Positions 1-64,000 of a stretch of DNA of 64,000 nt are shown here, one piece after another. Numbering within the stretch: position 1 is the first letter of the stretch; each line of letters begins with the position of its first letter. The notes under the pieces were generated by a model. The model ran no database searches, was not told the origin of the DNA, and saw only the letters and a list, made by a program, of their open reading frames with translations. The position numbers and the translations under genes were made by a program. The DNA comes from Candidatus Latescibacterota bacterium (GTDB lineage: Bacteria > Latescibacterota > UBA2968 > UBA8231), in contig OZ241362.1 in assembly GCA_965200315.1 (NCBI GenBank), positions 4,160,001 to 4,224,000 of the forward strand, written 5' to 3'.

Positions 1-345
1 ACCCTGCCAGCCATCTGGCGTCCGCACGCCCAAATCCCCGTAGTGTTCCTCGCTGGCTAAGGCGAGGTCGCCGATCGTCGCTCCGCTTTCTGGGTAAGCC
101 CCGCCTACGCCTACTTGCAAGACCCATAAGGGCCGCTGCGCCTGCAAGTAACAGGTGAGCGCGTACGCTGTGTTCACCGCGCCGATCCCGGTCGCCACCA
201 ACGTCAGCGGCTGCGCGCCAATTTTCCCACTCACCCATTCGCGCGCGGCGACTTTGCGCTGTACGCGCTCGGCCACGGCCTCCCTTAGAGCACGCTGCTC
301 AAAGGCCGTCGCGCTCAGCACGAGGATCTCTTCCGTGGCCGTCAT
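1..345 (-). CDS. mqnB: futalosine hydrolase (5' part; runs off the window)
   Basis: Own translation MTATEEILVLSATAFEQ...LVATGIGAVNTA...LQVGVGGAYPESG..IGDLALASEEHYGDLGV, a PNP/MTA-nucleosidase fold with the MqnB-type E.YGDLG motif; AGGAG RBS upstream. Confidence 0.75.
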   Translation of the reverse strand, partial: MTATEEILVLSATAFEQRALREAVAERVQRKVAAREWVSGKIGAQPLTLVATGIGAVNTAYALTCYLQAQRPLWVLQVGVGGAYPESGATIGDLALASEEHYGDLGVRTPDGWQG

Positions 346-525
346 TGGGCACTCCTGTTATAGCAACTCTGAATGACTTGAAAAATTCGAGAGGCAGCTC
401 GTCTTGTCTCTACTATGCTGCGTCTGTCTGCGTCCGTCTGCGGATTAATGCCGAATAATATACGGTTGACTGCACAGAGGGCCAGCCGTACAATCCGACC
501 AGTCACCCTTCTCCAGATCGCCCTT

Positions 526-1698
526 ATGCACATTTGCCACCTGCACATTTACTCGGTCGCCGTCCCCCGCGTGTACCACACCCGCGTAGCTCCCACGGGC
601 GGCCACAGCAAGAATGCCTCGCGCTACTACCTGCTGGAGCTCGCAACCAATACCGGCCTGCGCGGCCTCGGCGAAATCTCGGATCTAGAGGATGCGTGGC
701 AAGCGCCGTCGCCAGAGACCCTCTGTGAGACCCTGATGCCCCGGCTCGCCGGTGCTGATCCGCGCAAACGCCTCCCCGCTTGGGAGCGCGTGGCCGAGGC
801 ACTGCCCACCAGCTACCACCCGGAATTTCGTCGGCTCGTCTGCGCAGCCGTGGAAATGGCTTTGCTTGACCTCGCGGGCAAGTACTATAACGCCCCGGCT
901 CACGCGCTCTTAGGCGGCCAGTACCGGGACGCGCTACCCATCTCTTGGGTCGCGTACATCCGCAGTGCGGACGAGCTGGCAGAGGAAATTCAAGAAAAGG
1001 TCGCCGCGGGCTTTACGGCCTTTAAGCTCAAGGTAGGAGCCGACTTTGAGCTCGACTGCGAGCGCGTCCGCGTCTGCCGCCGGATCGTCGGCCCGGATGC
1101 GTACCTCAAGGCCGATGCCTCGGGCGCGTGGGAAGAAGAAGAGGCCATTGAGCGAATCCGCGAGTTGGCCGCGCTGGGCGTAGATGCGGTTGAGACGCCG
1201 CTCCAATGCGTCGCCCGCAAAGTGGCCAAGGACCATCCCGAACAGGTCAATGACGACCCAGACTCTGCCGCCTTGGCCTTGGCGAGGGTGCGCACGGCCG
1301 TGCCCACGGCCCTCATCGAACACGTCGCCGACTTTGACGACTCGTTTGCCCTCGCGCTCTTGCACCACCGGGCCGTCGATGCTTTCAACGTCGCGCCCGT
1401 CCAAGCTGGCAGCCTGCACCGCGCCCAGCGGCTGAGCCAGCTCGCCGCGGCCGCTGGCGTACCCGTTCTGCTCGGCAGCACGGTTGAGCTCGGCATTGGC
1501 ACGGCCGCGGCCGTGCATCTTGGCGTGGCCACTAAAGCCGTTTGCTCGCCCTCGGATTTGGTCGGCCCGGGCCTGTTGGCGAGCGATGTCGTCGCGCCGC
1601 GCTTGGCCTATCAGCAAGGCTGCCTGCACGCTCCGCCTGGGATAGGGTTGGGCGTCGAGTTGATCCCCGAGTTGATGGAACCGAAAGGAAGCCCATGA
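526..1698 (+). CDS. mandelate racemase/muconate lactonizing enzyme family (enolase superfamily)
   Basis: GLGE, 'AVEMALLDLAGK..NAP...LLGG' and FKLKVG motifs; start taken at ATG 526. Confidence 0.85.
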   Translation: MHICHLHIYSVAVPRVYHTRVAPTGGHSKNASRYYLLELATNTGLRGLGEISDLEDAWQAPSPETLCETLMPRLAGADPRKRLPAWERVAEALPTSYHPEFRRLVCAAVEMALLDLAGKYYNAPAHALLGGQYRDALPISWVAYIRSADELAEEIQEKVAAGFTAFKLKVGADFELDCERVRVCRRIVGPDAYLKADASGAWEEEEAIERIRELAALGVDAVETPLQCVARKVAKDHPEQVNDDPDSAALALARVRTAVPTALIEHVADFDDSFALALLHHRAVDAFNVAPVQAGSLHRAQRLSQLAAAAGVPVLLGSTVELGIGTAAAVHLGVATKAVCSPSDLVGPGLLASDVVAPRLAYQQGCLHAPPGIGLGVELIPELMEPKGSP

Positions 1699-2732
1699 GC
1701 CAACGCCTCTCCTATGCCAGCACGGGCGTCGATATAGATCAGACCGATGCGGCCAAGCGCACCATGGCCGCGAGCATGGAAACCGCAGACCCGCGTGTGC
1801 TCAACCGGATTGGCGCGTTTGCCACCCTGCTCGACGCCCGCTTCCCCGGCTACGCCCATCCGGTGCTGGTCCACAAGAGCGAGGAGCCGGGGTCGAAGCA
1901 GAAGTTGGCTTTTGCCCACGGCCGCCATCGCGGGGTCTGTTACGACATGGTCAACCACCTCATCAACGACATTATCGTCATGGGGGCCGAGCCGATTTCG
2001 CTCCAAGACGTCATCGTATGCGGGACAATGGATGGAGCCATCGTCAACGACCTTGTGGACGCCTTGGCCGACGCCTGTCGCCAACAGGGCTGCACCCTGA
2101 CCGGCGGCGAGACCTCGGTGCAGCCCGGCGTGGTCCCCGACGGCCTCTACGTGCTGACTGCCAGCGTCATTGGTGTCGTCGATAAGGACAACATCATCGA
2201 CGGTCGCGCCATTGAGGTGGGCGACCAAGTTGTAGCACTTGCTTCCAATGGCTTGCACACCAACGGCTACACGCTGGTACGCGCCCTCTTAGACCGGCAA
2301 CCCGATCTGCTCACCACAAACGTGGCGGGCGAATCCTTCCTCGAAGCGGTACTCAAGCCCCATACCTGTTACTTGCAGGCCGTGCGCGGACTTTTCACCG
2401 ACTCCGGCCTCCACGGCATGGCCCACATCACCGGCGGCGGCCTCCGCGACAACCTCCGCCGCATCTTGCCGCCGGGCATCAGTGCTCAGCTCGATTTAGC
2501 GGCTCTACAGAGCCCACCAGTCTTCCGCACCTTGCGCTTAGCAGGCGACTTAGAGGAAGCGGACATGCTGCACACGTTTAATATGGGCGTGGGCATGGCA
2601 CTGGTGGTCGCGCCCGAAGCCGTGGAACCGGTGCTGGTCCACTTAGAAGCCCAAGACTGTCGGGCCTATCGGCTCGGGAAAATCGTGGATGGCGAGCAAG
2701 AGGTCGCCTTGCAGGGGGCGCTCGCCTCGTAG
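1695..2732 (+). CDS. purM: phosphoribosylformylglycinamidine cyclo-ligase (AIR synthetase)
   Basis: LSYASTGVDID, GGET, SNGLHTNGYTL, MAHITGGG and TFNMGVG motifs; ATGA overlap with the upstream gene. Confidence 0.9.
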   Translation: MSQRLSYASTGVDIDQTDAAKRTMAASMETADPRVLNRIGAFATLLDARFPGYAHPVLVHKSEEPGSKQKLAFAHGRHRGVCYDMVNHLINDIIVMGAEPISLQDVIVCGTMDGAIVNDLVDALADACRQQGCTLTGGETSVQPGVVPDGLYVLTASVIGVVDKDNIIDGRAIEVGDQVVALASNGLHTNGYTLVRALLDRQPDLLTTNVAGESFLEAVLKPHTCYLQAVRGLFTDSGLHGMAHITGGGLRDNLRRILPPGISAQLDLAALQSPPVFRTLRLAGDLEEADMLHTFNMGVGMALVVAPEAVEPVLVHLEAQDCRAYRLGKIVDGEQEVALQGALAS

Positions 2733-2883
2733 AATTGGGCCTGTGCGCCCCGTCTAGTCTGGGCGCAGCTCGGTTTCTACCTGTGTCGCCGCGCTGCCAC
2801 TGATCTGCATCCCCGCCTACCTGTGCATGCCTGTCCCTGCTATGAGCAGATACATCATTTGGCGGAGCTTCATAGCGCGCTCC

Positions 2884-3534
2884 TCAGCGGCTGGCCCACA
2901 GCATCCCGCGCCGCTGGATCTCACGCGCTTCGGGCACGTCGAAATCTCTCGCCACGTGGCCTAGCGACGAGTAGAACACCCGGCCCGCTCCCCACGCCCG
3001 CTTCCACACCACCGGCATGACCGTGCCGTTGACCCAAGGCGCACTTTGACGGCCTTCTAGGGTCGTGGTGGCGAGCACCTCATTGCCCGGATCGGTGTGC
3101 ATGTAGTACTGCTCGGAGTGCATCTGAAAGTCGTCTAGGCCAGCGACGATCGGGTCGTCTGGGGCCGCGATGTTCACTGTGTAGTCGATAATGCCGTCTG
3201 GGTGGGCGACAAACTGGCCGCCGACCATGAACTGATAGGTGGTATTGTTGCGGAACGAATCGGCCATGCAGCCGTGCCAGCCCGCTATGCCGGCCCCGCG
3301 CTCAACGGCCGCGAGCAGCCCTTGTTCCTGCTCTCCTTCGATCTGGCCCATCGTCCACGCCGGCACCACCAAATCCTGCTCGGCCATTAGGTCGCGATCT
3401 TTGTACGCGTCGAGGGTGTCCGAAATGGTTACCACGAACCCTTTTTCTTCTAGAACAGGGGCAAAAATATCGACGCACTGTTTGGGCTCATGCCCCTCCC
3501 AGCCGCCCCAAACCATGATTGCTTTTTTGGCCAT
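2884..3534 (-). CDS. ThuA domain-containing protein
   Basis: [19 protein letters not shown] and [10 protein letters not shown] motifs. Confidence 0.9.
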
Positions 3535-3549
3535 GACGCTCCTTTTGCG

Positions 3550-4305
3550 TTATCTGGCGCCACGCGCCAGCTCGCTACCAACGAGATATTGATAGCTTTT
3601 TTCTACGGCTTCCATCATGTCGGTCGCACAGCGGTCCAACTCGACGATCAGCCAGTCGCAGGTGCCGTGGCTGGCCTCGATAATGGGCGGGAAATCCATG
3701 GCCCCTTCGCCGACGGCGAGCATGTCCTGCGCGGGGTCGCATGGGCCGTCCTTGATGTGCAAAAGCGGCGCTCGCTCGCCCAGCTCCTCGACTATCTGCA
3801 CAGAGTCGCCGCCGCCGGTATTGACCCAGTAGGTATCGACCTGAAAGAAGATGGACTCGTCCAACTCGTCGATTAGGTGCTCAAAACCCGGACGCCCTTT
3901 CACTTCTTGGAATTCCCACCAGTGGTTGTGCAGGCCCAACTCCAACCCGTTCTCGGCGGCGATCTCGGCGGCTTGGTTCCAGCGGTCGCAGAGCGCCTTG
4001 AGCGCGTCCTCGTTCGCGAAGGCATCGCGCGGTGTGGAGCTTACCACGCGGGTGGCCTCCAACTCGTGGGCTAGTTCGATGACTTGATTTTTTTGCTTGC
4101 CCAAGGGTAGCTGCGTATGCACGCTGCATACGTCTAACCCTAGATCGGCAAATAGGTTGCTGGCTTCATCTACTGAGATGCCGGGAAATCCGGCCGTCTC
4201 GACGCCCACGTACCCTATTTCGGCAATCCGGGTGACCACGGACTTGAAGTTTTGCGCGAGGGCGTCGCGGACCGTGTAGAGTTGAAGTGCTATGGGGGCA
4301 GCCAT
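3550..4305 (-). CDS. sugar phosphate isomerase/epimerase (xylose isomerase-like TIM barrel)
   Basis: IALQLYTVRD, HNHWWEF, DTYW, LHIKD and VELD motifs; start at MAAPIAL after AAGGA. Confidence 0.88.
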   Translation of the reverse strand: MAAPIALQLYTVRDALAQNFKSVVTRIAEIGYVGVETAGFPGISVDEASNLFADLGLDVCSVHTQLPLGKQKNQVIELAHELEATRVVSSTPRDAFANEDALKALCDRWNQAAEIAAENGLELGLHNHWWEFQEVKGRPGFEHLIDELDESIFFQVDTYWVNTGGGDSVQIVEELGERAPLLHIKDGPCDPAQDMLAVGEGAMDFPPIIEASHGTCDWLIVELDRCATDMMEAVEKSYQYLVGSELARGAR

Positions 4306-4535
4306 TTCTTCATTCCTTGTGGGTGAGAGATTTGATAGGGATATGAAAGTTAAAGCGATAGCTAAGGCGGTGTGCGAATGGTCCGGCGTCGATAGTCGAT
4401 AAAGGACTCGTGTGTAAGTCCGATAATTAAAGGAAAAAAATAAGCCGGTAGGCAAATTAATTTGCAATGACTCTGTACTTGCTGCACCGCTGGCTCACTC
4501 CTACATTAGCCGCTCCAACCAAGGAGCAATTGCCA

Positions 4536-5609
4536 ATGAGCACTCAAGACAAAGTGCGCCTCGGGTTTGTCGGCGCTGGTTGGTGGGGCACCAGCAACCA
4601 CATGCCCGTTTTTGCCGCCCGCGACGACGTCGAACTGACGGCCGTGTGCCGCTTGGGCCAAGCCGAGCTAGAGCAGGTGCGGGACCACTTCGGATTCGCG
4701 TTTGCCACCGAGGACTACCGAGAGTTACTGACCCACTGCGAACTCGACGGGGTCGTGGTGGCCTCGCCGCACCCCCTGCACTACGAACACGCCCGCGCGG
4801 CCTTGGAGGCGGGCCTGCACGTGATGTGCGAAAAACCCCTGACCACCCGCGCTGCCCACGCGCGCGAGTTGGTGCGCCTCGCCGCGGAGCGAGATTGCCA
4901 TCTGCTCGTGCCCTACGGCTGGCACCACAAGCGGTTTATCCAGCGGGCCAAGGCGCTGATGGACGAGCAAGCCATCGGCGATGTCGAATTCGCGCTCTGC
5001 CACATGGCCTCGCCGATCCGCGCCCTGCTGTCGGGTGAGGAGGTGGATGTGTCCGATATTTCCGGGCAGGACAGTGCCAGCCTCTTTGGCCCCACGCCCT
5101 CGACGTGGGCCGATCCCGCCATTGCCGAGGGCGGCTACGCTCACGCGCAAATATCGCACTCCTCGGGGCTGCTGTTTTGGCTGTCCGGGCTGCGCGCCGA
5201 GCGCGTCTTTGCCGCCATGAGCGCGCCCGGCTCCGAGGTTGAGCTGTACGACGCGCTAACCGTGCGCTTTACTTCGGGGGCCATCGGCACGGTCAGCGGT
5301 GCGGGCAATGTGCCCACAGACCAGACCTTTCAGGTCGATGTGCGCCTGTTCGGCTCGGAGGGCATGCTGCTGGTCGATTGCGAGCGCGCCCGCATGCACC
5401 TGCGTCGCCACGATGGCCAACACGTCGTCGAGGAAGTCGCCGAAGACGCGGGGGCCTACGAGTGCGATGGTCCGCCCAACAACTTTGCCGACTTGCTCTT
5501 GGGCAAAACCGACGTGAACTGGACCCCAGGCGAAGCGGCCATGCGCGGGGTGGAGATGCTCGACGCAGCGTACCGCTCGGCCGCTTCGGGCCGAGAAGAG
5601 CAGGTGTAA
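4536..5609 (+). CDS. Gfo/Idh/MocA family oxidoreductase
   Basis: GFVGAG Rossmann motif, HVMCEKP; AAGGAG RBS. Confidence 0.9.
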   Translation: MSTQDKVRLGFVGAGWWGTSNHMPVFAARDDVELTAVCRLGQAELEQVRDHFGFAFATEDYRELLTHCELDGVVVASPHPLHYEHARAALEAGLHVMCEKPLTTRAAHARELVRLAAERDCHLLVPYGWHHKRFIQRAKALMDEQAIGDVEFALCHMASPIRALLSGEEVDVSDISGQDSASLFGPTPSTWADPAIAEGGYAHAQISHSSGLLFWLSGLRAERVFAAMSAPGSEVELYDALTVRFTSGAIGTVSGAGNVPTDQTFQVDVRLFGSEGMLLVDCERARMHLRRHDGQHVVEEVAEDAGAYECDGPPNNFADLLLGKTDVNWTPGEAAMRGVEMLDAAYRSAASGREEQV

Positions 5610-5633
5610 CATCGGCCCTTCTCGCCGGCGGTA

Positions 5634-6536
5634 ATGGCCTTTCTGCTCGACGTCATTGCCCCGCTTTTCCTGCTCATCGGCTGTGGCTATCTGTTGGGGC
5701 GGCGGCACTCTGTTGACCCCGCCCCCTTGGCCGATGTGGCCATATACATCTGCCTGCCCTTTTTGATGTTTGCGGCGCTGGTGCGCCACCCGGTTACCGG
5801 CGCGGCGGCGGCCCAAGCCTTCGCTTGGCAAGCTGGGATGTACGTGGTCAGCATGCCCGTCATCGCGCTCGTTGCGCATCTCGCCGGCTGGGACAAACCC
5901 ACTCGCAGCGCGGTCACTCTTTCCCTGCCCACGGTCAACATCGCCTCGTATGGCGTCCCTGTAGTGCTGTTCGCGTTTGGCGACGAGGCCCTGGCGATAG
6001 TCATGCTGCTCTTTGTGTACGGCAATGTTATGGCCGCGTCGCTGGGCACCTACATCGCCGCTGGCGGGCGGCAAAGTCCGCGGCAAGCGTTCAAGAGCAT
6101 TTTCAGGCTGCCGCTTATTTACGCTGCGGCATTAGCCTTGGCCGTCAATGCCCTCGCCGTGCCGATCCCGGTTTCCATCCTCGACGCGGCCGATCTGATC
6201 GGCAAAGCCGGCCCGATCCTCGCCATCCTCCTCCTCGGAGTCCAAGTCTCGCACATCCCCATCCGCGGTCCCAGCTCGGCGGTTTTGTACGGAGGCATTG
6301 GCGCCAAGGTTCTGTTGGGACCGGCGATTGGCATCGGCCTGACGCTGCTCATCGGCGCACAGGGCGCGGTGCGCGACGTGCTGCTGTTGTGCTCCTGCCT
6401 GCCTACGGCCATCAATGCCCTCATCCTCACCGTGCGCTTTGACGCGCGCCCCGATCTGCTCGGCGGCATTCTCATTGGCTCGACTTTGTGGAGCCCGCTC
6501 GGGCTGTCGATTCTGCTCTATTGGATCGGCCCCTAG
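5634..6536 (+). CDS. AEC (auxin efflux carrier) family transporter
   Basis: About 10 hydrophobic segments; N.A.YGVP and LPTAIN motifs. Confidence 0.85.
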   Translation: MAFLLDVIAPLFLLIGCGYLLGRRHSVDPAPLADVAIYICLPFLMFAALVRHPVTGAAAAQAFAWQAGMYVVSMPVIALVAHLAGWDKPTRSAVTLSLPTVNIASYGVPVVLFAFGDEALAIVMLLFVYGNVMAASLGTYIAAGGRQSPRQAFKSIFRLPLIYAAALALAVNALAVPIPVSILDAADLIGKAGPILAILLLGVQVSHIPIRGPSSAVLYGGIGAKVLLGPAIGIGLTLLIGAQGAVRDVLLLCSCLPTAINALILTVRFDARPDLLGGILIGSTLWSPLGLSILLYWIGP

Positions 6537-6652
6537 CGCTAGCCTGATTTGGTCTTATTTCGCGTTTTCTAAAAGTTTTTTGCATCCCCTTGACACTGTT
6601 TTACGCCCCCTCGTAACTAATTTATAGGGCAACGATAAACTCTCGCGGCCGC

Positions 6653-6689
6653 GTCGCCCTGTGCCCCTGTGAGGGGCGTGTATTGAAAC
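6653..6689 (+). repeat. solitary CRISPR-repeat-like unit (type I-C style)
   Basis: GTCGCCCTGTGCCCCTGTGAGGGGCGTGTATTGAAAC: GTCGC start, GCCCCT/AGGGGC hairpin, ATTGAAAC end; single copy in the window. Confidence 0.55.
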
Positions 6690-6702
6690 GAGGAGAATGA
6701 AA

Positions 6703-6852
6703 ATGATAGGCGTACATCGCTTCGACATGTGCGGCGTCCCGCGCATAGACGCTGGGAGCAATCTATATGGTGAGTGCGCCTGTCTAGCCGTCGATATGCA
6801 ACTCAAAAAGACCCTATTCGCGCCGAGAGGACGGGGCTGTGTCCCCGGCTGA
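6703..6852 (+). CDS. putative small Cys-containing protein (49 aa)
   Basis: GAGGAG RBS 7 nt before ATG; MIGVHRFDMCGVPRIDAGSNLYGECACLAVDMQLKKTLFAPRGRGCVPG; followed by a strong terminator. Confidence 0.35.
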   Translation: MIGVHRFDMCGVPRIDAGSNLYGECACLAVDMQLKKTLFAPRGRGCVPG

Positions 6853-6881
6853 GCTCGCCTTTGCGAGAAGCTCAACGTGGC

Positions 6882-6927
6882 AAGAGGCCGTGGCGCGAAA
6901 AGATAACGCGCTGCGGCCTCTTTTTTT
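6882..6927 (+). terminator. intrinsic terminator
   Basis: AAGAGGCCGTGGCGCG / CGCGCTGCGGCCTCTT stem followed by a T7 run. Confidence 0.8.
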
Positions 6928-6937
6928 GTGCGCAGGC

Positions 6938-6967
6938 TTGACACTGTTATTTCGCGTTCATTATAGT
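6938..6967 (+). promoter_or_regulatory. sigma70-like promoter
   Basis: TTGACA, 18-nt spacer, TATAGT in an AT-rich stretch. Confidence 0.55.
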
Positions 6968-7238
6968 ATATAAGTATTGATGAACATTTGTGCAGTAAAA
7001 TGGATGCCAAAAAATGAAAACCAACGAGAAAACTCAGTACCTCAACACCGCCTCTGGCGGTGCCAAGATGCGCGTTGTGCTTAGGGCCGGCCGGGTCATC
7101 GACGCGCGCCAGCGCTTCGCCGCTTTGCGGCGCGGCCTAGACAGCGGGACGCTGCCGCCCACACCGGGCGGACGGCAGCGGGTCTGCGCGACATTCACCA
7201 AGCCAACCAAGGACCTCATCGCAAGGAGCAAGACCACT

Positions 7239-7331
7239 ATGCGACGCGAGATCATCAACCAAGGACTGATGTACGTACTCATCAGCCTCTTTGTATTCGC
7301 GATGATGCCGCTCCTGCGCTTCCTCAGCTAA
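7239..7331 (+). CDS. small membrane protein (30 aa; the ORF could extend upstream to 7014)
   Basis: AAGGAG upstream; MRREIINQGLMYVLISLFVFAMMPLLRFLS contains one hydrophobic helix. Confidence 0.4.
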   Translation: MRREIINQGLMYVLISLFVFAMMPLLRFLS

Positions 7332-7435
7332 TGGCTCTTTGACGCGCAGCGGCATTGCAAAACCGGCCTAGGGCAGCGGCCGCGACCGCTGTCTTAGGCC
7401 CCATTAACCCCTCAACTTTAGGACGCAGAAAAAAC

Positions 7436-9889
7436 ATGCAAAACTGCAAGACAAACGCTTGCTTTAGGCTTATCAACTGGTTGTGTTGCTTAGGCTCGGT
7501 GGCCTGTGCAGTCCTCGGCCCCCGCGTTCTGCACGCCCACCAAGCGCCGGACCGTGCGCTCGACGCCGTGCGCCTAGAAGGTGCTCGTCCGCAGATCGAC
7601 GGCGTGCTCGACGATCCGGTGTGGCAGCAAGCCCCAATTTTTACGGGTTTTGTCCAGCGCGAGCCCGAAGAAGGGCAGCCGGCGAGCGAAAAGACCACCG
7701 TACAGTTGGCCTACGACGACGAGGCCCTCTACGTGGGGGTCATGGCCTACGATTCGGCACCCGAGCAGATCGTCTCGCGCTTGGTGCGCCGCGACCAGTG
7801 GCCCGAAGCCGATTGGATCCAAATTAGCTTAGACACGCATCACGATCACCAGACGGGCTACGCCTTTACAGTGTATGCCGGCGGGTCGATCTACGACGCT
7901 GTAATCCGGGATTACGGTTGGGACAACGACACTTGGAACGGCGTGTGGGAATCCGCGCATAGCATCGGCGCACAGGGGTGGAGCGTGGAGTTTGCCATTC
8001 CGCTCCACAACCTCCGCTTTAGCAGCGGCGGGGACTGGGGCATCAACATCGCCCGCTACATCAGCCGCAAGAAGGAACAAGCCTTCTGGGTTATGGTTCC
8101 GCGCAAAGAAAGCGGCTGGGTCTCGCGCTTTGCCCACTTGGAGGGCTTGGCGGACATCGAATCTAAGCGCACACTGGAGCTTTTGCCCTACTCGGTGGGC
8201 CGCTCCACCTTTGCCGGGGCGCGCAAATCATTCGGCAATGTCGGCGCAGACTTGCGCTATGGGCTGTCGTCGAATATGTCGCTCAACGCCACGATCAACC
8301 CGGATTTCGGCCAAGTGGAAGCCGACCCGGCCGAGCTCAACTTGTCGGTCTTTGAGACGTTCCAAGAAGAGCACCGCCCTTTCTTCGTGGAGGACAGCGA
8401 GGCGTTCAACACCCCAATCGACCTGTTCTACTCGCGGCGCATTGGCCGCCAGCCCGGCTATCACGCGCTGCCCGACGGGCACTCTGCCCTCGACGAGAGC
8501 GAGTCCACCACCATTCTCGGTGCGGCCAAGCTGACGGGCAAGACCGCGTCTAAGACCACCTTCGGCCTGCTGACAGCCCTTACCGCCAAGGAGTACGCAC
8601 GCATTGCAACGACCGTGGTGCGCGAGGTATCCGGCGAGCAATCTCAAGGGCACCGCGCCTTCCTCGTCGAGCCGCGCACCCACTTTCTCGTCGGCCGCGT
8701 CAAGCAGGATCTATTTGCTGGCAACTCGCACATCGGCCTCTTGGGCACGGCCGTGCAGCGCGCCCGCGCCCGCGACGCCTATACCGGCGGCGTGGATTGG
8801 ACCCTCAAGTGGCGCGACAACGGCTACACCTTTTGGGGCCAGCTCGCCGGCAGCCGCGCCACAGTGGATGACCAACGTCGCAGTGGTTTGGGCAATATGG
8901 CGGTCTTGAGCAAGAACAGCGGCTGGTTGCGCGGCGAGCTTTGGTGGGAGGCCTATTCGCGGCATTTCGAGATCAGCGACCTAGGCTTCCAATGGCGCAG
9001 CGACTTCTACAACCCTTGGCTCTGGGTCCAGCTACGCAAGGAAGAAGACTGGGCCATCTTCCGCCGCAGTTTCTACAATTTCAACCGCTGGGGCACTTGG
9101 AACTTCGACCGCACCAACCTGCAAAACGGCTTTGACTTCAACACTCACCACCAGCTCAAAAACTACTGGTGGGTCCACTTCGACTACTACCATCTGTGGC
9201 GGTCCTTCGACGATCTCGACACGCGCGGCGGCCCCCTAATCGCGAGGCCGGCAAACGACGGCTTTGCGATTGAGCTGGAAAGCGACGACCGCTTCATGGT
9301 CAGCGGCTGGGTCGAGTTTGAATGGGAGAACAACTCGGTCGGCAGCACCCGCCGCGAAGTTTCCGGCAGCATCCGCATCCGGCCGACCTCGCGGTTTGAA
9401 GTCAGCCTGCGGCCGCGCTATAACTGGGCTTTCAACGATGCCCAGTGGGTCGAAAACTTCGATGCGGACGCCGACGGCGAAGACGATCAATTCACGTATG
9501 GGGAGCTAGACAGCCAAACCCTCGATCTGACGACGCGGGCCAACATCCTCTTCAGCCGCGACTTGAGCTTGGAGCTCTATGTGCAGCCTTTTATTAGCGC
9601 GGGCCAGTACGCCAACTTCAAGGAATTGGCACAGCCGCGTTCCTACTCGTTTGTCGCGCATCCCGGCCCAGCGAAAAGCCCTGATTTTCGCAACCGCTCC
9701 CTGCACAGCAACGCCGTCCTGCGCTGGGAGTACAAACCGGGTAGCACCCTTTTCGTCGTGTGGTCGCAGTTCCGCGACTCCGACTCCGACATGGGCGCAT
9801 TTCGCCCCGGGTACAACCTGCGGCGCAGCTTTGTCGATGAGGGGACCAATATCTTCTTGGTGAAGCTCAACTATTGGCTGCACATCTAG
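7436..9889 (+). CDS. CBM9-like/DUF5916 outer-membrane protein
   Basis: Signal-like N-terminus, IDGVLDDPVW, NATINPDFGQVEAD, LFYSRRIG and C-terminal FLVKLNYW beta-barrel signature. Confidence 0.85.
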   Translation: MQNCKTNACFRLINWLCCLGSVACAVLGPRVLHAHQAPDRALDAVRLEGARPQIDGVLDDPVWQQAPIFTGFVQREPEEGQPASEKTTVQLAYDDEALYVGVMAYDSAPEQIVSRLVRRDQWPEADWIQISLDTHHDHQTGYAFTVYAGGSIYDAVIRDYGWDNDTWNGVWESAHSIGAQGWSVEFAIPLHNLRFSSGGDWGINIARYISRKKEQAFWVMVPRKESGWVSRFAHLEGLADIESKRTLELLPYSVGRSTFAGARKSFGNVGADLRYGLSSNMSLNATINPDFGQVEADPAELNLSVFETFQEEHRPFFVEDSEAFNTPIDLFYSRRIGRQPGYHALPDGHSALDESESTTILGAAKLTGKTASKTTFGLLTALTAKEYARIATTVVREVSGEQSQGHRAFLVEPRTHFLVGRVKQDLFAGNSHIGLLGTAVQRARARDAYTGGVDWTLKWRDNGYTFWGQLAGSRATVDDQRRSGLGNMAVLSKNSGWLRGELWWEAYSRHFEISDLGFQWRSDFYNPWLWVQLRKEEDWAIFRRSFYNFNRWGTWNFDRTNLQNGFDFNTHHQLKNYWWVHFDYYHLWRSFDDLDTRGGPLIARPANDGFAIELESDDRFMVSGWVEFEWENNSVGSTRREVSGSIRIRPTSRFEVSLRPRYNWAFNDAQWVENFDADADGEDDQFTYGELDSQTLDLTTRANILFSRDLSLELYVQPFISAGQYANFKELAQPRSYSFVAHPGPAKSPDFRNRSLHSNAVLRWEYKPGSTLFVVWSQFRDSDSDMGAFRPGYNLRRSFVDEGTNIFLVKLNYWLHI

Positions 9890-9895
9890 CACTTG

Positions 9896-9933
9896 GCCCC
9901 TGCCGCGCAAGTTTGCGGTAGGGGCTTTTTTTT
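9896..9933 (+). terminator. intrinsic terminator between convergent genes
   Basis: GCCCCTGCCGC / GCGGTAGGGGC stem followed by T8. Confidence 0.8.
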
Positions 9934-11002
9934 ATTCGTGGGATCGGGGAGCCTCTAAAAAGCGCCACAGCGCGTCGAAGCGCACCCCATCAATCGGCTC
10001 TCGCAGCACCGAGTTGACGCCTTTTTCCGCCATGTAATGCGGCGCAAACGCCAGCCCCTTGTGCAGGGCCGTGCGCTCCAGCCCCATTTGCCTAGGCCGC
10101 CAGCGCACCCGACAACGGTCCAGCCGCTTGGCCAACCCCGCCGTATCCCCCGCGCAGCACCAAGTGATGATCATCGCCCCCAAGGCCACGAGTTCGCCGT
10201 GGACCCAAGTGCGTTGGTTGGCCGTCTCCAGCGCGATCCAGAACGGATGGTCGCCGCTTTCTGTGGGGGCTTGCAACTGCTGGCTATCGCGCTCCTTAAT
10301 CTGCTGAGCGATGTGGGCCGCGCTCGCTGCCGTCATGCGCCCGTTGGCATCGAGTGTTGCGGCAAAAGAACGGGCGATTGACTCGTGATGGGCTACCTGC
10401 TGAGCCGCCAGTGCCGGGTCGAACGCCGCCCCTTGCCCCCGTGCCGCCCGCCGCCGCCACTCCTCCAGCCCCGCATGGCCGCAGAGGATGTCGCCTAGCC
10501 CGGCCGTGTGCAAGTAATCAGGTGCCTTGAGGACCACATCGACGTCTACGAGCACGTATTGGCAATCTACCCACGGCCAGTCGTCCAAACCGCCCACGGT
10601 CTGATAGCCGTCCCACCGCGCCACGTGGCTGTGGATGATCGCCCCGGAAGAAAGGATCGTCGGCACCAAAATCAGCTCGGCGTCCTTGTCCAGAGCCACG
10701 AACTTAGAGGCGTCGAGAGCTTTGCCGCCGCCCAAGCCGATGACCAGCTCGATTGCGGGTGGCAGCCGGTCGCTGAGCTCCTGCTGATGCGCCGAGTCCA
10801 GCCACTCGGCAAAGACCACGCCCGCTGGCTCGCGCACGAGGTATTCTCGGGCAGCCGCGTACGCGCTGGGCGTGGAGACAATCGCATACGCCGGCCAGTG
10901 GGCGCTTTCTCGTTGCAACAAGCCGCGGGCGACGCGCATGTCGTATTCAGCCGCTGGTTTGCACTGGCCGCCCATGGACCAGCCTCGATTGGTTTTAGGC
11001 AT
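9932..11002 (-). CDS. iron-containing alcohol dehydrogenase / glycerol-1-phosphate dehydrogenase-like protein
   Basis: IGLGGGKALDASK, VPTILS, AGLGDIL and HGELVALG motifs. Confidence 0.8.
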   Translation of the reverse strand: MPKTNRGWSMGGQCKPAAEYDMRVARGLLQRESAHWPAYAIVSTPSAYAAAREYLVREPAGVVFAEWLDSAHQQELSDRLPPAIELVIGLGGGKALDASKFVALDKDAELILVPTILSSGAIIHSHVARWDGYQTVGGLDDWPWVDCQYVLVDVDVVLKAPDYLHTAGLGDILCGHAGLEEWRRRAARGQGAAFDPALAAQQVAHHESIARSFAATLDANGRMTAASAAHIAQQIKERDSQQLQAPTESGDHPFWIALETANQRTWVHGELVALGAMIITWCCAGDTAGLAKRLDRCRVRWRPRQMGLERTALHKGLAFAPHYMAEKGVNSVLREPIDGVRFDALWRFLEAPRSHE

Positions 11003-11219
11003 TTGTTCTCCTAGCTTCTTAGGCAAAGCAAACCATTGTTTTTGTGATTGCTCTTGCACAACAATATACAAGCCCTTTTTTCGCCGCCAACGCATCTTTC
11101 CGAGTCCAAAATCCTATGTTTACTGCCCACATAGCCCGCACCGAGGCGAGCGGTTTTGAAGGCCATCGCAAAATGCCGATATTGTGCAACAGCACTCGTC
11201 CCCTCACAGGTTTGCTGTC

Positions 11220-12170
11220 ATGCGCTCTCTGTTGCTGTTCTTCGCCCTCGTTTTTGCGGGCTGCTATGCGGCCTCGCTCGGGCCCGATCCCCTAGGCCAT
11301 TTTGCCGCACGCACCGACCACCTCCACCGCCTAGAGCCGCTCGGCGAGCGCGTCTTGCACGGAGCCGCGCTCAGCTTTGGGCCGCTCGATCTTGAAGAGC
11401 GCCCGCTGGTCTATGCCGTGTACTACGAGCTCCACGACCTGCCCTACGAATGGCATCTATCTTTGCTCCCTCATCTGGACCAGTACGCAGGCTATGGTCT
11501 GCCGCAAATTGACCTCGGTTTTAACGCGGCCGGCCAGCCCTACGAGGCGGCCATTGCCGAAGGTCAACTCGACGAGGCGATTGAGCGGCTTTGCTGGGGG
11601 TTACAGCAGCTAAACCGTCCGGCCTTGCTGCGGTTGGGCTATGCGTTCAATAGCTCTTGGCGCGCCTATGAGGCAACGAGTTACGTCGAGGCTTGGCAGC
11701 GAGTAGCGCAAACGCTGCGGGGTCGCTGGGGTTTGGACAACGTCGCCCTGCTCTGGACTCAGAAGGACGACGGCGGCTCCGATTACTTGGCCTACTATCC
11801 GGGGGATGAGTACGTCGATTGGTGGTCGATTGACGTGGCTGCGCCACAAGACCTGCGCCGCAGCCGCGCCTTTATCGAGGCGGCTCAGGATCACGGCTAC
11901 CCTGTGCTCGTCGGCGTGGTCACGCCCATTACCACCGACCTAGGCCGGGCCGAGCAGGCGTGGACTCATTGGTTCGTCCCCTTCCTCCGCCTTTTGCGGC
12001 ACCATCCCAACATCAAGGCATTTACTTATATAGATTGGGACTGGTCGCAGACGGAGCGCTTTGTCGATCCCGTGCTCTTTGCGCGCTACCGCAACGAACT
12101 GATGCACCCGATTTACCAACACGTGGTCTCGCCCGCCGATTTGCACTGGCACCTAAACCTCAATCCTTAG
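11220..12170 (+). CDS. glycoside hydrolase family 26-like lipoprotein
   Basis: Lipobox-like FAGC; LRLGYAFN and YYPGDEYVDW motifs. The usual catalytic Glu position reads YAFN. Confidence 0.65.
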   Translation: MRSLLLFFALVFAGCYAASLGPDPLGHFAARTDHLHRLEPLGERVLHGAALSFGPLDLEERPLVYAVYYELHDLPYEWHLSLLPHLDQYAGYGLPQIDLGFNAAGQPYEAAIAEGQLDEAIERLCWGLQQLNRPALLRLGYAFNSSWRAYEATSYVEAWQRVAQTLRGRWGLDNVALLWTQKDDGGSDYLAYYPGDEYVDWWSIDVAAPQDLRRSRAFIEAAQDHGYPVLVGVVTPITTDLGRAEQAWTHWFVPFLRLLRHHPNIKAFTYIDWDWSQTERFVDPVLFARYRNELMHPIYQHVVSPADLHWHLNLNP

Positions 12171-12186
12171 AGAAAGGACACAGCAG

Positions 12187-13065
12187 ATGGATAAAGTCGA
12201 TGTTCACGTTCACGTCTTCGACCGGCCGAGCGAGCGATTCCCCCGCGAGCTGAGCAGCCTCGCACCGGCCGACCGCGCCTGTCCCATAGAATCGCTCATA
12301 GCGGACATGGACGCCGCCGGGATCGACCGCGCCGTGCTGATCGAAATGAACGGCACCCAAATAGCGCAACACGCATACGTCACGCATTGCGTACGGACGT
12401 GGCCGGACCGCTTTACGGCTACGGGCTTGATCGACCTCGACGACCCGGACCCGCCCACTCGCCTGCGCGAGCTCGTCGCCGCCACCGGCATTGAGGGCAT
12501 TCGGCTGGGGGCGTTGGGCGACCCGGCCGCCCAGCGGGCCGAAGACCTGTCGGCCTACGCGCTCTTTGCGTGTGCCGACGAGCTGGGGCTCAACATCAAC
12601 ATCTACACCGGCGGAGCCCAGCTGCCCTGCATCGAGCTGCTGGCCGCGGCCTTCCCCGGCGTGAACATTTCCCTCGACCATCTCGGGGTGATGCCAACCA
12701 CGCCCGGCGGGTCAGACCGCTGGGGTCGCCCCCGCTTCGACGCCGAGCCGCTGCCGCCGGCCAACTATCCGCAAGTGATGGCGCTGGCTCGCTTGCCCAA
12801 CGTCTATGTCAAAATTTCCGGGGAATACGCGTTTTCTAAGCAGCCTTGGCCTTACGCGGACATGCAGTCCATGGTCGAGGACGTGTATCGGGCCTACGGC
12901 GCAGATCGGATGATGTGGTGTACGGATTCGCCGTGGATTGTGGTGGAGCCGGGCTACCAGAAACTGGTGGATTTGCTCGACTGCCATCTGCCGAATATCT
13001 CGGCCGCGGAAAAGGAGATGATTATGGGCGGGACGGCGCTGAAGCTGTGGTTTAAGGGGCGCTAG
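12187..13065 (+). CDS. amidohydrolase family protein (Amidohydro_2)
   Basis: DVHVHVF, LDHLG, NVYVKISG and WCTDSP motifs. Confidence 0.9.
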   Translation: MDKVDVHVHVFDRPSERFPRELSSLAPADRACPIESLIADMDAAGIDRAVLIEMNGTQIAQHAYVTHCVRTWPDRFTATGLIDLDDPDPPTRLRELVAATGIEGIRLGALGDPAAQRAEDLSAYALFACADELGLNINIYTGGAQLPCIELLAAAFPGVNISLDHLGVMPTTPGGSDRWGRPRFDAEPLPPANYPQVMALARLPNVYVKISGEYAFSKQPWPYADMQSMVEDVYRAYGADRMMWCTDSPWIVVEPGYQKLVDLLDCHLPNISAAEKEMIMGGTALKLWFKGR

Positions 13066-13068
13066 GGC

Positions 13069-15505
13069 ATGGCACTAAAAAAGTCCCAACTCTACTCCTC
13101 GCTGTGGCAAAGCTGCGACGAGCTGCGCGGCGGCATGGACGCCTCCCAGTACAAGGACTACGTCCTGACGCTGCTGTTTATGAAGTACGTCTCGGACAAG
13201 TACACGCGCGATCCCGACGCGCTTATTGAAGTGCCGCTCGGCGGGGGTTTTGCCGACATGGTACGGCTCAAGGGCGACAAGGAGATCGGCGATCAACAAG
13301 ATCATCGGCCAACTCGCCGAGGCCAACGACCTCAAGGGCGTCATCGACCAAGCGGACTTCAACGACGAGAGCAAGCTCGGCACAGGGAAAGAAATGCAGG
13401 ATCGGCTCTCCAAGCTAGTCGCCATATTCGAGGGGCTCGACTTCCGCGCCAACCGCGCCGAGGGCGACGACTTACTCGGCGATGCCTACGAATACCTAAT
13501 GAGGCACTTTGCCACCGAGTCGGGCAAGATCAAGGGGCAGTTCTACACGCCGGCCGAAGTCTCGCGCATCATGGCCAAGGTGATCGGTATTGGCCCGGAT
13601 ACCCAACAGGACCAGACGATCTACGATCCGGCCTGTGGCTCCGGTTCGCTCTTGCTGAAGGCTGCGGACGAAGCACCGCACGGCATTAGCGTGTACGGCC
13701 AAGAGATGGACAACACCACCTATGCGCTGGCGCGGATGAACATGATCCTGCACGACCATGCGACCGCCGAACTCTGGCGCGGCAACACCTTGGCCGCCCC
13801 GCATTTCAAGAACCCGGACGACAGCCTCAAGACCTTTGACTTTGTCGTCGCCAATCCGCCCTTTTCCGCCAAGGCTTGGTCCAACGGCCTCGATCCGGCC
13901 AACGACGAGTTTGGACGTTTCGCCTACGGTATCCCACCGGCCAAAAACGGCGACTACGCCTTTCTCTTGCATCTCATCGCGTCGCTCAATAGCAGGGGCA
14001 AGGGCGCGATCATCCTGCCGCACGGCGTACTGTTTCGCGGCAATAAGGAAGCGGACATCCGCAAGAACCTCATCAAGCGTGGCTTCATCAAGGGCATCAT
14101 CGGCCTGCCGGCCAACCTGTTCTACGGCACGGGCATCCCGGCCTGCATCTTGGTGCTCGACAAGGAAAACGCCCACGCCCGCCAGGGCATCTTCCTGATC
14201 GACGCGAGCGGGGGCTTCCTCAAGGACGGCAACAAGAACCGCCTGCGCGCCCAAGACATCCACCGGATCGTCGATGTGTTCAACCGGCAGGTCGAGTTGC
14301 CGCGCTATGCCCGCATGGTGCCGCTGACCGAGATTGCCAGTCCGGCCAACGACTACAACCTCAACATCCCGCGCTACATCGATTCCAGCGAACCGGAAGA
14401 TCTGCACGATCTCGACGCGCATCTGCACGGTGGCATCCCCGACCGCGATCTCGACGCGCTCGCTGCCTACTGGGACGTCTTCCCCTCGCTGCGCGATGCC
14501 TTGTTCGTCGGCAACGGTCGCGCCGGCTACAGCGAGGCGTGTGTCGAGACGCCGCGCGTGAAAGCCGCCATCCTCGGGCACGGGGAGTTCAAGTCGTACG
14601 AGGAGCGAGTCGCGGATATTTTCGCCGCCTGGCGTGAGACGCACGAGCCAGCCCTCAAGGGACTGGAGCAAGACGCCAATCCCAAGGACATCATCCGCAC
14701 CTTGGCGGAGGACCTGCTGGAGAGGTTTGCCGGCTTACCCCTGCTCGACTCATACAACGTGTATCAGTGCCTGATGGACTATTGGGACGAGGTGATGCAG
14801 GACGACGTGTATCTCATTGCGGCGGATGGCTGGAGCGCGGCCGCCAAGCCACGCGGAATCGTCGAAGACAAAGGCAAGAAGATCAAGGAGACGGCCGATC
14901 TCACCATCAAGCGCAGGAAGTACAAGATGGACCTGATCCCTCCGGGGCGGGTCGTCGTGCGCTACTTTGCCGATGAACAGGACGCTATCGACTCGCTACA
15001 GGCCGAGCAGGAAGTCGCGGCCCGCGCGTTGGAGGAGTTCGTCGAAGAGCACAGCGGCGAGGAAGGCTTGCTGGCGGACGCGGTCAACGACAAGGGCAAG
15101 GTCACCAAAAGCGGCGTGATGGAGCGGCTCAAGGCCATCCGCTACGAGCCGGAAAGCACCGACGAACGCGCCGCCCTCAAGCATTGCCGGACCCTGATTG
15201 AAGCCGAGGCTGCGGCAGGCAAAGACGCCAAAAAGGCCCAAGCCGACTTGGACGAGCAGGTGCTGGCCCGCTACGCTGCGCTCACCGAAGCCGAGATCAA
15301 GACGCTGGTGGTTGAGGACAAGTGGTTCGCCCGCATCCGCGGTGCTATCGAGGGTGAGGTGCAGCGGCTGACCCAGCAACTTGCCGGGCGCGTGCAGGAA
15401 CTGGAAGAACGCTACGCCCGTCCCCTGCCGGGGCTGGGGCGGGAGGTGGAGGCGTTCGGCGCGAAGGTCGAGGGGCACCTGAAGCGGATGGGGATTGGGC
15501 TATGA
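13069..15505 (+). pseudogene. hsdM: type I restriction-modification methyltransferase subunit, frameshifted near 13292
   Basis: The N-terminus (LYSSLWQSCDELRGGMDASQYKDY...KEIGD) is in one frame; the remainder (INKIIG..., GQFYTP, DPACGSG, NPPF) is in another. Confidence 0.88.
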
Positions 15506-15506
15506 G
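15463..15506 (+). repeat. 44-bp direct repeat, copy 1 (hsdM 3' end)
   Basis: GAAGGTCGAGGGGCACCTGAAGCGGATGGGGATTGGGCTATGAG; 43/44 identical to 17291-17334. Confidence 0.95.
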
Positions 15507-15607
15507 GGAGGGATTCGTACCGTTGAATTCTGTATCCTTAAATAAGTGTAGTATGATGACCGGTCTCTGGCTGGCAACCTGAAGTCGTTCACTTTGGAGG
15601 AACAGTA

Positions 15608-15832
15608 ATGGCAGAGCAAATAACCGTGTCCGTTGATTCTGATGTAGCCAAATTCTACCGTTCGGCTTCTGATAATGAGCGTTGTAAATTGGATTTGCTT
15701 GTCAATTTGTGTTTGCGGGATGCGACAGAATCCGGGAAATCACTTAGGGACACGATGCTGGAAATCAGCCGCAACGCGCAACGGCGTGGTCTGACGCCGG
15801 AAATTTTGCAGTCCATCTTGGCCGACGAATGA
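15608..15832 (+). CDS. hypothetical protein, putative antitoxin
   Basis: GGAGG RBS; 74 aa ending AQRRGLTPEILQSIL; ATGA overlap with the PIN gene. Confidence 0.65.
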   Translation: MAEQITVSVDSDVAKFYRSASDNERCKLDLLVNLCLRDATESGKSLRDTMLEISRNAQRRGLTPEILQSILADE

Positions 15833-16038
15833 CCTGCTTCGTCTTCGATACAAACGTCATTATCAGTGCTTCACTCTTCAACGATTCCGTACCAGGGAGG
15901 GCGTTCATCCGGGCTTTGAATCGTGGAAGGATTCTGGTCCTTACTACCTTACGGCTGCTTTGGTGCAGCGAGCCATCGGTACATGGGTCAAACCGGACTG
16001 CGCTGCGGCGATTGAAGCAAGCAGACGATACCATCTGA
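15829..16038 (+). pseudogene. truncated PIN-domain toxin
   Basis: FVFDTNVIISA PIN N-terminus; similarity is lost after about 37 aa and the ORF is only 69 aa. Confidence 0.7.
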
Positions 16039-16056
16039 AGCGGGGGCTAAGGTGCG

Positions 16057-17292
16057 ATGAAACGCACGGAACTTCTCGAACTGATAGCTGGCGGCGAGAA
16101 CTCTGGAGTGGAGTTCAAGCGGGATGATTTGCGTCCTGAGCAACTGGCGCGGGAGGTGGTGGCACTGGCCAATTTTCAGGGAGGGCGCGTCCTACTCGGA
16201 GTGGAAGACGACGGCACCATCACCGGCATCGAGAGAGACGATCTCGAACAGTGGGTGATGGATTCCGTGTTCGGGCGGGCGGTGCATCCGATGATACTGC
16301 CGTTCTACGAGGAAATTCCGATAGATGATGTTCGCCGCGTCGCGGTTATTACGCTCACGCAAGGTGCTACCAAACCTTATGTCGTCCGGTATCGCGGGCG
16401 GGAAGACATCTACGTCCGGGTTGGCAGTACCTCTCGGCTGGCTTCGCGCGAGCAGCAGGCGCGGCTTTTTGCTGCCGGCGGGTTGATTCACACGGAGCTG
16501 TTGCCCGTTTCCGGTAGCGGCCTGTGCGATTTGAGTCGGGAACGGCTGGCGGACTACCTCACTGCTATTGTCGGCGATCGGGAGGTGCCGGAGACCGATG
16601 CGGCGTGGAACGAGCGGCTTTGCGCACTGGGATTCATGGTTGAGCAGGAAGACGGGCCGCCTGCCTGTACGATCGCCGGGTCGATCTTGTTCGGCTATCG
16701 GCCGCGCCGCCTGTTGCGCCATGCTGGCATCCGCTGGATGTGCTTTGAGGGGCGGGAGAAAACCTATGATGCCATTGACGATCAAGTGATTGAAGGGCCG
16801 CTGGTCGATCTTTGGCAGGTGTTGTCAGGGGGGCGTGAACTGGTAGAGAAGGGGCTGATTGAACGCCTTGCCGATGCGATGCGGCCGTTCGTATCCGAGG
16901 AGGCTGGCCACGTGGAAGAGTCTATGCGCCGGGAACGACGCTGGCACTATCCGCTAGAAGCGCTGCGCGAAGGTGTTGTCAATGCGCTGACGCATCGGGA
17001 TTGGACGCGGTACGAGGCGATTGAGGTGGTTCGTTATGCGGACCGGATAGAGATACTCAGCCCTGGTGCGCTGCAAAACGGCATGACGGTCGAAAAGATG
17101 ATCGCTGGTCAACGGGTTCCGCGCAATCTTCTCATCTCTGAGACGTTGCGGGACTACAGCTATTCTGATGCACGTGGTATGGGGGTGCGAAACAAGATTA
17201 TTCCGTTGATGAGGGCGCACAACGGCGTTGACCCGGAGTTTGAGGCGACGGAGGACTACTTGAGGTTGACGCTACGCCGAGGCTCGGGGTGA
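16057..17292 (+). CDS. AlbA_2 (Schlafen-like) DNA-binding domain + HATPase_c_4 protein
   Basis: GENSGVEFK, ALANFQGGRVLLGVEDDG, ALREGVVNALTHRD, SPG and RGMG motifs. Confidence 0.88.
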   Translation: MKRTELLELIAGGENSGVEFKRDDLRPEQLAREVVALANFQGGRVLLGVEDDGTITGIERDDLEQWVMDSVFGRAVHPMILPFYEEIPIDDVRRVAVITLTQGATKPYVVRYRGREDIYVRVGSTSRLASREQQARLFAAGGLIHTELLPVSGSGLCDLSRERLADYLTAIVGDREVPETDAAWNERLCALGFMVEQEDGPPACTIAGSILFGYRPRRLLRHAGIRWMCFEGREKTYDAIDDQVIEGPLVDLWQVLSGGRELVEKGLIERLADAMRPFVSEEAGHVEESMRRERRWHYPLEALREGVVNALTHRDWTRYEAIEVVRYADRIEILSPGALQNGMTVEKMIAGQRVPRNLLISETLRDYSYSDARGMGVRNKIIPLMRAHNGVDPEFEATEDYLRLTLRRGSG

Positions 17293-17334
17293 AGGTCGAC
17301 GGGCACCTGAAGCGGATGGGGATTGGGCTATGAG
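17291..17334 (+). repeat. 44-bp direct repeat, copy 2 (duplicate of the hsdM 3' end)
   Basis: GAAGGTCGACGGGCACCTGAAGCGGATGGGGATTGGGCTATGAG. Confidence 0.95.
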
Positions 17335-17481
17335 CCAAACATTCGATTTCGAGAATCTCGGCGAGTTGTGTCGGCGAACCCACGAGGAAACACAACGCTC
17401 GGCACGCGAAACTATCTGTTCGGCTGGTATATCGTCGAGTATGAACAGCGTGGTGCGGATAGGGCGGAATATGGAGTGTGA
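17330..17481 (+). pseudogene. DUF1016/YhcG N-terminal remnant
   Basis: MSQTFDFENLGELCRRTHEETQRSA, then after a frame change RNYLFGWYIVEYEQRGADRAEYG, the DUF1016 N-terminal signature. Confidence 0.7.
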
Positions 17482-18809
17482 GCAATAAGAGACAAGAGAC
17501 CATGGACAACGCCTTCATGCAGGAACTGCTTACGGGAAAGACGCGGCTGCCGGGGTTTAGCGGGGCGTGGGAGACGATCACGCTCGGAGAAGTTGCGGAT
17601 ATAAGGAATGGAGCAACGCCAAGTACTCACATTGGCGCCTACTGGAACGGGCCGATTCCATGGTGCATACCGACCGACATCACGGCTACGCCGGGAAAAT
17701 ACCTCCTTGCGACGGAGCGAAGTATCACTGCGGCAGGATTGGCTAGTTGCGGGGCAAGCCTGCTTCCTGTTGGTGCTCTTCTCCTGTGCAGCCGTGCGAC
17801 CATCGGAGAGCTCAAGATTGCTGCATCGCCAGTATGCACCAACCAAGGCTTCAAGTCGATCGTCTGTAAGGATGATGTATTCAATGAGTTTCTGTATTAC
17901 CTACTTTTGACACGCAAGCCGCAAATGATAGAGCGGGCCACAGGGTCAACTTTTTTGGAAATTGGCAAGCGTGATGTGGAGTCAATTCAACTGCGTGTCC
18001 CGCCCCTCTCCGAGCAACGCGCCATCGCCGAAGCCCTGTCGGATGTGGATGGGTTGCTCGCGGCGTTGGAGGCACTGATCGCCAAGAAGCGGGCCGTCAA
18101 GCAGGCCGCCATGCAGGAACTGCTTACGGGAAAGACGCGGCTGCCGGGGTTTAGCGGGACACCATCGGAAGGGGTGCCGGTGGGTTACAAGCGCACAGAG
18201 GTGGGGATGATTCCAGAGGATTGGGATATTTGTGCCCTTCATGATGTTATAGAGAAATTTGTAAATGGAGGAACTCCATCGACAAGCAACACAGATTTTT
18301 GGTCTGGAGATATTCCTTGGATAACAGGTGCTGATATCTTAAATCAAACGGTTGCCGTTATTAGAAGATATATCACTAAAGAAGCAGTCTATAACAGCTC
18401 TACAAATGTCATTACAAAAGGCAACCTGTTGATTGTATCAAGAACAGGACTGGGAAAATTAGCTATTGCGCCCTGCGACATTGCCATTAGCCAAGATTTT
18501 ACGGGTTTAATCCATAGTAAAGAAAAAATTTTGGCCCAATACCTTTTTAGGCATTTTGACTTTTGTCAGCAGGTCTTGACCAAGCAAAACCAAGGAACAT
18601 CTATCAAAGGGATTACGCGAGATACATTATCTACAATACTTATACCACTCCCCTGTCTACACGAACAAACCGCCATCGCCTCAGTCCTCTCCGACATGGA
18701 CGCCGAGATCGCCGCGCTGGAGCATCGACGCGACAAGACCCGCGCCGTCAAGCAGGGCATGATGCAGCAGCTTCTCACCGGCCGGGTGCGGTTGTTCAAC
18801 CCGGAGTAG
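17478..18809 (+). CDS. hsdS: type I restriction-modification specificity subunit
   Basis: Two TRDs (GATPST...NQGFKS; GGTPST...SQDF), PPLSEQRAIAEALSDVD and KQGMMQQLLTG conserved regions; start uncertain (17478 or 17502). Confidence 0.9.
   Translation: MSNKRQETMDNAFMQELLTGKTRLPGFSGAWETITLGEVADIRNGATPSTHIGAYWNGPIPWCIPTDITATPGKYLLATERSITAAGLASCGASLLPVGALLLCSRATIGELKIAASPVCTNQGFKSIVCKDDVFNEFLYYLLLTRKPQMIERATGSTFLEIGKRDVESIQLRVPPLSEQRAIAEALSDVDGLLAALEALIAKKRAVKQAAMQELLTGKTRLPGFSGTPSEGVPVGYKRTEVGMIPEDWDICALHDVIEKFVNGGTPSTSNTDFWSGDIPWITGADILNQTVAVIRRYITKEAVYNSSTNVITKGNLLIVSRTGLGKLAIAPCDIAISQDFTGLIHSKEKILAQYLFRHFDFCQQVLTKQNQGTSIKGITRDTLSTILIPLPCLHEQTAIASVLSDMDAEIAALEHRRDKTRAVKQGMMQQLLTGRVRLFNPE
17516..18158 (+). 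repeat. identical 49-bp direct repeats within hsdS (17516-17564 and 18110-18158)
   Basis: CATGCAGGAACTGCTTACGGGAAAGACGCGGCTGCCGGGGTTTAGCGGG occurs twice, flanking TRD1. Confidence 0.95.
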
Positions 18810-18811
18810 CC

Positions 18812-18904
18812 ATGGCGGTAACGTACTTGGATCAGGAGATCGAGGAGTTGATACAGGAGCGCAAGCCTTTCGCCTACTGATTGGCACAGCTTTTCGAGGA
18901 GTGA
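18812..18904 (+). pseudogene. collapsed remnant of a gene upstream of DUF1828
   Basis: MAVTYLDQEIEELIQERKP stops after 22 aa; an out-of-frame QLFEE* tail follows directly. Confidence 0.45.
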
Positions 18905-18910
18905 CAAGTA

Positions 18911-19687
18911 ATGTCCATCGAGACCATAGAGCGAGACTTTCACCAGCAGGTTTCTGCGAAGATTCGGCTGGCAGCCGAAGGCATGGAGCGCTTCCGCGTG
19001 TTCACTCCGTTTTTGTTTGAGGACGGCGACCACTTGGCCCTGGTCCTGAAGAAGGAGGGCGCGCGGTGGGTGTTGTCCGATGAGGCACATACGTACATGC
19101 ACCTGACCTATGACATGGCGGAGAGGGATCTACACGGCGGTACGCGCCAGAAGATCATCTCAAACGTATTGTCCACGTTCCAGGTTGAAGACCGCGATGG
19201 CGAGTTGGTACTCGACGTGCCAGATGAGCGTTACGGCGATGCGCTGTTTTCGTTTGTGCAGGCCCTTCTCAAGATATCCGACGTGTCGTACCTGTCGCGG
19301 GAACAAGTTCGCTCAACTTTTATGGATGATTTTCGGGCACTCCTGTGCGAAGCGGTCCCGGAAGAGCGCAGGAGCTTCAACTGGAGCGACCCCGAACATG
19401 ATCCTCAAGGGATATACACCGTGGACTGCCGCATCAACGGCATGCCCCGGCCGCTTTTCGTTCACGCCCTTACCAGTAATGGCAGGACCCGCGATACCAC
19501 GATCGCGCTGCTCCAGTTTGCGAAGTGGAGTATCCCGTTTCGTTCCTTGGCCATCTTCAAGGACCAGGAGTCGATCAATCGCAAGGTGTTGGCACGCTTC
19601 AGCGATGTCTGCGAAAAGCAGTTTTCCAGCCTCACCGCGAACCGCGAAAGGATCACGGACTTCCTGCATGAAAGCATTTCACAATGA
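18911..19687 (+). CDS. DUF1828 domain-containing protein
   Basis: RVFTPFLFEDGDHL and LSDEAHT motifs, plus a C-terminal nuclease-like YTVDCRIN segment. Confidence 0.75.
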   Translation: MSIETIERDFHQQVSAKIRLAAEGMERFRVFTPFLFEDGDHLALVLKKEGARWVLSDEAHTYMHLTYDMAERDLHGGTRQKIISNVLSTFQVEDRDGELVLDVPDERYGDALFSFVQALLKISDVSYLSREQVRSTFMDDFRALLCEAVPEERRSFNWSDPEHDPQGIYTVDCRINGMPRPLFVHALTSNGRTRDTTIALLQFAKWSIPFRSLAIFKDQESINRKVLARFSDVCEKQFSSLTANRERITDFLHESISQ

Positions 19688-19841
19688 AACGCGATTCAAC
19701 CGACGATATGAGCGAAAACCAAAACATCGAATGGAAAGAAACGTGGCGGGACGAACACCTAAAATGGATCTGCGGTTTCACCAACGCTCAGGGCGGTGTA
19801 CTGGAAATCATTGGAAAGTAGTGGAAACAGACGATGAGTGA
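19684..19841 (+). pseudogene. internally deleted AlbA_2/RecG-like protein
   Basis: N-terminus MSENQNIEWKETWRDEHLKWICGFTNAQGG joined out of frame to a C-terminal-like GNHWKVVETDDE*. Confidence 0.7.
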
Positions 19842-22800
19842 GGTCGGCCAGCGGGAAATCCAAACCCAGCGGCGGGTGGTCGCGTTCTTCAAGGACGCAC
19901 TCGGCTACGCCTACTTGGGGTACTGGAAGGACCGCTCCAATAACAGCAACATTGAGCAAGCACAGCTCAAGGCTTGGCTCGAAGGGCAAGGGCACGGTGT
20001 GCAAATCGTCGATAGGGCGATGCGCAAGCTAAACGAGGCGGCCGCGCTCGGCGGCAGCAAGACGCTCTACGGCACCAATCGCGAGGTGTACAGCCTGCTG
20101 CGCTACGGCGTCAAGGTCCGGCCCGTAGTGGGCGAGCAGCACGTCACGGTCTGGCTGATCAACTGGGAAAATCCCGGCAACAACGACTTCGCCATCGCCG
20201 AGGAGGTGACGGTCACCGGCGAGAATACCAAGCGGCCCGACCTCGTGCTCTACGTCAACGGTATTGCGGTTGGAGTACTCGAACTGAAGCGTTCCACGGT
20301 GGCGGTCGCCGAGGGCATTCGCCAGAACCTCGACAGCCAAAAGCAGGAATTCATCCAGCCGTTTTTTGCCACCGTGCAACTCGTGATGGCGGGCAACGAC
20401 ACCGAGGGCTTGCGCTACGGCGTGATCGAAACGCCGGAAAAGTACTGGCTGCGCTGGAAGGAAGACGAGGCCCACCCGGCCGCCAGCGGCAACCCGCTAC
20501 TGAGGGAGCTGAGCCAGCTCTGCGGCAAGGAGCGGCTGCTGGCGATCATCCACGATTTCGTCGTCTTCGATGCGGGCGTCAAAAAGATCTGTCGCCCCAA
20601 CCAGTACTTCGGCGTGACGGCGGCGCAGGCCCGCGTGAAGGCCCGCGAGGGCGGCATTCTCTGGCACACCCAAGGTAGCGGCAAGAGCCTGACTATGGTC
20701 TGGCTGGCCAAGTGGATCCGCGAGCATGTCGCCAATGCCCGCGTCCTTCTCATCACCGACCGCACCGAGCTGGACGAGCAGATCGAGAAGGTCTTTAAGG
20801 GCGTCAGCGAGGACATCCATCGCACACAGAGCGGGGCCGACTTGGTCAGCATGCTCAACACCAGCGACAAATGGCTGATCGCTTCGCTGATCCACAAGTT
20901 CGACGCGCCCGAGGAAGACGATGTCGATCAGTTCGTCGCGGACATACGCCGCCACCGGCCCAAGGATTTTCACGCCAAGGGGGAAATTTTTGTCTTCGTA
21001 GATGAATGCCACCGCACCCAGTCCGGCAAGCTCCACGACGCCATGAAGAAGCTGCTGCCAGACGCCATGCTGATCGGCTTTACCGGAACGCCGCTACTCA
21101 AAGACGACAAGCGGCGGAGCATTGAGACCTTTGGCTCGTACATCCACACCTACCAGTACGACGAAGCGGTAAGCGACGGGGTGGTGCTCGATCTGCGCTA
21201 CGAAGCCCGCGACATCGACCAGAACATCACCTCGGAGGCCAAGATCGATCAGTGGTTTGCAGCCAAGACGCAAAGACTGACCGATGTCGCCAAGGCCCGG
21301 CTCCAGCAGCGCTGGGGTACGATGCGAAAAGTCTTGGGTGTGCGGGAGCGGCTAGAGCAAATCGTCGCCGACATCGTCTTCGACATGGAAACGTGCGACC
21401 GCCTCAAGAGCGGGCGCGGCAACGCCCTGCTTGTCTCCAGCAACATCTACTCGGCCTGCCGCTTCTTCGACATGTTTCAGCAGACCGATTTGGCGGGCAA
21501 ATGCGCCATCGTCACCTCGTACCAACCAGCCCCGGCGAAAATCAAAGGTGAGGAGACCGGCGAGGGGCTAACCGAGAAGCTGCTCCAGTACAACACCTAC
21601 CGAAAGATGCTGGCGGCGCACTTCAGCGAGTCGGAAAACAAGGCGATGCACAAGGTTGAGCAGTTCGAGCAGGAGGTAAAAAAGCGCTTCGTTGAAGAGC
21701 CGGGCCAGCTAAAGCTCCTAATCGTCGTCGATAAGCTGCTGACCGGCTTTGACGCGCCGCCCGCGACCTATCTCTACATCGACAAGCCGATGCAGGACCA
21801 CGGCCTATTCCAAGCGATCTGTCGGGTCAACCGCCTCGACGGCGACGACAAAGAATACGGCTACATCATCGACTACAAGGACCTGTTCCGGTCGCTGGAG
21901 CAATCCATCCAAGATTATACCGGTGAGGCATTCGCGGGCTACGACAGGGCCGATGTGCAGGGCTTGCTCAAGGGCCGGCTCCAACAGGGGCGGAAGCGAT
22001 TAGAGGAGGTCCGCGAGGCCGTTAAGGCACTGTGCGAGCCGGTCGATCCCCCGTGCGACACGGCGGCCTATTTGCGCTTCTTCTGCACGGCTGAGAGCGA
22101 GGACGCCGAGCGGAAGCGCGTTCAGCTCTACAAGCTAACCGCGGCGTTTTTGCGCGCCTACGCCAACTTGGCCAACGAGATGTCCGCGGCCGGGTACTCG
22201 GACGCCGAGGCGAAAAAGATCAAAGACGAGGTGGCCCACTACGAAAAGGTGCGCGAGGAGATCAAGCTGGCCAGCGGCGACTACATCGACCTGAAGATGT
22301 ACGAGCCAGCCATGCGGCACCTGCTCGATACGTACATCCGCGCCGAAGAGAGCAAGCGGCTCTCGGCATTCGACAACCTGACGCTCGTGCAACTGATTGT
22401 CGAGCGCGGAGCCAAGGCCATTGAGGAGCTGCCCACCGGCATCCGCGCTGACTCCCAAGCGGTAGCCGCGACCATTGAAAACAATGTCCGGCGGCTCATC
22501 GTCGACGAGACCGCCGTAAACCCAGCGTACTACGAGAAGATGTCAAAGCAACTCGACGCGCTGATCCAGCAACGCAAGCAAGAGGCAATCGACTACGAGC
22601 AGTACCTAGCGCAGGTCGTCGAGCTGACCAAAAAGATCAGCCAGCCAGAGACCCAAGCGTCCTATCCGCCGCGTATCGACCGTGCCGCCCTACGCGCACT
22701 TTATGACAACTTAGAGAAATCGCAGACTTTGAAAGCGAGAGAGGACGGGCAGGTACACTACGGAGACAGCGCGAATGAGCGAGAAGCGACGGCACTCTCC

Positions 22801-22953
22801 CTAGATCGCGCCATCCGTAGCGTAAAGAAGGACAACTGGCGGGGCAACAGAATCAAGGAGCGCGAGGTCCGCAAAGCTATCAAGAACGAGATTCAGAGTG
22901 ATGTACTAGCGGACGAGCTGTTCGCGCTCGTGAAGGCACAAAGTGACTACTAA
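19834..22953 (+). CDS. hsdR: type I restriction endonuclease subunit R
   Basis: RPDLVLYVNG..ELK nuclease motif, HTQGSGKS, DECHR, FTGTP, LLTGFDAP and QAICRVNR. Confidence 0.95.
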   Translation: MSEVGQREIQTQRRVVAFFKDALGYAYLGYWKDRSNNSNIEQAQLKAWLEGQGHGVQIVDRAMRKLNEAAALGGSKTLYGTNREVYSLLRYGVKVRPVVGEQHVTVWLINWENPGNNDFAIAEEVTVTGENTKRPDLVLYVNGIAVGVLELKRSTVAVAEGIRQNLDSQKQEFIQPFFATVQLVMAGNDTEGLRYGVIETPEKYWLRWKEDEAHPAASGNPLLRELSQLCGKERLLAIIHDFVVFDAGVKKICRPNQYFGVTAAQARVKAREGGILWHTQGSGKSLTMVWLAKWIREHVANARVLLITDRTELDEQIEKVFKGVSEDIHRTQSGADLVSMLNTSDKWLIASLIHKFDAPEEDDVDQFVADIRRHRPKDFHAKGEIFVFVDECHRTQSGKLHDAMKKLLPDAMLIGFTGTPLLKDDKRRSIETFGSYIHTYQYDEAVSDGVVLDLRYEARDIDQNITSEAKIDQWFAAKTQRLTDVAKARLQQRWGTMRKVLGVRERLEQIVADIVFDMETCDRLKSGRGNALLVSSNIYSACRFFDMFQQTDLAGKCAIVTSYQPAPAKIKGEETGEGLTEKLLQYNTYRKMLAAHFSESENKAMHKVEQFEQEVKKRFVEEPGQLKLLIVVDKLLTGFDAPPATYLYIDKPMQDHGLFQAICRVNRLDGDDKEYGYIIDYKDLFRSLEQSIQDYTGEAFAGYDRADVQGLLKGRLQQGRKRLEEVREAVKALCEPVDPPCDTAAYLRFFCTAESEDAERKRVQLYKLTAAFLRAYANLANEMSAAGYSDAEAKKIKDEVAHYEKVREEIKLASGDYIDLKMYEPAMRHLLDTYIRAEESKRLSAFDNLTLVQLIVERGAKAIEELPTGIRADSQAVAATIENNVRRLIVDETAVNPAYYEKMSKQLDALIQQRKQEAIDYEQYLAQVVELTKKISQPETQASYPPRIDRAALRALYDNLEKSQTLKAREDGQVHYGDSANEREATALSLDRAIRSVKKDNWRGNRIKEREVRKAIKNEIQSDVLADELFALVKAQSDY

Positions 22954-23677
22954 AGTTAGAAGCCATCACATCGACATCCGCGGAATCCCGGTAGAGGTCG
23001 TCCGCAAGAACATCAAAAATCTCCACCTAGGCGTCTATCCGCCCAGCGGTCGGGTGCGAGTGGCGGTGCCGCTGTGGCTCGACGATGACGGCGTGCGCTT
23101 GGCCGTCATTTCTCGCTTGGGATGGATTCGCCGGCAGCAGGCCGAATTTGCCCAACAGGATCGCCAGTCCCAGCGCGAGTTCGTGACCGGTGAAAGCCAT
23201 TACTTCCGGGGCCGGCGCTATCGGCTCGACGTGATCGAGCACGACGGTCCACCGGCCGTTCGTCTGCTCAACAATGCGAAGATGGCGTTGCGCGTCCGTC
23301 CCGGTGCCGACCGGGAGGCAAAGGAGGCGGTCTTGGAGCGGTGGTATCGCCGTCAGCTTTGCGACCAATTGCCGGAACTCTGCGTCAAATGGGCGCGGAA
23401 GGTCGGGGTGACGGTCGCTGAGGTGCGGATCAAAAAGATGAAAACCCTCTGGGGCTCCTGTAATATCGACGCCAAGCGCATCTGGCTGAACCTCGAACTG
23501 GCCAAGAAGCCGGCTTTGTGCTTAGAGTACGTCCTCGTCCACGAAATGGTGCATTTGCTCGAGCGCCAGCACAACGAGCGGTTTCGCAAGCTGATGGACA
23601 AGTTCATGCCTCAGTGGCGCATTCATCGGGACGAACTGAATCAGCGGCCGCTCGCACACGAGGAGTGGAGGTACTGA
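22943..23677 (+). CDS. M48/YgjP (DUF45) zinc metallopeptidase associated with type I R-M
   Basis: MKTLWGSC and EYVLVHEMVHL (HExxH) motifs. Confidence 0.9.
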   Translation: MTTKVRSHHIDIRGIPVEVVRKNIKNLHLGVYPPSGRVRVAVPLWLDDDGVRLAVISRLGWIRRQQAEFAQQDRQSQREFVTGESHYFRGRRYRLDVIEHDGPPAVRLLNNAKMALRVRPGADREAKEAVLERWYRRQLCDQLPELCVKWARKVGVTVAEVRIKKMKTLWGSCNIDAKRIWLNLELAKKPALCLEYVLVHEMVHLLERQHNERFRKLMDKFMPQWRIHRDELNQRPLAHEEWRY

Positions 23678-23731
23678 AGCGTGCGGGAAAGGCTGGTCAA
23701 GCAACGTTTGCCCCCGCAAAAGGAGAATGTC

Positions 23732-24529
23732 ATGGCGTCAGCATACAAGGTTTTGCTCATCGGCGGGCGCGGCACGATTGGCTCGGGCCTGCGCACCTAC
23801 ATGCCGCGGCTCGACCCGCGCTACCAGATGGTTTCCGTGGACTTGCCCGGCGCACCAGACAAGGCGACCGCGCCGGATGCCGGCGGTGATTTTATCGACC
23901 TCGATATTGCGGAGTCGCCGGATGCCTTCCGCGCCCTGCTCCCCGGGTGCGACTTGGTGGTCTATCTGGCCCGCTGTGGCGACTTGGCGGCCATGAACCG
24001 GATGACCGACTTGGTTTTTGCCGCGGTGTTGGCCCAAGACGAGCCGCCGATGATCGTCGGCTCCAGCTCGGTGCATGCGGTCGATGGGCTGTACGACTTT
24101 CACCGGCCGGGCTTCTATTGGACCTTGGCCGAGCGGCAGTTCGACCGGATAACCGATTGGCCCGAACGGATCTCCGCGGCCGTGCCCGCGCACCCGATCA
24201 ACGACTACGGACGCGAAAAAGCCCATGTAGAGGAGTGGGTGCAAAAGGTTGCTGACCAAGGCCACAGCGCGGTTGCCATGCGCTGGGGCGGCATCAATCC
24301 GCGCAACGCCGTCCGCGTACCGGAAAGGGGCTACTTTGCCGTCTGGTGCCACCAAGAGGACGCCGCCCGCTTGGTCCACGCCTGCTTCCAGCGGCATTGC
24401 GCCGGCGACCTGCCCAGCGGCGCGCATTACTTTGCGATTTCGGACAACACCTACAACATCTTTGACATTGAAACGCCCCGGCGCGAAGTTGGCTACGAGC
24501 CGATGCACAACGCGGAGACTTATTATTGA
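23732..24529 (+). CDS. NAD-dependent epimerase/dehydratase (uronate dehydrogenase-like)
   Basis: IGGRGTIG, SSVHA, YGREK and AISDN motifs; AAGGAG RBS. Confidence 0.8.
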   Translation: MASAYKVLLIGGRGTIGSGLRTYMPRLDPRYQMVSVDLPGAPDKATAPDAGGDFIDLDIAESPDAFRALLPGCDLVVYLARCGDLAAMNRMTDLVFAAVLAQDEPPMIVGSSSVHAVDGLYDFHRPGFYWTLAERQFDRITDWPERISAAVPAHPINDYGREKAHVEEWVQKVADQGHSAVAMRWGGINPRNAVRVPERGYFAVWCHQEDAARLVHACFQRHCAGDLPSGAHYFAISDNTYNIFDIETPRREVGYEPMHNAETYY

Positions 24530-25365
24530 TGAACGACACGGAGAAATTTCTCTTCGACCTCGAGGGTTTTCTGAAGGTCCCCGGCTTCCTCACCCCGGCC
24601 GAAGTTGATGCACTCAACGCGGCCTTTGACGCCAATGAAGACCAGCGCGGCGAAGACGGCAATCACAATACCGGCGGCAGTGCCGTACTCGAGGGCCGGC
24701 GGCGCGGCATGTTCACGGGGATGCTAGAATGGGAAAAACCCCACTGCCTGCCCTTCCGCGCCCTATTGGCGCACAAAAAGCTCATCCCCTATCTCGACGC
24801 GCTCTTTGGCCGCGGCTGGAAGATGGACCACTCGCCCTTTATGCTCTGCGGCGGCCAGGGCACCGAGGGCCTAATTCTCCACGGCTCGACCAGCCGCCAC
24901 TTCAACGGCTCGCAGTACTATGCCTATGCCAACGACCAGATGCGCTGCGGCATGATCGTCTGCCAGTTCCAACTCGCCCATGTCAACGAAGGAGACGGCG
25001 GATTGTGCGTGATCCGAGGCAGCCACAAGGCCAACTTCCCGCTGCCGGAGAAGATCCGCCACTGGCAGGATCACCGCGAGATTGTGTACAACGTCCCCTG
25101 CAAGGCCGGCGACATGGTCATATTCAACGAGGCGACCCTGCACGGCACACTCCCGTGGACGGCCGCGCACGAGCGTCGTTCCCTGCTCTACCGCTACTCG
25201 CCCAAGTATTTACACTTTGCCGGGGGGACGTATCAGACTAGCCAGCCAGAATGGGTCGGCGAGCTAACTGAGGCGCAACAGGCCGTGCTCGAGCCGCCCT
25301 ATATCTACAACCGGCCGCTGGTGGAAGCCGACGGCGAAACCGTAGTGCGTCCGCGGACGGGCTGA
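24529..25365 (+). CDS. phytanoyl-CoA dioxygenase (PhyH) family protein
   Basis: FLFDLEGFL, GGLCVIRGSHKAN and AGDMVIFNEATLHG motifs. Confidence 0.88.
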   Translation: MNDTEKFLFDLEGFLKVPGFLTPAEVDALNAAFDANEDQRGEDGNHNTGGSAVLEGRRRGMFTGMLEWEKPHCLPFRALLAHKKLIPYLDALFGRGWKMDHSPFMLCGGQGTEGLILHGSTSRHFNGSQYYAYANDQMRCGMIVCQFQLAHVNEGDGGLCVIRGSHKANFPLPEKIRHWQDHREIVYNVPCKAGDMVIFNEATLHGTLPWTAAHERRSLLYRYSPKYLHFAGGTYQTSQPEWVGELTEAQQAVLEPPYIYNRPLVEADGETVVRPRTG

Positions 25366-25369
25366 CCCA

Positions 25370-25864
25370 GTGCCGGCGGGAAAGACGCATCTCAAGGTCG
25401 AGCTTCTCGTCTTGCTAGCGGTTGTGACACTAGCGGGCGCGGCGAACGCGTACTTTGAGTTGGCCGCTTGGGATGGCGAGTTCAAAGTGTTGGCGATTGC
25501 GTTCGGCTGCGCCTATTTGTTCTCGGCCCTCTTCCTGTCGCCGGACCTCGACTTGGCGCGTTCCGACCCGCACAATCGCTGGGGTGCTTTGCGCGTCTGT
25601 TGGATTCCCTACGCCAAGCTCTTCCGCCACCGCGGCTATTCACACAACCCCCTCATCGGCCCGTTGAGCCGCCTGCTCTACCTGTTGCTCTGGGTGGCGT
25701 TGGTCTTGGCCGGATTGCACTATGGGTTCGCGGTCGGATTGGAGTTTTTGCGCCACTGGTGGCAGGACCTGAGTGGTACGCCGCTTTTGGCTTTGGCCTT
25801 GGGATTGATGCTGCCCAACGAGATACACATCTTGCTGGACAAAATTGGACGTGCTGCTGACTGA
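25370..25864 (+). CDS. DUF2227 family metal-binding membrane protein
   Basis: MPAGKTH, LSPDLD, PYAKLFRHRGYSH and HILLD motifs. Confidence 0.8.
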   Translation: MPAGKTHLKVELLVLLAVVTLAGAANAYFELAAWDGEFKVLAIAFGCAYLFSALFLSPDLDLARSDPHNRWGALRVCWIPYAKLFRHRGYSHNPLIGPLSRLLYLLLWVALVLAGLHYGFAVGLEFLRHWWQDLSGTPLLALALGLMLPNEIHILLDKIGRAAD

Positions 25865-25893
25865 TCCGCTGACAATCTACAGAAAGGATTTCC

Positions 25894-26907
25894 ATGCCAA
25901 CCATTGCTGCCAACGATCCGCGCTTGACGTGGGGGGGTGCTATCGCACTCAAAGAGGGCCCGGGCTGGGTCAAGCCTTGGCGCATTCCCCACGGAGATTT
26001 GGACCTGTACTCGCCCGGGGAGAGCGGCCTTGCCGAGCGCGCCGAGATGCCTTCGGGGGTGCTCCTGCGTTTGGTTACGGACGCCGAGGAATTGGTCGTC
26101 GGCTGCGAGCCGCTAGCCGAAGATGGCTGTTTTGACCTGTGCATTGGTGGGCAGATTGCGGCCACCGCTTCGTATGCGGCTGGCGCGACCGAGGTCTGCT
26201 TTGCGGGCTTGCCGGCGGGCGAGAAATCCGTGGAGATTTGGCTGTCGCCGGCCATGCCCGTCGCCGTGCGCCACCTTGCACTGCCCGAAGGAACACATTG
26301 CGAAAAAAGCGAAGACACTCGGCTGAAGTGGATTGCGTACGGCAGCTCCATCACCCATTGCCGCACCGCCGGATCGCCGGCCACCACTTGGCCCGGGGTG
26401 GTAGCTCGCGCCCGGGATTTCAACCTCACGTCGCTGGGCTACGGCGGCCAATGCCACGCCGACCCATTCATCGCCCGGCTGATCCGCGACCTGCCTGCGG
26501 ATTTTATCTCGGTCAAAATTGGCATCAATATCTACGGCGCGGCCAGCCTCGGCCCGCGCACCTTCCGCCCGGCTGTCCTCGGCACTATTGCCACCATCCG
26601 CGACGGCCATCCCCACACCCCGTTTGCGGTCTGCTCGCCGATCTGGGGCCACGACCGCGAGACCACGCCCAATGCGGTCGGCCTAACCTTGGAGCAGATG
26701 CGCGTCGAGGTTGCAGAAGCCGTGCAGGCGTTCAAAAGGCGCGGCGACGAGCACGTCTACTACATAGACGGTCTCAAGCTCTTTGACGAAAGCCTCGCCG
26801 AATATCTGCCGGACAACCTCCACCCAGATGCCACCGGCTACGTGCTGATGGGCGAGAATTTCCTCAAAGAAGTGTTTGGGGTGCAGGGGGTGGAAGTGGG
26901 GGATTAG
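25894..26907 (+). CDS. SGNH/GDSL hydrolase
   Basis: YGSSIT, LGYGG, IGIN and DNLHP blocks. Confidence 0.9.
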   Translation: MPTIAANDPRLTWGGAIALKEGPGWVKPWRIPHGDLDLYSPGESGLAERAEMPSGVLLRLVTDAEELVVGCEPLAEDGCFDLCIGGQIAATASYAAGATEVCFAGLPAGEKSVEIWLSPAMPVAVRHLALPEGTHCEKSEDTRLKWIAYGSSITHCRTAGSPATTWPGVVARARDFNLTSLGYGGQCHADPFIARLIRDLPADFISVKIGINIYGAASLGPRTFRPAVLGTIATIRDGHPHTPFAVCSPIWGHDRETTPNAVGLTLEQMRVEVAEAVQAFKRRGDEHVYYIDGLKLFDESLAEYLPDNLHPDATGYVLMGENFLKEVFGVQGVEVGD

Positions 26908-26938
26908 AGAAATCGCTCTCTTATTGTGTATTCCGTGC

Positions 26939-28014
26939 CTCATTACCCCTCATGGGGATTTGAAACACGTGGGCGCTGGCCCCTGGTTCACCACATGACC
27001 GACTCATTACCCCTCATGGGGATTTGAAACGTCAATCGGGTAGCGTCCTCCGAAGATAATGTAGAACTCATTACCCCTCATGGGGATTTGAAACTGTAGC
27101 CCCTGTACTGCGTCATATCCTCGTCCTACTCCCTCATTACCCCTCATGGGGATTTGAAACACGCAAGCGAAGAAGGATAGGCATATCGCTATCCTGAACT
27201 CATTACCCCTCATGGGGATTTGAAACACGCAAGCGAAGAAGGATAGGCATATCGCTATCCTGAACTCATTACCCCTCATGGGGATTTGAAACGGAAAAGG
27301 TCTCCGTATCAATATCCCATTCGTACTCGACTCATTACCCCTCATGGGGATTTGAAACGGGCTACCTTGGCTTGGTAGAGGGCTTAGCACAGACGACTCA
27401 TTACCCCTCATGGGGATTTGAAACTTATCAGCACCACCTGACCATTAAGGGCTTGTGCCACTCATTACCCCTCATGGGGATTTGAAACCTCTTTTAGAGG
27501 CCCTAGCTTACCCTCCCCTAGGGAGACTCATTACCCCTCATGGGGATTTGAAACTTGTATGCGACAGATGAGACAGAGGCCAACCGTACTCTCATTACCC
27601 CTCATGGGGATTTGAAACTATGCCTATCCTTGCGCGCTTGCGTGCGCCTATCAAGGGCTCATTACCCCTCATGGGGATTTGAAACCGTTGCGCCTCAAGG
27701 GCATTGAGCAGGGATTGGTCTTCTCATTACCCCTCATGGGGATTTGAAACCCCGTCGATGTCCTCTTTCCACCATGCCGGCGCGGCCTCTCATTACCCCT
27801 CATGGGGATTTGAAACGGTCCAATTTGCGCGGGACATCTTCCGCGCGGAACACTTCCTCATTACCCCTCATGGGGATTTGAAACTCGGCTTTCGCAAGTT
27901 CGGAGCGAGAAGCATTGACGACTCATTACCCCTCATGGGGATTTGAAACACTACATTCGCACATAGGACCTAGTACGTACTCTGAGCTCATTACCCCTCA
28001 TGGGGATTTGAAAC
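26939..28014 (-). CRISPR. CRISPR array: 17 identical 28-bp repeats, 16 spacers of 36-40 bp
   Basis: Repeat on + is CTCATTACCCCTCATGGGGATTTGAAAC (minus: GTTTCAAATCCCCATGAGGGGTAATGAG). Spacers 4 and 5 are identical. Minus orientation is inferred from the AT-rich leader next to cas2. Confidence 0.98.
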
Positions 28015-28144
28015 TGCTTATTCTTCAACTCGTTATCTACTTATATAGTTTACAGAGTGCATCAAAACGTCGATATAAACCGCCTGTTTTGCGCTTGGCG
28101 TCTGGCCCAGGGACAGTTTTACGCCCAAGCGCAAAGACAAATTG
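28015..28144 (-). promoter_or_regulatory. putative CRISPR leader
   Basis: 130-bp non-coding segment between cas2 and the array, AT-rich next to the repeat. Confidence 0.65.
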
Positions 28145-28444
28145 TCAGAGAAGGGTCCAATTTCTGCCATGCCAGTTATCCTCTTCTTGGCGCATCTGTC
28201 CTCCTAGAGCATCCTTGCTGAGTCTTTGTACTGTAACATTGTGCCGATTCGGGCAGAGGAGCTGCATTATATGGTCGTCTGGTCCAATTTTTTTCGAGAT
28301 CTCGGACAACAGCTTTATATGCTCGGATTCTGGGAGGTCGCCCATAAATACCGAGCCCTGTTCGTGAACAAGGTATTCTTTAAGGAGCTTTTTGTACACC
28401 TCTGTTCTCTTGGCGGGGACATCGTAACAGAAAACTACGAACAT
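28145..28444 (-). CDS. cas2: CRISPR-associated endoribonuclease Cas2
   Basis: MFVVFCYDV, KLLKEYL.HEQGSVF.G; 99 aa, adjacent to the array. Confidence 0.93.
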   Translation of the reverse strand: MFVVFCYDVPAKRTEVYKKLLKEYLVHEQGSVFMGDLPESEHIKLLSEISKKIGPDDHIMQLLCPNRHNVTVQRLSKDALGGQMRQEEDNWHGRNWTLL

Positions 28445-28450
28445 AAGGGT

Positions 28451-28597
28451 TCATCCTCTCCAGATGAAAGCTCGAAACTCGCCGATACCGAGTGCTTCTC
28501 TTTCCAGAGCGAGGCATTGCCTGTGAATCGCCTGTCGGAAGGTCAGGTCTCCGCATTTTTCTTCAATGCGCGACCAAAAACGTTCAGTCGCCTTGAT
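28451..28597 (-). pseudogene. cas1: C-terminal remnant of Cas1
   Basis: ...LTFRQAIHRQCLALEREALGIGEFRAFIWRG resembles the Cas1 C-terminal helix and lies directly before cas2. Confidence 0.7.
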
Positions 28598-28779
28598 TGA
28601 TGAAGTGATAGACCCCGGCGCACCCGAACGTCGCGCCCGGCGTGTGTTGCTCCTATGAGATGCAGCCACGCACGCCTGCGGCACAAAGCGACATGCTGAA
28701 AATAGAGACCGTGCAGGCCGGTTTCTTCAGCTAGTTCACGCAAACATCGCGCTTTCTGTAGAATCCCTATAGTCTTCAT
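28593..28779 (-). pseudogene. cas4: N-terminal remnant of Cas4
   Basis: GLHGLYFQHVALCRRRAWL...VRRGLSLH matches the Cas4 first Fe-S Cys (CxRxxW) and GxxxH motifs; the sequence then breaks into the cas1 tail. Confidence 0.75.
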
Positions 28780-30793
28780 CCAGTGGTGCCCTTCCGAGAC
28801 GCTCCACCAGAGCAGTCGCGGCCCCCATTACTTTTTTGCGAGGGTCGTCACTCTGCTCCCCCCGAGTGGGAATGAACCGAGCAAAATGACGCCGCCACTC
28901 TTTGACCAAGCGCACGTTGAGCTGCTCACTCCCCTTATCTCTTTCGTTAATCGGGATCGTGAAAGTGCTGACATCTATTGGCGACCGAACGTACCACGTC
29001 ATCTTTTGGACTTCTGGCTTGTCCGTAAACTCCTTGATCTCTTGATCGAGGGTTCGCGATGTAAGATGGACTACCTGTTCTCCATCTTCTTCGCAGACTA
29101 TGTAGCGGCTGAGAATATTCGTTGCCCGGCGCAGAAACGACTCTGTTACAGAATGACGTTTGCCGTCTGGATCCACGACCTCAATTGTCGCACCGATGTC
29201 GCGGTATATCAGGGTGCTTGAGAGTAGAGCTTCGACCCAACGCTTATGTGGCTGGGAACTTAGTGGCAGGTTGTCGTTCACCACATCCACCGAACATATC
29301 TCCCCGATCTTGGCCTCCACGAATCGGACAACATTCGGTGAGATTTCTTGCAAACGTGCATTCGCTCCCCTCTGAACGATCATTTTCTTCCGTCGAATTG
29401 CAACGATGAACAAGGCTGCCCAAAAAATCCCCCGCCAAGAAGCACGTCGATAGAAGTCCACCGTCGAACCATCAGTCGTCAAGTTTGTCTCGGCTTCCTT
29501 TCTAGTCGGCTGAAGACGGCGCTGCACGCCCCGGAGGATCTTCGCCGTGAAAGTCTGTATATCCAACTCCTCATGGTCTTCAATGACCTTTGCTATGATT
29601 TGGGTCCAGGCGTGGCGATTGCGTCGGTCTTCGGACAACGACACGATGACTTGCCCATTATCCACACCACGTGAGACTCGCCCGATGCGCTGCATAAAGC
29701 TCGCAAGCTCGAAACCGGGTTCCATGAACATGAGATTACTGCGGAAGGTGACGCCGACTTCGACCGAAGACGTACACAACAGCACGTCGTACTTGCGGGG
29801 ATCTGCATAACGGCGTCCGCGGCGAGGTTCGCCCGGATTTCGCTTTGAATCGTCGATGGAGTTAATCGTAAGAATTCTCTGGTTTTGAACTCCGATCTCA
29901 GATAGAGCCTTCTTTATAGCCATAGCCGGCTCATCCTGTTTGAGCCGCTTCAAGGAATCGTATATGACGATGACGGCTTGGTGTTGGGCGATTGAGTTGC
30001 GTACTGCGTCGATGCTCATGCGTACTGATTCGGTCAGGGAGCACTCGCGCAGGTTGAGTGACACATCACCGTGGATGGAGCGATGTTCCGGCGGATGACC
30101 GGCGACGATCTTCTCAGAAATCTGCTCTACCTCTCCGACTTCAACGCCCATTCGTTCCAGAACCTTAGTCACATCAACTGGGGTCGCTGACAGAAGCGAG
30201 ACCTTTCCCCGTCGTTCCGCTACGGCCATCAACGAGAACAGGCAAGCCAAACCGAAAGATCGATCGTCGATGGTATGGAACTCGTCAAAGACGATGTGGT
30301 CAAAGTAGCGCAAATAAGTAAAAGGGTTGACTGTACTCGCTCCCGTAATGCGGATGCCGGAGATCATCGTGACGACCACTTCGGGGATAGCGAAAATGAC
30401 GCGGCCACCCGACAGCACATCGCCGTTGAGGAACTGCCGGACTCGCGTAGCAGCAAGGCTCTCGGTTCCATCACTCTCTTGGTTACCCGACCACTCGACA
30501 ATCTGCTCGTCAATCCAAGCCTTGACCTGAGAATCGCCCCACCCGCGCGCACGAAGCTGCTCCTGCGCCTGCTCGCGGGCATCGTTGATCAGATTTTGCA
30601 ACAGTCGTTTGGTAGGAACGATAAAGAGCACGTGCGCCCCCTTGTCGAGTACCGCCCGCATGAATGCATAGGATTTCCCGGATCCCGTCGGCGCAGATAC
30701 GAGGCGCACGAACTTGTCGGAGCGGAGCAGACGTTCCTGCATCGGTGACAGGCCGCTTGCCATTATCGGCACGGAGTGCGCTCGGATAATCAT
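28736..30793 (-). CDS. cas3: type I-D Cas3' helicase (no HD domain)
   Basis: APTGSGKS, DEFH, LSATP, TSSVEVG and QRIGRVSR SF2 motifs; helicase starts at the N-terminus, with no HD domain. Confidence 0.88.
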   Translation of the reverse strand: MIIRAHSVPIMASGLSPMQERLLRSDKFVRLVSAPTGSGKSYAFMRAVLDKGAHVLFIVPTKRLLQNLINDAREQAQEQLRARGWGDSQVKAWIDEQIVEWSGNQESDGTESLAATRVRQFLNGDVLSGGRVIFAIPEVVVTMISGIRITGASTVNPFTYLRYFDHIVFDEFHTIDDRSFGLACLFSLMAVAERRGKVSLLSATPVDVTKVLERMGVEVGEVEQISEKIVAGHPPEHRSIHGDVSLNLRECSLTESVRMSIDAVRNSIAQHQAVIVIYDSLKRLKQDEPAMAIKKALSEIGVQNQRILTINSIDDSKRNPGEPRRGRRYADPRKYDVLLCTSSVEVGVTFRSNLMFMEPGFELASFMQRIGRVSRGVDNGQVIVSLSEDRRNRHAWTQIIAKVIEDHEELDIQTFTAKILRGVQRRLQPTRKEAETNLTTDGSTVDFYRRASWRGIFWAALFIVAIRRKKMIVQRGANARLQEISPNVVRFVEAKIGEICSVDVVNDNLPLSSQPHKRWVEALLSSTLIYRDIGATIEVVDPDGKRHSVTESFLRRATNILSRYIVCEEDGEQVVHLTSRTLDQEIKEFTDKPEVQKMTWYVRSPIDVSTFTIPINERDKGSEQLNVRLVKEWRRHFARFIPTRGEQSDDPRKKVMGAATALVERLGRAPLDEDYRDSTESAMFA

Positions 30794-31464
30794 CGGGGTT
30801 CTCCTTTGGACCAGTTGGCGGTGAGCCGCAGGGCCTCGTCGAGTTTGAGGGGTCGGCTGGGTTGAATCGTATGGAGGAGGTACGGTCCCGCTTCGAGATT
30901 GACGGCCGGGTCAAATAGGCGTGCCGTGTGCAGATTGAGATGGATATCGTGCTGTGATTTGCAGGGTTCGAGAAGACCGACACCCGTGCGGCCAAGCCCA
31001 AGCCTGACGACGAGTTGATTGGGCTGCTCTCCATAGGCGTCGCGTGCAATACGAAGCGGATCGGCGTGTAGAAAGCAGCCATAAAAGACCGAATCCACGG
31101 CAACCTCTTGGATGTGGTAGTAATCTTTGATGTTGCCGCTCTTGCGGGCATTGTGGACGCTCTTCGGCATGCCGCACTCCATGTCCAAGTTGAGGCGACG
31201 CGCCAACGGACGGTTGAGCCGATTGTTGGCCCCCAGAAACAGCGACGTCTTGAATGGCAGAGCGGCCAGATGGTTGCGATAGTCAGGTTCTGTCGGCAAG
31301 CAAGGCGAACGCGGCGTCATGCCGAGCGCGGCCGCCGCCGCGAATGCCATTGCCGTATCGGTCACTAGGTCGTTGAGCGTCGCGGTGCCCGAAGGTACGG
31401 CGAGTCCATGCCATGCCCAGGGCGTCAGCGCGGTTAGTTGGTACGTGTAAACTGCTCCCACCAC
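30790..31464 (-). CDS. csc1: type I-D Cas5 (Csc1)
   Basis: 224-aa RAMP-like protein with VRLGLGRTG glycine loop, between csc2 and cas3. Confidence 0.7.
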   Translation of the reverse strand: MVGAVYTYQLTALTPWAWHGLAVPSGTATLNDLVTDTAMAFAAAAALGMTPRSPCLPTEPDYRNHLAALPFKTSLFLGANNRLNRPLARRLNLDMECGMPKSVHNARKSGNIKDYYHIQEVAVDSVFYGCFLHADPLRIARDAYGEQPNQLVVRLGLGRTGVGLLEPCKSQHDIHLNLHTARLFDPAVNLEAGPYLLHTIQPSRPLKLDEALRLTANWSKGEPR

Positions 31465-31467
31465 GGG

Positions 31468-32460
31468 TCACGCCTTCTTGGATGTGAAGTGCTGCTCAAA
31501 CAGATCGGCGATTTTCGGGGCGGCTTCCTCGTACCTCCTCCGCAGATCGGGATCGTCCTCCTCGAACGCCTGCACAAGTTGCTGCTGGTAGGCGGACGCT
31601 TCAGACGTATCCGCATGGACTCGGTAATGTCCTGACATTGTTTGCATCACAGCAGATACGATTTCCTCGACCGAGTTGCTTTGGGGGAGCGACCGCAACA
31701 GCTCGTAAGGCGAGGACATTGGAGTCTCAAGGCGAGCGGCGAACATCCCAGCAATATGGGTTCGCACATTGACGCCGGTGACCGAGGTTTGCCCTCCGTA
31801 GGAGCCAGCAAGGCCAAGGCTGAGTAGCAGGTGATCCAAGCCAATCGGCGGAAGCTGTCGGCCATTACTGGTTAGAAGCTGTATCAGAAGAGTACCGGGA
31901 AGGACGAAGTGCCGGGTGAAAAGATTTTCGCTATTCTTCTTTCCCTCAGCGTCCCACAGGGTTCCGGTTTCATCCCCGCGGTGGTGGAAGCTCTCACCTA
32001 CGCTGTCGCGGTACGGCGAAGTACTCAGTGCATCGGAGTATTGCACTGCGGCCTTGATCGGCAAAACTTGGGTTCCCTGCATAGCAGAATCCCCGAACAC
32101 CAACGTGTTGAGGTCTAGTGCTTCGCGAATCGGCATCCGGCCGCCGACTGCGGTGCGGTTCTGTGGCAACCTCCCGCCCGCGTTCCACGCCCGTAGCACC
32201 AGCAGCCCACGCCCCCGCTCACCGAACTTGAACTTACTCGGTGTCGCCCGGACGCGGCGCACACCGTCGCGATCCTCGATGTCCGTGATCTCCTCTTCGG
32301 CATTGCGGAATACTGTGGGGGCTACGATTTCGCGGATCACGGCGACGGCTATATGTCCCGCGTTGCGGCGCGTCGGCATCAGATAGGTGTCCTTGCCGTT
32401 GGCCGCCACTACTTCCTCAACTAGGTCGCCATCGTTGAGATACTTCATGAACTTGTCCAT
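31468..32460 (-). CDS. csc2: type I-D Cas7 (Csc2)
   Basis: REIVAPTVFR, PSKFKFGER, LVFGDSA, YSDALS, FVLPGT and YGGQTS Csc2-type motifs; AAGGAGG 8 nt before ATG 32460. Confidence 0.85.
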   Translation of the reverse strand: MDKFMKYLNDGDLVEEVVAANGKDTYLMPTRRNAGHIAVAVIREIVAPTVFRNAEEEITDIEDRDGVRRVRATPSKFKFGERGRGLLVLRAWNAGGRLPQNRTAVGGRMPIREALDLNTLVFGDSAMQGTQVLPIKAAVQYSDALSTSPYRDSVGESFHHRGDETGTLWDAEGKKNSENLFTRHFVLPGTLLIQLLTSNGRQLPPIGLDHLLLSLGLAGSYGGQTSVTGVNVRTHIAGMFAARLETPMSSPYELLRSLPQSNSVEEIVSAVMQTMSGHYRVHADTSEASAYQQQLVQAFEEDDPDLRRRYEEAAPKIADLFEQHFTSKKA

Positions 32461-32494
32461 CAACATTGCCTCCTTAGCATTTTGGTTGGACATG

Positions 32495-32956
32495 TCAGAC
32501 TTCTTGGGTTTCATCGTCAGTTGGTGCGCCGTTTTCCGCTTCGGGGATACCGCGCTCGCGGTAAGCCTCCAGCAAGGCAAAACGGTAGATCGCCGCTGCG
32601 CGCCGCTTCTCCTGCGAGGTCGGCTCTTTCGATTTGAAGACATTCCGCCAGACTTCGCACGCGAAATGGGTTGCGAATTCGATGCAGGCTTGGTCGAGAG
32701 GTTGACCGTCGCGATGCTTTTTTGCAGCAGCATTGCCCTTGCGCGTTAGCTCTTCCTCAAGCGTACCGGCAAGTCCCAGAATCAGGGCGGTCTTATCCCG
32801 GGATGTCGAACCGAGCGCACTGGGGTAGAATTCCAGCGCGGTCTTCCAACAGAGAAGCTGCTTGTTGGCTGAAGCACCGATGCCGATGCGCTTCTGGATT
32901 CGCGTCGCTAGCCATGCTAGTCGAATCAGGGGCTCCTGATTGTCTTTCAGATTCAC
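32495..32956 (-). CDS. cas11d: putative Cas11d small subunit translated internally from cas10d (153 aa)
   Basis: GGAGGTG SD followed 5 nt later by an in-frame GTG (codons GGEQV) in the 3' part of cas10d. Confidence 0.7.
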   Translation of the reverse strand: MNLKDNQEPLIRLAWLATRIQKRIGIGASANKQLLCWKTALEFYPSALGSTSRDKTALILGLAGTLEEELTRKGNAAAKKHRDGQPLDQACIEFATHFACEVWRNVFKSKEPTSQEKRRAAAIYRFALLEAYRERGIPEAENGAPTDDETQEV

Positions 32957-35440
32957 TTGTTCACCTCCAGTTTTTCTGATGTGTGCGAGCGCCTGCTCGC
33001 GTGTTTTCTCCTCAATCAGCGACCACGCTTGGTCTTTATTGCCGCCATGGCCGAGCCGATCGACGGCAAGTGCCCAAGCCACACAGAGTGCGCCGAGTTT
33101 AGTCGTTGGATCGGCAAGTTGCTTGGCCCATTCGATTCCCAAACCGGGTGCTTCAGCCATCTTCTCGAAGAGTTCTAGCTTAGACAGAGCATCGGGAAGT
33201 TGCTCAATGCGTAGGGAGTCTCCGCAGAGCAGTCGCTCCAACCACGCAGGCAGCGCATCAGAATAGAAAATTGCCGGATGCCTGCGTGGGGCACCGCGAA
33301 AGATGTGGATCGGACGCCCGAGGCGTCTGATGGCCTTGAGGACCATGTGAAGCCGGATCACTAGTTCCTTATCTGTATTGGGGAGAGTCTCCAGCCGGGC
33401 CACCCGAATACGCTGCGTCTGACAATCTAGCCCGTGGTAAACCGAGCCTTTCTTGATTTCTAGCCGATTGAGGTCGTGCAGCCCCATGGACTTGTCAGCA
33501 GCCTCGCGCTCAAAGGCCAACCCGCCGAAGAGCCCCATACTTACCGGAGAGGAGACAAGCGGCGGCAATTTGTTTTCCCGGAACTCGTCCTGCGCATTTT
33601 GGCGCAGTTGCAACTCGGCGAGGCAGACCGGACACAGATGGGTATCACCGGTATTACTGGATGGAGATGCCAAGTGGTCGTTGCGTCCGTCGCGCCCGGA
33701 AAACGCCGACGCCTTGATGCCGTGTGCCCGGGATGCGGTGTTAACTTTGCGCTCACTGCTGACCGGTTCATTGCACAGGATACAGCACTTCGGAGCGTTC
33801 TCGCCGTCGAATGGCATCGCCGGATGTCCTGATAGGTACGCCTCAAAACGTTGGCTCAGTGCTTTCACGATGGCACTTGAAACGTCCTCAATTTGGCATG
33901 AGAGCCCGGTGCGGCTGTCGTCTCCCTCCAACCAAAGCCCAACCCGACCGTCCCGGCCGAGGATGGCGTCCCGCAACTCCTGCCCGCTATCAGGATCTTC
34001 CTCGGCAAGTTGCCAGATCTCGCCGATCGCCCAAAGCGCGAGGAGAACGCAATATGCGCGTCTGTCTTTCTCTGCGGACTCAACAACCGGCGGGGGTTTC
34101 TTGCCCTTAGTTTGCATGAGACACAACAGTTCCTGCGCCCGAGCATGAGTGTCCGGCGCGGCCCCTTTGAGCTTGCTGTCGGTGTGATTGAGAGTGATCA
34201 CGAGAAACGCCAGCGCATGAGCGGGTTCCATATCCAAATCGCCGCCGTCTCCTTCTGGGTGATTGAGCGCCGGCTTTACGGTCGCTGCATCGGCACTCCC
34301 GTCGAAAGAACTCCAAGAAGTCGTCATGCCAGCCGCGTTGAACAGCATATTGATCTCTGCTAGGTGGTCGCGGGCAAATGGTTTTGGAAGCGCCAATAGA
34401 TTGATGAACTTGCTGTCCCAGTTTCCCTTGGGATCCATAACATCTCGACACGCCTTCCACGACGCTTCGCCTCCGACGAATTTGCACGCTAGGCGATTAT
34501 TGACCGCGAAGCGCAACCCATAGGGAAGATCGCCGAGAAAGCTGTCGAGGGCCTTCTTCTTGACGTCATCTGCATATTCTCGCGGGATAACGCACAGGAG
34601 TCTTCCATCGTGGACGATCTCAATCAGGGGCAGACGGCCTGTGAGCGTTTTGCAGGTTGTAGAGAGCGCACGCTGAAAGTGATCTAATAGAAAGGCATGG
34701 AGGTGGTCGTGGATTTCCACCTTCTCCCACTGCTTCAATCCGCCATCCTGAAGCACGGGCCAACGTTCGAGAAGGGAGAGTACACCATTGACACCTTCTG
34801 TGCTCGTGAACTGCCCTTCTAGCTTATCGGCCAACTCAACATAGCGGCAGGTCTTGGCGATTCCTCGGTCGTAGTCAGGGGCAAGGGGACTTTTATCCGC
34901 TTGGGTTCCTTCTACTTCCTCTATATAGTTGAGCATTGCAGCGGGTGAAATGTGGATGCGACGCTTCGCCAAGAACTGGCCAATCCCGTAGCGGCGCATT
35001 CGCTCCTCTACATCAGCAACATCAATTTCCTCTCCACGCGGCAATCCCAGGTCTTTATCGACGTCGTGCAGGAAGGCAATGCAGACGACCGCATAGGCAA
35101 GCCGTTCGATCTCTGCGAGGTTCGCTTCGCTCGACCAAGAACGCGGAGCGTCGGCAAGCCAGAACATCAGCGAGCCGCGGGCCACAGAAAGCAGATGATC
35201 CAGCAAGCTGATGTTGTCGTTTTGTTCCCAGCGTTCCGCCAATGCCGGATCCGGCGACCATCCTCCCTTGCCGCTGATGGTCACCAAACGTACGGGTCGT
35301 CCGTCAATTTTCCCGGCTGATTCTTTTCCCTTGGGACCGTCGCGATCATCGATAACTTGACGCTCGATACACTCGTCGAGGAACGCGCCGTACACCTTAA
35401 CGGCCTTTCGGTGCGCGAAGTCTTGAGATAGACCACTCAT
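32495..35440 (-). CDS. cas10d: type I-D Cas10d (Csc3) with N-terminal HD nuclease
   Basis: 981 aa; LLDHLL...FLHDVDK...LADK HD motifs; CxxC...CxxC zinc finger (CILC, CPVC); start overlaps the cas6 stop. Confidence 0.82.
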   Translation of the reverse strand: MSGLSQDFAHRKAVKVYGAFLDECIERQVIDDRDGPKGKESAGKIDGRPVRLVTISGKGGWSPDPALAERWEQNDNISLLDHLLSVARGSLMFWLADAPRSWSSEANLAEIERLAYAVVCIAFLHDVDKDLGLPRGEEIDVADVEERMRRYGIGQFLAKRRIHISPAAMLNYIEEVEGTQADKSPLAPDYDRGIAKTCRYVELADKLEGQFTSTEGVNGVLSLLERWPVLQDGGLKQWEKVEIHDHLHAFLLDHFQRALSTTCKTLTGRLPLIEIVHDGRLLCVIPREYADDVKKKALDSFLGDLPYGLRFAVNNRLACKFVGGEASWKACRDVMDPKGNWDSKFINLLALPKPFARDHLAEINMLFNAAGMTTSWSSFDGSADAATVKPALNHPEGDGGDLDMEPAHALAFLVITLNHTDSKLKGAAPDTHARAQELLCLMQTKGKKPPPVVESAEKDRRAYCVLLALWAIGEIWQLAEEDPDSGQELRDAILGRDGRVGLWLEGDDSRTGLSCQIEDVSSAIVKALSQRFEAYLSGHPAMPFDGENAPKCCILCNEPVSSERKVNTASRAHGIKASAFSGRDGRNDHLASPSSNTGDTHLCPVCLAELQLRQNAQDEFRENKLPPLVSSPVSMGLFGGLAFEREAADKSMGLHDLNRLEIKKGSVYHGLDCQTQRIRVARLETLPNTDKELVIRLHMVLKAIRRLGRPIHIFRGAPRRHPAIFYSDALPAWLERLLCGDSLRIEQLPDALSKLELFEKMAEAPGLGIEWAKQLADPTTKLGALCVAWALAVDRLGHGGNKDQAWSLIEEKTREQALAHIRKTGGEQVNLKDNQEPLIRLAWLATRIQKRIGIGASANKQLLCWKTALEFYPSALGSTSRDKTALILGLAGTLEEELTRKGNAAAKKHRDGQPLDQACIEFATHFACEVWRNVFKSKEPTSQEKRRAAAIYRFALLEAYRERGIPEAENGAPTDDETQEV

Positions 35441-36165
35441 ATAAGCCCCCTTGCGTATCCGATGCAGCCGAAGCCGTAGCGATTTTTCTCCCCAATCCCG
35501 AGAGTCCAAGCAGAACCTAGGTCTTCAAATGAGCCGCTGATGGCCAAAGGGCACACCATTCCGATGACAAACGCTGGCTTACTGCCGGAGATTTTGCGCG
35601 TATGAACCAACGTGGAATGCTTGGGATTAGCGCGGAGATACAACCTATCGGGCTCGACCCTCAATTTCACGTCGCGTCCGGTCAAACGGGAAAGGCGAAA
35701 GTTGACGGCTTCCTGTAAATCAGCCCCAGCCTTTGTCAGGTCATCGTGCCAACGCCCCTTTTGGCCGCGCACCGAAAGGGCAAGCGGCGAGAGCATAATC
35801 GTTGGCAGTGTCGCCGTTTCTCCTAGTCCGCAGACAACAGGAAGTTCCTCAAGTACCTTGTCCCAAGCCGACAAGTCTATTACGTCGCCGTTGGTTGCCG
35901 TCTTACGGACTGCCTCGGGAAGTAGGTGTTTAAGCACGGGCTCAAGCGGCCCCCCCTCGGCCCCGATCACTAGGGATTTCAGGAGGAACCCCTTGGAGGT
36001 GGCTGTCCCCACTGCGCCAAAGGACCAGTTGCCGGCATCGTGCCCGACCACATCCGTTCCTTGCGCTCCGCACGTAGTCCAAGCGTTGACGAGCGCACCA
36101 TGCAGGCTATCCAGAACGCGTACTCTCACATATTCTCCATGTGGAGCCAAAAGTTTTATTCTCAT
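35437..36165 (-). CDS. cas6: CRISPR-associated endoribonuclease Cas6
   Basis: C-terminal glycine loop LGIGEKNRYGFG; GGAGGA RBS. Confidence 0.88.
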   Translation of the reverse strand: MRIKLLAPHGEYVRVRVLDSLHGALVNAWTTCGAQGTDVVGHDAGNWSFGAVGTATSKGFLLKSLVIGAEGGPLEPVLKHLLPEAVRKTATNGDVIDLSAWDKVLEELPVVCGLGETATLPTIMLSPLALSVRGQKGRWHDDLTKAGADLQEAVNFRLSRLTGRDVKLRVEPDRLYLRANPKHSTLVHTRKISGSKPAFVIGMVCPLAISGSFEDLGSAWTLGIGEKNRYGFGCIGYARGLI

Positions 36166-36194
36166 GCTTGTATCCTCCAATCTTTGCGTTAATT

Positions 36195-36250
36195 ATAATC
36201 ATATCATAATCATATCTAAAAATTCAGGTAACTTGCAAATTTTGCAGGTA
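36195..36250. promoter_or_regulatory. divergent promoter region with candidate WYL operator
   Basis: ATAATCATATC tandem x2 (36195-36216); TGCAAA-T-TTTGCA palindrome (36234-36246) bracketed by CAGGTA x2. Confidence 0.5.
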
Positions 36251-36261
36251 TTTCATACAAT

Positions 36262-37104
36262 ATGATAATGAAGAAACTGGAAGACGAGATTGCCCTGCGC
36301 TTCGCCGAAACAATGCTGTATTGGCGGGGGCACTTGCGAGCGAAAGAAGTTCAGGACTTTCTGGGCGTGTCCGAGCGTACAGCGCGCAACCTGATTTCAA
36401 AGTGGCGACGCTTTGATGGAATGTTACCGGCCTATCGGCCCAGTGCCGAGCGTTGCCTCGTCCCGATAGAGGAATTCGATCCTAACTCTGCCGTGACCAA
36501 CCCCAACATCGCGTTGTCCCTGCTACTAGTGGCAGATTGCCTTCCCGGGAATCCGTTTTCGCCGGTTGCCCCTCTCGGTGGTGGGCACGATACGGCGATC
36601 TCGGCTCCGATCAAGTCCAGAGCCTCTCGTGAATTACTTGCCGCATGTCTGGACCGCCAGCCTGTCCGGTTATTCTATGCCGCTAAAAAGGGCCGCCGAG
36701 AATTTGTCTTCCATCCATCCGCCCTCATTCGCTCTCGCGGGCGCTATCATCTGCGAGGTTACTGCACCAAAGAGCGAAATGCTGCCGGCGAATCGTTAGA
36801 TGGCCTCTACATTGACGTAGTCCCGGCCCGCGCCATTGAATCTCAGCGCTTAGATCAAAGCCCCTTCATTGGGCTAGAGGATGACGTTGACTGGAATACA
36901 TCTGAAGAACAGGAATTCCACCTGTCGTCCGATCTCACTGAAGATGAACGGCTGTGCTATGAACATGAGTACGGCATCGCCGACAGTGGCGTCCTCAAGC
37001 TCGAGAAAAGACGTGCGTTGATGCCCTATGTGCTACAGGAGTTATCGGAGCGTAGGTGTTGGCGCCGCGATGGCACCTCAGTGCCGATCTGGGAAGGATT
37101 GTAG
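36262..37104 (+). CDS. WYL-domain transcriptional regulator (wHTH-WYL-WCX-like)
   Basis: LRFAETMLYWRG...FLGVSERTA HTH; R.FHPSAL...GRYHLRGYC WYL domain; EYG...RRALMPY tail. Confidence 0.88.
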   Translation: MIMKKLEDEIALRFAETMLYWRGHLRAKEVQDFLGVSERTARNLISKWRRFDGMLPAYRPSAERCLVPIEEFDPNSAVTNPNIALSLLLVADCLPGNPFSPVAPLGGGHDTAISAPIKSRASRELLAACLDRQPVRLFYAAKKGRREFVFHPSALIRSRGRYHLRGYCTKERNAAGESLDGLYIDVVPARAIESQRLDQSPFIGLEDDVDWNTSEEQEFHLSSDLTEDERLCYEHEYGIADSGVLKLEKRRALMPYVLQELSERRCWRRDGTSVPIWEGL

Positions 37105-37311
37105 CCTCAAAGGAGGAGGAAAGATACAAACGGCGATCAGCTTGTCCACTAAGCAGGCTATCAGCCTCGCCGAATATCAGCCTCGCCGAGACGAGGCGCT
37201 CGAATGAGATCCCTCGCTGCTTGGTTAGCGAGCTGTTGGTTTTTCTCTGTGTTCCAGTCGAAGCTGCTCATGTACGCTAATTATCACACTTGTCAACAGG
37301 TCTCTAGCTGC

Positions 37312-38499
37312 TCACGGCCCGTAGTTAATCCGCCACTTGCGCAAATCCGGCCGGTGCGCTCGTTTTCGCTCCAGCTCGTAGGCATAGATAACCCGGCCTA
37401 GTTCGGCCAAAAACGGCAGCCCTACCTCGTCGTACTCGTAGGCCCCGTCGTTAAAGATGCCGTTCTCGTTTACCAACACCACGGCCGTCAGCAAAAACTC
37501 GACCCCGCGCTCAAAATCGACGATATAGGCGTTGTCCGTCACATATCCGTATGCCAACCCCACTTTGTTGAATATCCGCACTGAGTCCGGCATGGGGGCC
37601 TTGCTGTCGCCGAACAGGAAGAATTTTACATAGCTGTCGTAGTATTTTTCCGGGTCGTATTGGGGGTAAGGGCACTCGCGCGGCAACATGGACATGGCGC
37701 GGTAGAGGAAACGGTAGTCGTCGGGCCGCAGGTCGAAGCGCCGTTTGGCGGACCGTTCCTCGGGGAAAAACACCGCCCTGAGCAGGTCTTGCAACACCTC
37801 CACCGACATGTAATTCGACCCGGCGAAATCCTTGGGCGCGGCTACCAATGCCCCGTCTTGGATGTGTCCCTTGCCCTTGGGAATCGGCGCGGGTGCGCGC
37901 CACGTATGCGGATTGACCAGCATGGGCTGCCGGTGGAGGACTTGGTCTCCCCGGTAGAACGTCAGCGGATTTGTATGGCGGTTTTCCTCGGGCGAGTGTG
38001 CGATGGCGAGCCGATGCGTCAAGCGCACATCTCGGTAGCCCTTCTCCCACAGCCCTTCGTTCAGCCGCTGCTGCCCCACAAACTCGTAGAGCCGGTTGTA
38101 CGCGTCGTTGTCGCTGACGGCGAAGAGCTTGCGGATGTAGTGGGCGATGGTGGGCAGCCCATCCGGTGCAGTCGGATCTTCGCGCACTGCGGTCTGGCCG
38201 CTGTACGCGCTGTCGATGCGGACAGGCGTATGCCGGTCCACGCCCGCGATCTTCAGTTGATTGAGCTTCTCCAACGCCAGCAGGGCACCGGCTAGCTTGA
38301 TTGTGCTCGCTGGATAAAAATAATCCTGCGGATTGACTCGGTATTCGTGTTGGGTGAAATGCGGCCGGTTGTCGTCGTCGCGGTCGATTTGCGTATAGAG
38401 GATCTGCACTTCGTGCTTGGCTGCGGCCGCGAGCACGGGTGCGCAGATGGGATTGGGGCGCAACAAAGATTCGAGCAAGATTTCTCCGTCGCCGAGCAC
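37312..38499 (-). CDS. serine hydrolase (class A beta-lactamase-related)
   Basis: FYPASTIK (SxxK), SDN and NKVG motifs; the true start may lie slightly upstream (open frame with a signal-like stretch). Confidence 0.85.
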   Translation of the reverse strand: MLGDGEILLESLLRPNPICAPVLAAAAKHEVQILYTQIDRDDDNRPHFTQHEYRVNPQDYFYPASTIKLAGALLALEKLNQLKIAGVDRHTPVRIDSAYSGQTAVREDPTAPDGLPTIAHYIRKLFAVSDNDAYNRLYEFVGQQRLNEGLWEKGYRDVRLTHRLAIAHSPEENRHTNPLTFYRGDQVLHRQPMLVNPHTWRAPAPIPKGKGHIQDGALVAAPKDFAGSNYMSVEVLQDLLRAVFFPEERSAKRRFDLRPDDYRFLYRAMSMLPRECPYPQYDPEKYYDSYVKFFLFGDSKAPMPDSVRIFNKVGLAYGYVTDNAYIVDFERGVEFLLTAVVLVNENGIFNDGAYEYDEVGLPFLAELGRVIYAYELERKRAHRPDLRKWRINYGP

Positions 38500-38613
38500 C
38501 GCAGCCGGATAGATGAAGGTAGCAAAAACCGCGACGCCCGCGTTGACTCCATGTTTAGGCAGGTGCGATCCCGTGTAAAAACGCTTAGGATCGGCGCATT
38601 TGCGTCCAGAGGT

Positions 38614-39324
38614 TTATCCAGGTGGTGGGAGTGCGCTTTGGCCGATGGTCTCGATGAAGACTCCGCCGACTATCCAGACTAGCCACAAAAGCCCAAGTGA
38701 GAGGGTTGCTTTCCGCACGGGCGCGTCGGCCAGCGCGTTTAATCCAACGCCCATGATCCCAATCTGCCACAGGTCAAAGGGGTTGAGGGCCGTAAGGATC
38801 CGGCCGCCAAACGTGGCCGCGGCCTCCTCGGACAAAAAGGGCCCCAGCCCCAGATGGGCCCCGATGTCGCCGGTTGCCAGCACCAGCACCACGCGCACCA
38901 CCCACTCGACGGCCACCACCAACAGCGCATACGCTTTGACTACCAGCATTTGCCGGTAGCTGACCTCGGCTTGGAAAACGGAGCGCGCCAGCATCAAAAG
39001 CACGCCCCCGACTACGACCAGTGAAAAAAAAAGCCCTACCGGGACCACCAGCCAGCCATGCGCTTGGAGTGCCTCTGCTTGCTGCCGCTCGGCCTCGTCC
39101 AAGCCCTCTAGCTGCTCTTGGCTGGCTGGTGGTCCTACGTCGAGGGTCAAGTTATAGCAGCTAACCCCCACCGCACAAACCAAGAGGACTGGCAGCAACC
39201 AGTCGTGGGCGCTCTCTTGGCCGCGCACCGCGGCAAAAGCCGTACTCGGTGCGTAAAATACGCGCTGTATCCGCGCGAAAAGGCTTAGGTCTTCGGTGGC
39301 AAACCCCGGTCCGGTTGCGCTCAT
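38614..39324 (-). CDS. Yip1 domain membrane protein
   Basis: VFYAPSTAF, five hydrophobic segments, LNPFDLW. Confidence 0.75.
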   Translation of the reverse strand: MSATGPGFATEDLSLFARIQRVFYAPSTAFAAVRGQESAHDWLLPVLLVCAVGVSCYNLTLDVGPPASQEQLEGLDEAERQQAEALQAHGWLVVPVGLFFSLVVVGGVLLMLARSVFQAEVSYRQMLVVKAYALLVVAVEWVVRVVLVLATGDIGAHLGLGPFLSEEAAATFGGRILTALNPFDLWQIGIMGVGLNALADAPVRKATLSLGLLWLVWIVGGVFIETIGQSALPPPG

Positions 39325-39594
39325 GGGCCGTTTATCTCCATTAGTGCGTAGTGCGATGTGGATGGACGGGATAAACGGGATGGAGGCCGTCTATCCCTTT
39401 GAATTCCTTTAATATAGAGGCCGCAGTGCCAATGCCAAACAAAGGAGTGGAGTAGTAGGGGGGGTGGACGGCTCAGCGGCCGGCGAATTAGTTGCTTGTG
39501 CTGCGGCTGAGATTGACTATATTTAGCCAATCGCTTGTCTCTGCAATAGTTGTAGGGGCGTTTATGGACCACGTTGGCAGTCGTTCGGATCCGC

Positions 39595-39660
39595 GTAGAT
39601 TCCTACCCCCGGGCCTGATGTAGTTTTCCTACCGAAAAGCCTGACGCAGTAGATTCCTAC
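39595..39660 (+). repeat. three GTAG-(A/TT)TTC-CTAC mini-hairpin repeats upstream of cspA
   Basis: GTAGATTCCTAC at 39595, GTAGTTTTCCTAC at 39620, GTAGATTCCTAC at 39649. Confidence 0.7.
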
Positions 39661-39713
39661 TCAAAGCTATTCGCACGTTCTGCTATAACCGCACATTGCA
39701 AAGGATTTTACCC

Positions 39714-39923
39714 ATGGCAGATCGCGAGAAGGGAACCGTAAAGTGGTTCAACGACGCGAAAGGCTTCGGATTTATTGAGCGCGAGAACGGCGAAGATGTT
39801 TTCGTCCACCACAGCGCGATCCGGGCCGAGGGTTTCCGCACCTTGTCCGACGGGCAGCAGGTGGAATTTGAAGTCGTTCAGGGCAAGAAAGGCCCGGCGG
39901 CTGAGGGCGTCGTAGCACTTTAG
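39714..39923 (+). CDS. cspA: cold-shock protein
   Basis: [15 protein letters not shown] and DVFVHHSAI (RNP1/RNP2). Confidence 0.95.
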
Positions 39924-39943
39924 GCTTTACCCTTATATAGTGC

Positions 39944-39978
39944 AAAAGGGGGTGATGTACACTGCATCACCCCCTTTT
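39944..39978 (+). terminator. intrinsic terminator after cspA
   Basis: AAAAGGGGGTGATG / CATCACCCCCTTTT stem. Confidence 0.85.
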
Positions 39979-39995
39979 ATATTTATGGAGTTTAG

Positions 39996-40262
39996 ATGAA
40001 GATTCGCATCGATAATCTATCTGCTGACACCACTGAAGACGACCTCCGTACGCTGTTTGAGTTGTTCGGGGCCGTCGCCGCTGCCACCATTGATCCGCGC
40101 CGCCGCTGGGGCCAAATCGACATGCCCAGCAAGGCCGCGGCCCGCGAGGCCATCGACATGCTCAACGGGCAAAATCTCAAGGGCTTGGACATGGTCGTCG
40201 AGGAAATGACCGACCGGCCTACGCGCCCGCGCAGCAGGTCCCGCAGAGGCCGACGGCGTTAG
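39996..40262 (+). CDS. RRM RNA-binding protein
   Basis: MKIRIDNLS...LRTLFELFG...AIDMLNG, with an Arg-rich tail. Confidence 0.85.
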   Translation: MKIRIDNLSADTTEDDLRTLFELFGAVAAATIDPRRRWGQIDMPSKAAAREAIDMLNGQNLKGLDMVVEEMTDRPTRPRSRSRRGRRR

Positions 40263-40266
40263 CCCC

Positions 40267-40996
40267 TTACTCGTACCACTGAGCTTGTAGGCTGAACAAG
40301 CGGCTGTACTCGCCGCCTTGCCGCATCAATGCCTCGTGAGTCCCTTGCTCAATGATCTGTCCGTTTTTGACTCGGTCAGCAACTCGCGGAAATAGGAGGT
40401 CTCGCGGTATTGCGGCGTGCGCTCGCGATAGACGTAGTGAGTCTTCTTGCTGATCCACATCATCACCCACACCCCTGGGACAGAGCCGATCAAGGTCAGC
40501 GGACCCAAGGCCCAATATCCGGTCAGCAGCACGCCTAAAACTGCGGCCATCCCCCCAAGGTGCCGACCGTGTCTAGCGCCACGTTGAGCAGGCTGAGGAG
40601 CCGGCCGCTCAGGTCTTCGTTGGCCCGCTTGAGCGCGTCGTAGAACGCGGGATGCTCGAAGTGGACTAACTCGACCTTCTGCACCTTGTCCACTACTTGC
40701 CGCTGTAAGCGCACGCTGACTCTGTCTTGGACATCCGTCTGCAAGACCGCCCGCACCATATCGAGCAGTACATGGGTGAAGAGCGTGGCGAAAAAGCCGC
40801 CGACCCAGGGCAGGGTCTGTAGAAAAGCTGCTCGACCACCGCCCAGCGCGGCGGCGAGCTGATCGACGATCCGCCCGGTGAGCCACAGATCCGCGGCCGG
40901 CAGCAGCGAGCCGATTAGCACGATGATGGCCAGCCCACCCGTTCCCCAAGGATGGACGCGGAGCACCTCCTTGAGGAGTGTGGGCAAGAGGCGCAT
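40267..40996 (-). pseudogene. decayed ABC transporter ATP-binding/permease
   Basis: TM-domain N-terminus (FEHPAFYD) with a frameshift near 40545, joined to the extreme C-terminus EQGTHEALM...YSRLFSLQAQWYE; NBD missing. Confidence 0.8.
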
Positions 40997-41001
40997 CGCG
41001 C

Positions 41002-42059
41002 TCAGTCGCTTCGCGGTGTCTCTTGTTGGTACCATTGTGCTTGCAGGGAAAACATGCGTGCGTATTCCCCCCGGCGCTCTATCAGCTCGGTGTGCGTCCC
41101 CTCCGCCAGTACCAGGCCCTCGCTCAGGACCAAGATTCGGTCGGCCACCCGCGCCGAGGCCATGCGGTGCGAGACAAAAACGGCGGACTTGCCCTCGCTC
41201 AGGGCCCAAAATTGGCGAAAGACCTCCAGCTCGGCGCGCGGGTCGAGGGCCGCGGTCGGCTCGTCGAATACGAGGACTTGGGAGTCGCGGAAGTACGCAC
41301 GTGACAGGGCCAGCTTTTGCCACTGGCCGCGCGATAAATCCTGCCCGCCCTCAAAGTAGCGGCCCAGCGTGGTGTCGTAGCGCTCGGCTAGGGATTCGAT
41401 CAGCAGGGCGCTGCCGCCCGCGGTTGCGGCCCGCTCTACCCGGATTTGGTTGGCGAGGGCTTCGGCCTGACCATAGCCGATGTTTTCGCGTGCGGTGCGC
41501 TGGTATTGCACGAAGTCTTGGAAAATTGCCGCGCACCGCTGTCGCAAGACTTGCGGGTCGATTTCGCGGCCATCCACTCCATTGTAGAGGACGCGCCCCG
41601 CGCTGGGCTGGTACAGCCCTAAAAGCAGCTTGATTAGGGTTGTCTTGCCGGCCCCGTTTTCGCCCACCAGCGCGAGTTTTTCCCCCGGCCTAAGCCGCAG
41701 ATTGACCCCGCTGAGCACGGGCGGCCCGTCGCCATAGGCAAACTCCGCGTCTTCAATCGCTACGTCCAGCGGTGCGCTCGGCAGGACTGTTTGGCCCTTC
41801 GGCTCGGGGGCGATTCGACGAAGTCGCGCAAGTCGCGGATGTGGAGCGTTTGCTCAAAGACATCGCCCATCTGGCGCAGCAGTTGGAAGAGCGTGTTTTG
41901 GAAGCGCGTGATGGCCTCGGCAAGGGCGAAAGAGCCCCCCAAGGTCAGGGTGCCATAGGTGGCTTGGTAGAGCAAGATGACCAGCGATAAGAGGGCCGAA
42001 ATGATACCGCTCAGCCGCCCGCCAAATATATAGCGCTGCTGGCGGAGCGTTTGCGCCAC
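41002..42059 (-). pseudogene. decayed ABC transporter (NBD intact, TM domain mostly lost)
   Basis: GENGAGKT, LSRGQWQK and DEPT motifs; upstream TM fragment lies in another frame. Confidence 0.8.
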
Positions 42060-42148
42060 CGCCTCACCACCCCGCGTCTGCTAAGTGCGGCAGTTTTCTT
42101 TTTTTTTTACTCTTCTAAGTTAAAGCACACCACCCCGAGGCTCCGCTC

Positions 42149-44704
42149 ATGCACAATGTAGCGCTCGATTTGCTCATCTTGCTCGCCGGGATTTGGCTAG
42201 TGGCCGTTACTTTGCGGCCGCTGGGCTTGCCGACGGTAATGGGCGAATTGATCGTCGGAGTCTTGGTGGGGCCGGCGGTTTTTGGTTGGATTGAGCCAGA
42301 CGAGGCCATTCAGTTGTTGGCCGAGATCGGCATCTTCTTTCTGATGTTCCACGCCGGGGTGGAGACCCAACCCAACGAGTTTTTCGCCGCGCTCAAGCGC
42401 TCGCTGGGGGTAGCGATTGCAGGGGCCGCAGTGCCTTTTGCCGTCAGCTTTGCGGTTGCCCAATTCTTCGGGCTGGACTTGGTGGCCTCCGTCTTTGTGG
42501 GGCTTATCATCGGAACCGCTACCGCAGTCGTAATCACCCTCAAAAGCCTCAAGGACTTGGGGCTGACCGATACCCGCATTGCGCGGATTATCGTTGCTAG
42601 CTGCGTCATCAACGACCTTTTGACCTTGATCTTTTTTAGCCTAGTAACCGGCGCGCTCTCCGGCGGCACCTTTGCCCCCTTGGACTTGGTAATTAACCTG
42701 GGCAAAGTAGTAGGTTTTTTTGCGGTCGCGCTGCTTTTGGGCACCTTTGTCTATCCCCGGCTCACCCTGCCCTTCCGCGCCGAAGGCGGCAAGGGCTTCA
42801 CCTTTGTGCTGCTGGCCGCCATTGCCGCCGGTCTTTTTGCCGAGGCCATTGGGCTGCACATGATCTTGGGTGCCTACTTGGCGGGCCTTTTCTTTGAGGA
42901 GCGCGTCGCCCACCCCAACTTGGTCAAAGTGGTAAACGACCGTGCGTACGGCATTGCCTATTCGTTCTTAGGGCCGATCTTCTTCATCTCGCTGGGCTTT
43001 TCCATTTCGTTTGACATTAGCGCGTCGGGGGTGGCGTTTATCGCGCTCTTGGCGGTGACGGTCATCTCCGGTCAGGTGCTCAGCGCCGGTAGCATGGCGC
43101 GGCGCATCGGCATGTCTTGGCGCGAGGCACTGACGGTGGGAGTGGGCATGTGCGGCCGCGCCGAGATGGCGTTTATCTTGGCCGCCCTAGCTTTGGCCCA
43201 AGGGGTCATCGATCAGGCCACCTTTAGCATTTTGATCTTTACCGCATTCCTGTTAAACCTTTTCACGCCACTGGCGCTCAAGGGCTGCGCCGTCCTCCTA
43301 GAAGGCCGGGTGGCGCATGGGGGAGACACCAACCTTGGGGTGTTTCAGATCGACAAGTTCAATACTCCACTCGTCGATAAAAACCTAGCCGACCGCGCCC
43401 TGCCTGCCGTGGAGGACGCCGTGGTCATCTATGGATACGGGCCAGAGGTCGAGACCCTAATAGAAGAGCTTTCCAGCCGACATCTGCCGCTGGTGGTGAT
43501 CGAAGAGGACGAGGCGACCGCACGGCAGCTTCAGACAAGCCCTGATGTGCGGGTCGTGCATGCACACCTAGCGGCGGAGACGCTGGACCTGCGGCCATTG
43601 ACCAAGGCCAAGGCGCTGGTGGCCAACGGCTCAGACGACGACAACGCCCTGTTTGCGCTCAGCGCCCGCGAGGCCGGTTTTGCCGGTCCAATCGTGGCGA
43701 TGATCGAACACCCCCAGCGCCGCGGCCCCATGCTGCTGGCGGGCGCAACCGCGGCCTTTACCCCCAACCACGTCCTTGCGGCGGCGATCGCCGTCCGCGC
43801 TAGCGCAAAGATCGGGCCGCGGGTGGCGGGGGTAGAGCCGCTCGACTCGCTGCTCGAAGTGGCCGAACTGCGCGTTCACGACCAAAGCTCGCTCGCCAAC
43901 CGCACCTTGGCCGAGACCGAGTTGTACACTCAGACTGGTGCCCACATCGTCGGGCAGTGGGCAGACGATGCGCTCGGCTCGCCACCGACCGCCGCGGAAA
44001 AGCTACAGCCCGGAGCCATTCTGGTGGCGGTCGGTACGCCCGAGAGCATTCACAGGTTAAACGACATGGCCCGGCCTATTACCCAGCAGGGGCCGATTGT
44101 GGTGATTGGCTTTGCCGATGTCGGGCAAAAGCTGGTCGAGATTCTCCGGGCTGCGGGCGAGGAAGTGCGGGTTATCAATGCGGTTGAAAGCACGGGAGTC
44201 GATGTGGTCGGCGACGTGCTCGACGTACGCGTCTTGGACCGCGCTGCCATTGCCGAGGCGCGGGTCGTCATCCTCGCCCTCGACAGCGACGGGGCCGCCC
44301 TGTTTGCCGCGGCGGTGGTGCGCGATCACGTTCCAGAGATCCCCTTGTTGGCCTGCGTGTCCCACGTTGAAAACGCAGACCGGGTGCAGCGCGCTGGCAC
44401 TGATTTTGCGCTCTCGGTCAGCCAGGTCGCTGGCCAGTTGTTGGTCCACCATGTCCTCGGAGAGATGGTTTCACACAAGCCTCGGATCAAGATGGTCAAG
44501 CTGCGGCCCGGCCCCCTCGCCGGACGCCATCCCCTCGCCGCGCACATCCGCGAGCGCACGGGCTGCTCGGTGGTGGCGGTTGAGCGGGCCGGCGATGTGA
44601 TCATGGAGATCCCGGCTTCGTTGGTGCTCGAGCCAGAAGACGCGCTCTATATCTGCGGCACGCCCGCAGCTTTTGATCGCTACTACGAGGAATTTCCGAC
44701 TTAG
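42149..44704 (+). CDS. CPA2 cation:proton antiporter with tandem TrkA_N/TrkA_C (RCK) domains
   Basis: GELIVGVLVGP and GMCGRAEMA membrane motifs; IYGYG and VIGFADVG RCK_N; two RCK_C repeats. Confidence 0.88.
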   Translation: MHNVALDLLILLAGIWLVAVTLRPLGLPTVMGELIVGVLVGPAVFGWIEPDEAIQLLAEIGIFFLMFHAGVETQPNEFFAALKRSLGVAIAGAAVPFAVSFAVAQFFGLDLVASVFVGLIIGTATAVVITLKSLKDLGLTDTRIARIIVASCVINDLLTLIFFSLVTGALSGGTFAPLDLVINLGKVVGFFAVALLLGTFVYPRLTLPFRAEGGKGFTFVLLAAIAAGLFAEAIGLHMILGAYLAGLFFEERVAHPNLVKVVNDRAYGIAYSFLGPIFFISLGFSISFDISASGVAFIALLAVTVISGQVLSAGSMARRIGMSWREALTVGVGMCGRAEMAFILAALALAQGVIDQATFSILIFTAFLLNLFTPLALKGCAVLLEGRVAHGGDTNLGVFQIDKFNTPLVDKNLADRALPAVEDAVVIYGYGPEVETLIEELSSRHLPLVVIEEDEATARQLQTSPDVRVVHAHLAAETLDLRPLTKAKALVANGSDDDNALFALSAREAGFAGPIVAMIEHPQRRGPMLLAGATAAFTPNHVLAAAIAVRASAKIGPRVAGVEPLDSLLEVAELRVHDQSSLANRTLAETELYTQTGAHIVGQWADDALGSPPTAAEKLQPGAILVAVGTPESIHRLNDMARPITQQGPIVVIGFADVGQKLVEILRAAGEEVRVINAVESTGVDVVGDVLDVRVLDRAAIAEARVVILALDSDGAALFAAAVVRDHVPEIPLLACVSHVENADRVQRAGTDFALSVSQVAGQLLVHHVLGEMVSHKPRIKMVKLRPGPLAGRHPLAAHIRERTGCSVVAVERAGDVIMEIPASLVLEPEDALYICGTPAAFDRYYEEFPT

Positions 44705-45525
44705 CTATTGGGTGGATAGGCGCGGAACAAGTCTCGCTGCGCTTGTGTGAGGCGGGCGAATGTCTCTGGGGTGATGTGCTGCTTTTCATCCATGGTGGCG
44801 ATGTTTTGCGACATCATCCAATACGGCCCGTAGCCTACGTGCAGGGTCTTGCGCGTCTGCTCAGAGCGGTTGGTAAAACCGCCGTGGCGCAAGTTCTCGG
44901 TGAAGAGAATCGCGTCTCCGGCCTCGACCTCTAGGCCGATCATGTCGGGGTCTTGGTCCGGGTCGTTGCTGTGGGGCGAGGGCAGGTTGGTCTTGTGAGT
45001 GCCCGGCACCACGCAAAAGGCCCCCTGCTCGTTGGTGCAATCGTGGATGAAATAGACCATCCGCACCATCATGCAGTCGATGCCGTGGTCTGTGTAGCTG
45101 TAGCGGTACTTTTGGCTGGCTGAAGCGGTGCCGCCGTGGCAGCCGGTGGCGTTGCCACGGTAGCGGATGCGAATCTCGGAGTTGTTGATCGTCGGCCGCT
45201 GTTTGACGATGCCGTGGACGTAGCTCATCGTCGGCTGGTGATCGAGCAAAACGTCGAAGGCCGGGTTGGCGTTCCAGTAGTCTTCGATGATGAGGGTCTT
45301 GCCCTCGGCCCGCTCGCCGTTGGCGTGGTAGCCGCGCTCGGGATTGGCGTGGTAGTTAGCCCCCCAGCCGCTTTGCTTGCGCGGTGGCTGCGCGACATGC
45401 GCGAGCGCGTGTTCTTCCAGCTCATCAACGGCCGCGACCAGCGCGGCCACTTGGCTCTCGTTCAGCAGCTTGTCAATGACGATGTAGCCTTGGCGGTCGA
45501 ATTCAAAGGTTTCGATTTCGTTCAC
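44701..45525 (-). CDS. PhyH family dioxygenase
   Basis: FDRQGY, FCVVPGTHK and AGDAILFTENLRHG motifs. Confidence 0.88.
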   Translation of the reverse strand: MNEIETFEFDRQGYIVIDKLLNESQVAALVAAVDELEEHALAHVAQPPRKQSGWGANYHANPERGYHANGERAEGKTLIIEDYWNANPAFDVLLDHQPTMSYVHGIVKQRPTINNSEIRIRYRGNATGCHGGTASASQKYRYSYTDHGIDCMMVRMVYFIHDCTNEQGAFCVVPGTHKTNLPSPHSNDPDQDPDMIGLEVEAGDAILFTENLRHGGFTNRSEQTRKTLHVGYGPYWMMSQNIATMDEKQHITPETFARLTQAQRDLFRAYPPNS

Positions 45526-45566
45526 GAGGTTCTCCTAATCGTGCAGTTGAATGAAGGCGGTCGCTG

Positions 45567-46370
45567 TCAAAGCGCGAGCCGCCTGACTAGGTTGCCGCCT
45601 TTGACCAGCGCGCGCTCGGCCGCCCCGTAGCTCGCTAAATGTGCATCGACAATCGCCGGCGTACCGCTGCCCCAGACCATGCGCTGCGGCCCAAAGGCTT
45701 CGATCACGCGCCGCGTAAAGGGCTGGGCACTTTTGTACAGCGGTGCGTCGTGGGCGAAATGGCCGAGGCCAGACAGCTTCATATAGACCTCGGCGTCCGC
45801 ACGGCTCAGCTCCAGTATGTCGGCATATTCGACCGCACTGCCCAGATGCGGTTCGGCCAAGTGGTCGATCAGCGCCACCGTCTGGGGCATGTCGCGCAGC
45901 ACCTCGGCGACTTGGGCACCGTAATTAGGACCGATGTGCAATTCGACGATCAAGCCCAGCTCCACCGCCTTTTCCCACAGGGCGCGCACGCCTTTGTCGT
46001 TGAAGCTGTCGAGATACAGCTCCTTGCCGCGGTGGGCGTGAAAGCGCGTGGCGATGATCTTGGGCTCGCGAGCAACCAAATCGGCCAACTTCCGGGGCGC
46101 GTCTGGGTCTTGGGGATAAAACAGCGATGTGCCCCGCAGCCGCTCTGGCTCGCGCTTTAGACATTCGAGTATCAGCCGGTGGTCGTCTCCATACGGCTCG
46201 GGATGGACGACGACGGCCCGGTCGATCCCCGCATCGGCCATGCGCTGCAAATAGGCCGCCAATGGGTCTGGGGGATGCGCGGAAACATCCGGCCGGTAGG
46301 CCGCCTTGGGATGCAAGGGATAGCGCTGGGTATCGGGGCTAAAAATGTGGGCGTTCCACTCGACGATCAT
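45567..46370 (-). CDS. amidohydrolase family protein
   Basis: WNAHIF, IDHLAEP, MKLSG and RMVWGS motifs. Confidence 0.85.
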   Translation of the reverse strand: MIVEWNAHIFSPDTQRYPLHPKAAYRPDVSAHPPDPLAAYLQRMADAGIDRAVVVHPEPYGDDHRLILECLKREPERLRGTSLFYPQDPDAPRKLADLVAREPKIIATRFHAHRGKELYLDSFNDKGVRALWEKAVELGLIVELHIGPNYGAQVAEVLRDMPQTVALIDHLAEPHLGSAVEYADILELSRADAEVYMKLSGLGHFAHDAPLYKSAQPFTRRVIEAFGPQRMVWGSGTPAIVDAHLASYGAAERALVKGGNLVRRLAL

Positions 46371-46442
46371 CGGGCCGTCTCCTCGTGCAGAGCAACTGTA
46401 TCACGCCCATCCGCGGCTGTCAAACGGCTCTGCCGCAGCACC

Positions 46443-46471
46443 TTGACAATACAGGTTAGGGATTCTATTTT
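46443..46471 (+). promoter_or_regulatory. sigma70 promoter of the tRNA
   Basis: TTGACA, 17-nt spacer, TATTTT, 24 nt before the tRNA. Confidence 0.6.
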
Positions 46472-46495
46472 TTGAAGCCGTTAAATTAAAAAATT

Positions 46496-46571
46496 GGCCC
46501 GTTCGTCTAGAGGCCTAGGACGCCGGCCTCTCACGCCGGTAACACGGGTTCAAATCCCGTACGGGCTACCA
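46496..46571 (+). tRNA. tRNA-Glu (anticodon CTC)
   Basis: GGCCCGT/ACGGGCT acceptor stem, CCGGC-CTCTCAC-GCCGG anticodon arm, GGTTCAAATCC T arm, encoded CCA. Confidence 0.97.
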
Positions 46572-46576
46572 ATTAT

Positions 46577-46615
46577 AAACCCCAGGTTGGCTACGCTGAC
46601 TTGGGGTTTTCTTTT
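46577..46615 (+). terminator. terminator after the tRNA
   Basis: AAACCCCAGGT / ACTTGGGGTTT stem followed by a T-rich tract. Confidence 0.75.
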
Positions 46616-46834
46616 GGCCAATCCGCCTTGTCTGATTCTATTCTAGCTCAGCATCCGCCTTTGATTTCGGTCCTAGGCTGCGCCCCGTCGCCGGCGGTGG
46701 CGTAGCCGTCGCGCTTCCACCTTTTGAGGCTTAACAATCGAAACGCACCGCGCCCGTTTTCCTCTGTCAAAACGCCTTGACAAGGTTGGTCGGGGGCCTG
46801 CATAGCGGCAGCCCCACTCATTGCGACCTAAAAG

Positions 46835-48259
46835 CTACGAACACCAGTAGGCGTACAGGCGGGCGTTATTCAGTGCGAAACGCAGGCGCACCGGCTGTTC
46901 TCGCAACTCGTGCAGAGCCCGGCCGTTGCGCCAGCGCACGGGCACGGCGACGCCGTCCTCGGCGATGGCGACGCCGTCTTGGGCTGTATAGCCGGGAATG
47001 GGCTGCCCTTCCGCGTCGAGCAATTCGACGGTTAGCTGCCCGTAATCCGCCTTGGCGTTGACTTGCAATTCGTCCCCAGCCAGCGCAAAGGCCCGAGTCG
47101 TTATCTGCCCGCCGTCAAAACTGGCGTTGAGCGACGCGAAACCGTCGAGGCGCAGCATGGCCAAGCCAATGCCCATCGTCCCCACATCCTGATCGGCCGC
47201 AATCGGCGGGTCGAATTCGCACGGAATCTTGGCGTGCCGCCGCGCTGTGCCGCGGTAGTAGATATAGAGCTTGTCGCCCACGGGAATCGGCGGCGCACCG
47301 CTGAGCATTAGCTGGAACCGGTCCCACTCGCCCACCGCGCCCAAACCTACCAGGGGCTCGCCCGGCACCCGCTGCCAGCGCTCCCCATCGCGGCTGCACA
47401 AAAGCCGCAGGACTTGGGTTTGTTGCCGCGGGCGTTTGTCGAAGTGGGTCAGGATGCCCAAGTAGTGAGCTCCGTAGTTGAAGCCCGTGTTGTTGTAGAG
47501 CGCCTCTTCTTCGTGGAGCGGCGCTAGGAAAGGCCGCGGCGGAGACCAGTGGACGAAGTCCGCGCTCGTGCTCATCAGCCGCTCGGGCACACCGCGCAAA
47601 AAGGCCACGTAGCGCCGGCGCTCGGTATCTGCCATGAGCGACTGGGCATCGCCGACCGGCCCCAAGTCGCCGGTGCCGGGCCGCGGATGAAAGCGAAAAA
47701 GCGGGGCCGGCGAATGCGACCAGTGGAGCCCGTCCGGCGAAGTGGCACTGTAGATGCCCGAGCGCGGGCCGTCCCAGTCGTAGCTCGACCAGCCGATAGC
47801 CTTGTAGCGGCGGGTGGGATCCGGGTCGAGTGAGTCCTTGAGCATGGTCTCCCAGTGATCCTGCCCTTCGTGGTGGGTCGCGGGGATGACGATGTTGTTG
47901 TCCTTAGAGCCGAGGGCTTCGTGGATCCCGAGCGCGGGCCGCTCCCAGTGGATCCCGTCCGGCGACAGCGCGAGGCATTGCACGTGTTCGCACCATACCG
48001 CATAGTGCCCGGCCATGTACCACGCCTTGAAAATTTGTTCCTCGGCGTCGAAAATCACCGCCGCAGTCATGCCGCTGTGCTGTTCCCACGGCGCTTCCTG
48101 CTTGAGCACGGGATGTGTGCCGTACTTCTCCGCTTGGTGGAAGACTCGCGCCACGTTTTCTTGGCGCTCAATGTCGTCCATATCCACGAAGAGGCGTTTG
48201 CGGTGGTCGAGTGGGGGGCAGTTCACGGGCCTAGGTCCGCATCCCCGACTGCGATTCAA
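46835..48259 (-). CDS. beta-propeller glycoside hydrolase-like protein (GH32/43/130-like)
   Basis: Asp-box repeats SPDGIHW, SPDGLHW, SADFVHW and SRDGERW; LRLDGF motif. Confidence 0.7.
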   Translation of the reverse strand: MNRSRGCGPRPVNCPPLDHRKRLFVDMDDIERQENVARVFHQAEKYGTHPVLKQEAPWEQHSGMTAAVIFDAEEQIFKAWYMAGHYAVWCEHVQCLALSPDGIHWERPALGIHEALGSKDNNIVIPATHHEGQDHWETMLKDSLDPDPTRRYKAIGWSSYDWDGPRSGIYSATSPDGLHWSHSPAPLFRFHPRPGTGDLGPVGDAQSLMADTERRRYVAFLRGVPERLMSTSADFVHWSPPRPFLAPLHEEEALYNNTGFNYGAHYLGILTHFDKRPRQQTQVLRLLCSRDGERWQRVPGEPLVGLGAVGEWDRFQLMLSGAPPIPVGDKLYIYYRGTARRHAKIPCEFDPPIAADQDVGTMGIGLAMLRLDGFASLNASFDGGQITTRAFALAGDELQVNAKADYGQLTVELLDAEGQPIPGYTAQDGVAIAEDGVAVPVRWRNGRALHELREQPVRLRFALNNARLYAYWCS

Positions 48260-48965
48260 AGCTCAGCAGTCGTTTCAAGGTCGGCGTCGCCCGCGCCACG
48301 ACCTCGGGGCGCGCCAGCTTGAACTGGTCCTGCTGAGGCTTCACAAACGAGCGGCAGAAGAATCCCAACAGAATCATCCGATCCTGCTCGGTGTGATTGG
48401 CCCCGCTGCCGTGCCAAGTCGCGCCGTGGAAGACGACGATATCGCCCTTTTGGACGTCCAGTTGGATGACGTCGTCGTACTCTTTTGCTGGATCGGGCGG
48501 GCACCCGCGTTTGTAGCTGCCCGGCACGATCTGCGTGGCCCCGTTTTCCGGCGCGAAGTCGTCGAGTACGTAGATGGTATTGGCGCAGAGGGCGATGGAT
48601 GGCGGCGGCTGGGGAAAGCTACCCAGCGGAAAGTCGATGTGCAGGCGGCCCGCCGACGCACCTGGGCCGATGTGATTGACTGTGAAGCTGCTCAAGATGC
48701 AGTTGTCGCCGAGCAGGTACTCTTGGAGTGCCAAAACCTGCGGGAGCTGGATCATCTCCTCGTAAATGCGGCCCTTGTTGACGAGGTTCCACACGCGCTG
48801 GGCGCGGCCGTCGAGATAGACATGCTCTCCGCCGGCGGCCCGCTCCTGGGCAATCAGCGCGGCCGAGCGGTCTCGCAGAGCATTGGCTTGGGCCGGGGTC
48901 AATGCCCCTTTGAGCACGGCGTACCCGTATTCGTCGATATGGGCCTTGGCGTCGTCGATGGTCAT
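48231..48965 (-). CDS. PhyH family dioxygenase
   Basis: LHIDFP (HxD), ENGATQIVPGS and TWHG motifs. Confidence 0.9.
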   Translation of the reverse strand: MTIDDAKAHIDEYGYAVLKGALTPAQANALRDRSAALIAQERAAGGEHVYLDGRAQRVWNLVNKGRIYEEMIQLPQVLALQEYLLGDNCILSSFTVNHIGPGASAGRLHIDFPLGSFPQPPPSIALCANTIYVLDDFAPENGATQIVPGSYKRGCPPDPAKEYDDVIQLDVQKGDIVVFHGATWHGSGANHTEQDRMILLGFFCRSFVKPQQDQFKLARPEVVARATPTLKRLLSFESQSGMRT

Positions 48966-48976
48966 GACGGTCGCTG

Positions 48977-49732
48977 CTAACCTCGCCCGACAAACGGCAT
49001 TTTCGTCGCCATGATCGTCATAAATAGCACATTGGTGTCCAGCGGCAACTCGGCCATTTGCACTACGGCGCGAGCCACATGCTCGACGTCAAAGCGCGGC
49101 TCAACGAGCTTGGATCCATCGGCCTGCGGCACGCCGTCGTTCATGCGCTGCGTCATATTAGTCGCCGTGTTGCCAATGTCGATCTGACCGCAGGCGATGT
49201 CGTATTTGCGCCCATCGAGCGAGGTCGATTTGGTGAGTCCGGTAATGGCGTGTTTGGTGGCCGTATAAGGGGCGGAATTGGGCCGCGGGGCCGCGGCTGA
49301 GACCGAGCCGTTGTTGATGATCCGGCCCCCGTGCGGGTCTTGAGCTTTCATAATGCGGAAGGCCGCTTGGGTGCAGAGGAAAGCACCCGTCAGGTTGACG
49401 GCGACGACCTGCTGCCACTGTTCGTATTCGAGGTCTTCCAACAGCACGGCCGGCGCACCGGCCCCGGCGTTGTTGAACAGCACGTCGAGCCGGCCAAAGT
49501 GCTCGGCGATTTGGGCGAACAGCGCGTCAACGGCTTGGGGATCGCCGACGTCGGTGGGCACCGGCAACATGCGGGCATCCGCTCCAGCCAGCGCAGCCGT
49601 TTCCTCTAAGGCATCTTGACGCCGCCCGGCTAGGGCAACCGCATAGCCGGCCTCGGCCAACGCCAAGGCACTGTGGCGGCCGATGCCGCTGCCGGCACCG
49701 GTGACGAGGGCGACTTTTGCACGTAGTTCCAT
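48977..49732 (-). CDS. SDR family oxidoreductase
   Basis: [13 protein letters not shown] and YTATK motifs. Confidence 0.92.
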
Positions 49733-49735
49733 CTG

Positions 49736-51961
49736 TCATCTCCTTGAATTTGAAATGCGGCGGGCGGCCTTCACCTGTCGCCGCCGCTTGTGCAACACGT
49801 TTTCCGTATATCCGTTTGGTTCGGCGCGACCGTTGAATACCAAGTCCAGCGCCGCCTGAAATTCGACGCTGGCGTCGAGGTCAGGTGCCATGGGGCAATA
49901 CGCCGGGTCGCCGCTGTTTTGCGCATCGACTACGGCCGCTAGGCGCGCAAAGGTCGCCCGCACCTGCTCCGCGCTGGCAATTCCGTGGTGCAGCCAGTTG
50001 GCGATGTGCTGGCTGGAAATTCGCAAGGTGGCGCGGTCTTCCATCAGGCCGACGTGGTTGATGTCCGGCACCTTGGAGCAGCCAATGCCCTGGCCGACCC
50101 AGCGCACCACGTAGCCCAAAATCCCCTGGGCGTTGTTGTCTAATTCCTGCTGAATTTCTTCGGGGCTGAGTTGGCGATTGAGCACTGGGGGGCTGAGAAT
50201 CGCGCCGAGCGCGGCTCGCTCCCGTCCGGCTAGCTGGCCGAGGCACTCAAAGACATCGACTTGGTGGTAGTGCAGCGCGTGCAGGGTGGCCGCCGTGGGC
50301 GAGGGCACCCAAGCGGTGGTCGCCCCAGCTTGGGGGTGGCCTATCTTGGTCTCCATCATCTCGCGCATCCGCTCGGGCATGGTCCACATGCCCTTGCCAA
50401 TCTGCGCGCGTCCCGCCAAGCCGGTGGCGATGCCGATGTCCACGTTCCAGTCTTCATACGCCCTGAGCCAAGGCTGGTCCTTGATTTCCATCTTGGGCAA
50501 CATGGGGCTTAGCTCCATGCTGGTGTGGAGCTCGTCCCCGGTGCGGTCGAGAAAGCCGGTGTTGATGAAGACGACGCGCTCGGCCGCGCAGCGGATGCAC
50601 GCGCTGAGGTTGACTGTGGTGCGGCGTTCCTCGTCCATGATGCCGATTTTTAGGGTGTTTTTACTCAGCCCCAACGCCTCCTCTACTCGCGTAAATAGCT
50701 CGACGGTCGCTGCCACTTCGTCTGGCCCGTGCAGCTTGGGCTTTACCACATAGACGCTGCCGGTCTTGCTGTTGCGGTAGCGGCCGCGGCCCTTGAGGTC
50801 GTGGATGGCCGCCAAGCTGATGACCATGGCGTCGAGAAAGCCCTCGGGAATTTCCGCGCCGTCGGCGGTGGTCACCGCATCGGTGTACATGTGGATGCCG
50901 ACATGGCGCACGAGCAACAAGCTGCGCCCGGGCAGGGTCAAGGGGTGGCCGTTGGGGGCGGTACAGGTGCGGTCGGCGCACAGGCGGCGCGTCAGGGGCT
51001 GCCCGTCCTTGACAAAGGTCGCCTCTAGTGTGCCCTGCATCAGGCCGTTCCAGTTGCCATAGACGAGAACCTTGTCCTCGGCATCGACCGCGGCCACGGA
51101 ATCCTCGCAATCTTGGATGGTGGTAAGGGCCGCTTCTAAGAGCACGTCTTTGACGCCGGCGCGGTGAGTGCGTCCAATGGGATGGGTGCGGTCGATTTGG
51201 ATTTCGATGTGCAACCCGTTGTGGCGCAATAAGACGCTGCTCAGCTGATCTCCCTCGCGCCCATAGCCGACAAATTGCCCGGCGTCTTTGAGGCCGACCT
51301 CGGCGCCGCTTGCGAGGCGGGCGCACAAGGCGGCGACCTGAGCTCCACCGAAGGTTTGCCCGCCCGCGTCCTCGCGCAGGAAAAACTCCACCACCTCTCG
51401 GTACGCCCCCTGTTGGAGGCCGGCGACCGCGTCGAGAAACGCCTCGCTGTACGCTATGACTTGGGCACCGCGCTCGGCGTCGTACGCTCCCGCCGGTACG
51501 GGCCCCTCGATTACATCTGTGCCGTACAGGGCGTCGTACAAGCTCCCCCAGCGCGCATTCGCCGCGTTGAGCGCGTAGCGCGCATTGTCAACCGGGACGA
51601 CGAGCTGGGGGCCGGCCAAGGAGGCGATTTCCGGGTCGGTGTTTTCCGTGCGAATCTGCTGAGCGTCGCCTGCGGGCAACAAGTAGCCGATCTCTTCGAG
51701 AAAAGCCCGGTAGCCTGTGGGCTCCAACGGCTCGCCGCGCCGCTGGTGGTGATAGGCGTCGATCTGGGCCTGCAAGGCGGCGCGGCACTGAAGTAGCTGT
51801 CGATTCTTTGGCCCCAAGTCTCGGACGATTTTCTCCAGCGCCGCCCAAAAATGATCGACATCCACGTCCGTCCCGGGCGCAATCTGCTCGGCGACGAGGG
51901 CGTAGAGCCGCTGGTCGATGTGCAAGCCGCCGCTAATTGTTTTTTTTGCCGATTCTGCCAT
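49736..51961 (-). CDS. glcB: malate synthase G
   Basis: [59 protein letters not shown] and [13 protein letters not shown]. Confidence 0.97.
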
Positions 51962-51976
51962 GATGTGCTCCGTTTA

Positions 51977-52067
51977 GGACCAAGATGGACAGGATGGATC
52001 AAGATAGACAAGATGAACCAAGATGGACAGGATGGACGGGGTGGACAGGATGGACGGGGGTTGGATA
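51977..52067. repeat. imperfect 9-10-bp tandem repeat (GATGGACAG-like, about 9 units)
   Basis: GGACCAAGATGGACAGGATGGATCAAGATAGACAAGATGAACCAAGATGGACAGGATGGACGGG... Confidence 0.8.
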
Positions 52068-52230
52068 GCTTGTAGGCACTATGCGGATATATAGCGAGCC
52101 GCCGCGATTTGAACACTGCGAGCGCTCGTCTCGTGAATACTATTCTGCGTCCTTATGAAGATCATCTAGTGAATGATGTAGAATTGCTATACCATTAGAG
52201 ACGGGCCGCACCACTACCGAGGAGAAGACC

Positions 52231-53142
52231 ATGCACTACGACCCATGCCAACGCACCTTTGACTGCGAGCCGACGCTGACCGATTCCCAAGTCCTCGAAT
52301 TCTGCCGCGAGGGCCACCTTTTGCTCAAAGGCGTTGTATCCGACGAGATCAACCAGCGCACCTGTGCTTGGCTCGACGGCGATATTCCCGCCAACCCAAG
52401 CTACATCCCCGACGGCCTGACCGAGGCCGACCTCGACCGCATCCGCTTTACCCACGAGCCGAGTTCCATCTTCTTGGAGGACTGGTTCATCGAGCACGTC
52501 CTGCTCAATGCCCGGTTAGCCGGTGCCATGCGCTCGCTTCTAGGCCCTAACATCGGCCTGCCTATCATAGCCAGCCACCACCGGGCCGAATGCCCCATGG
52601 AAGCCCAGGGCTGGCACCAAGATGCCGATCACATCTTCGGCCCGGAGCTGCGCTTTTTGGAGGTCTTCTACTTTCCCCAAGACACGCCCGTGGAGCTGGG
52701 GCCGACCGAGTTGGTGCCTGGCTCGCACATCCAACCGGGTCGCCGCGACAGCGAAGAAGGGGGCGTGTTTTGCGACGGTCCGGCTGGCACCATTGGGATT
52801 CACCATCAGAGCATCATGCACCGCCGCGGCAAGTCCACCGCCAAGGGGCTGCGCCGGATGCTCAAGTACAATTATTGGCGCACGGCACCTCCCCAGCGCA
52901 ACTGGATCGTCGAGGAGGACTTTGATTTCCAGAGCGCGTATTACGGCGGCCACGGCACGGCGCGCTACTATGCCCACATGTTCTATTGGCTCTGCGGCGA
53001 GGGGGATCAGTTCCGCATCATCGGCGGCCAGGCTTGGCCTTGGCAGTCCCCAAACCAGATCGGGCCATCGTATGGCTTTGACGCCGAGGAAGGCTATCAG
53101 CCCAATTGGCGTCGGGACAACCCCGACGGGTATGCGCGTTGA
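52231..53142 (+). CDS. PhyH family dioxygenase
   Basis: WHQDA, GPTELVPGSH and IMHRR motifs; GAGGAG RBS. Confidence 0.85.
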   Translation: MHYDPCQRTFDCEPTLTDSQVLEFCREGHLLLKGVVSDEINQRTCAWLDGDIPANPSYIPDGLTEADLDRIRFTHEPSSIFLEDWFIEHVLLNARLAGAMRSLLGPNIGLPIIASHHRAECPMEAQGWHQDADHIFGPELRFLEVFYFPQDTPVELGPTELVPGSHIQPGRRDSEEGGVFCDGPAGTIGIHHQSIMHRRGKSTAKGLRRMLKYNYWRTAPPQRNWIVEEDFDFQSAYYGGHGTARYYAHMFYWLCGEGDQFRIIGGQAWPWQSPNQIGPSYGFDAEEGYQPNWRRDNPDGYAR

Positions 53143-53228
53143 TTGGGCAGTAGCCGCCTCCAGCAGGAGGGACATCGCTATGAGAGGCAGGGGCAGGGCA
53201 CCGGCCCGGCGGGTGGGGGGCGGTACTC

Positions 53229-53391
53229 GCGCGCCTCGGACACACTGAATCCGGGTGCTGGCCGGCGCGAGGAGTCGTTAGAACTGGTGCGCTTCGGGCA
53301 GGCAGTCGCGCAGCGTCTTGATGCGGGCGTCGTACTCACCGCGCAGTTCGAGAGCTTCGTAGAGTCTGATGGTCTTCCTAACTTCGGTCAT
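53229..53391 (-). pseudogene. truncated coiled-coil hypothetical gene
   Basis: Strong SD (AAGGAGGTG); MTEVRKTIRLYEALELRGEYDARIKTLRDCLPEAHQF* stops at 37 aa, with an out-of-frame RRPAPGFSVSEARE continuation. Confidence 0.5.
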
Positions 53392-53504
53392 ACCTCACCT
53401 CCTTCGAGTTTCACCGAGAGATGATTCAAAATTCGAGGGAGTGTAGAACAGTCGCAATAGTTCAGCGACTTTTTTTGTGATCAGTTCGTATGGCACTTTT
53501 AGCA

Positions 53505-55265
53505 TCACTCCCGGAGCGCCAAATGCAGCTCCCGCAACTGCTCCGGCGACACCTCGCCCGGTGCGCCCATGAGCGGATCCTGTGCGTTTTGGTTCAGCGG
53601 GAAGGCGATGACCTCGCGTATGTTCGGTTCGTCCGCCAGCAACATGACGATGCGGTCGATGCCGGGCGCGATGCCGCCATGAGGCGGAGCGCCGTAGCGC
53701 AAGGCGCGGATCAGGCCCCCAAACTTGCGGTCCACTTCCCGCGGCGAATGCCCGGCAATCGCAAACGCCTTGTACATGATGTCTGGTCTGTGATTGCGGA
53801 TGGCACCGCTCGACAGTTCGAGGCCGTTGCAGACGATGTCGTACTGATAGGCCTTGATCTCCAGCGGCGGTTGCGTCTCCAGCGCCGCCATACCGCCCTG
53901 CGGCATGGAAAACGGATTGTGCGAAAAGGCCACGCAGTCGCGTTCCTCGTCCCATTCGTACATGGGAAAATCGACGACCCAGCAGAATTCATAACAACCC
54001 TCCCGCCGCAGGTTGAGCCGGTCTGCCAGATGCAGGCGCAACCGTCCCGCTAGAGCCGCGGCCGCGGCTGGCGGCCCGGCGACGAAGAAAATGGCGGCCC
54101 CCGGCGCGGCGGCACATTCCTCGATGATGCGGTTGCGCACACTCTGTTCTAGGGCCGCGGCGATTGAACCTGTGGCTTGGGCTCCGTTGATGAGGTACGC
54201 CAGCCCCTTGCCGCCCGCTTCTTTGACGAATGCTTCGAGGCGGTCGAAAAACGAACGCGGCTGCCCCTCCAGCTTGGGAACGCATAGGGCGCGGACGACT
54301 CCTCCTGCTGCGACGATGTCCCTGAACAGTCTAAACGAGGAGTCCGCAAAGATCGCGGAGAGGTCTTGAATTTCGAGCCCGAAGCGCAGGTCTGGTTTGT
54401 CCGTGCCGAACCTCAGCAGAGAGTCGGCGTGGGAAAGACGCGGGAACGGCGGCTCGGTCACTTTCCAATCGGTGAATTCGCGGAACAGACCCGAAAAGAG
54501 GGCCTCGACCACAGCAAAGACGTCCTCCTGCTCAACGAAGGCCATCTCGAGGTCGAGCTGGTAGAACTCGCCGGGGGAGCGGTCGGCGCGGGCATCTTCG
54601 TCGCGGAAGCAGGGCGCGATCTGGAAGTAGCGGTCGAAGCCAGACACCATCAGCAACTGCTTGAACTGCTGAGGTGCCTGCGGCAGCGCGTAGAATTGGC
54701 CGGGATAGAGCCGGCTCGGCACGAGGTAATCGCGGGCGCCCTCGGGCGAGATGCTAGTGAGAATGGGCGTCTGGAACTCGGCAAAGCCCATCTTTGTCAT
54801 GCGCCGTCTGATGCTGGCGATCACCTCCGAGCGGAGCTGAATGCGGCGGTGCAGCCCGGCCCGGCGCAGGTCTAAGAAGCGATAGCGCAACCGGGTGCTC
54901 TCTCCCACTTCGGAATCTTCCGCTATGGAAAAGGGGAGTGGCTGCGCTGACGAGAGCACTTTTAGCTCGCGGACGGCGAGTTCCACTTCTCCGGTCTCCA
55001 TCGCGCTGTTGATGGTCTCAGGCGTCCGTTCGCGCACATCGCCCACGACGCGGATTACGGATTCGCGGAGAACCTTTGACGCAGTTGCCGCAGCGTCATT
55101 TTCCGGCGAGATCACGAGTTGGGTGATGCCGTAGTGGTCGCGCAGATCTAGGAACAATACGCCTCCGTGGTCCCGGCGGCGATGAATCCAGCCACTCAGG
55201 CGAATGGTCTGGCCGGCGTGGTGCTTGCGGAGTTCGCCACAGGTGTGCGTGCGATAGCGGTGCAT
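53505..55265 (-). CDS. aspS: aspartate--tRNA ligase, probably non-discriminating (Asp/Asn)
   Basis: [18 protein letters not shown] (His typical of ND-AspRS), [18 protein letters not shown] and [12 protein letters not shown]. Confidence 0.96.
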
Positions 55266-55276
55266 GGTAGCCTCCT

Positions 55277-55319
55277 AAAAACAGAAAACCCGCCGCGATG
55301 CGTGTTCGCGACGGGTTTT
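55277..55319 (-). terminator. attenuator terminator hairpin upstream of aspS
   Basis: Minus strand AAAACCCGTCGCGA-ACACGCA-TCGCGGCGGGTTTT then CTGTTTTT, directly before the AGGAGG RBS. Confidence 0.85.
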
Positions 55320-55348
55320 GAATGCTTGGGTTGGGTTGGAGTTAGTCG

Positions 55349-55414
55349 TCAGAACACGCGCAATGGAGCTAGCGGGTTATTATTCTGCGCGCGGTCGTTG
55401 TGACGGGTCATCAT
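55349..55414 (-). CDS. putative aspS leader peptide MMTRHNDRAQNNNPLAPLRVF
   Basis: 21-aa uORF with AAT AAT AAC tandem Asn codons plus AAC GAC; its 3' end is complementary to the terminator 5' arm and loop. Confidence 0.75.
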   Translation of the reverse strand: MMTRHNDRAQNNNPLAPLRVF

Positions 55415-55422
55415 AGTCGTCT

Positions 55423-55450
55423 AAGATAGCGGAAGGCCGAATTCCGTCAA
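55423..55450 (-). promoter_or_regulatory. sigma70-like promoter for the aspS leader
   Basis: TTGACG, 16-nt spacer, TATCTT, 8 nt before the leader ATG (nearly leaderless). Confidence 0.55.
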
Positions 55451-55481
55451 GCTGGGCTATGCGCTTGCCTCGGGCATCCAA

Positions 55482-55511
55482 TGTGACTACAATTATCCTA
55501 ATGTAGTTACA
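55482..55511. promoter_or_regulatory. inverted-repeat operator of the TA operon
   Basis: TGTGACTACA-N10-TGTAGTTACA directly upstream of the antitoxin RBS. Confidence 0.65.
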
Positions 55512-55524
55512 AGGAGATCAATGA

Positions 55525-55791
55525 ATGAACGCATCCATACGCGACCTGAAGAGCAGGTTGTCGCGCTACCTTCGGCAAGTCCAGCGGGGAGAGACCGTTG
55601 TCGTAACTTATAGAGGGAAGCCCATCGCCCGCCTCGTGCCGCTACCGCCCCTCCTGTTGGAAGAGCGGCTGTCCACCTTGCCGGGGATCAATGCCGGGAC
55701 AGGGGGAAAACCAAGAGGTGCCACGCGCCCAGTGCGCGTCAAACCCGGACAGAAAAGCGTTGCGGACATCGTGGTAGAAGAGCGGCGGTGA
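55525..55791 (+). CDS. Phd/YefM family antitoxin
   Basis: SIRDLKSRLSRYLRQVQRGETVVVTYRGKPIARLVP. Confidence 0.92.
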   Translation: MNASIRDLKSRLSRYLRQVQRGETVVVTYRGKPIARLVPLPPLLLEERLSTLPGINAGTGGKPRGATRPVRVKPGQKSVADIVVEERR

Positions 55792-56225
55792 TCCTCTTTC
55801 TCGATACATCGGCTCTCGTCAAGCTGTACGTCGAGGAGGACGACTCCGAGGCGGTACGCGGCTGGGTAGAGGGGGCCGAGGAAGTTGCCTGCCAGTGGAT
55901 CGCATACGTGGAGGCGCGATCTGCTTTGGCTGCCAAGCAGCGTTTGGGCGACTTGTCCGATGCAGAGTTGGCGGAATGCAGGGAGGAACTAGAGCGGGAT
56001 TGGGAGCGATATCACCGCGTCGCGGTTACGCAGACTCTCCTGCGACGAGCCGGTGCTCTGAGCGAACAACTCGGCGTCCGCGCCTATGACAGTGTTCACC
56101 TTGCGGGGGCTGAGTACCTGCAATCCTCGCTGGGAGTGCCGATAACCTTCGGGTCCTTCGACCGCCGACAGGTCGATGCTGCCGCACAGCTTGGAATGCT
56201 CATTGCATCGGTTGATGACAACTGA
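55788..56225 (+). CDS. vapC: VapC (PIN) toxin
   Basis: FLDTSALVKLY, RAYDSVHLA and SFDRR motifs; GTGA overlap with the antitoxin. Confidence 0.9.
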   Translation: MILFLDTSALVKLYVEEDDSEAVRGWVEGAEEVACQWIAYVEARSALAAKQRLGDLSDAELAECREELERDWERYHRVAVTQTLLRRAGALSEQLGVRAYDSVHLAGAEYLQSSLGVPITFGSFDRRQVDAAAQLGMLIASVDDN

Positions 56226-56463
56226 GCTGTGTGCGGCTTATTATACAGTCCTACGTCATTCATGCGATGATCCGCAGATAAACGCATAAGGACGCAGAAT
56301 GGTATGGATAAAACAAGCCGCCGCTCGAATCGTTCAACTCATTATAATTCTCTCTCCGAATTTCAAACGGATACACTACCCGTGCTTGTTGCCCCCATCT
56401 GTAAAACCGTACATTAACTCGAACCCGGCCCCAACTAGTCCCTCCAACCAAAGGACAATTCCC

Positions 56464-57306
56464 ATGAGCGGCCTTACCTCCGACCAACTCGACTTCTATC
56501 GCAGCGAAGGCTATCTCCTCGTCGAGGAGGTCCTCGACCCTTGTGTCTTCGACCGCCTCATCACTGAAATTGACGCGATTGTCGATACGGCCGCCCAAGA
56601 GGCCGAACTGTCCGAGTTGCACGCAGACCTACCTTTTGCCAAGCGCCTAGTCCACATCCACGCCCAGTTGGCCGACCCTGAGCCGCTGTTGCGCCAAGTC
56701 AACGGCAAGCTCAAAACCGAGGGCATGTTCGCCATTTTGACCCAACCGGCGCTGCTCGACATAGTCGAATCCGCGATCGGCCCCGAGATATTGGCTCACC
56801 CGCAATTCAACTTGCGCGCCAAATTGCCCAACCAAAACGCCACTGTGGTCCCCTGGCACCAAGACTTGGGTTATTTGCAGCCCGACGCCGAAGAAACCTT
56901 CATGGTCAATTTTTGGATCCCCTTGGTCGATGCCACTCCTGAAAACGGCTGCATGGAAGTCATTGCCGGCAGCCACCGCGCCTCGCTCATCGGGCACGAG
57001 CACGGCTTGGGACCGGGGGCCAATTTCAAGGGCATCACCGATCAGTACTTGCCTCCCGGCGAGCAAGTTAGCTGCCCGGTCCAAGTCGGCGGCGTACTGC
57101 TCATCCAGCACAAGACCATCCACCGCTCCATCCCCAACCACTCCGACCACATCCGCTGGAGCCTCGACCTGCGCTACAGCGACCCAGCCCAGCCCAGCGG
57201 CCGCGACGGCGTCCCCGGTTTTATAGCCCGCAGCCAAGCACATCCCGAATCGGTGGCCCAGAGCCTGGACGATTGGCTGGCGTTGTTCGAGACCACTGCT
57301 CCATAA
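56464..57306 (+). CDS. PhyH family dioxygenase
   Basis: PWHQD, NFWIPLVDATPENGC and IHRS motifs. Confidence 0.92.
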   Translation: MSGLTSDQLDFYRSEGYLLVEEVLDPCVFDRLITEIDAIVDTAAQEAELSELHADLPFAKRLVHIHAQLADPEPLLRQVNGKLKTEGMFAILTQPALLDIVESAIGPEILAHPQFNLRAKLPNQNATVVPWHQDLGYLQPDAEETFMVNFWIPLVDATPENGCMEVIAGSHRASLIGHEHGLGPGANFKGITDQYLPPGEQVSCPVQVGGVLLIQHKTIHRSIPNHSDHIRWSLDLRYSDPAQPSGRDGVPGFIARSQAHPESVAQSLDDWLALFETTAP

Positions 57307-57422
57307 CTGAAAACAAGTTTTCCTACGCCCTCCTGAAACTGATAGGCGGCCAAGGGAAACTTTGGCTCGTCCGTTAGTGTCAGGAGACCGCATATTCCCC
57401 AAACACTTTTTTGGAGATTACC

Positions 57423-58562
57423 ATGCTCTACGACTTGCTCCTCAAAGGTGGCACCCTAGTTGATCCAGCCCAGCAACTACACGCAGTGCTGGACGTGGCT
57501 TTTGCCGACGGCAAAGTCGCTGCGGTCGGGGCCGCCCTGCCTGCGAATCAAGCGCGCCAAACGCTCGATGTCGCGGGCTACGTGGTGGCCCCCGGCCTCA
57601 TCGATTTGCACGTCCACGTGTATTGGGGAGTCAGCCACTTCGGTGTCGAGCCTGATCCCACCTGTCTAGCCCGAGGTGTCACCACCGTGGTCGATGCCGG
57701 CTCGGCTGGAGCCGATACCTTCCCCGGCTTCCGCAAATTCATCATCGACGTCAGTGACACCCGCATCTTGGCCCAGCTCAACATCTCCTCGCAGGGCATG
57801 TTGACGCAGGAAATCGGCGAGTTCGAGATCCCCGAGTACGCAGACGTGGGCAAAGCCTGCCGCATGATCGAACAACACCGCGACCTCATCTTGGGGGTCA
57901 AGGTGCGGCTCACCCGCCACAGCATCGTCAGCGAGCGCTCGGGAATGCGGCCCCTGCACCGGGCCCGCGAGGCCGCGGATGCCGCCGGTCTGCCCATTAT
58001 GGTCCACCCGCAAGACGCTTGGTGCGACAGCCTCGATGATGTGCTGGCCGTTATGCAACAAGGCGACATCCTCACCCATTGCTTCCACGGCATGAAGTGC
58101 GGCATCCTCGACGAGGCCGGCCAAGTGCGCCCTGCGGTACACGAGGCCGTGGAGCGCGGTGTGCTCTTTGACGTGGGGCACGGCGCTGGCTCCTTCTCTT
58201 GGGAGGTGGCCGAGACTGCGCTAAGCGCTGGGCTTGCGCCGCATACCATCTCCTCAGACTTGCACGTGTACAATCTCCACGGGCCGGTATATGACTTGAT
58301 CAACGTCGTATCCAAATTTCTCCACTTGGGCATGGACCTCGACGCCGCGCTGGCCAAAGTAACCGCAGTGCCGGCCCAAGTCATTGGAGTGCCGAATGAG
58401 ATCGGGACCTTGGCGGTAGGTGCTTGGGGCGACTCGGTGGTGCTCGATGTACGCCAAGGCCAGTTCCAGTTGGCCGATTCGGGCGGGGAAATACGCACGG
58501 GCCAACAGCAATTGGAGCCGCTGGTTGTGGTCAAGGGCGGCCGAGTCTATCGCCAGTATTAA
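57423..58562 (+). CDS. amidohydrolase/deacetylase (dihydroorotase-like metallohydrolase)
   Basis: PGLIDLHVH, GVTTVVDAGSAG, DVGHG and ISSDLH motifs. Confidence 0.9.
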   Translation: MLYDLLLKGGTLVDPAQQLHAVLDVAFADGKVAAVGAALPANQARQTLDVAGYVVAPGLIDLHVHVYWGVSHFGVEPDPTCLARGVTTVVDAGSAGADTFPGFRKFIIDVSDTRILAQLNISSQGMLTQEIGEFEIPEYADVGKACRMIEQHRDLILGVKVRLTRHSIVSERSGMRPLHRAREAADAAGLPIMVHPQDAWCDSLDDVLAVMQQGDILTHCFHGMKCGILDEAGQVRPAVHEAVERGVLFDVGHGAGSFSWEVAETALSAGLAPHTISSDLHVYNLHGPVYDLINVVSKFLHLGMDLDAALAKVTAVPAQVIGVPNEIGTLAVGAWGDSVVLDVRQGQFQLADSGGEIRTGQQQLEPLVVVKGGRVYRQY

Positions 58563-58585
58563 GGCTAGAAACAGCATAGGTAAAG

Positions 58586-59659
58586 ATGAGAGTCTGCATC
58601 ATCGCTAGCGAAGCTTTGCTTGCTTGGCACGGGTTTGCGCTGGCCCAAGGATCAACCAACGATACAAACCGTTGGATGGCCGAGCAGCCCAAGGTAGAGG
58701 CATGGTTCGGCGGATGGGAAGTCGGAGGTCGAATCGACGCAGAAGGGATTTCCCGGCTCCCGGACTCGGGAGATAACACCGCAGGTGTTGGCGTGGCGGA
58801 AGCCGTGCTTGGGGTCGAAGCTGCGATAAACGACTGGATTGGCGGCGAGGTCGGCTTGCTATACGAGACCGTGAATATTGGGTTGGACGACAGGGAAGAC
58901 GGCACAAGCACCGCGGTTGACATCGCAACGTTGATGATCGGAGCGCCGGAAGGCTTGTGGTCTGTTACGGCAGGCCGGCAATACGCGCCGTTCGGCGTGT
59001 TTGCAACCAACTTGATCTCCGACCCGCTGACACTCGAACTCGGCGAAACAAACGAGGTTGCCGTGCAATTCGGGTTGTCGTCCGGCGGATTGCACGGGTC
59101 CATTTTCGACTTCTATGGCGATAATGAGCAAAATGGCGGTTATGGCGCTGCGATCGGCTATTCGCTGGAGCGCCGCGAGTCCGAGTTCGACCTGAACCTG
59201 TAGTACATCAGTGACATCGGTGCTTCAGGTAACCTACAAGAAGTGATCGCCGATAGTCGTGGCCGCAATAATATACCGGGTTGGTCAGTCAGTGCCGAGT
59301 TGGGTTACAAAAACGCATCGCTGATTGGCGAGTACCTCGCTTCGCTGGAGCGTTTTGCAGAAGACGAAGTAGAGTTCGCCGGACGCGGTGCCCAACAGTC
59401 GAGCTGGTCGCTCGAAGCGGCTTGCGATGTTAGCCTTGCGGGCAAGGCGGCAACGGTTGTTGCGAGCTATCAGGGTCTGGAAGAAGCGCTGGCGCTGGGG
59501 CTGCCCGCGCGGCGGGTTCTCGCTGGGGTCTCGGTGGAACTGGCGGAATGGTTCACGCCAGCCATCGAATGGGCGAGAGACGAAGATTATGCGCGCCAGG
59601 ACGGCGGCAGCGGCGAGCAAGTTAGCACGATCACGGTTCAGGTCTCCGCAAAATTCTAA
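58586..59659 (+). pseudogene. LbtU-family porin-like gene interrupted by an in-frame TAG (59201-59203)
   Basis: LLYE, AGRQYAPFG.F.TNLISDPLT.ELGET motifs; the same frame continues YISDI... to a C-terminal QVSAKF beta-signal. Confidence 0.75.
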
Positions 59660-59820
59660 CGGTCTGTATCTGAGGGCGAGGTATTCCAACCAAAGAGACG
59701 AGACGACCTATGTCCTTTCCGTTGGCCCCGCGGGCGATGCAGAAGCCTTTATCGTCGTATTCTTGCCGCAGTTTCGAGTTCCTATAGCAAGCATTCCATC
59801 TCGCCGGCATCTTTTCGGAC

Positions 59821-60828
59821 CTACCGCATTTCCGCCAGCGAGACCGTCCTGTGTTCCTTGGCCGAAACCGAGACGGCTTCGGCGATTTCGACATCCAGCA
59901 GGGCATCTTCTGGAGGATTGCGGGCCTCGCGGCGGCTTTCTATGGCATCGAGAAAGGCGGCGGCCTGCCGGACGAGCGGAGACGGTTCGTTCTCAAAAGC
60001 GCGAACCTCGGAACGGCCCCCACGAAAAACAGTAATGGAATCCTTGCCGGGCGGGCTGTCGGCATTGGGCAGGATTCCACCCTCGGCGCAGACAAAACGC
60101 GGCTGTGGGTCAGGCATGCCCTCCGGGCCGATATAACTGGCCGTGGCCGAAGCGAAGGCACCGTTTTCAAATCCAATCAGGGCCCCGCATGTCTCCTCCA
60201 CTACGTGCCCGGGAGCCGTATTTCGCATCCGATTGGTCATTGCGGACACGGTGGTCGGCCTGCCGAGAATCCAGCGGACGGCATTGAGATAGCAATAGCT
60301 CATATGGGTCAGCGGCATCCCGCCACTCGCCCCTTGGTCATAGTACCACCCGTCCGGGTCCGGGTTCCACAGGGCCATGGTCACGGCCATCACCGGCACC
60401 CCCAGTTCCCTTCCCGCCATTAGGTGCCGAATCTCCTCCCAGGCAGGGTCGTAACGGCGCTGGAATCCGGCCTCCACAATCCGATTGGTCCGGGCCGCCA
60501 TTTCTACGATCTGGTGCCCATTTTCCACACTTGAAGCTAGACATCCGCCCACGAGGAGGTCGTAACCAGCATCCAATGCCCAAATGGAGACCTCGTCCTG
60601 AACGCGATGCGGAACCTCGATTAGGATCGCGTCCGGTCCGGCCTCCCCCAATCGGCGAAAGTCATCGTAGAAAACGTCGCACCCCAACTCAGCCGCGCAG
60701 CTTTCAGCACGCTGTGCGCGCCGGGCGGCGACGCCGCAGATCGCCGCCCGCCCGGTGTCCAGCAACGCCCTGCCCCGGGCCCGAGCCATGTTCCCGGCTC
60801 CCACAATCGCTATTCGCTGTTTCGGCAT
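59821..60828 (-). CDS. Gfo/Idh/MocA family oxidoreductase
   Basis: IAIVGAGNM and GFQRRYDP motifs; the EKP motif is replaced by GGC. Confidence 0.8.
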   Translation of the reverse strand: MPKQRIAIVGAGNMARARGRALLDTGRAAICGVAARRAQRAESCAAELGCDVFYDDFRRLGEAGPDAILIEVPHRVQDEVSIWALDAGYDLLVGGCLASSVENGHQIVEMAARTNRIVEAGFQRRYDPAWEEIRHLMAGRELGVPVMAVTMALWNPDPDGWYYDQGASGGMPLTHMSYCYLNAVRWILGRPTTVSAMTNRMRNTAPGHVVEETCGALIGFENGAFASATASYIGPEGMPDPQPRFVCAEGGILPNADSPPGKDSITVFRGGRSEVRAFENEPSPLVRQAAAFLDAIESRREARNPPEDALLDVEIAEAVSVSAKEHRTVSLAEMR

Positions 60829-60945
60829 TGTGCTACCGCTCCCGTTTTTTGAGTTTAATGCCCTCAGCAGCGAATCTTGAGTACCAAGATATGTCGCGTC
60901 AAGGGCCGTTGTCGCGGCGTAATCGTGAGGTGGAAGGCGGAGAGC

Positions 60946-61926
60946 ATGGAATACGTCAAGTTCGGCCGTTCTGGCCTGAAGGTGTCGCGCTTGGCCTACG
61001 GGTTGGGCCTGCGCGGCCAGCAGGACGCCGACGAGGCCGAGTGCGCCATCGAGCGGGCCGTCGAGTTGGGGATCAACTTCATTGACTGCGCCAACATCTA
61101 CGGCTTCGGGGACGTGTACGAGACCCGCGGCACGTCGGAGCAGGTTCTGGCGCGCGTCCTCAGGCGGCACCGCGACGACCTCGTGGTCACCTCGAAGGTG
61201 GCCAGCCGCGTCGGCGACGGGCCTAACGACACCGGTCTGTCGCGCTATCACATCATGCGGGAGATCGATCGCACCTTGGCCCGCCTCGAGACGGATCACA
61301 TCGACGTTTACATTCTGCACATGTACGACGACGAGACCCCCCTCGAGGAGACGCTGCGCGCCTTGGACGATGTGGTGCGCGCTGGCAAGACGCGCTACGT
61401 GGGCGTCTCTAACTTCCAAGCCTGGCAGGTGCTCAAGTCTCTGTGGACTCAGGACCGCCTCGGGCTCGATCCCCTACTCTGCATCCAGAATCCCTACAAC
61501 CTCCTCAACCGGGAACTAGAGAGCGAGATGTGGCCGGCGCAGCGCGACCAGGGCTTCGGGGTTATGACGTACAGTCCCTTGGGTGTGGGTTTGTTCTCTG
61601 GCGTGTACACTCCCGGAGAGCCGCCGCCGGGCGGCACCCTGTACGCCACCCGGCGCGTTGGAGACTTGGAGCAGGACCTCAACGAGGCGGCGCGCCGCAC
61701 CCTAAAGATCCTGCGGCAGATCGCCGACGCCCATGGCCGCACCGTGGCGCAGACAGCCATCAACTGGGTGATCTCTCACCCTGAAGTGACGGCGGCCATC
61801 ACCGGCTGCGACACCGCGGCTCACATGGAGGAGAATGCTGGCGCGGTGGGCTGGTCAATTACGCCGGCGGACCGGGCCCGTCTCGACGAAGCCTCGGCCG
61901 GCCAAGATCGCGTCCTAGACGTCTGA
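60946..61926 (+). CDS. aldo/keto reductase
   Basis: GRSGLKVS, FIDCANIYG, RYVGVSNF, QNPYNLL and YSPLG motifs. Confidence 0.93.
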   Translation: MEYVKFGRSGLKVSRLAYGLGLRGQQDADEAECAIERAVELGINFIDCANIYGFGDVYETRGTSEQVLARVLRRHRDDLVVTSKVASRVGDGPNDTGLSRYHIMREIDRTLARLETDHIDVYILHMYDDETPLEETLRALDDVVRAGKTRYVGVSNFQAWQVLKSLWTQDRLGLDPLLCIQNPYNLLNRELESEMWPAQRDQGFGVMTYSPLGVGLFSGVYTPGEPPPGGTLYATRRVGDLEQDLNEAARRTLKILRQIADAHGRTVAQTAINWVISHPEVTAAITGCDTAAHMEENAGAVGWSITPADRARLDEASAGQDRVLDV

Positions 61927-62027
61927 CCGCTCAGTAGGGGCTATCGACACTCAGGCGCACACGCCGCGGCGGTCTTCATTCCGCCTTTATTTTTCTTATA
62001 GGTTCCAAAAAACTTAGGGAGACCAGC

Positions 62028-62828
62028 ATGCGACTCAAAGACAGGATAGCTATCGTCACCGGTGCCGGGGGTGGCATGGGCCTCGGCATATCGAAATGCC
62101 TGACGCGCGAAGGGGCGGTCATCGTGGCGACCGACATCGACGGCGACCGGGCGCAGGCCACCGCCGACGAGCTTGAGAGCGAAGGGGCCGCCGCGGTCGC
62201 CATCGCCGCCGACATAACGGATGAATCCGCCTGCGAGGCCCTCGTCGCTCAGGCGCTCGGGTGCTTCGGTGCCGTCGATATCCTCGTCAACAACGCCGGC
62301 CACTTCGGCACCATCGTCGGTGCCCCGTTCACCAACTTCACCGGCGAGGAGTGGGACAGCAACTACGACATACACGTCAAGGGCCCCTTCTTCCTCTGCA
62401 AGGCGATCGCCCCGCACATGATCGAGCGCCGCTATGGCAAGATCATCAACATCTCTTCCGCGGCCGCTAAACGCGACCCGACCTTCCTGCCGACCTACGC
62501 GGCCGCCAAGAACGCGATGCTCAGCTTGACACGGCTGACCGCCAAGGACTTGGGGCCGCACAACATCACCGTAAACGCCGTATGCCCCGGGTTCGTGTGG
62601 ACCAACTTCTGGCACACGCTAGCACCGAAGATAGCCGCGATCGATCCGGCCTATGCCGGCAAAAGCGCCCGCGAGGTGTTCGACCTGTTCATCGCCAACT
62701 CGACGCCGATGCAGCGCGAGCAGACGCCTGAGGATATAGGCAACATGGTCGCCTTTCTCGCTTCCGAAGAGGCACGCAACGTCACTGGCCAGACGATAAA
62801 TGTCAGCGGCGGCATGGTCTTGGACTGA
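62028..62828 (+). CDS. SDR family oxidoreductase
   Basis: TGAGGGMG, LVNNAG, YAAAK and NAVCPG motifs. Confidence 0.93.
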   Translation: MRLKDRIAIVTGAGGGMGLGISKCLTREGAVIVATDIDGDRAQATADELESEGAAAVAIAADITDESACEALVAQALGCFGAVDILVNNAGHFGTIVGAPFTNFTGEEWDSNYDIHVKGPFFLCKAIAPHMIERRYGKIINISSAAAKRDPTFLPTYAAAKNAMLSLTRLTAKDLGPHNITVNAVCPGFVWTNFWHTLAPKIAAIDPAYAGKSAREVFDLFIANSTPMQREQTPEDIGNMVAFLASEEARNVTGQTINVSGGMVLD

Positions 62829-62984
62829 ACAGTGGACCTGAGAATCAGTGACTATAATGGAGCTGACACTAGCTGAAGCGAAGTCATTGCGGCCAGTGAC
62901 GGACATTTTTTGATTTGGATATGATTGATTAATTGTCCGGTTTTTGTATATGTTCTTTGGTAGAAAGAAGCGAGGAGGCCTCTT

Positions 62985-63263
62985 TTGGGAAAGTTGGAAT
63001 GCTTTCAATTGGCAGGCCTAGAATTATGGTTCAATTCCTCAGACCACGAACCGCCTCATTTTCACGCTCGCAAACCGGACAAATGGGAGATACGCGTCTT
63101 TTTTGGTGCGTGTAAACGCAAAAATCTAGTTTTTAATGTGAAGTTTCCCCCTTCGGGATCAGGCCCTTCGAGCAAAGAGCGGCAGGAACTGTTGCGTCTA
63201 GTGCTTCAGCATAGAGACGCACTTTATGCTGAGTGGGAAGCCAAAGTGGATATAGGGAGCTAA
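62985..63263 (+). CDS. DUF4160 domain protein (putative toxin)
   Basis: FNSSDHEPPHFH motif and C-terminal L..EW. Confidence 0.8.
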   Translation: MGKLECFQLAGLELWFNSSDHEPPHFHARKPDKWEIRVFFGACKRKNLVFNVKFPPSGSGPSSKERQELLRLVLQHRDALYAEWEAKVDIGS

Positions 63264-63265
63264 AA

Positions 63266-64000
63266 ATGGCAAAAGCTGCTGAAATGACTGTCTGGGCTCA
63301 AGACCTATTTAGCTATGACGTTATTCCGTCCTCATTTACCATTTTTAGGAAACCGGATGTGAGCAAGGTGAATGCTCGGGATATCTTCGTATTAACTTCT
63401 GTTGCCGACCTGCCTACGGTAAGTGATTTTGTCCGTGCTGCCAATCATCGAAACCATCTTCGAACCCTTTTCGTTCGCGAAGACGACAACGCTCAGTTTT
63501 TGCCGCAGATACTTTACGAGGCAAAACTCAAAAGCAGCCGAAATATTCTTGTGCATTCGACTAAGGATGTGCCAAAGCGCGTACTAACGGCTTGGAGCCT
63601 TGGATGTCCCGATCAACTCATTGCCAATGCACAGATTGTAGGCGACGAACTCTTTGTCATGGCGTGTGATCATACCTTATTCAGAGTGGATTTTGCAGAA
63701 ATGCCCGCCTTGGGGCGGATTCCATTCCAACAGCGTTCTTCATTTACTATTTCCAGTGAAGGCAGTTATATACACTGGCCTGAGGTTGATGTACACATTG
63801 ACCTAGATGCTATTCGCTACCTAAAAGACGAAACATGGCGTGAGAAAAAGGATCGGGAAAAACTAATGTACGATCTCCGATTTGGAGAGGCCGTTGCCGC
63901 ATTGCGCAAGCAGTACGGGCTTAAGCAAACCGATATACGAGGGCTTTCTGAACGCCATGTGCGAAGGATCGAAAAGGGGGAACGGACAAAGATTGGTACG
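63266..64000 (+). CDS. DUF2442 + XRE-HTH protein (putative antitoxin; 3' truncated by the window)
   Basis: Own translation: ...FTISSEGSYIHWPEVDVHIDLD (DUF2442) then FGEAVAALRKQYGLKQTDI.GLSERHVRRIEKGE (HTH). Confidence 0.8.
   Translation, partial: MAKAAEMTVWAQDLFSYDVIPSSFTIFRKPDVSKVNARDIFVLTSVADLPTVSDFVRAANHRNHLRTLFVREDDNAQFLPQILYEAKLKSSRNILVHSTKDVPKRVLTAWSLGCPDQLIANAQIVGDELFVMACDHTLFRVDFAEMPALGRIPFQQRSSFTISSEGSYIHWPEVDVHIDLDAIRYLKDETWREKKDREKLMYDLRFGEAVAALRKQYGLKQTDIRGLSERHVRRIEKGERTKIGT

Follow-up and report, generated by a model that had tools for sequence, protein, structure and literature searches.

The window analysed here is a 64-kb stretch of DNA from a Candidatus Latescibacterota bacterium, and the locus of interest lies on its minus strand, where a gene for aspartate--tRNA ligase is preceded by promoter-like hexamers, a short open reading frame rich in asparagine codons, and an intrinsic terminator. 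In the order in which they would be transcribed, the features are:

55445..55450, minus strand: -35 hexamer TTGACG, of which TTGAC is invariant in five of five aligned leaders
55423..55428, minus strand: -10 hexamer TATCTT, separated from the -35 hexamer by a 16-nt spacer, with the leader ATG 8 nt downstream
55349..55414, minus strand: leader ORF of 21 codons plus stop (MMTRHNDRAQNNNPLAPLRVF, then the stop), with homologues in four relatives (L001, L002, L003 and L005)
55385..55405, minus strand: segment 1, which supplies the 5' strand of helix 1:2 (anti-antiterminator; consensus 15 pairs)
55394..55399, minus strand: AAC GAC (Asn-Asp) within segment 1, a possible second stall site read from the sequence
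55376..55384, minus strand: Asn run AAT AAT AAC, main stall site in the proposed model; every relative retains or extends the run
55347..55363, minus strand: segment 2, the partner of segment 1 or segment 3 in the folds, holding the stop codon TGA (55351-55349)
55300..55313, minus strand: segment 3, the terminator 5' arm and loop, antiterminator partner of segment 2 (13 bp)
55277..55319, minus strand: intrinsic terminator, with a hairpin at 55319-55285 and a U-rich tail at 55284-55277 (fold and terminator scan)
55271..55276, minus strand: aspS Shine-Dalgarno sequence AGGAGG, read from the sequence (aspS ATG at 55265)
53505..55265, minus strand: aspS, bacterial-type aspartate--tRNA ligase of 586 amino acids with His33 in RRRDHGG (NF001750, 801.6 bits)

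An initial annotation had read this arrangement as an attenuator of aspS that senses asparagine. The parts that it described are present: the promoter (TTGACG/TATCTT), the 21-amino-acid upstream open reading frame (uORF; 55414-55349, minus strand) with three tandem Asn codons plus an Asn-Asp, the U-tailed terminator, the 2:3 antiterminator pairing, and the aspS ribosome-binding site were all recovered on the minus strand at the positions that it had assigned, and segment 2 does begin 12 nt past the last Asn codon.

Divergent from the aspS leader, on the plus strand at 55525-56225, lie genes for a Phd-family antitoxin of 88 aa and a PIN-domain toxin of 145 aa, a pair that is also found in L002; a promoter-like site of the Phd/PIN genes (55465-55493) and the leader promoter are arranged back to back. 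The 64 kb contain five PhyH-family (phytanoyl-CoA dioxygenase-like) paralogues (24526-25365, 44701-45525, 48231-48965, 52231-53142, and 56299-57306), two of which flank aspS, and a sole tRNA gene, tRNA-Glu (CTC), at 46496-46571 on the plus strand. Elsewhere in the window, a type I restriction-modification cluster (13069-22953, plus strand) encodes HsdM, a Schlafen/AlbA_2 protein, HsdS, HsdR, and a YgjP-like metallopeptidase. In HsdM, the N-terminal domain (13069-13689) and the methylase domain (13226-15505) fall in overlapping ORFs in different frames, which may reflect a frameshift or merely the way in which the ORFs were called. On the minus strand, a gene cluster possibly related to CRISPR-Cas (28736-37104) comprises a DEAD/ResIII helicase (28736-30793), a Csc2-like protein (31468-32733, minus strand), and a 1004-amino-acid protein without an assigned family (32495-35509, minus strand), and a WYL-domain protein is encoded on the plus strand at 36262-37104.

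When ATG-initiated small ORFs of 12-40 amino acids were collected from the whole window, the leader ORF was the only one of 326 that contains three consecutive asparagines. Asparagine accounts for 2.95% and aspartate for 6.05% of the 14,039 residues encoded by 33 ORFs of the window, and the binomial probability of the asparagine content ranges from 1e-4 to 1e-2 per leader across the homologues described below. A Shine-Dalgarno sequence was looked for before the leader ATG (55414) and is absent. The distance from the -10 hexamer to the ATG is 8-9 nt in five of five leaders; the leader mRNA would thus be leaderless or nearly so, and the leader ORF may be initiated in leaderless fashion. No Pfam family was found for the ORF antisense to the leader region (55167-55403, plus strand).

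We collected relatives of the locus by scanning genome contigs with AspS as the query, which returned 600 pattern-matching stretches, 593 of them encoding a relative, from which the best 80 loci were retained. The four nearest among these best 80 of 593 relatives all come from Candidatus Latescibacterota metagenome-assembled genomes (MAGs), and their AspS proteins (rechecked) are 92% (L002), 90% (L001), 83% (L005), and 82% (L003) identical to that of the window; the remaining loci belong to other phyla, with AspS identities of 41-64%. L001, L002, and L005 are located on complete chromosomes (OZ241867.1, OZ244561.1, and OZ242318.1, respectively). The leader comparison thus spans five species of one lineage (the window, L001, L002, L003, and L005). 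A homologous leader lies directly 5' of aspS in all four close relatives, and the five leaders can be aligned over the whole length between the -35 hexamer and the terminator. The encoded peptides are MMTRHNDRAQNNNPLAPLRVF (window), MMTRQNDRTQNNNNPLASLRVF (L002), MITRQNDRTQNNNPLAPLRVF (L001), MLTRQKDRTCNNQANSGNNNPLAPLRVF (L005), and MMTRQNACTHNNPANPGDNNPPAPLRVF (L003). Each leader carries four to six Asn codons and exactly one Asp codon. The leaders differ by indels of +3 and +21 nt, multiples of three that keep the frame, and the stop codon falls inside segment 2 in all five. Asn codons swap AAT and AAC synonymously yet persist, Asn6 is kept in four of the five leaders, and the insertions in L003 and L005 bring extra Asn codons. 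The extended ORF of L005 (45 aa) had a single match in the protein database, a near-identical 72-aa ORF.

The 160-nt leader of the window folds with a minimum free energy (MFE) of -46.8 kcal/mol (z = -3.05; 2 of 200 shuffles were equally stable), and this MFE fold combines the terminator with the 1:2 helix of the initial annotation. That helix needs one correction: the pairing CGCGCGCAG/UUGCGCGUG given for it is a window-specific part of a longer conserved helix, for which RNAalifold predicts a consensus of 15 pairs between CGUCAGAAC.ACCGCA and UGCG.CGUGUUCUGACG. In the window, a CAG-to-CAC change costs one of these pairs, and the G in CGCGCGCAG strengthens the inner part. The terminator hairpin has 14 pairs, 8 of them G-C, and a 7-nt loop, and is followed by CTGTTTTT. 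Predicted free energies are -18.7 kcal/mol for the 1:2 region of the window (-18.8 to -32.0 in the relatives), -16.0 for the 13-bp 2:3 helix (-16.0 to -16.2 kcal/mol overall), and -17.9 kcal/mol for the 3:4 core; in these calculations the three pairings are balanced in energy and mutually exclusive.

Folding under constraints that mimic a ribosome distinguishes two states. When the A site is set at the final Asn codon (mask reaching to +12) and the terminator still lacks its 3' arm, 2:3 folds in five of five leaders; with the ribosome at the stop codon the terminator alone forms. At equilibrium, the full-length RNA of this attenuator (att1) prefers the terminator despite the stall mask, so the model requires kinetic trapping of the antiterminator. 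In nascent RNA without a ribosome, 2:3 is already preferred over 1:2 in the window, L002, and L005, so that default termination through 1:2 is not assured. A generic terminator scan returned one site as compared to 0.9 expected from shuffles, which is chance level, and the case therefore rests on conservation in the relatives.

Segment 2 lies within 18 consecutive nucleotides that do not differ among the five sequences, and the terminator, including its loop and the start of the U-tail, lies in a 32-nt invariant run; in aspS itself, 109 of 215 shared four-fold sites (51%) are invariant, and no invariant run in the coding sequence (1,758 nt) exceeds 29 nt. Between segments 2 and 3 the leaders have a freely varying spacer. 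If the terminator loop has to pair with segment 2, its invariance is to be expected. Among the five leaders we found no compensatory covariation in the att1 helices: every 2:3 and 3:4 pair is constant, and variation in 1:2 is confined to the segment 1 side and hence yields none. Aligning the aspS upstream regions of the relatives, the check that the initial annotation had put forward, recovered the conserved Asn runs and the invariant segments 2-4 in four of four cases and no covarying helices.

The leader and aspS remain together while the gene upstream of them changes: it belongs to the divergent Phd/PIN pair in the window and L002, encodes a DUF5916 protein in L001 and a HEPN protein in L003, and had no detectable family in L005. 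A covariance model built from the five leaders (R1) and run over the window and the 80 loci matched its five training sequences and, weakly, the second units described below, with nothing significant elsewhere in the window or in the other 76 loci; a match in L062 (E = 0.55) was rejected as the terminator of an upstream gene. Exact or near-exact copies of segment 2 or of the terminator are likewise absent from the rest of the window.

Two of the relatives carry a second Asn-rich unit (att2) between the first terminator and aspS (L001:1310-1500 and L005:1305-1500), which the window, L002, and L003 do not have. Unlike the first, att2 has a GGAG Shine-Dalgarno sequence; it encodes a leader of 29-30 codons (MTFRYNHTAYAFANNNDNNPAIRARWRWP or MTSRHKHAAHAFSNSDSNNNPAIRARWRWP) and has its own terminator and a strong antiterminator, and its segment 2 starts 11 nt past the last Asn codon. 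Under the stall mask, the att2 antiterminator (-29.3 kcal/mol) is the MFE structure, also when the terminator is included in the RNA. Between the two att2 sequences compared, two substitutions in segment 3 keep the pairing in both terminator and antiterminator, and two pairs of the inner side helix are broken by substitutions. R1 detects the two att2 units with scores of 26.2 (E = 1.5e-4) and 18.8 bits (E = 0.014), and they may be old duplicates of att1. The spacer that follows the terminator in the window and in L002 resembles the one between att1 and the second leader, and that of L003 resembles the one between att2 and aspS; these junction sequences point to the tandem arrangement as the ancestral one, from which two different, independent deletions would have removed a unit.

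All seven leaders (five att1 and two att2) hold exactly one Asp codon beside or among their Asn codons, and in att1 a ribosome stalled at AAC-GAC, within segment 1, would likewise leave segment 2 free; AspRS, moreover, makes Asp-tRNA(Asp) in any case. The leader might then report mainly on Asp-tRNA(Asp) or on general translation capacity, with the Asn run secondary. We consider this quite improbable, given that Asn codons outnumber Asp codons 4-6:1 in each leader although aspartate is twice as common in the proteins of the window, that Asp7, kept in four of the five att1 leaders, is lost in L003, and that the insertions in L003 and L005 add codons for asparagine.

Another reading is that nothing is regulated here: the hairpin would be a constitutive terminator that leaks, or would mark where a small RNA or peptide gene located upstream of aspS ends. 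This would fit the chance-level result of the terminator scan, and the terminated transcript of ~135 nt could act on its own, as reported for rnTrpL/peTrpL. This is nonetheless the kind of explanation to which we give very little credence: the element stays fused to aspS across four different upstream contexts, a plain terminator needs no invariant loop complementary to segment 2, and two relatives have tandem units, probably duplicates, before the same gene.

An asparagine-sensing logic for aspS makes sense if the enzyme is non-discriminating and makes Asp-tRNA(Asn) for GatCAB. The initial annotation had pointed to the His of RRDHGG in AspS, and this residue indeed matches that of the Pseudomonas aeruginosa Asp/Asn ligase (4wj3), where Escherichia coli (1c0a) and Thermus thermophilus (1efw) AspRS have Leu. 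His at this site, usually together with Gly at a second one, reportedly marks non-discriminating AspRS, and Leu the discriminating form; the determinants in the P. aeruginosa enzyme are His31 and Gly82/83. At the second determinant the window AspRS has Glu83, not Gly. In an alignment of 79 AspRS sequences (the window and 78 loci, L041 and L044 having been dropped as truncated), 70 have His at the first determinant, and these 70 carry Gly at the second site in 8 cases and Glu in 41, the Glu group including alphaproteobacterial loci; the Bacteroidales-type AspRS with Leu or Phe at the first site mostly have Lys at the second. Judged from this alignment, Gly at the second determinant is a soft feature. 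With His33, the AspRS of the window may be non-discriminating, and the indirect pathway to Asn-tRNA may be in use. Genes for asnS, gatCAB, asnA/asnB, and tRNA-Asn were looked for within the 64-kb window, and none was found there.

Leader-peptide attenuators of E. coli and Salmonella control trp, his, leu, thr, ilv, and pheA, with pheST as the aminoacyl-tRNA synthetase case. The element upstream of aspS resembles these enterobacterial systems in its short ORF with a run of regulatory codons, its three mutually exclusive helices, and its U-tailed terminator, and likewise in a stop codon placed so that a ribosome finishing the ORF masks segment 2 and in a distance of ~12 nt from stall site to segment 2. 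It differs from them in that its codons specify asparagine and its target is aspS, so that the sensed codon does not correspond to the amino acid for which the enzyme is named, in a leader ORF without a Shine-Dalgarno sequence located 8 nt past the -10 hexamer, and in the serial pair present in two species; it has no sequence homology to the enterobacterial leaders.

A full-text literature search found no described Asn-codon attenuator, although Lopatovskaya et al. (2010) may list an aspS leader; neither aspS nor asparagine appears in the main text of Naville and Gautheret (2010), and nothing relevant was found in the literature on Latescibacterota and asparagine. Other precedents share individual features with the locus. 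Leaderless polycysteine short ORFs of mycobacteria are reported to act as Cys-responsive attenuators (bioRxiv 10.1101/834739); they are similar in being leaderless regulatory short ORFs with a run of codons for a single amino acid that control downstream genes, and they differ in amino acid, phylum, and target. In Shewanella, an RSSVM screen predicted a structured 5' UTR of aspS, labelled 'tRNA synthetase leader' (PMC2659441), which is, like ours, a computational structured leader with a terminator upstream of aspS; the accessible portion of that report describes no leader peptide or Asn codons and leaves the mechanism unspecified, and the phylum is a different one. In Clostridium acetobutylicum, the T-box of the transamidation operon reportedly binds tRNA(Asn) and tRNA(Glu) (PMC4052509; Saad et al., 2012, 2013, cited in PMC4206432). 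As in our model, the charging of tRNA(Asn) controls genes of the indirect pathway, AspRS among them, through a choice between terminator and antiterminator; in the T-box, however, uncharged tRNA binds the leader RNA, whereas here a ribosome stalled on Asn codons would be the sensor. The aspS leader, unlike a T-box, has no T-box motif or specifier loop. The C. acetobutylicum T-box is the nearest functional precedent and, as far as we found, the sole known regulation of a non-discriminating AspRS.

T-box-like elements also turned up among the retained loci. We scanned the 450 nt 5' of aspS in the 80 loci for small ORFs with at least three Asn per six residues, and eight loci were positive: the four close relatives (L001, L002, L003, and L005), L055, L058, L059, and L073. 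In L055 and L058, which are Clostridiales MAGs with His-type aspS, the gene is preceded by T-box-like leaders (L055:1247-1438 and L058:1247-1439) that the Rfam T-box model scores at 61.4 bits (E ~1e-13) and 58.4 bits (E ~1e-12), respectively, as compared to a gathering score of 93; the Asn-run uORFs of these two loci lie inside the T-box-like leaders and were for this reason rejected as similar leaders. The codon-plus-purine rule for reading T-box specifiers, applied to their specifier-loop region (GAAUAACA), suggests AAC (Asn) as the specifier in both. L059 and L073 are Bacteroidales loci, with AspRS of the Leu type or unresolved, whose small upstream ORFs have scattered Asn codons and are probably chance occurrences.

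An alternative is that the Latescibacterota switch is real and yet set by a protein, an uncharged tRNA, or a metabolite, the uORF being incidental. In its favour, aspS follows T-box-like leaders in L055 and L058, an RNA-binding factor could also account for the nucleotide invariance of segments 2-4, and the uORF has no Shine-Dalgarno sequence. Against a known RNA element stands the absence of any Rfam family from positions 54500-56500 of the window, where the matches to the terminator were chance ones below threshold (CrfA at 20.4 bits, E = 0.72, and CRISPR-DR21) and T-box (RF00230) gave no match at E up to 10; at gathering score, 20 loci including L001, L002, L003, and L005 yielded two tRNAs, both in L036, and nothing else. 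Control by such a factor would moreover leave unexplained the frame-preserving indels, the retention of Asn runs by two distinct leaders, a stop codon placed within segment 2, and the spacing of 11-12 nt, and we judge it unlikely.

The anatomy of the element, its conservation in the relatives, and, in folding calculations, its alternative structures are shown here, and the core of the initial annotation, an Asn-codon attenuator controlling aspS, is borne out by the four of four relatives that have the leader, the invariant segments 2-4, the folds under the stall mask, and the tandem att2. We regard it as likely that aspS is controlled by ribosome-mediated (leader-peptide) transcription attenuation, with Asn codons plus one Asp codon as the regulatory codons. 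The element is real and conserved, and the predicted attenuator is probably functional.

Stalling of the ribosome and kinetic competition between the folds are deduced from this arrangement, and the attenuator would operate as follows. Transcription would begin at or close to the leader AUG and so yield a leaderless mRNA, and a ribosome would translate the 21-codon leader while RNA polymerase makes the downstream segments. When Asn-tRNA(Asn) is plentiful, the ribosome would reach the UGA in segment 2 and cover this segment, so that the 3:4 terminator forms and transcription ends before aspS. When Asn-tRNA(Asn) is scarce, the ribosome would stall on AAU-AAU-AAC, or on AAC-GAC in segment 1, and would occlude segment 1 while leaving segment 2, 12 nt downstream, free; segment 2 could then pair with the 5' arm and loop of the terminator as 2:3, allowing polymerase to read into aspS. 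If the leader is not translated at all, the 1:2 helix would favour termination.

A wider reading that joins these elements is possible, and we offer it tentatively as something that may well prove wrong. The output of a non-discriminating AspRS followed by GatCAB would be monitored by stalls on the Asn codons of leaderless mini-ORFs, which would make this the first leader-peptide attenuator for asparagine and for a tRNA-dependent amino-acid pathway. Ancestrally, two such attenuators would have acted in series, their effects multiplying into a switch-like response, and two or more independent deletions would later have left a single one; the same leader may head an Asn regulon that includes, for example, gatCAB.

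What is notable about the element is its unusual specificity, its apparent leaderless initiation, and its natural tandem form. If the Asn-codon attenuator is true, the leader peptide would implement the same logic as the Clostridium T-box through an unrelated sensor, and asparagine would join the amino acids that have classical attenuators. The locus would also provide a compact regulatory element, with an apparently leaderless leader ORF, from a phylum without cultured members, and these species would offer a natural comparison of single and tandem attenuators.
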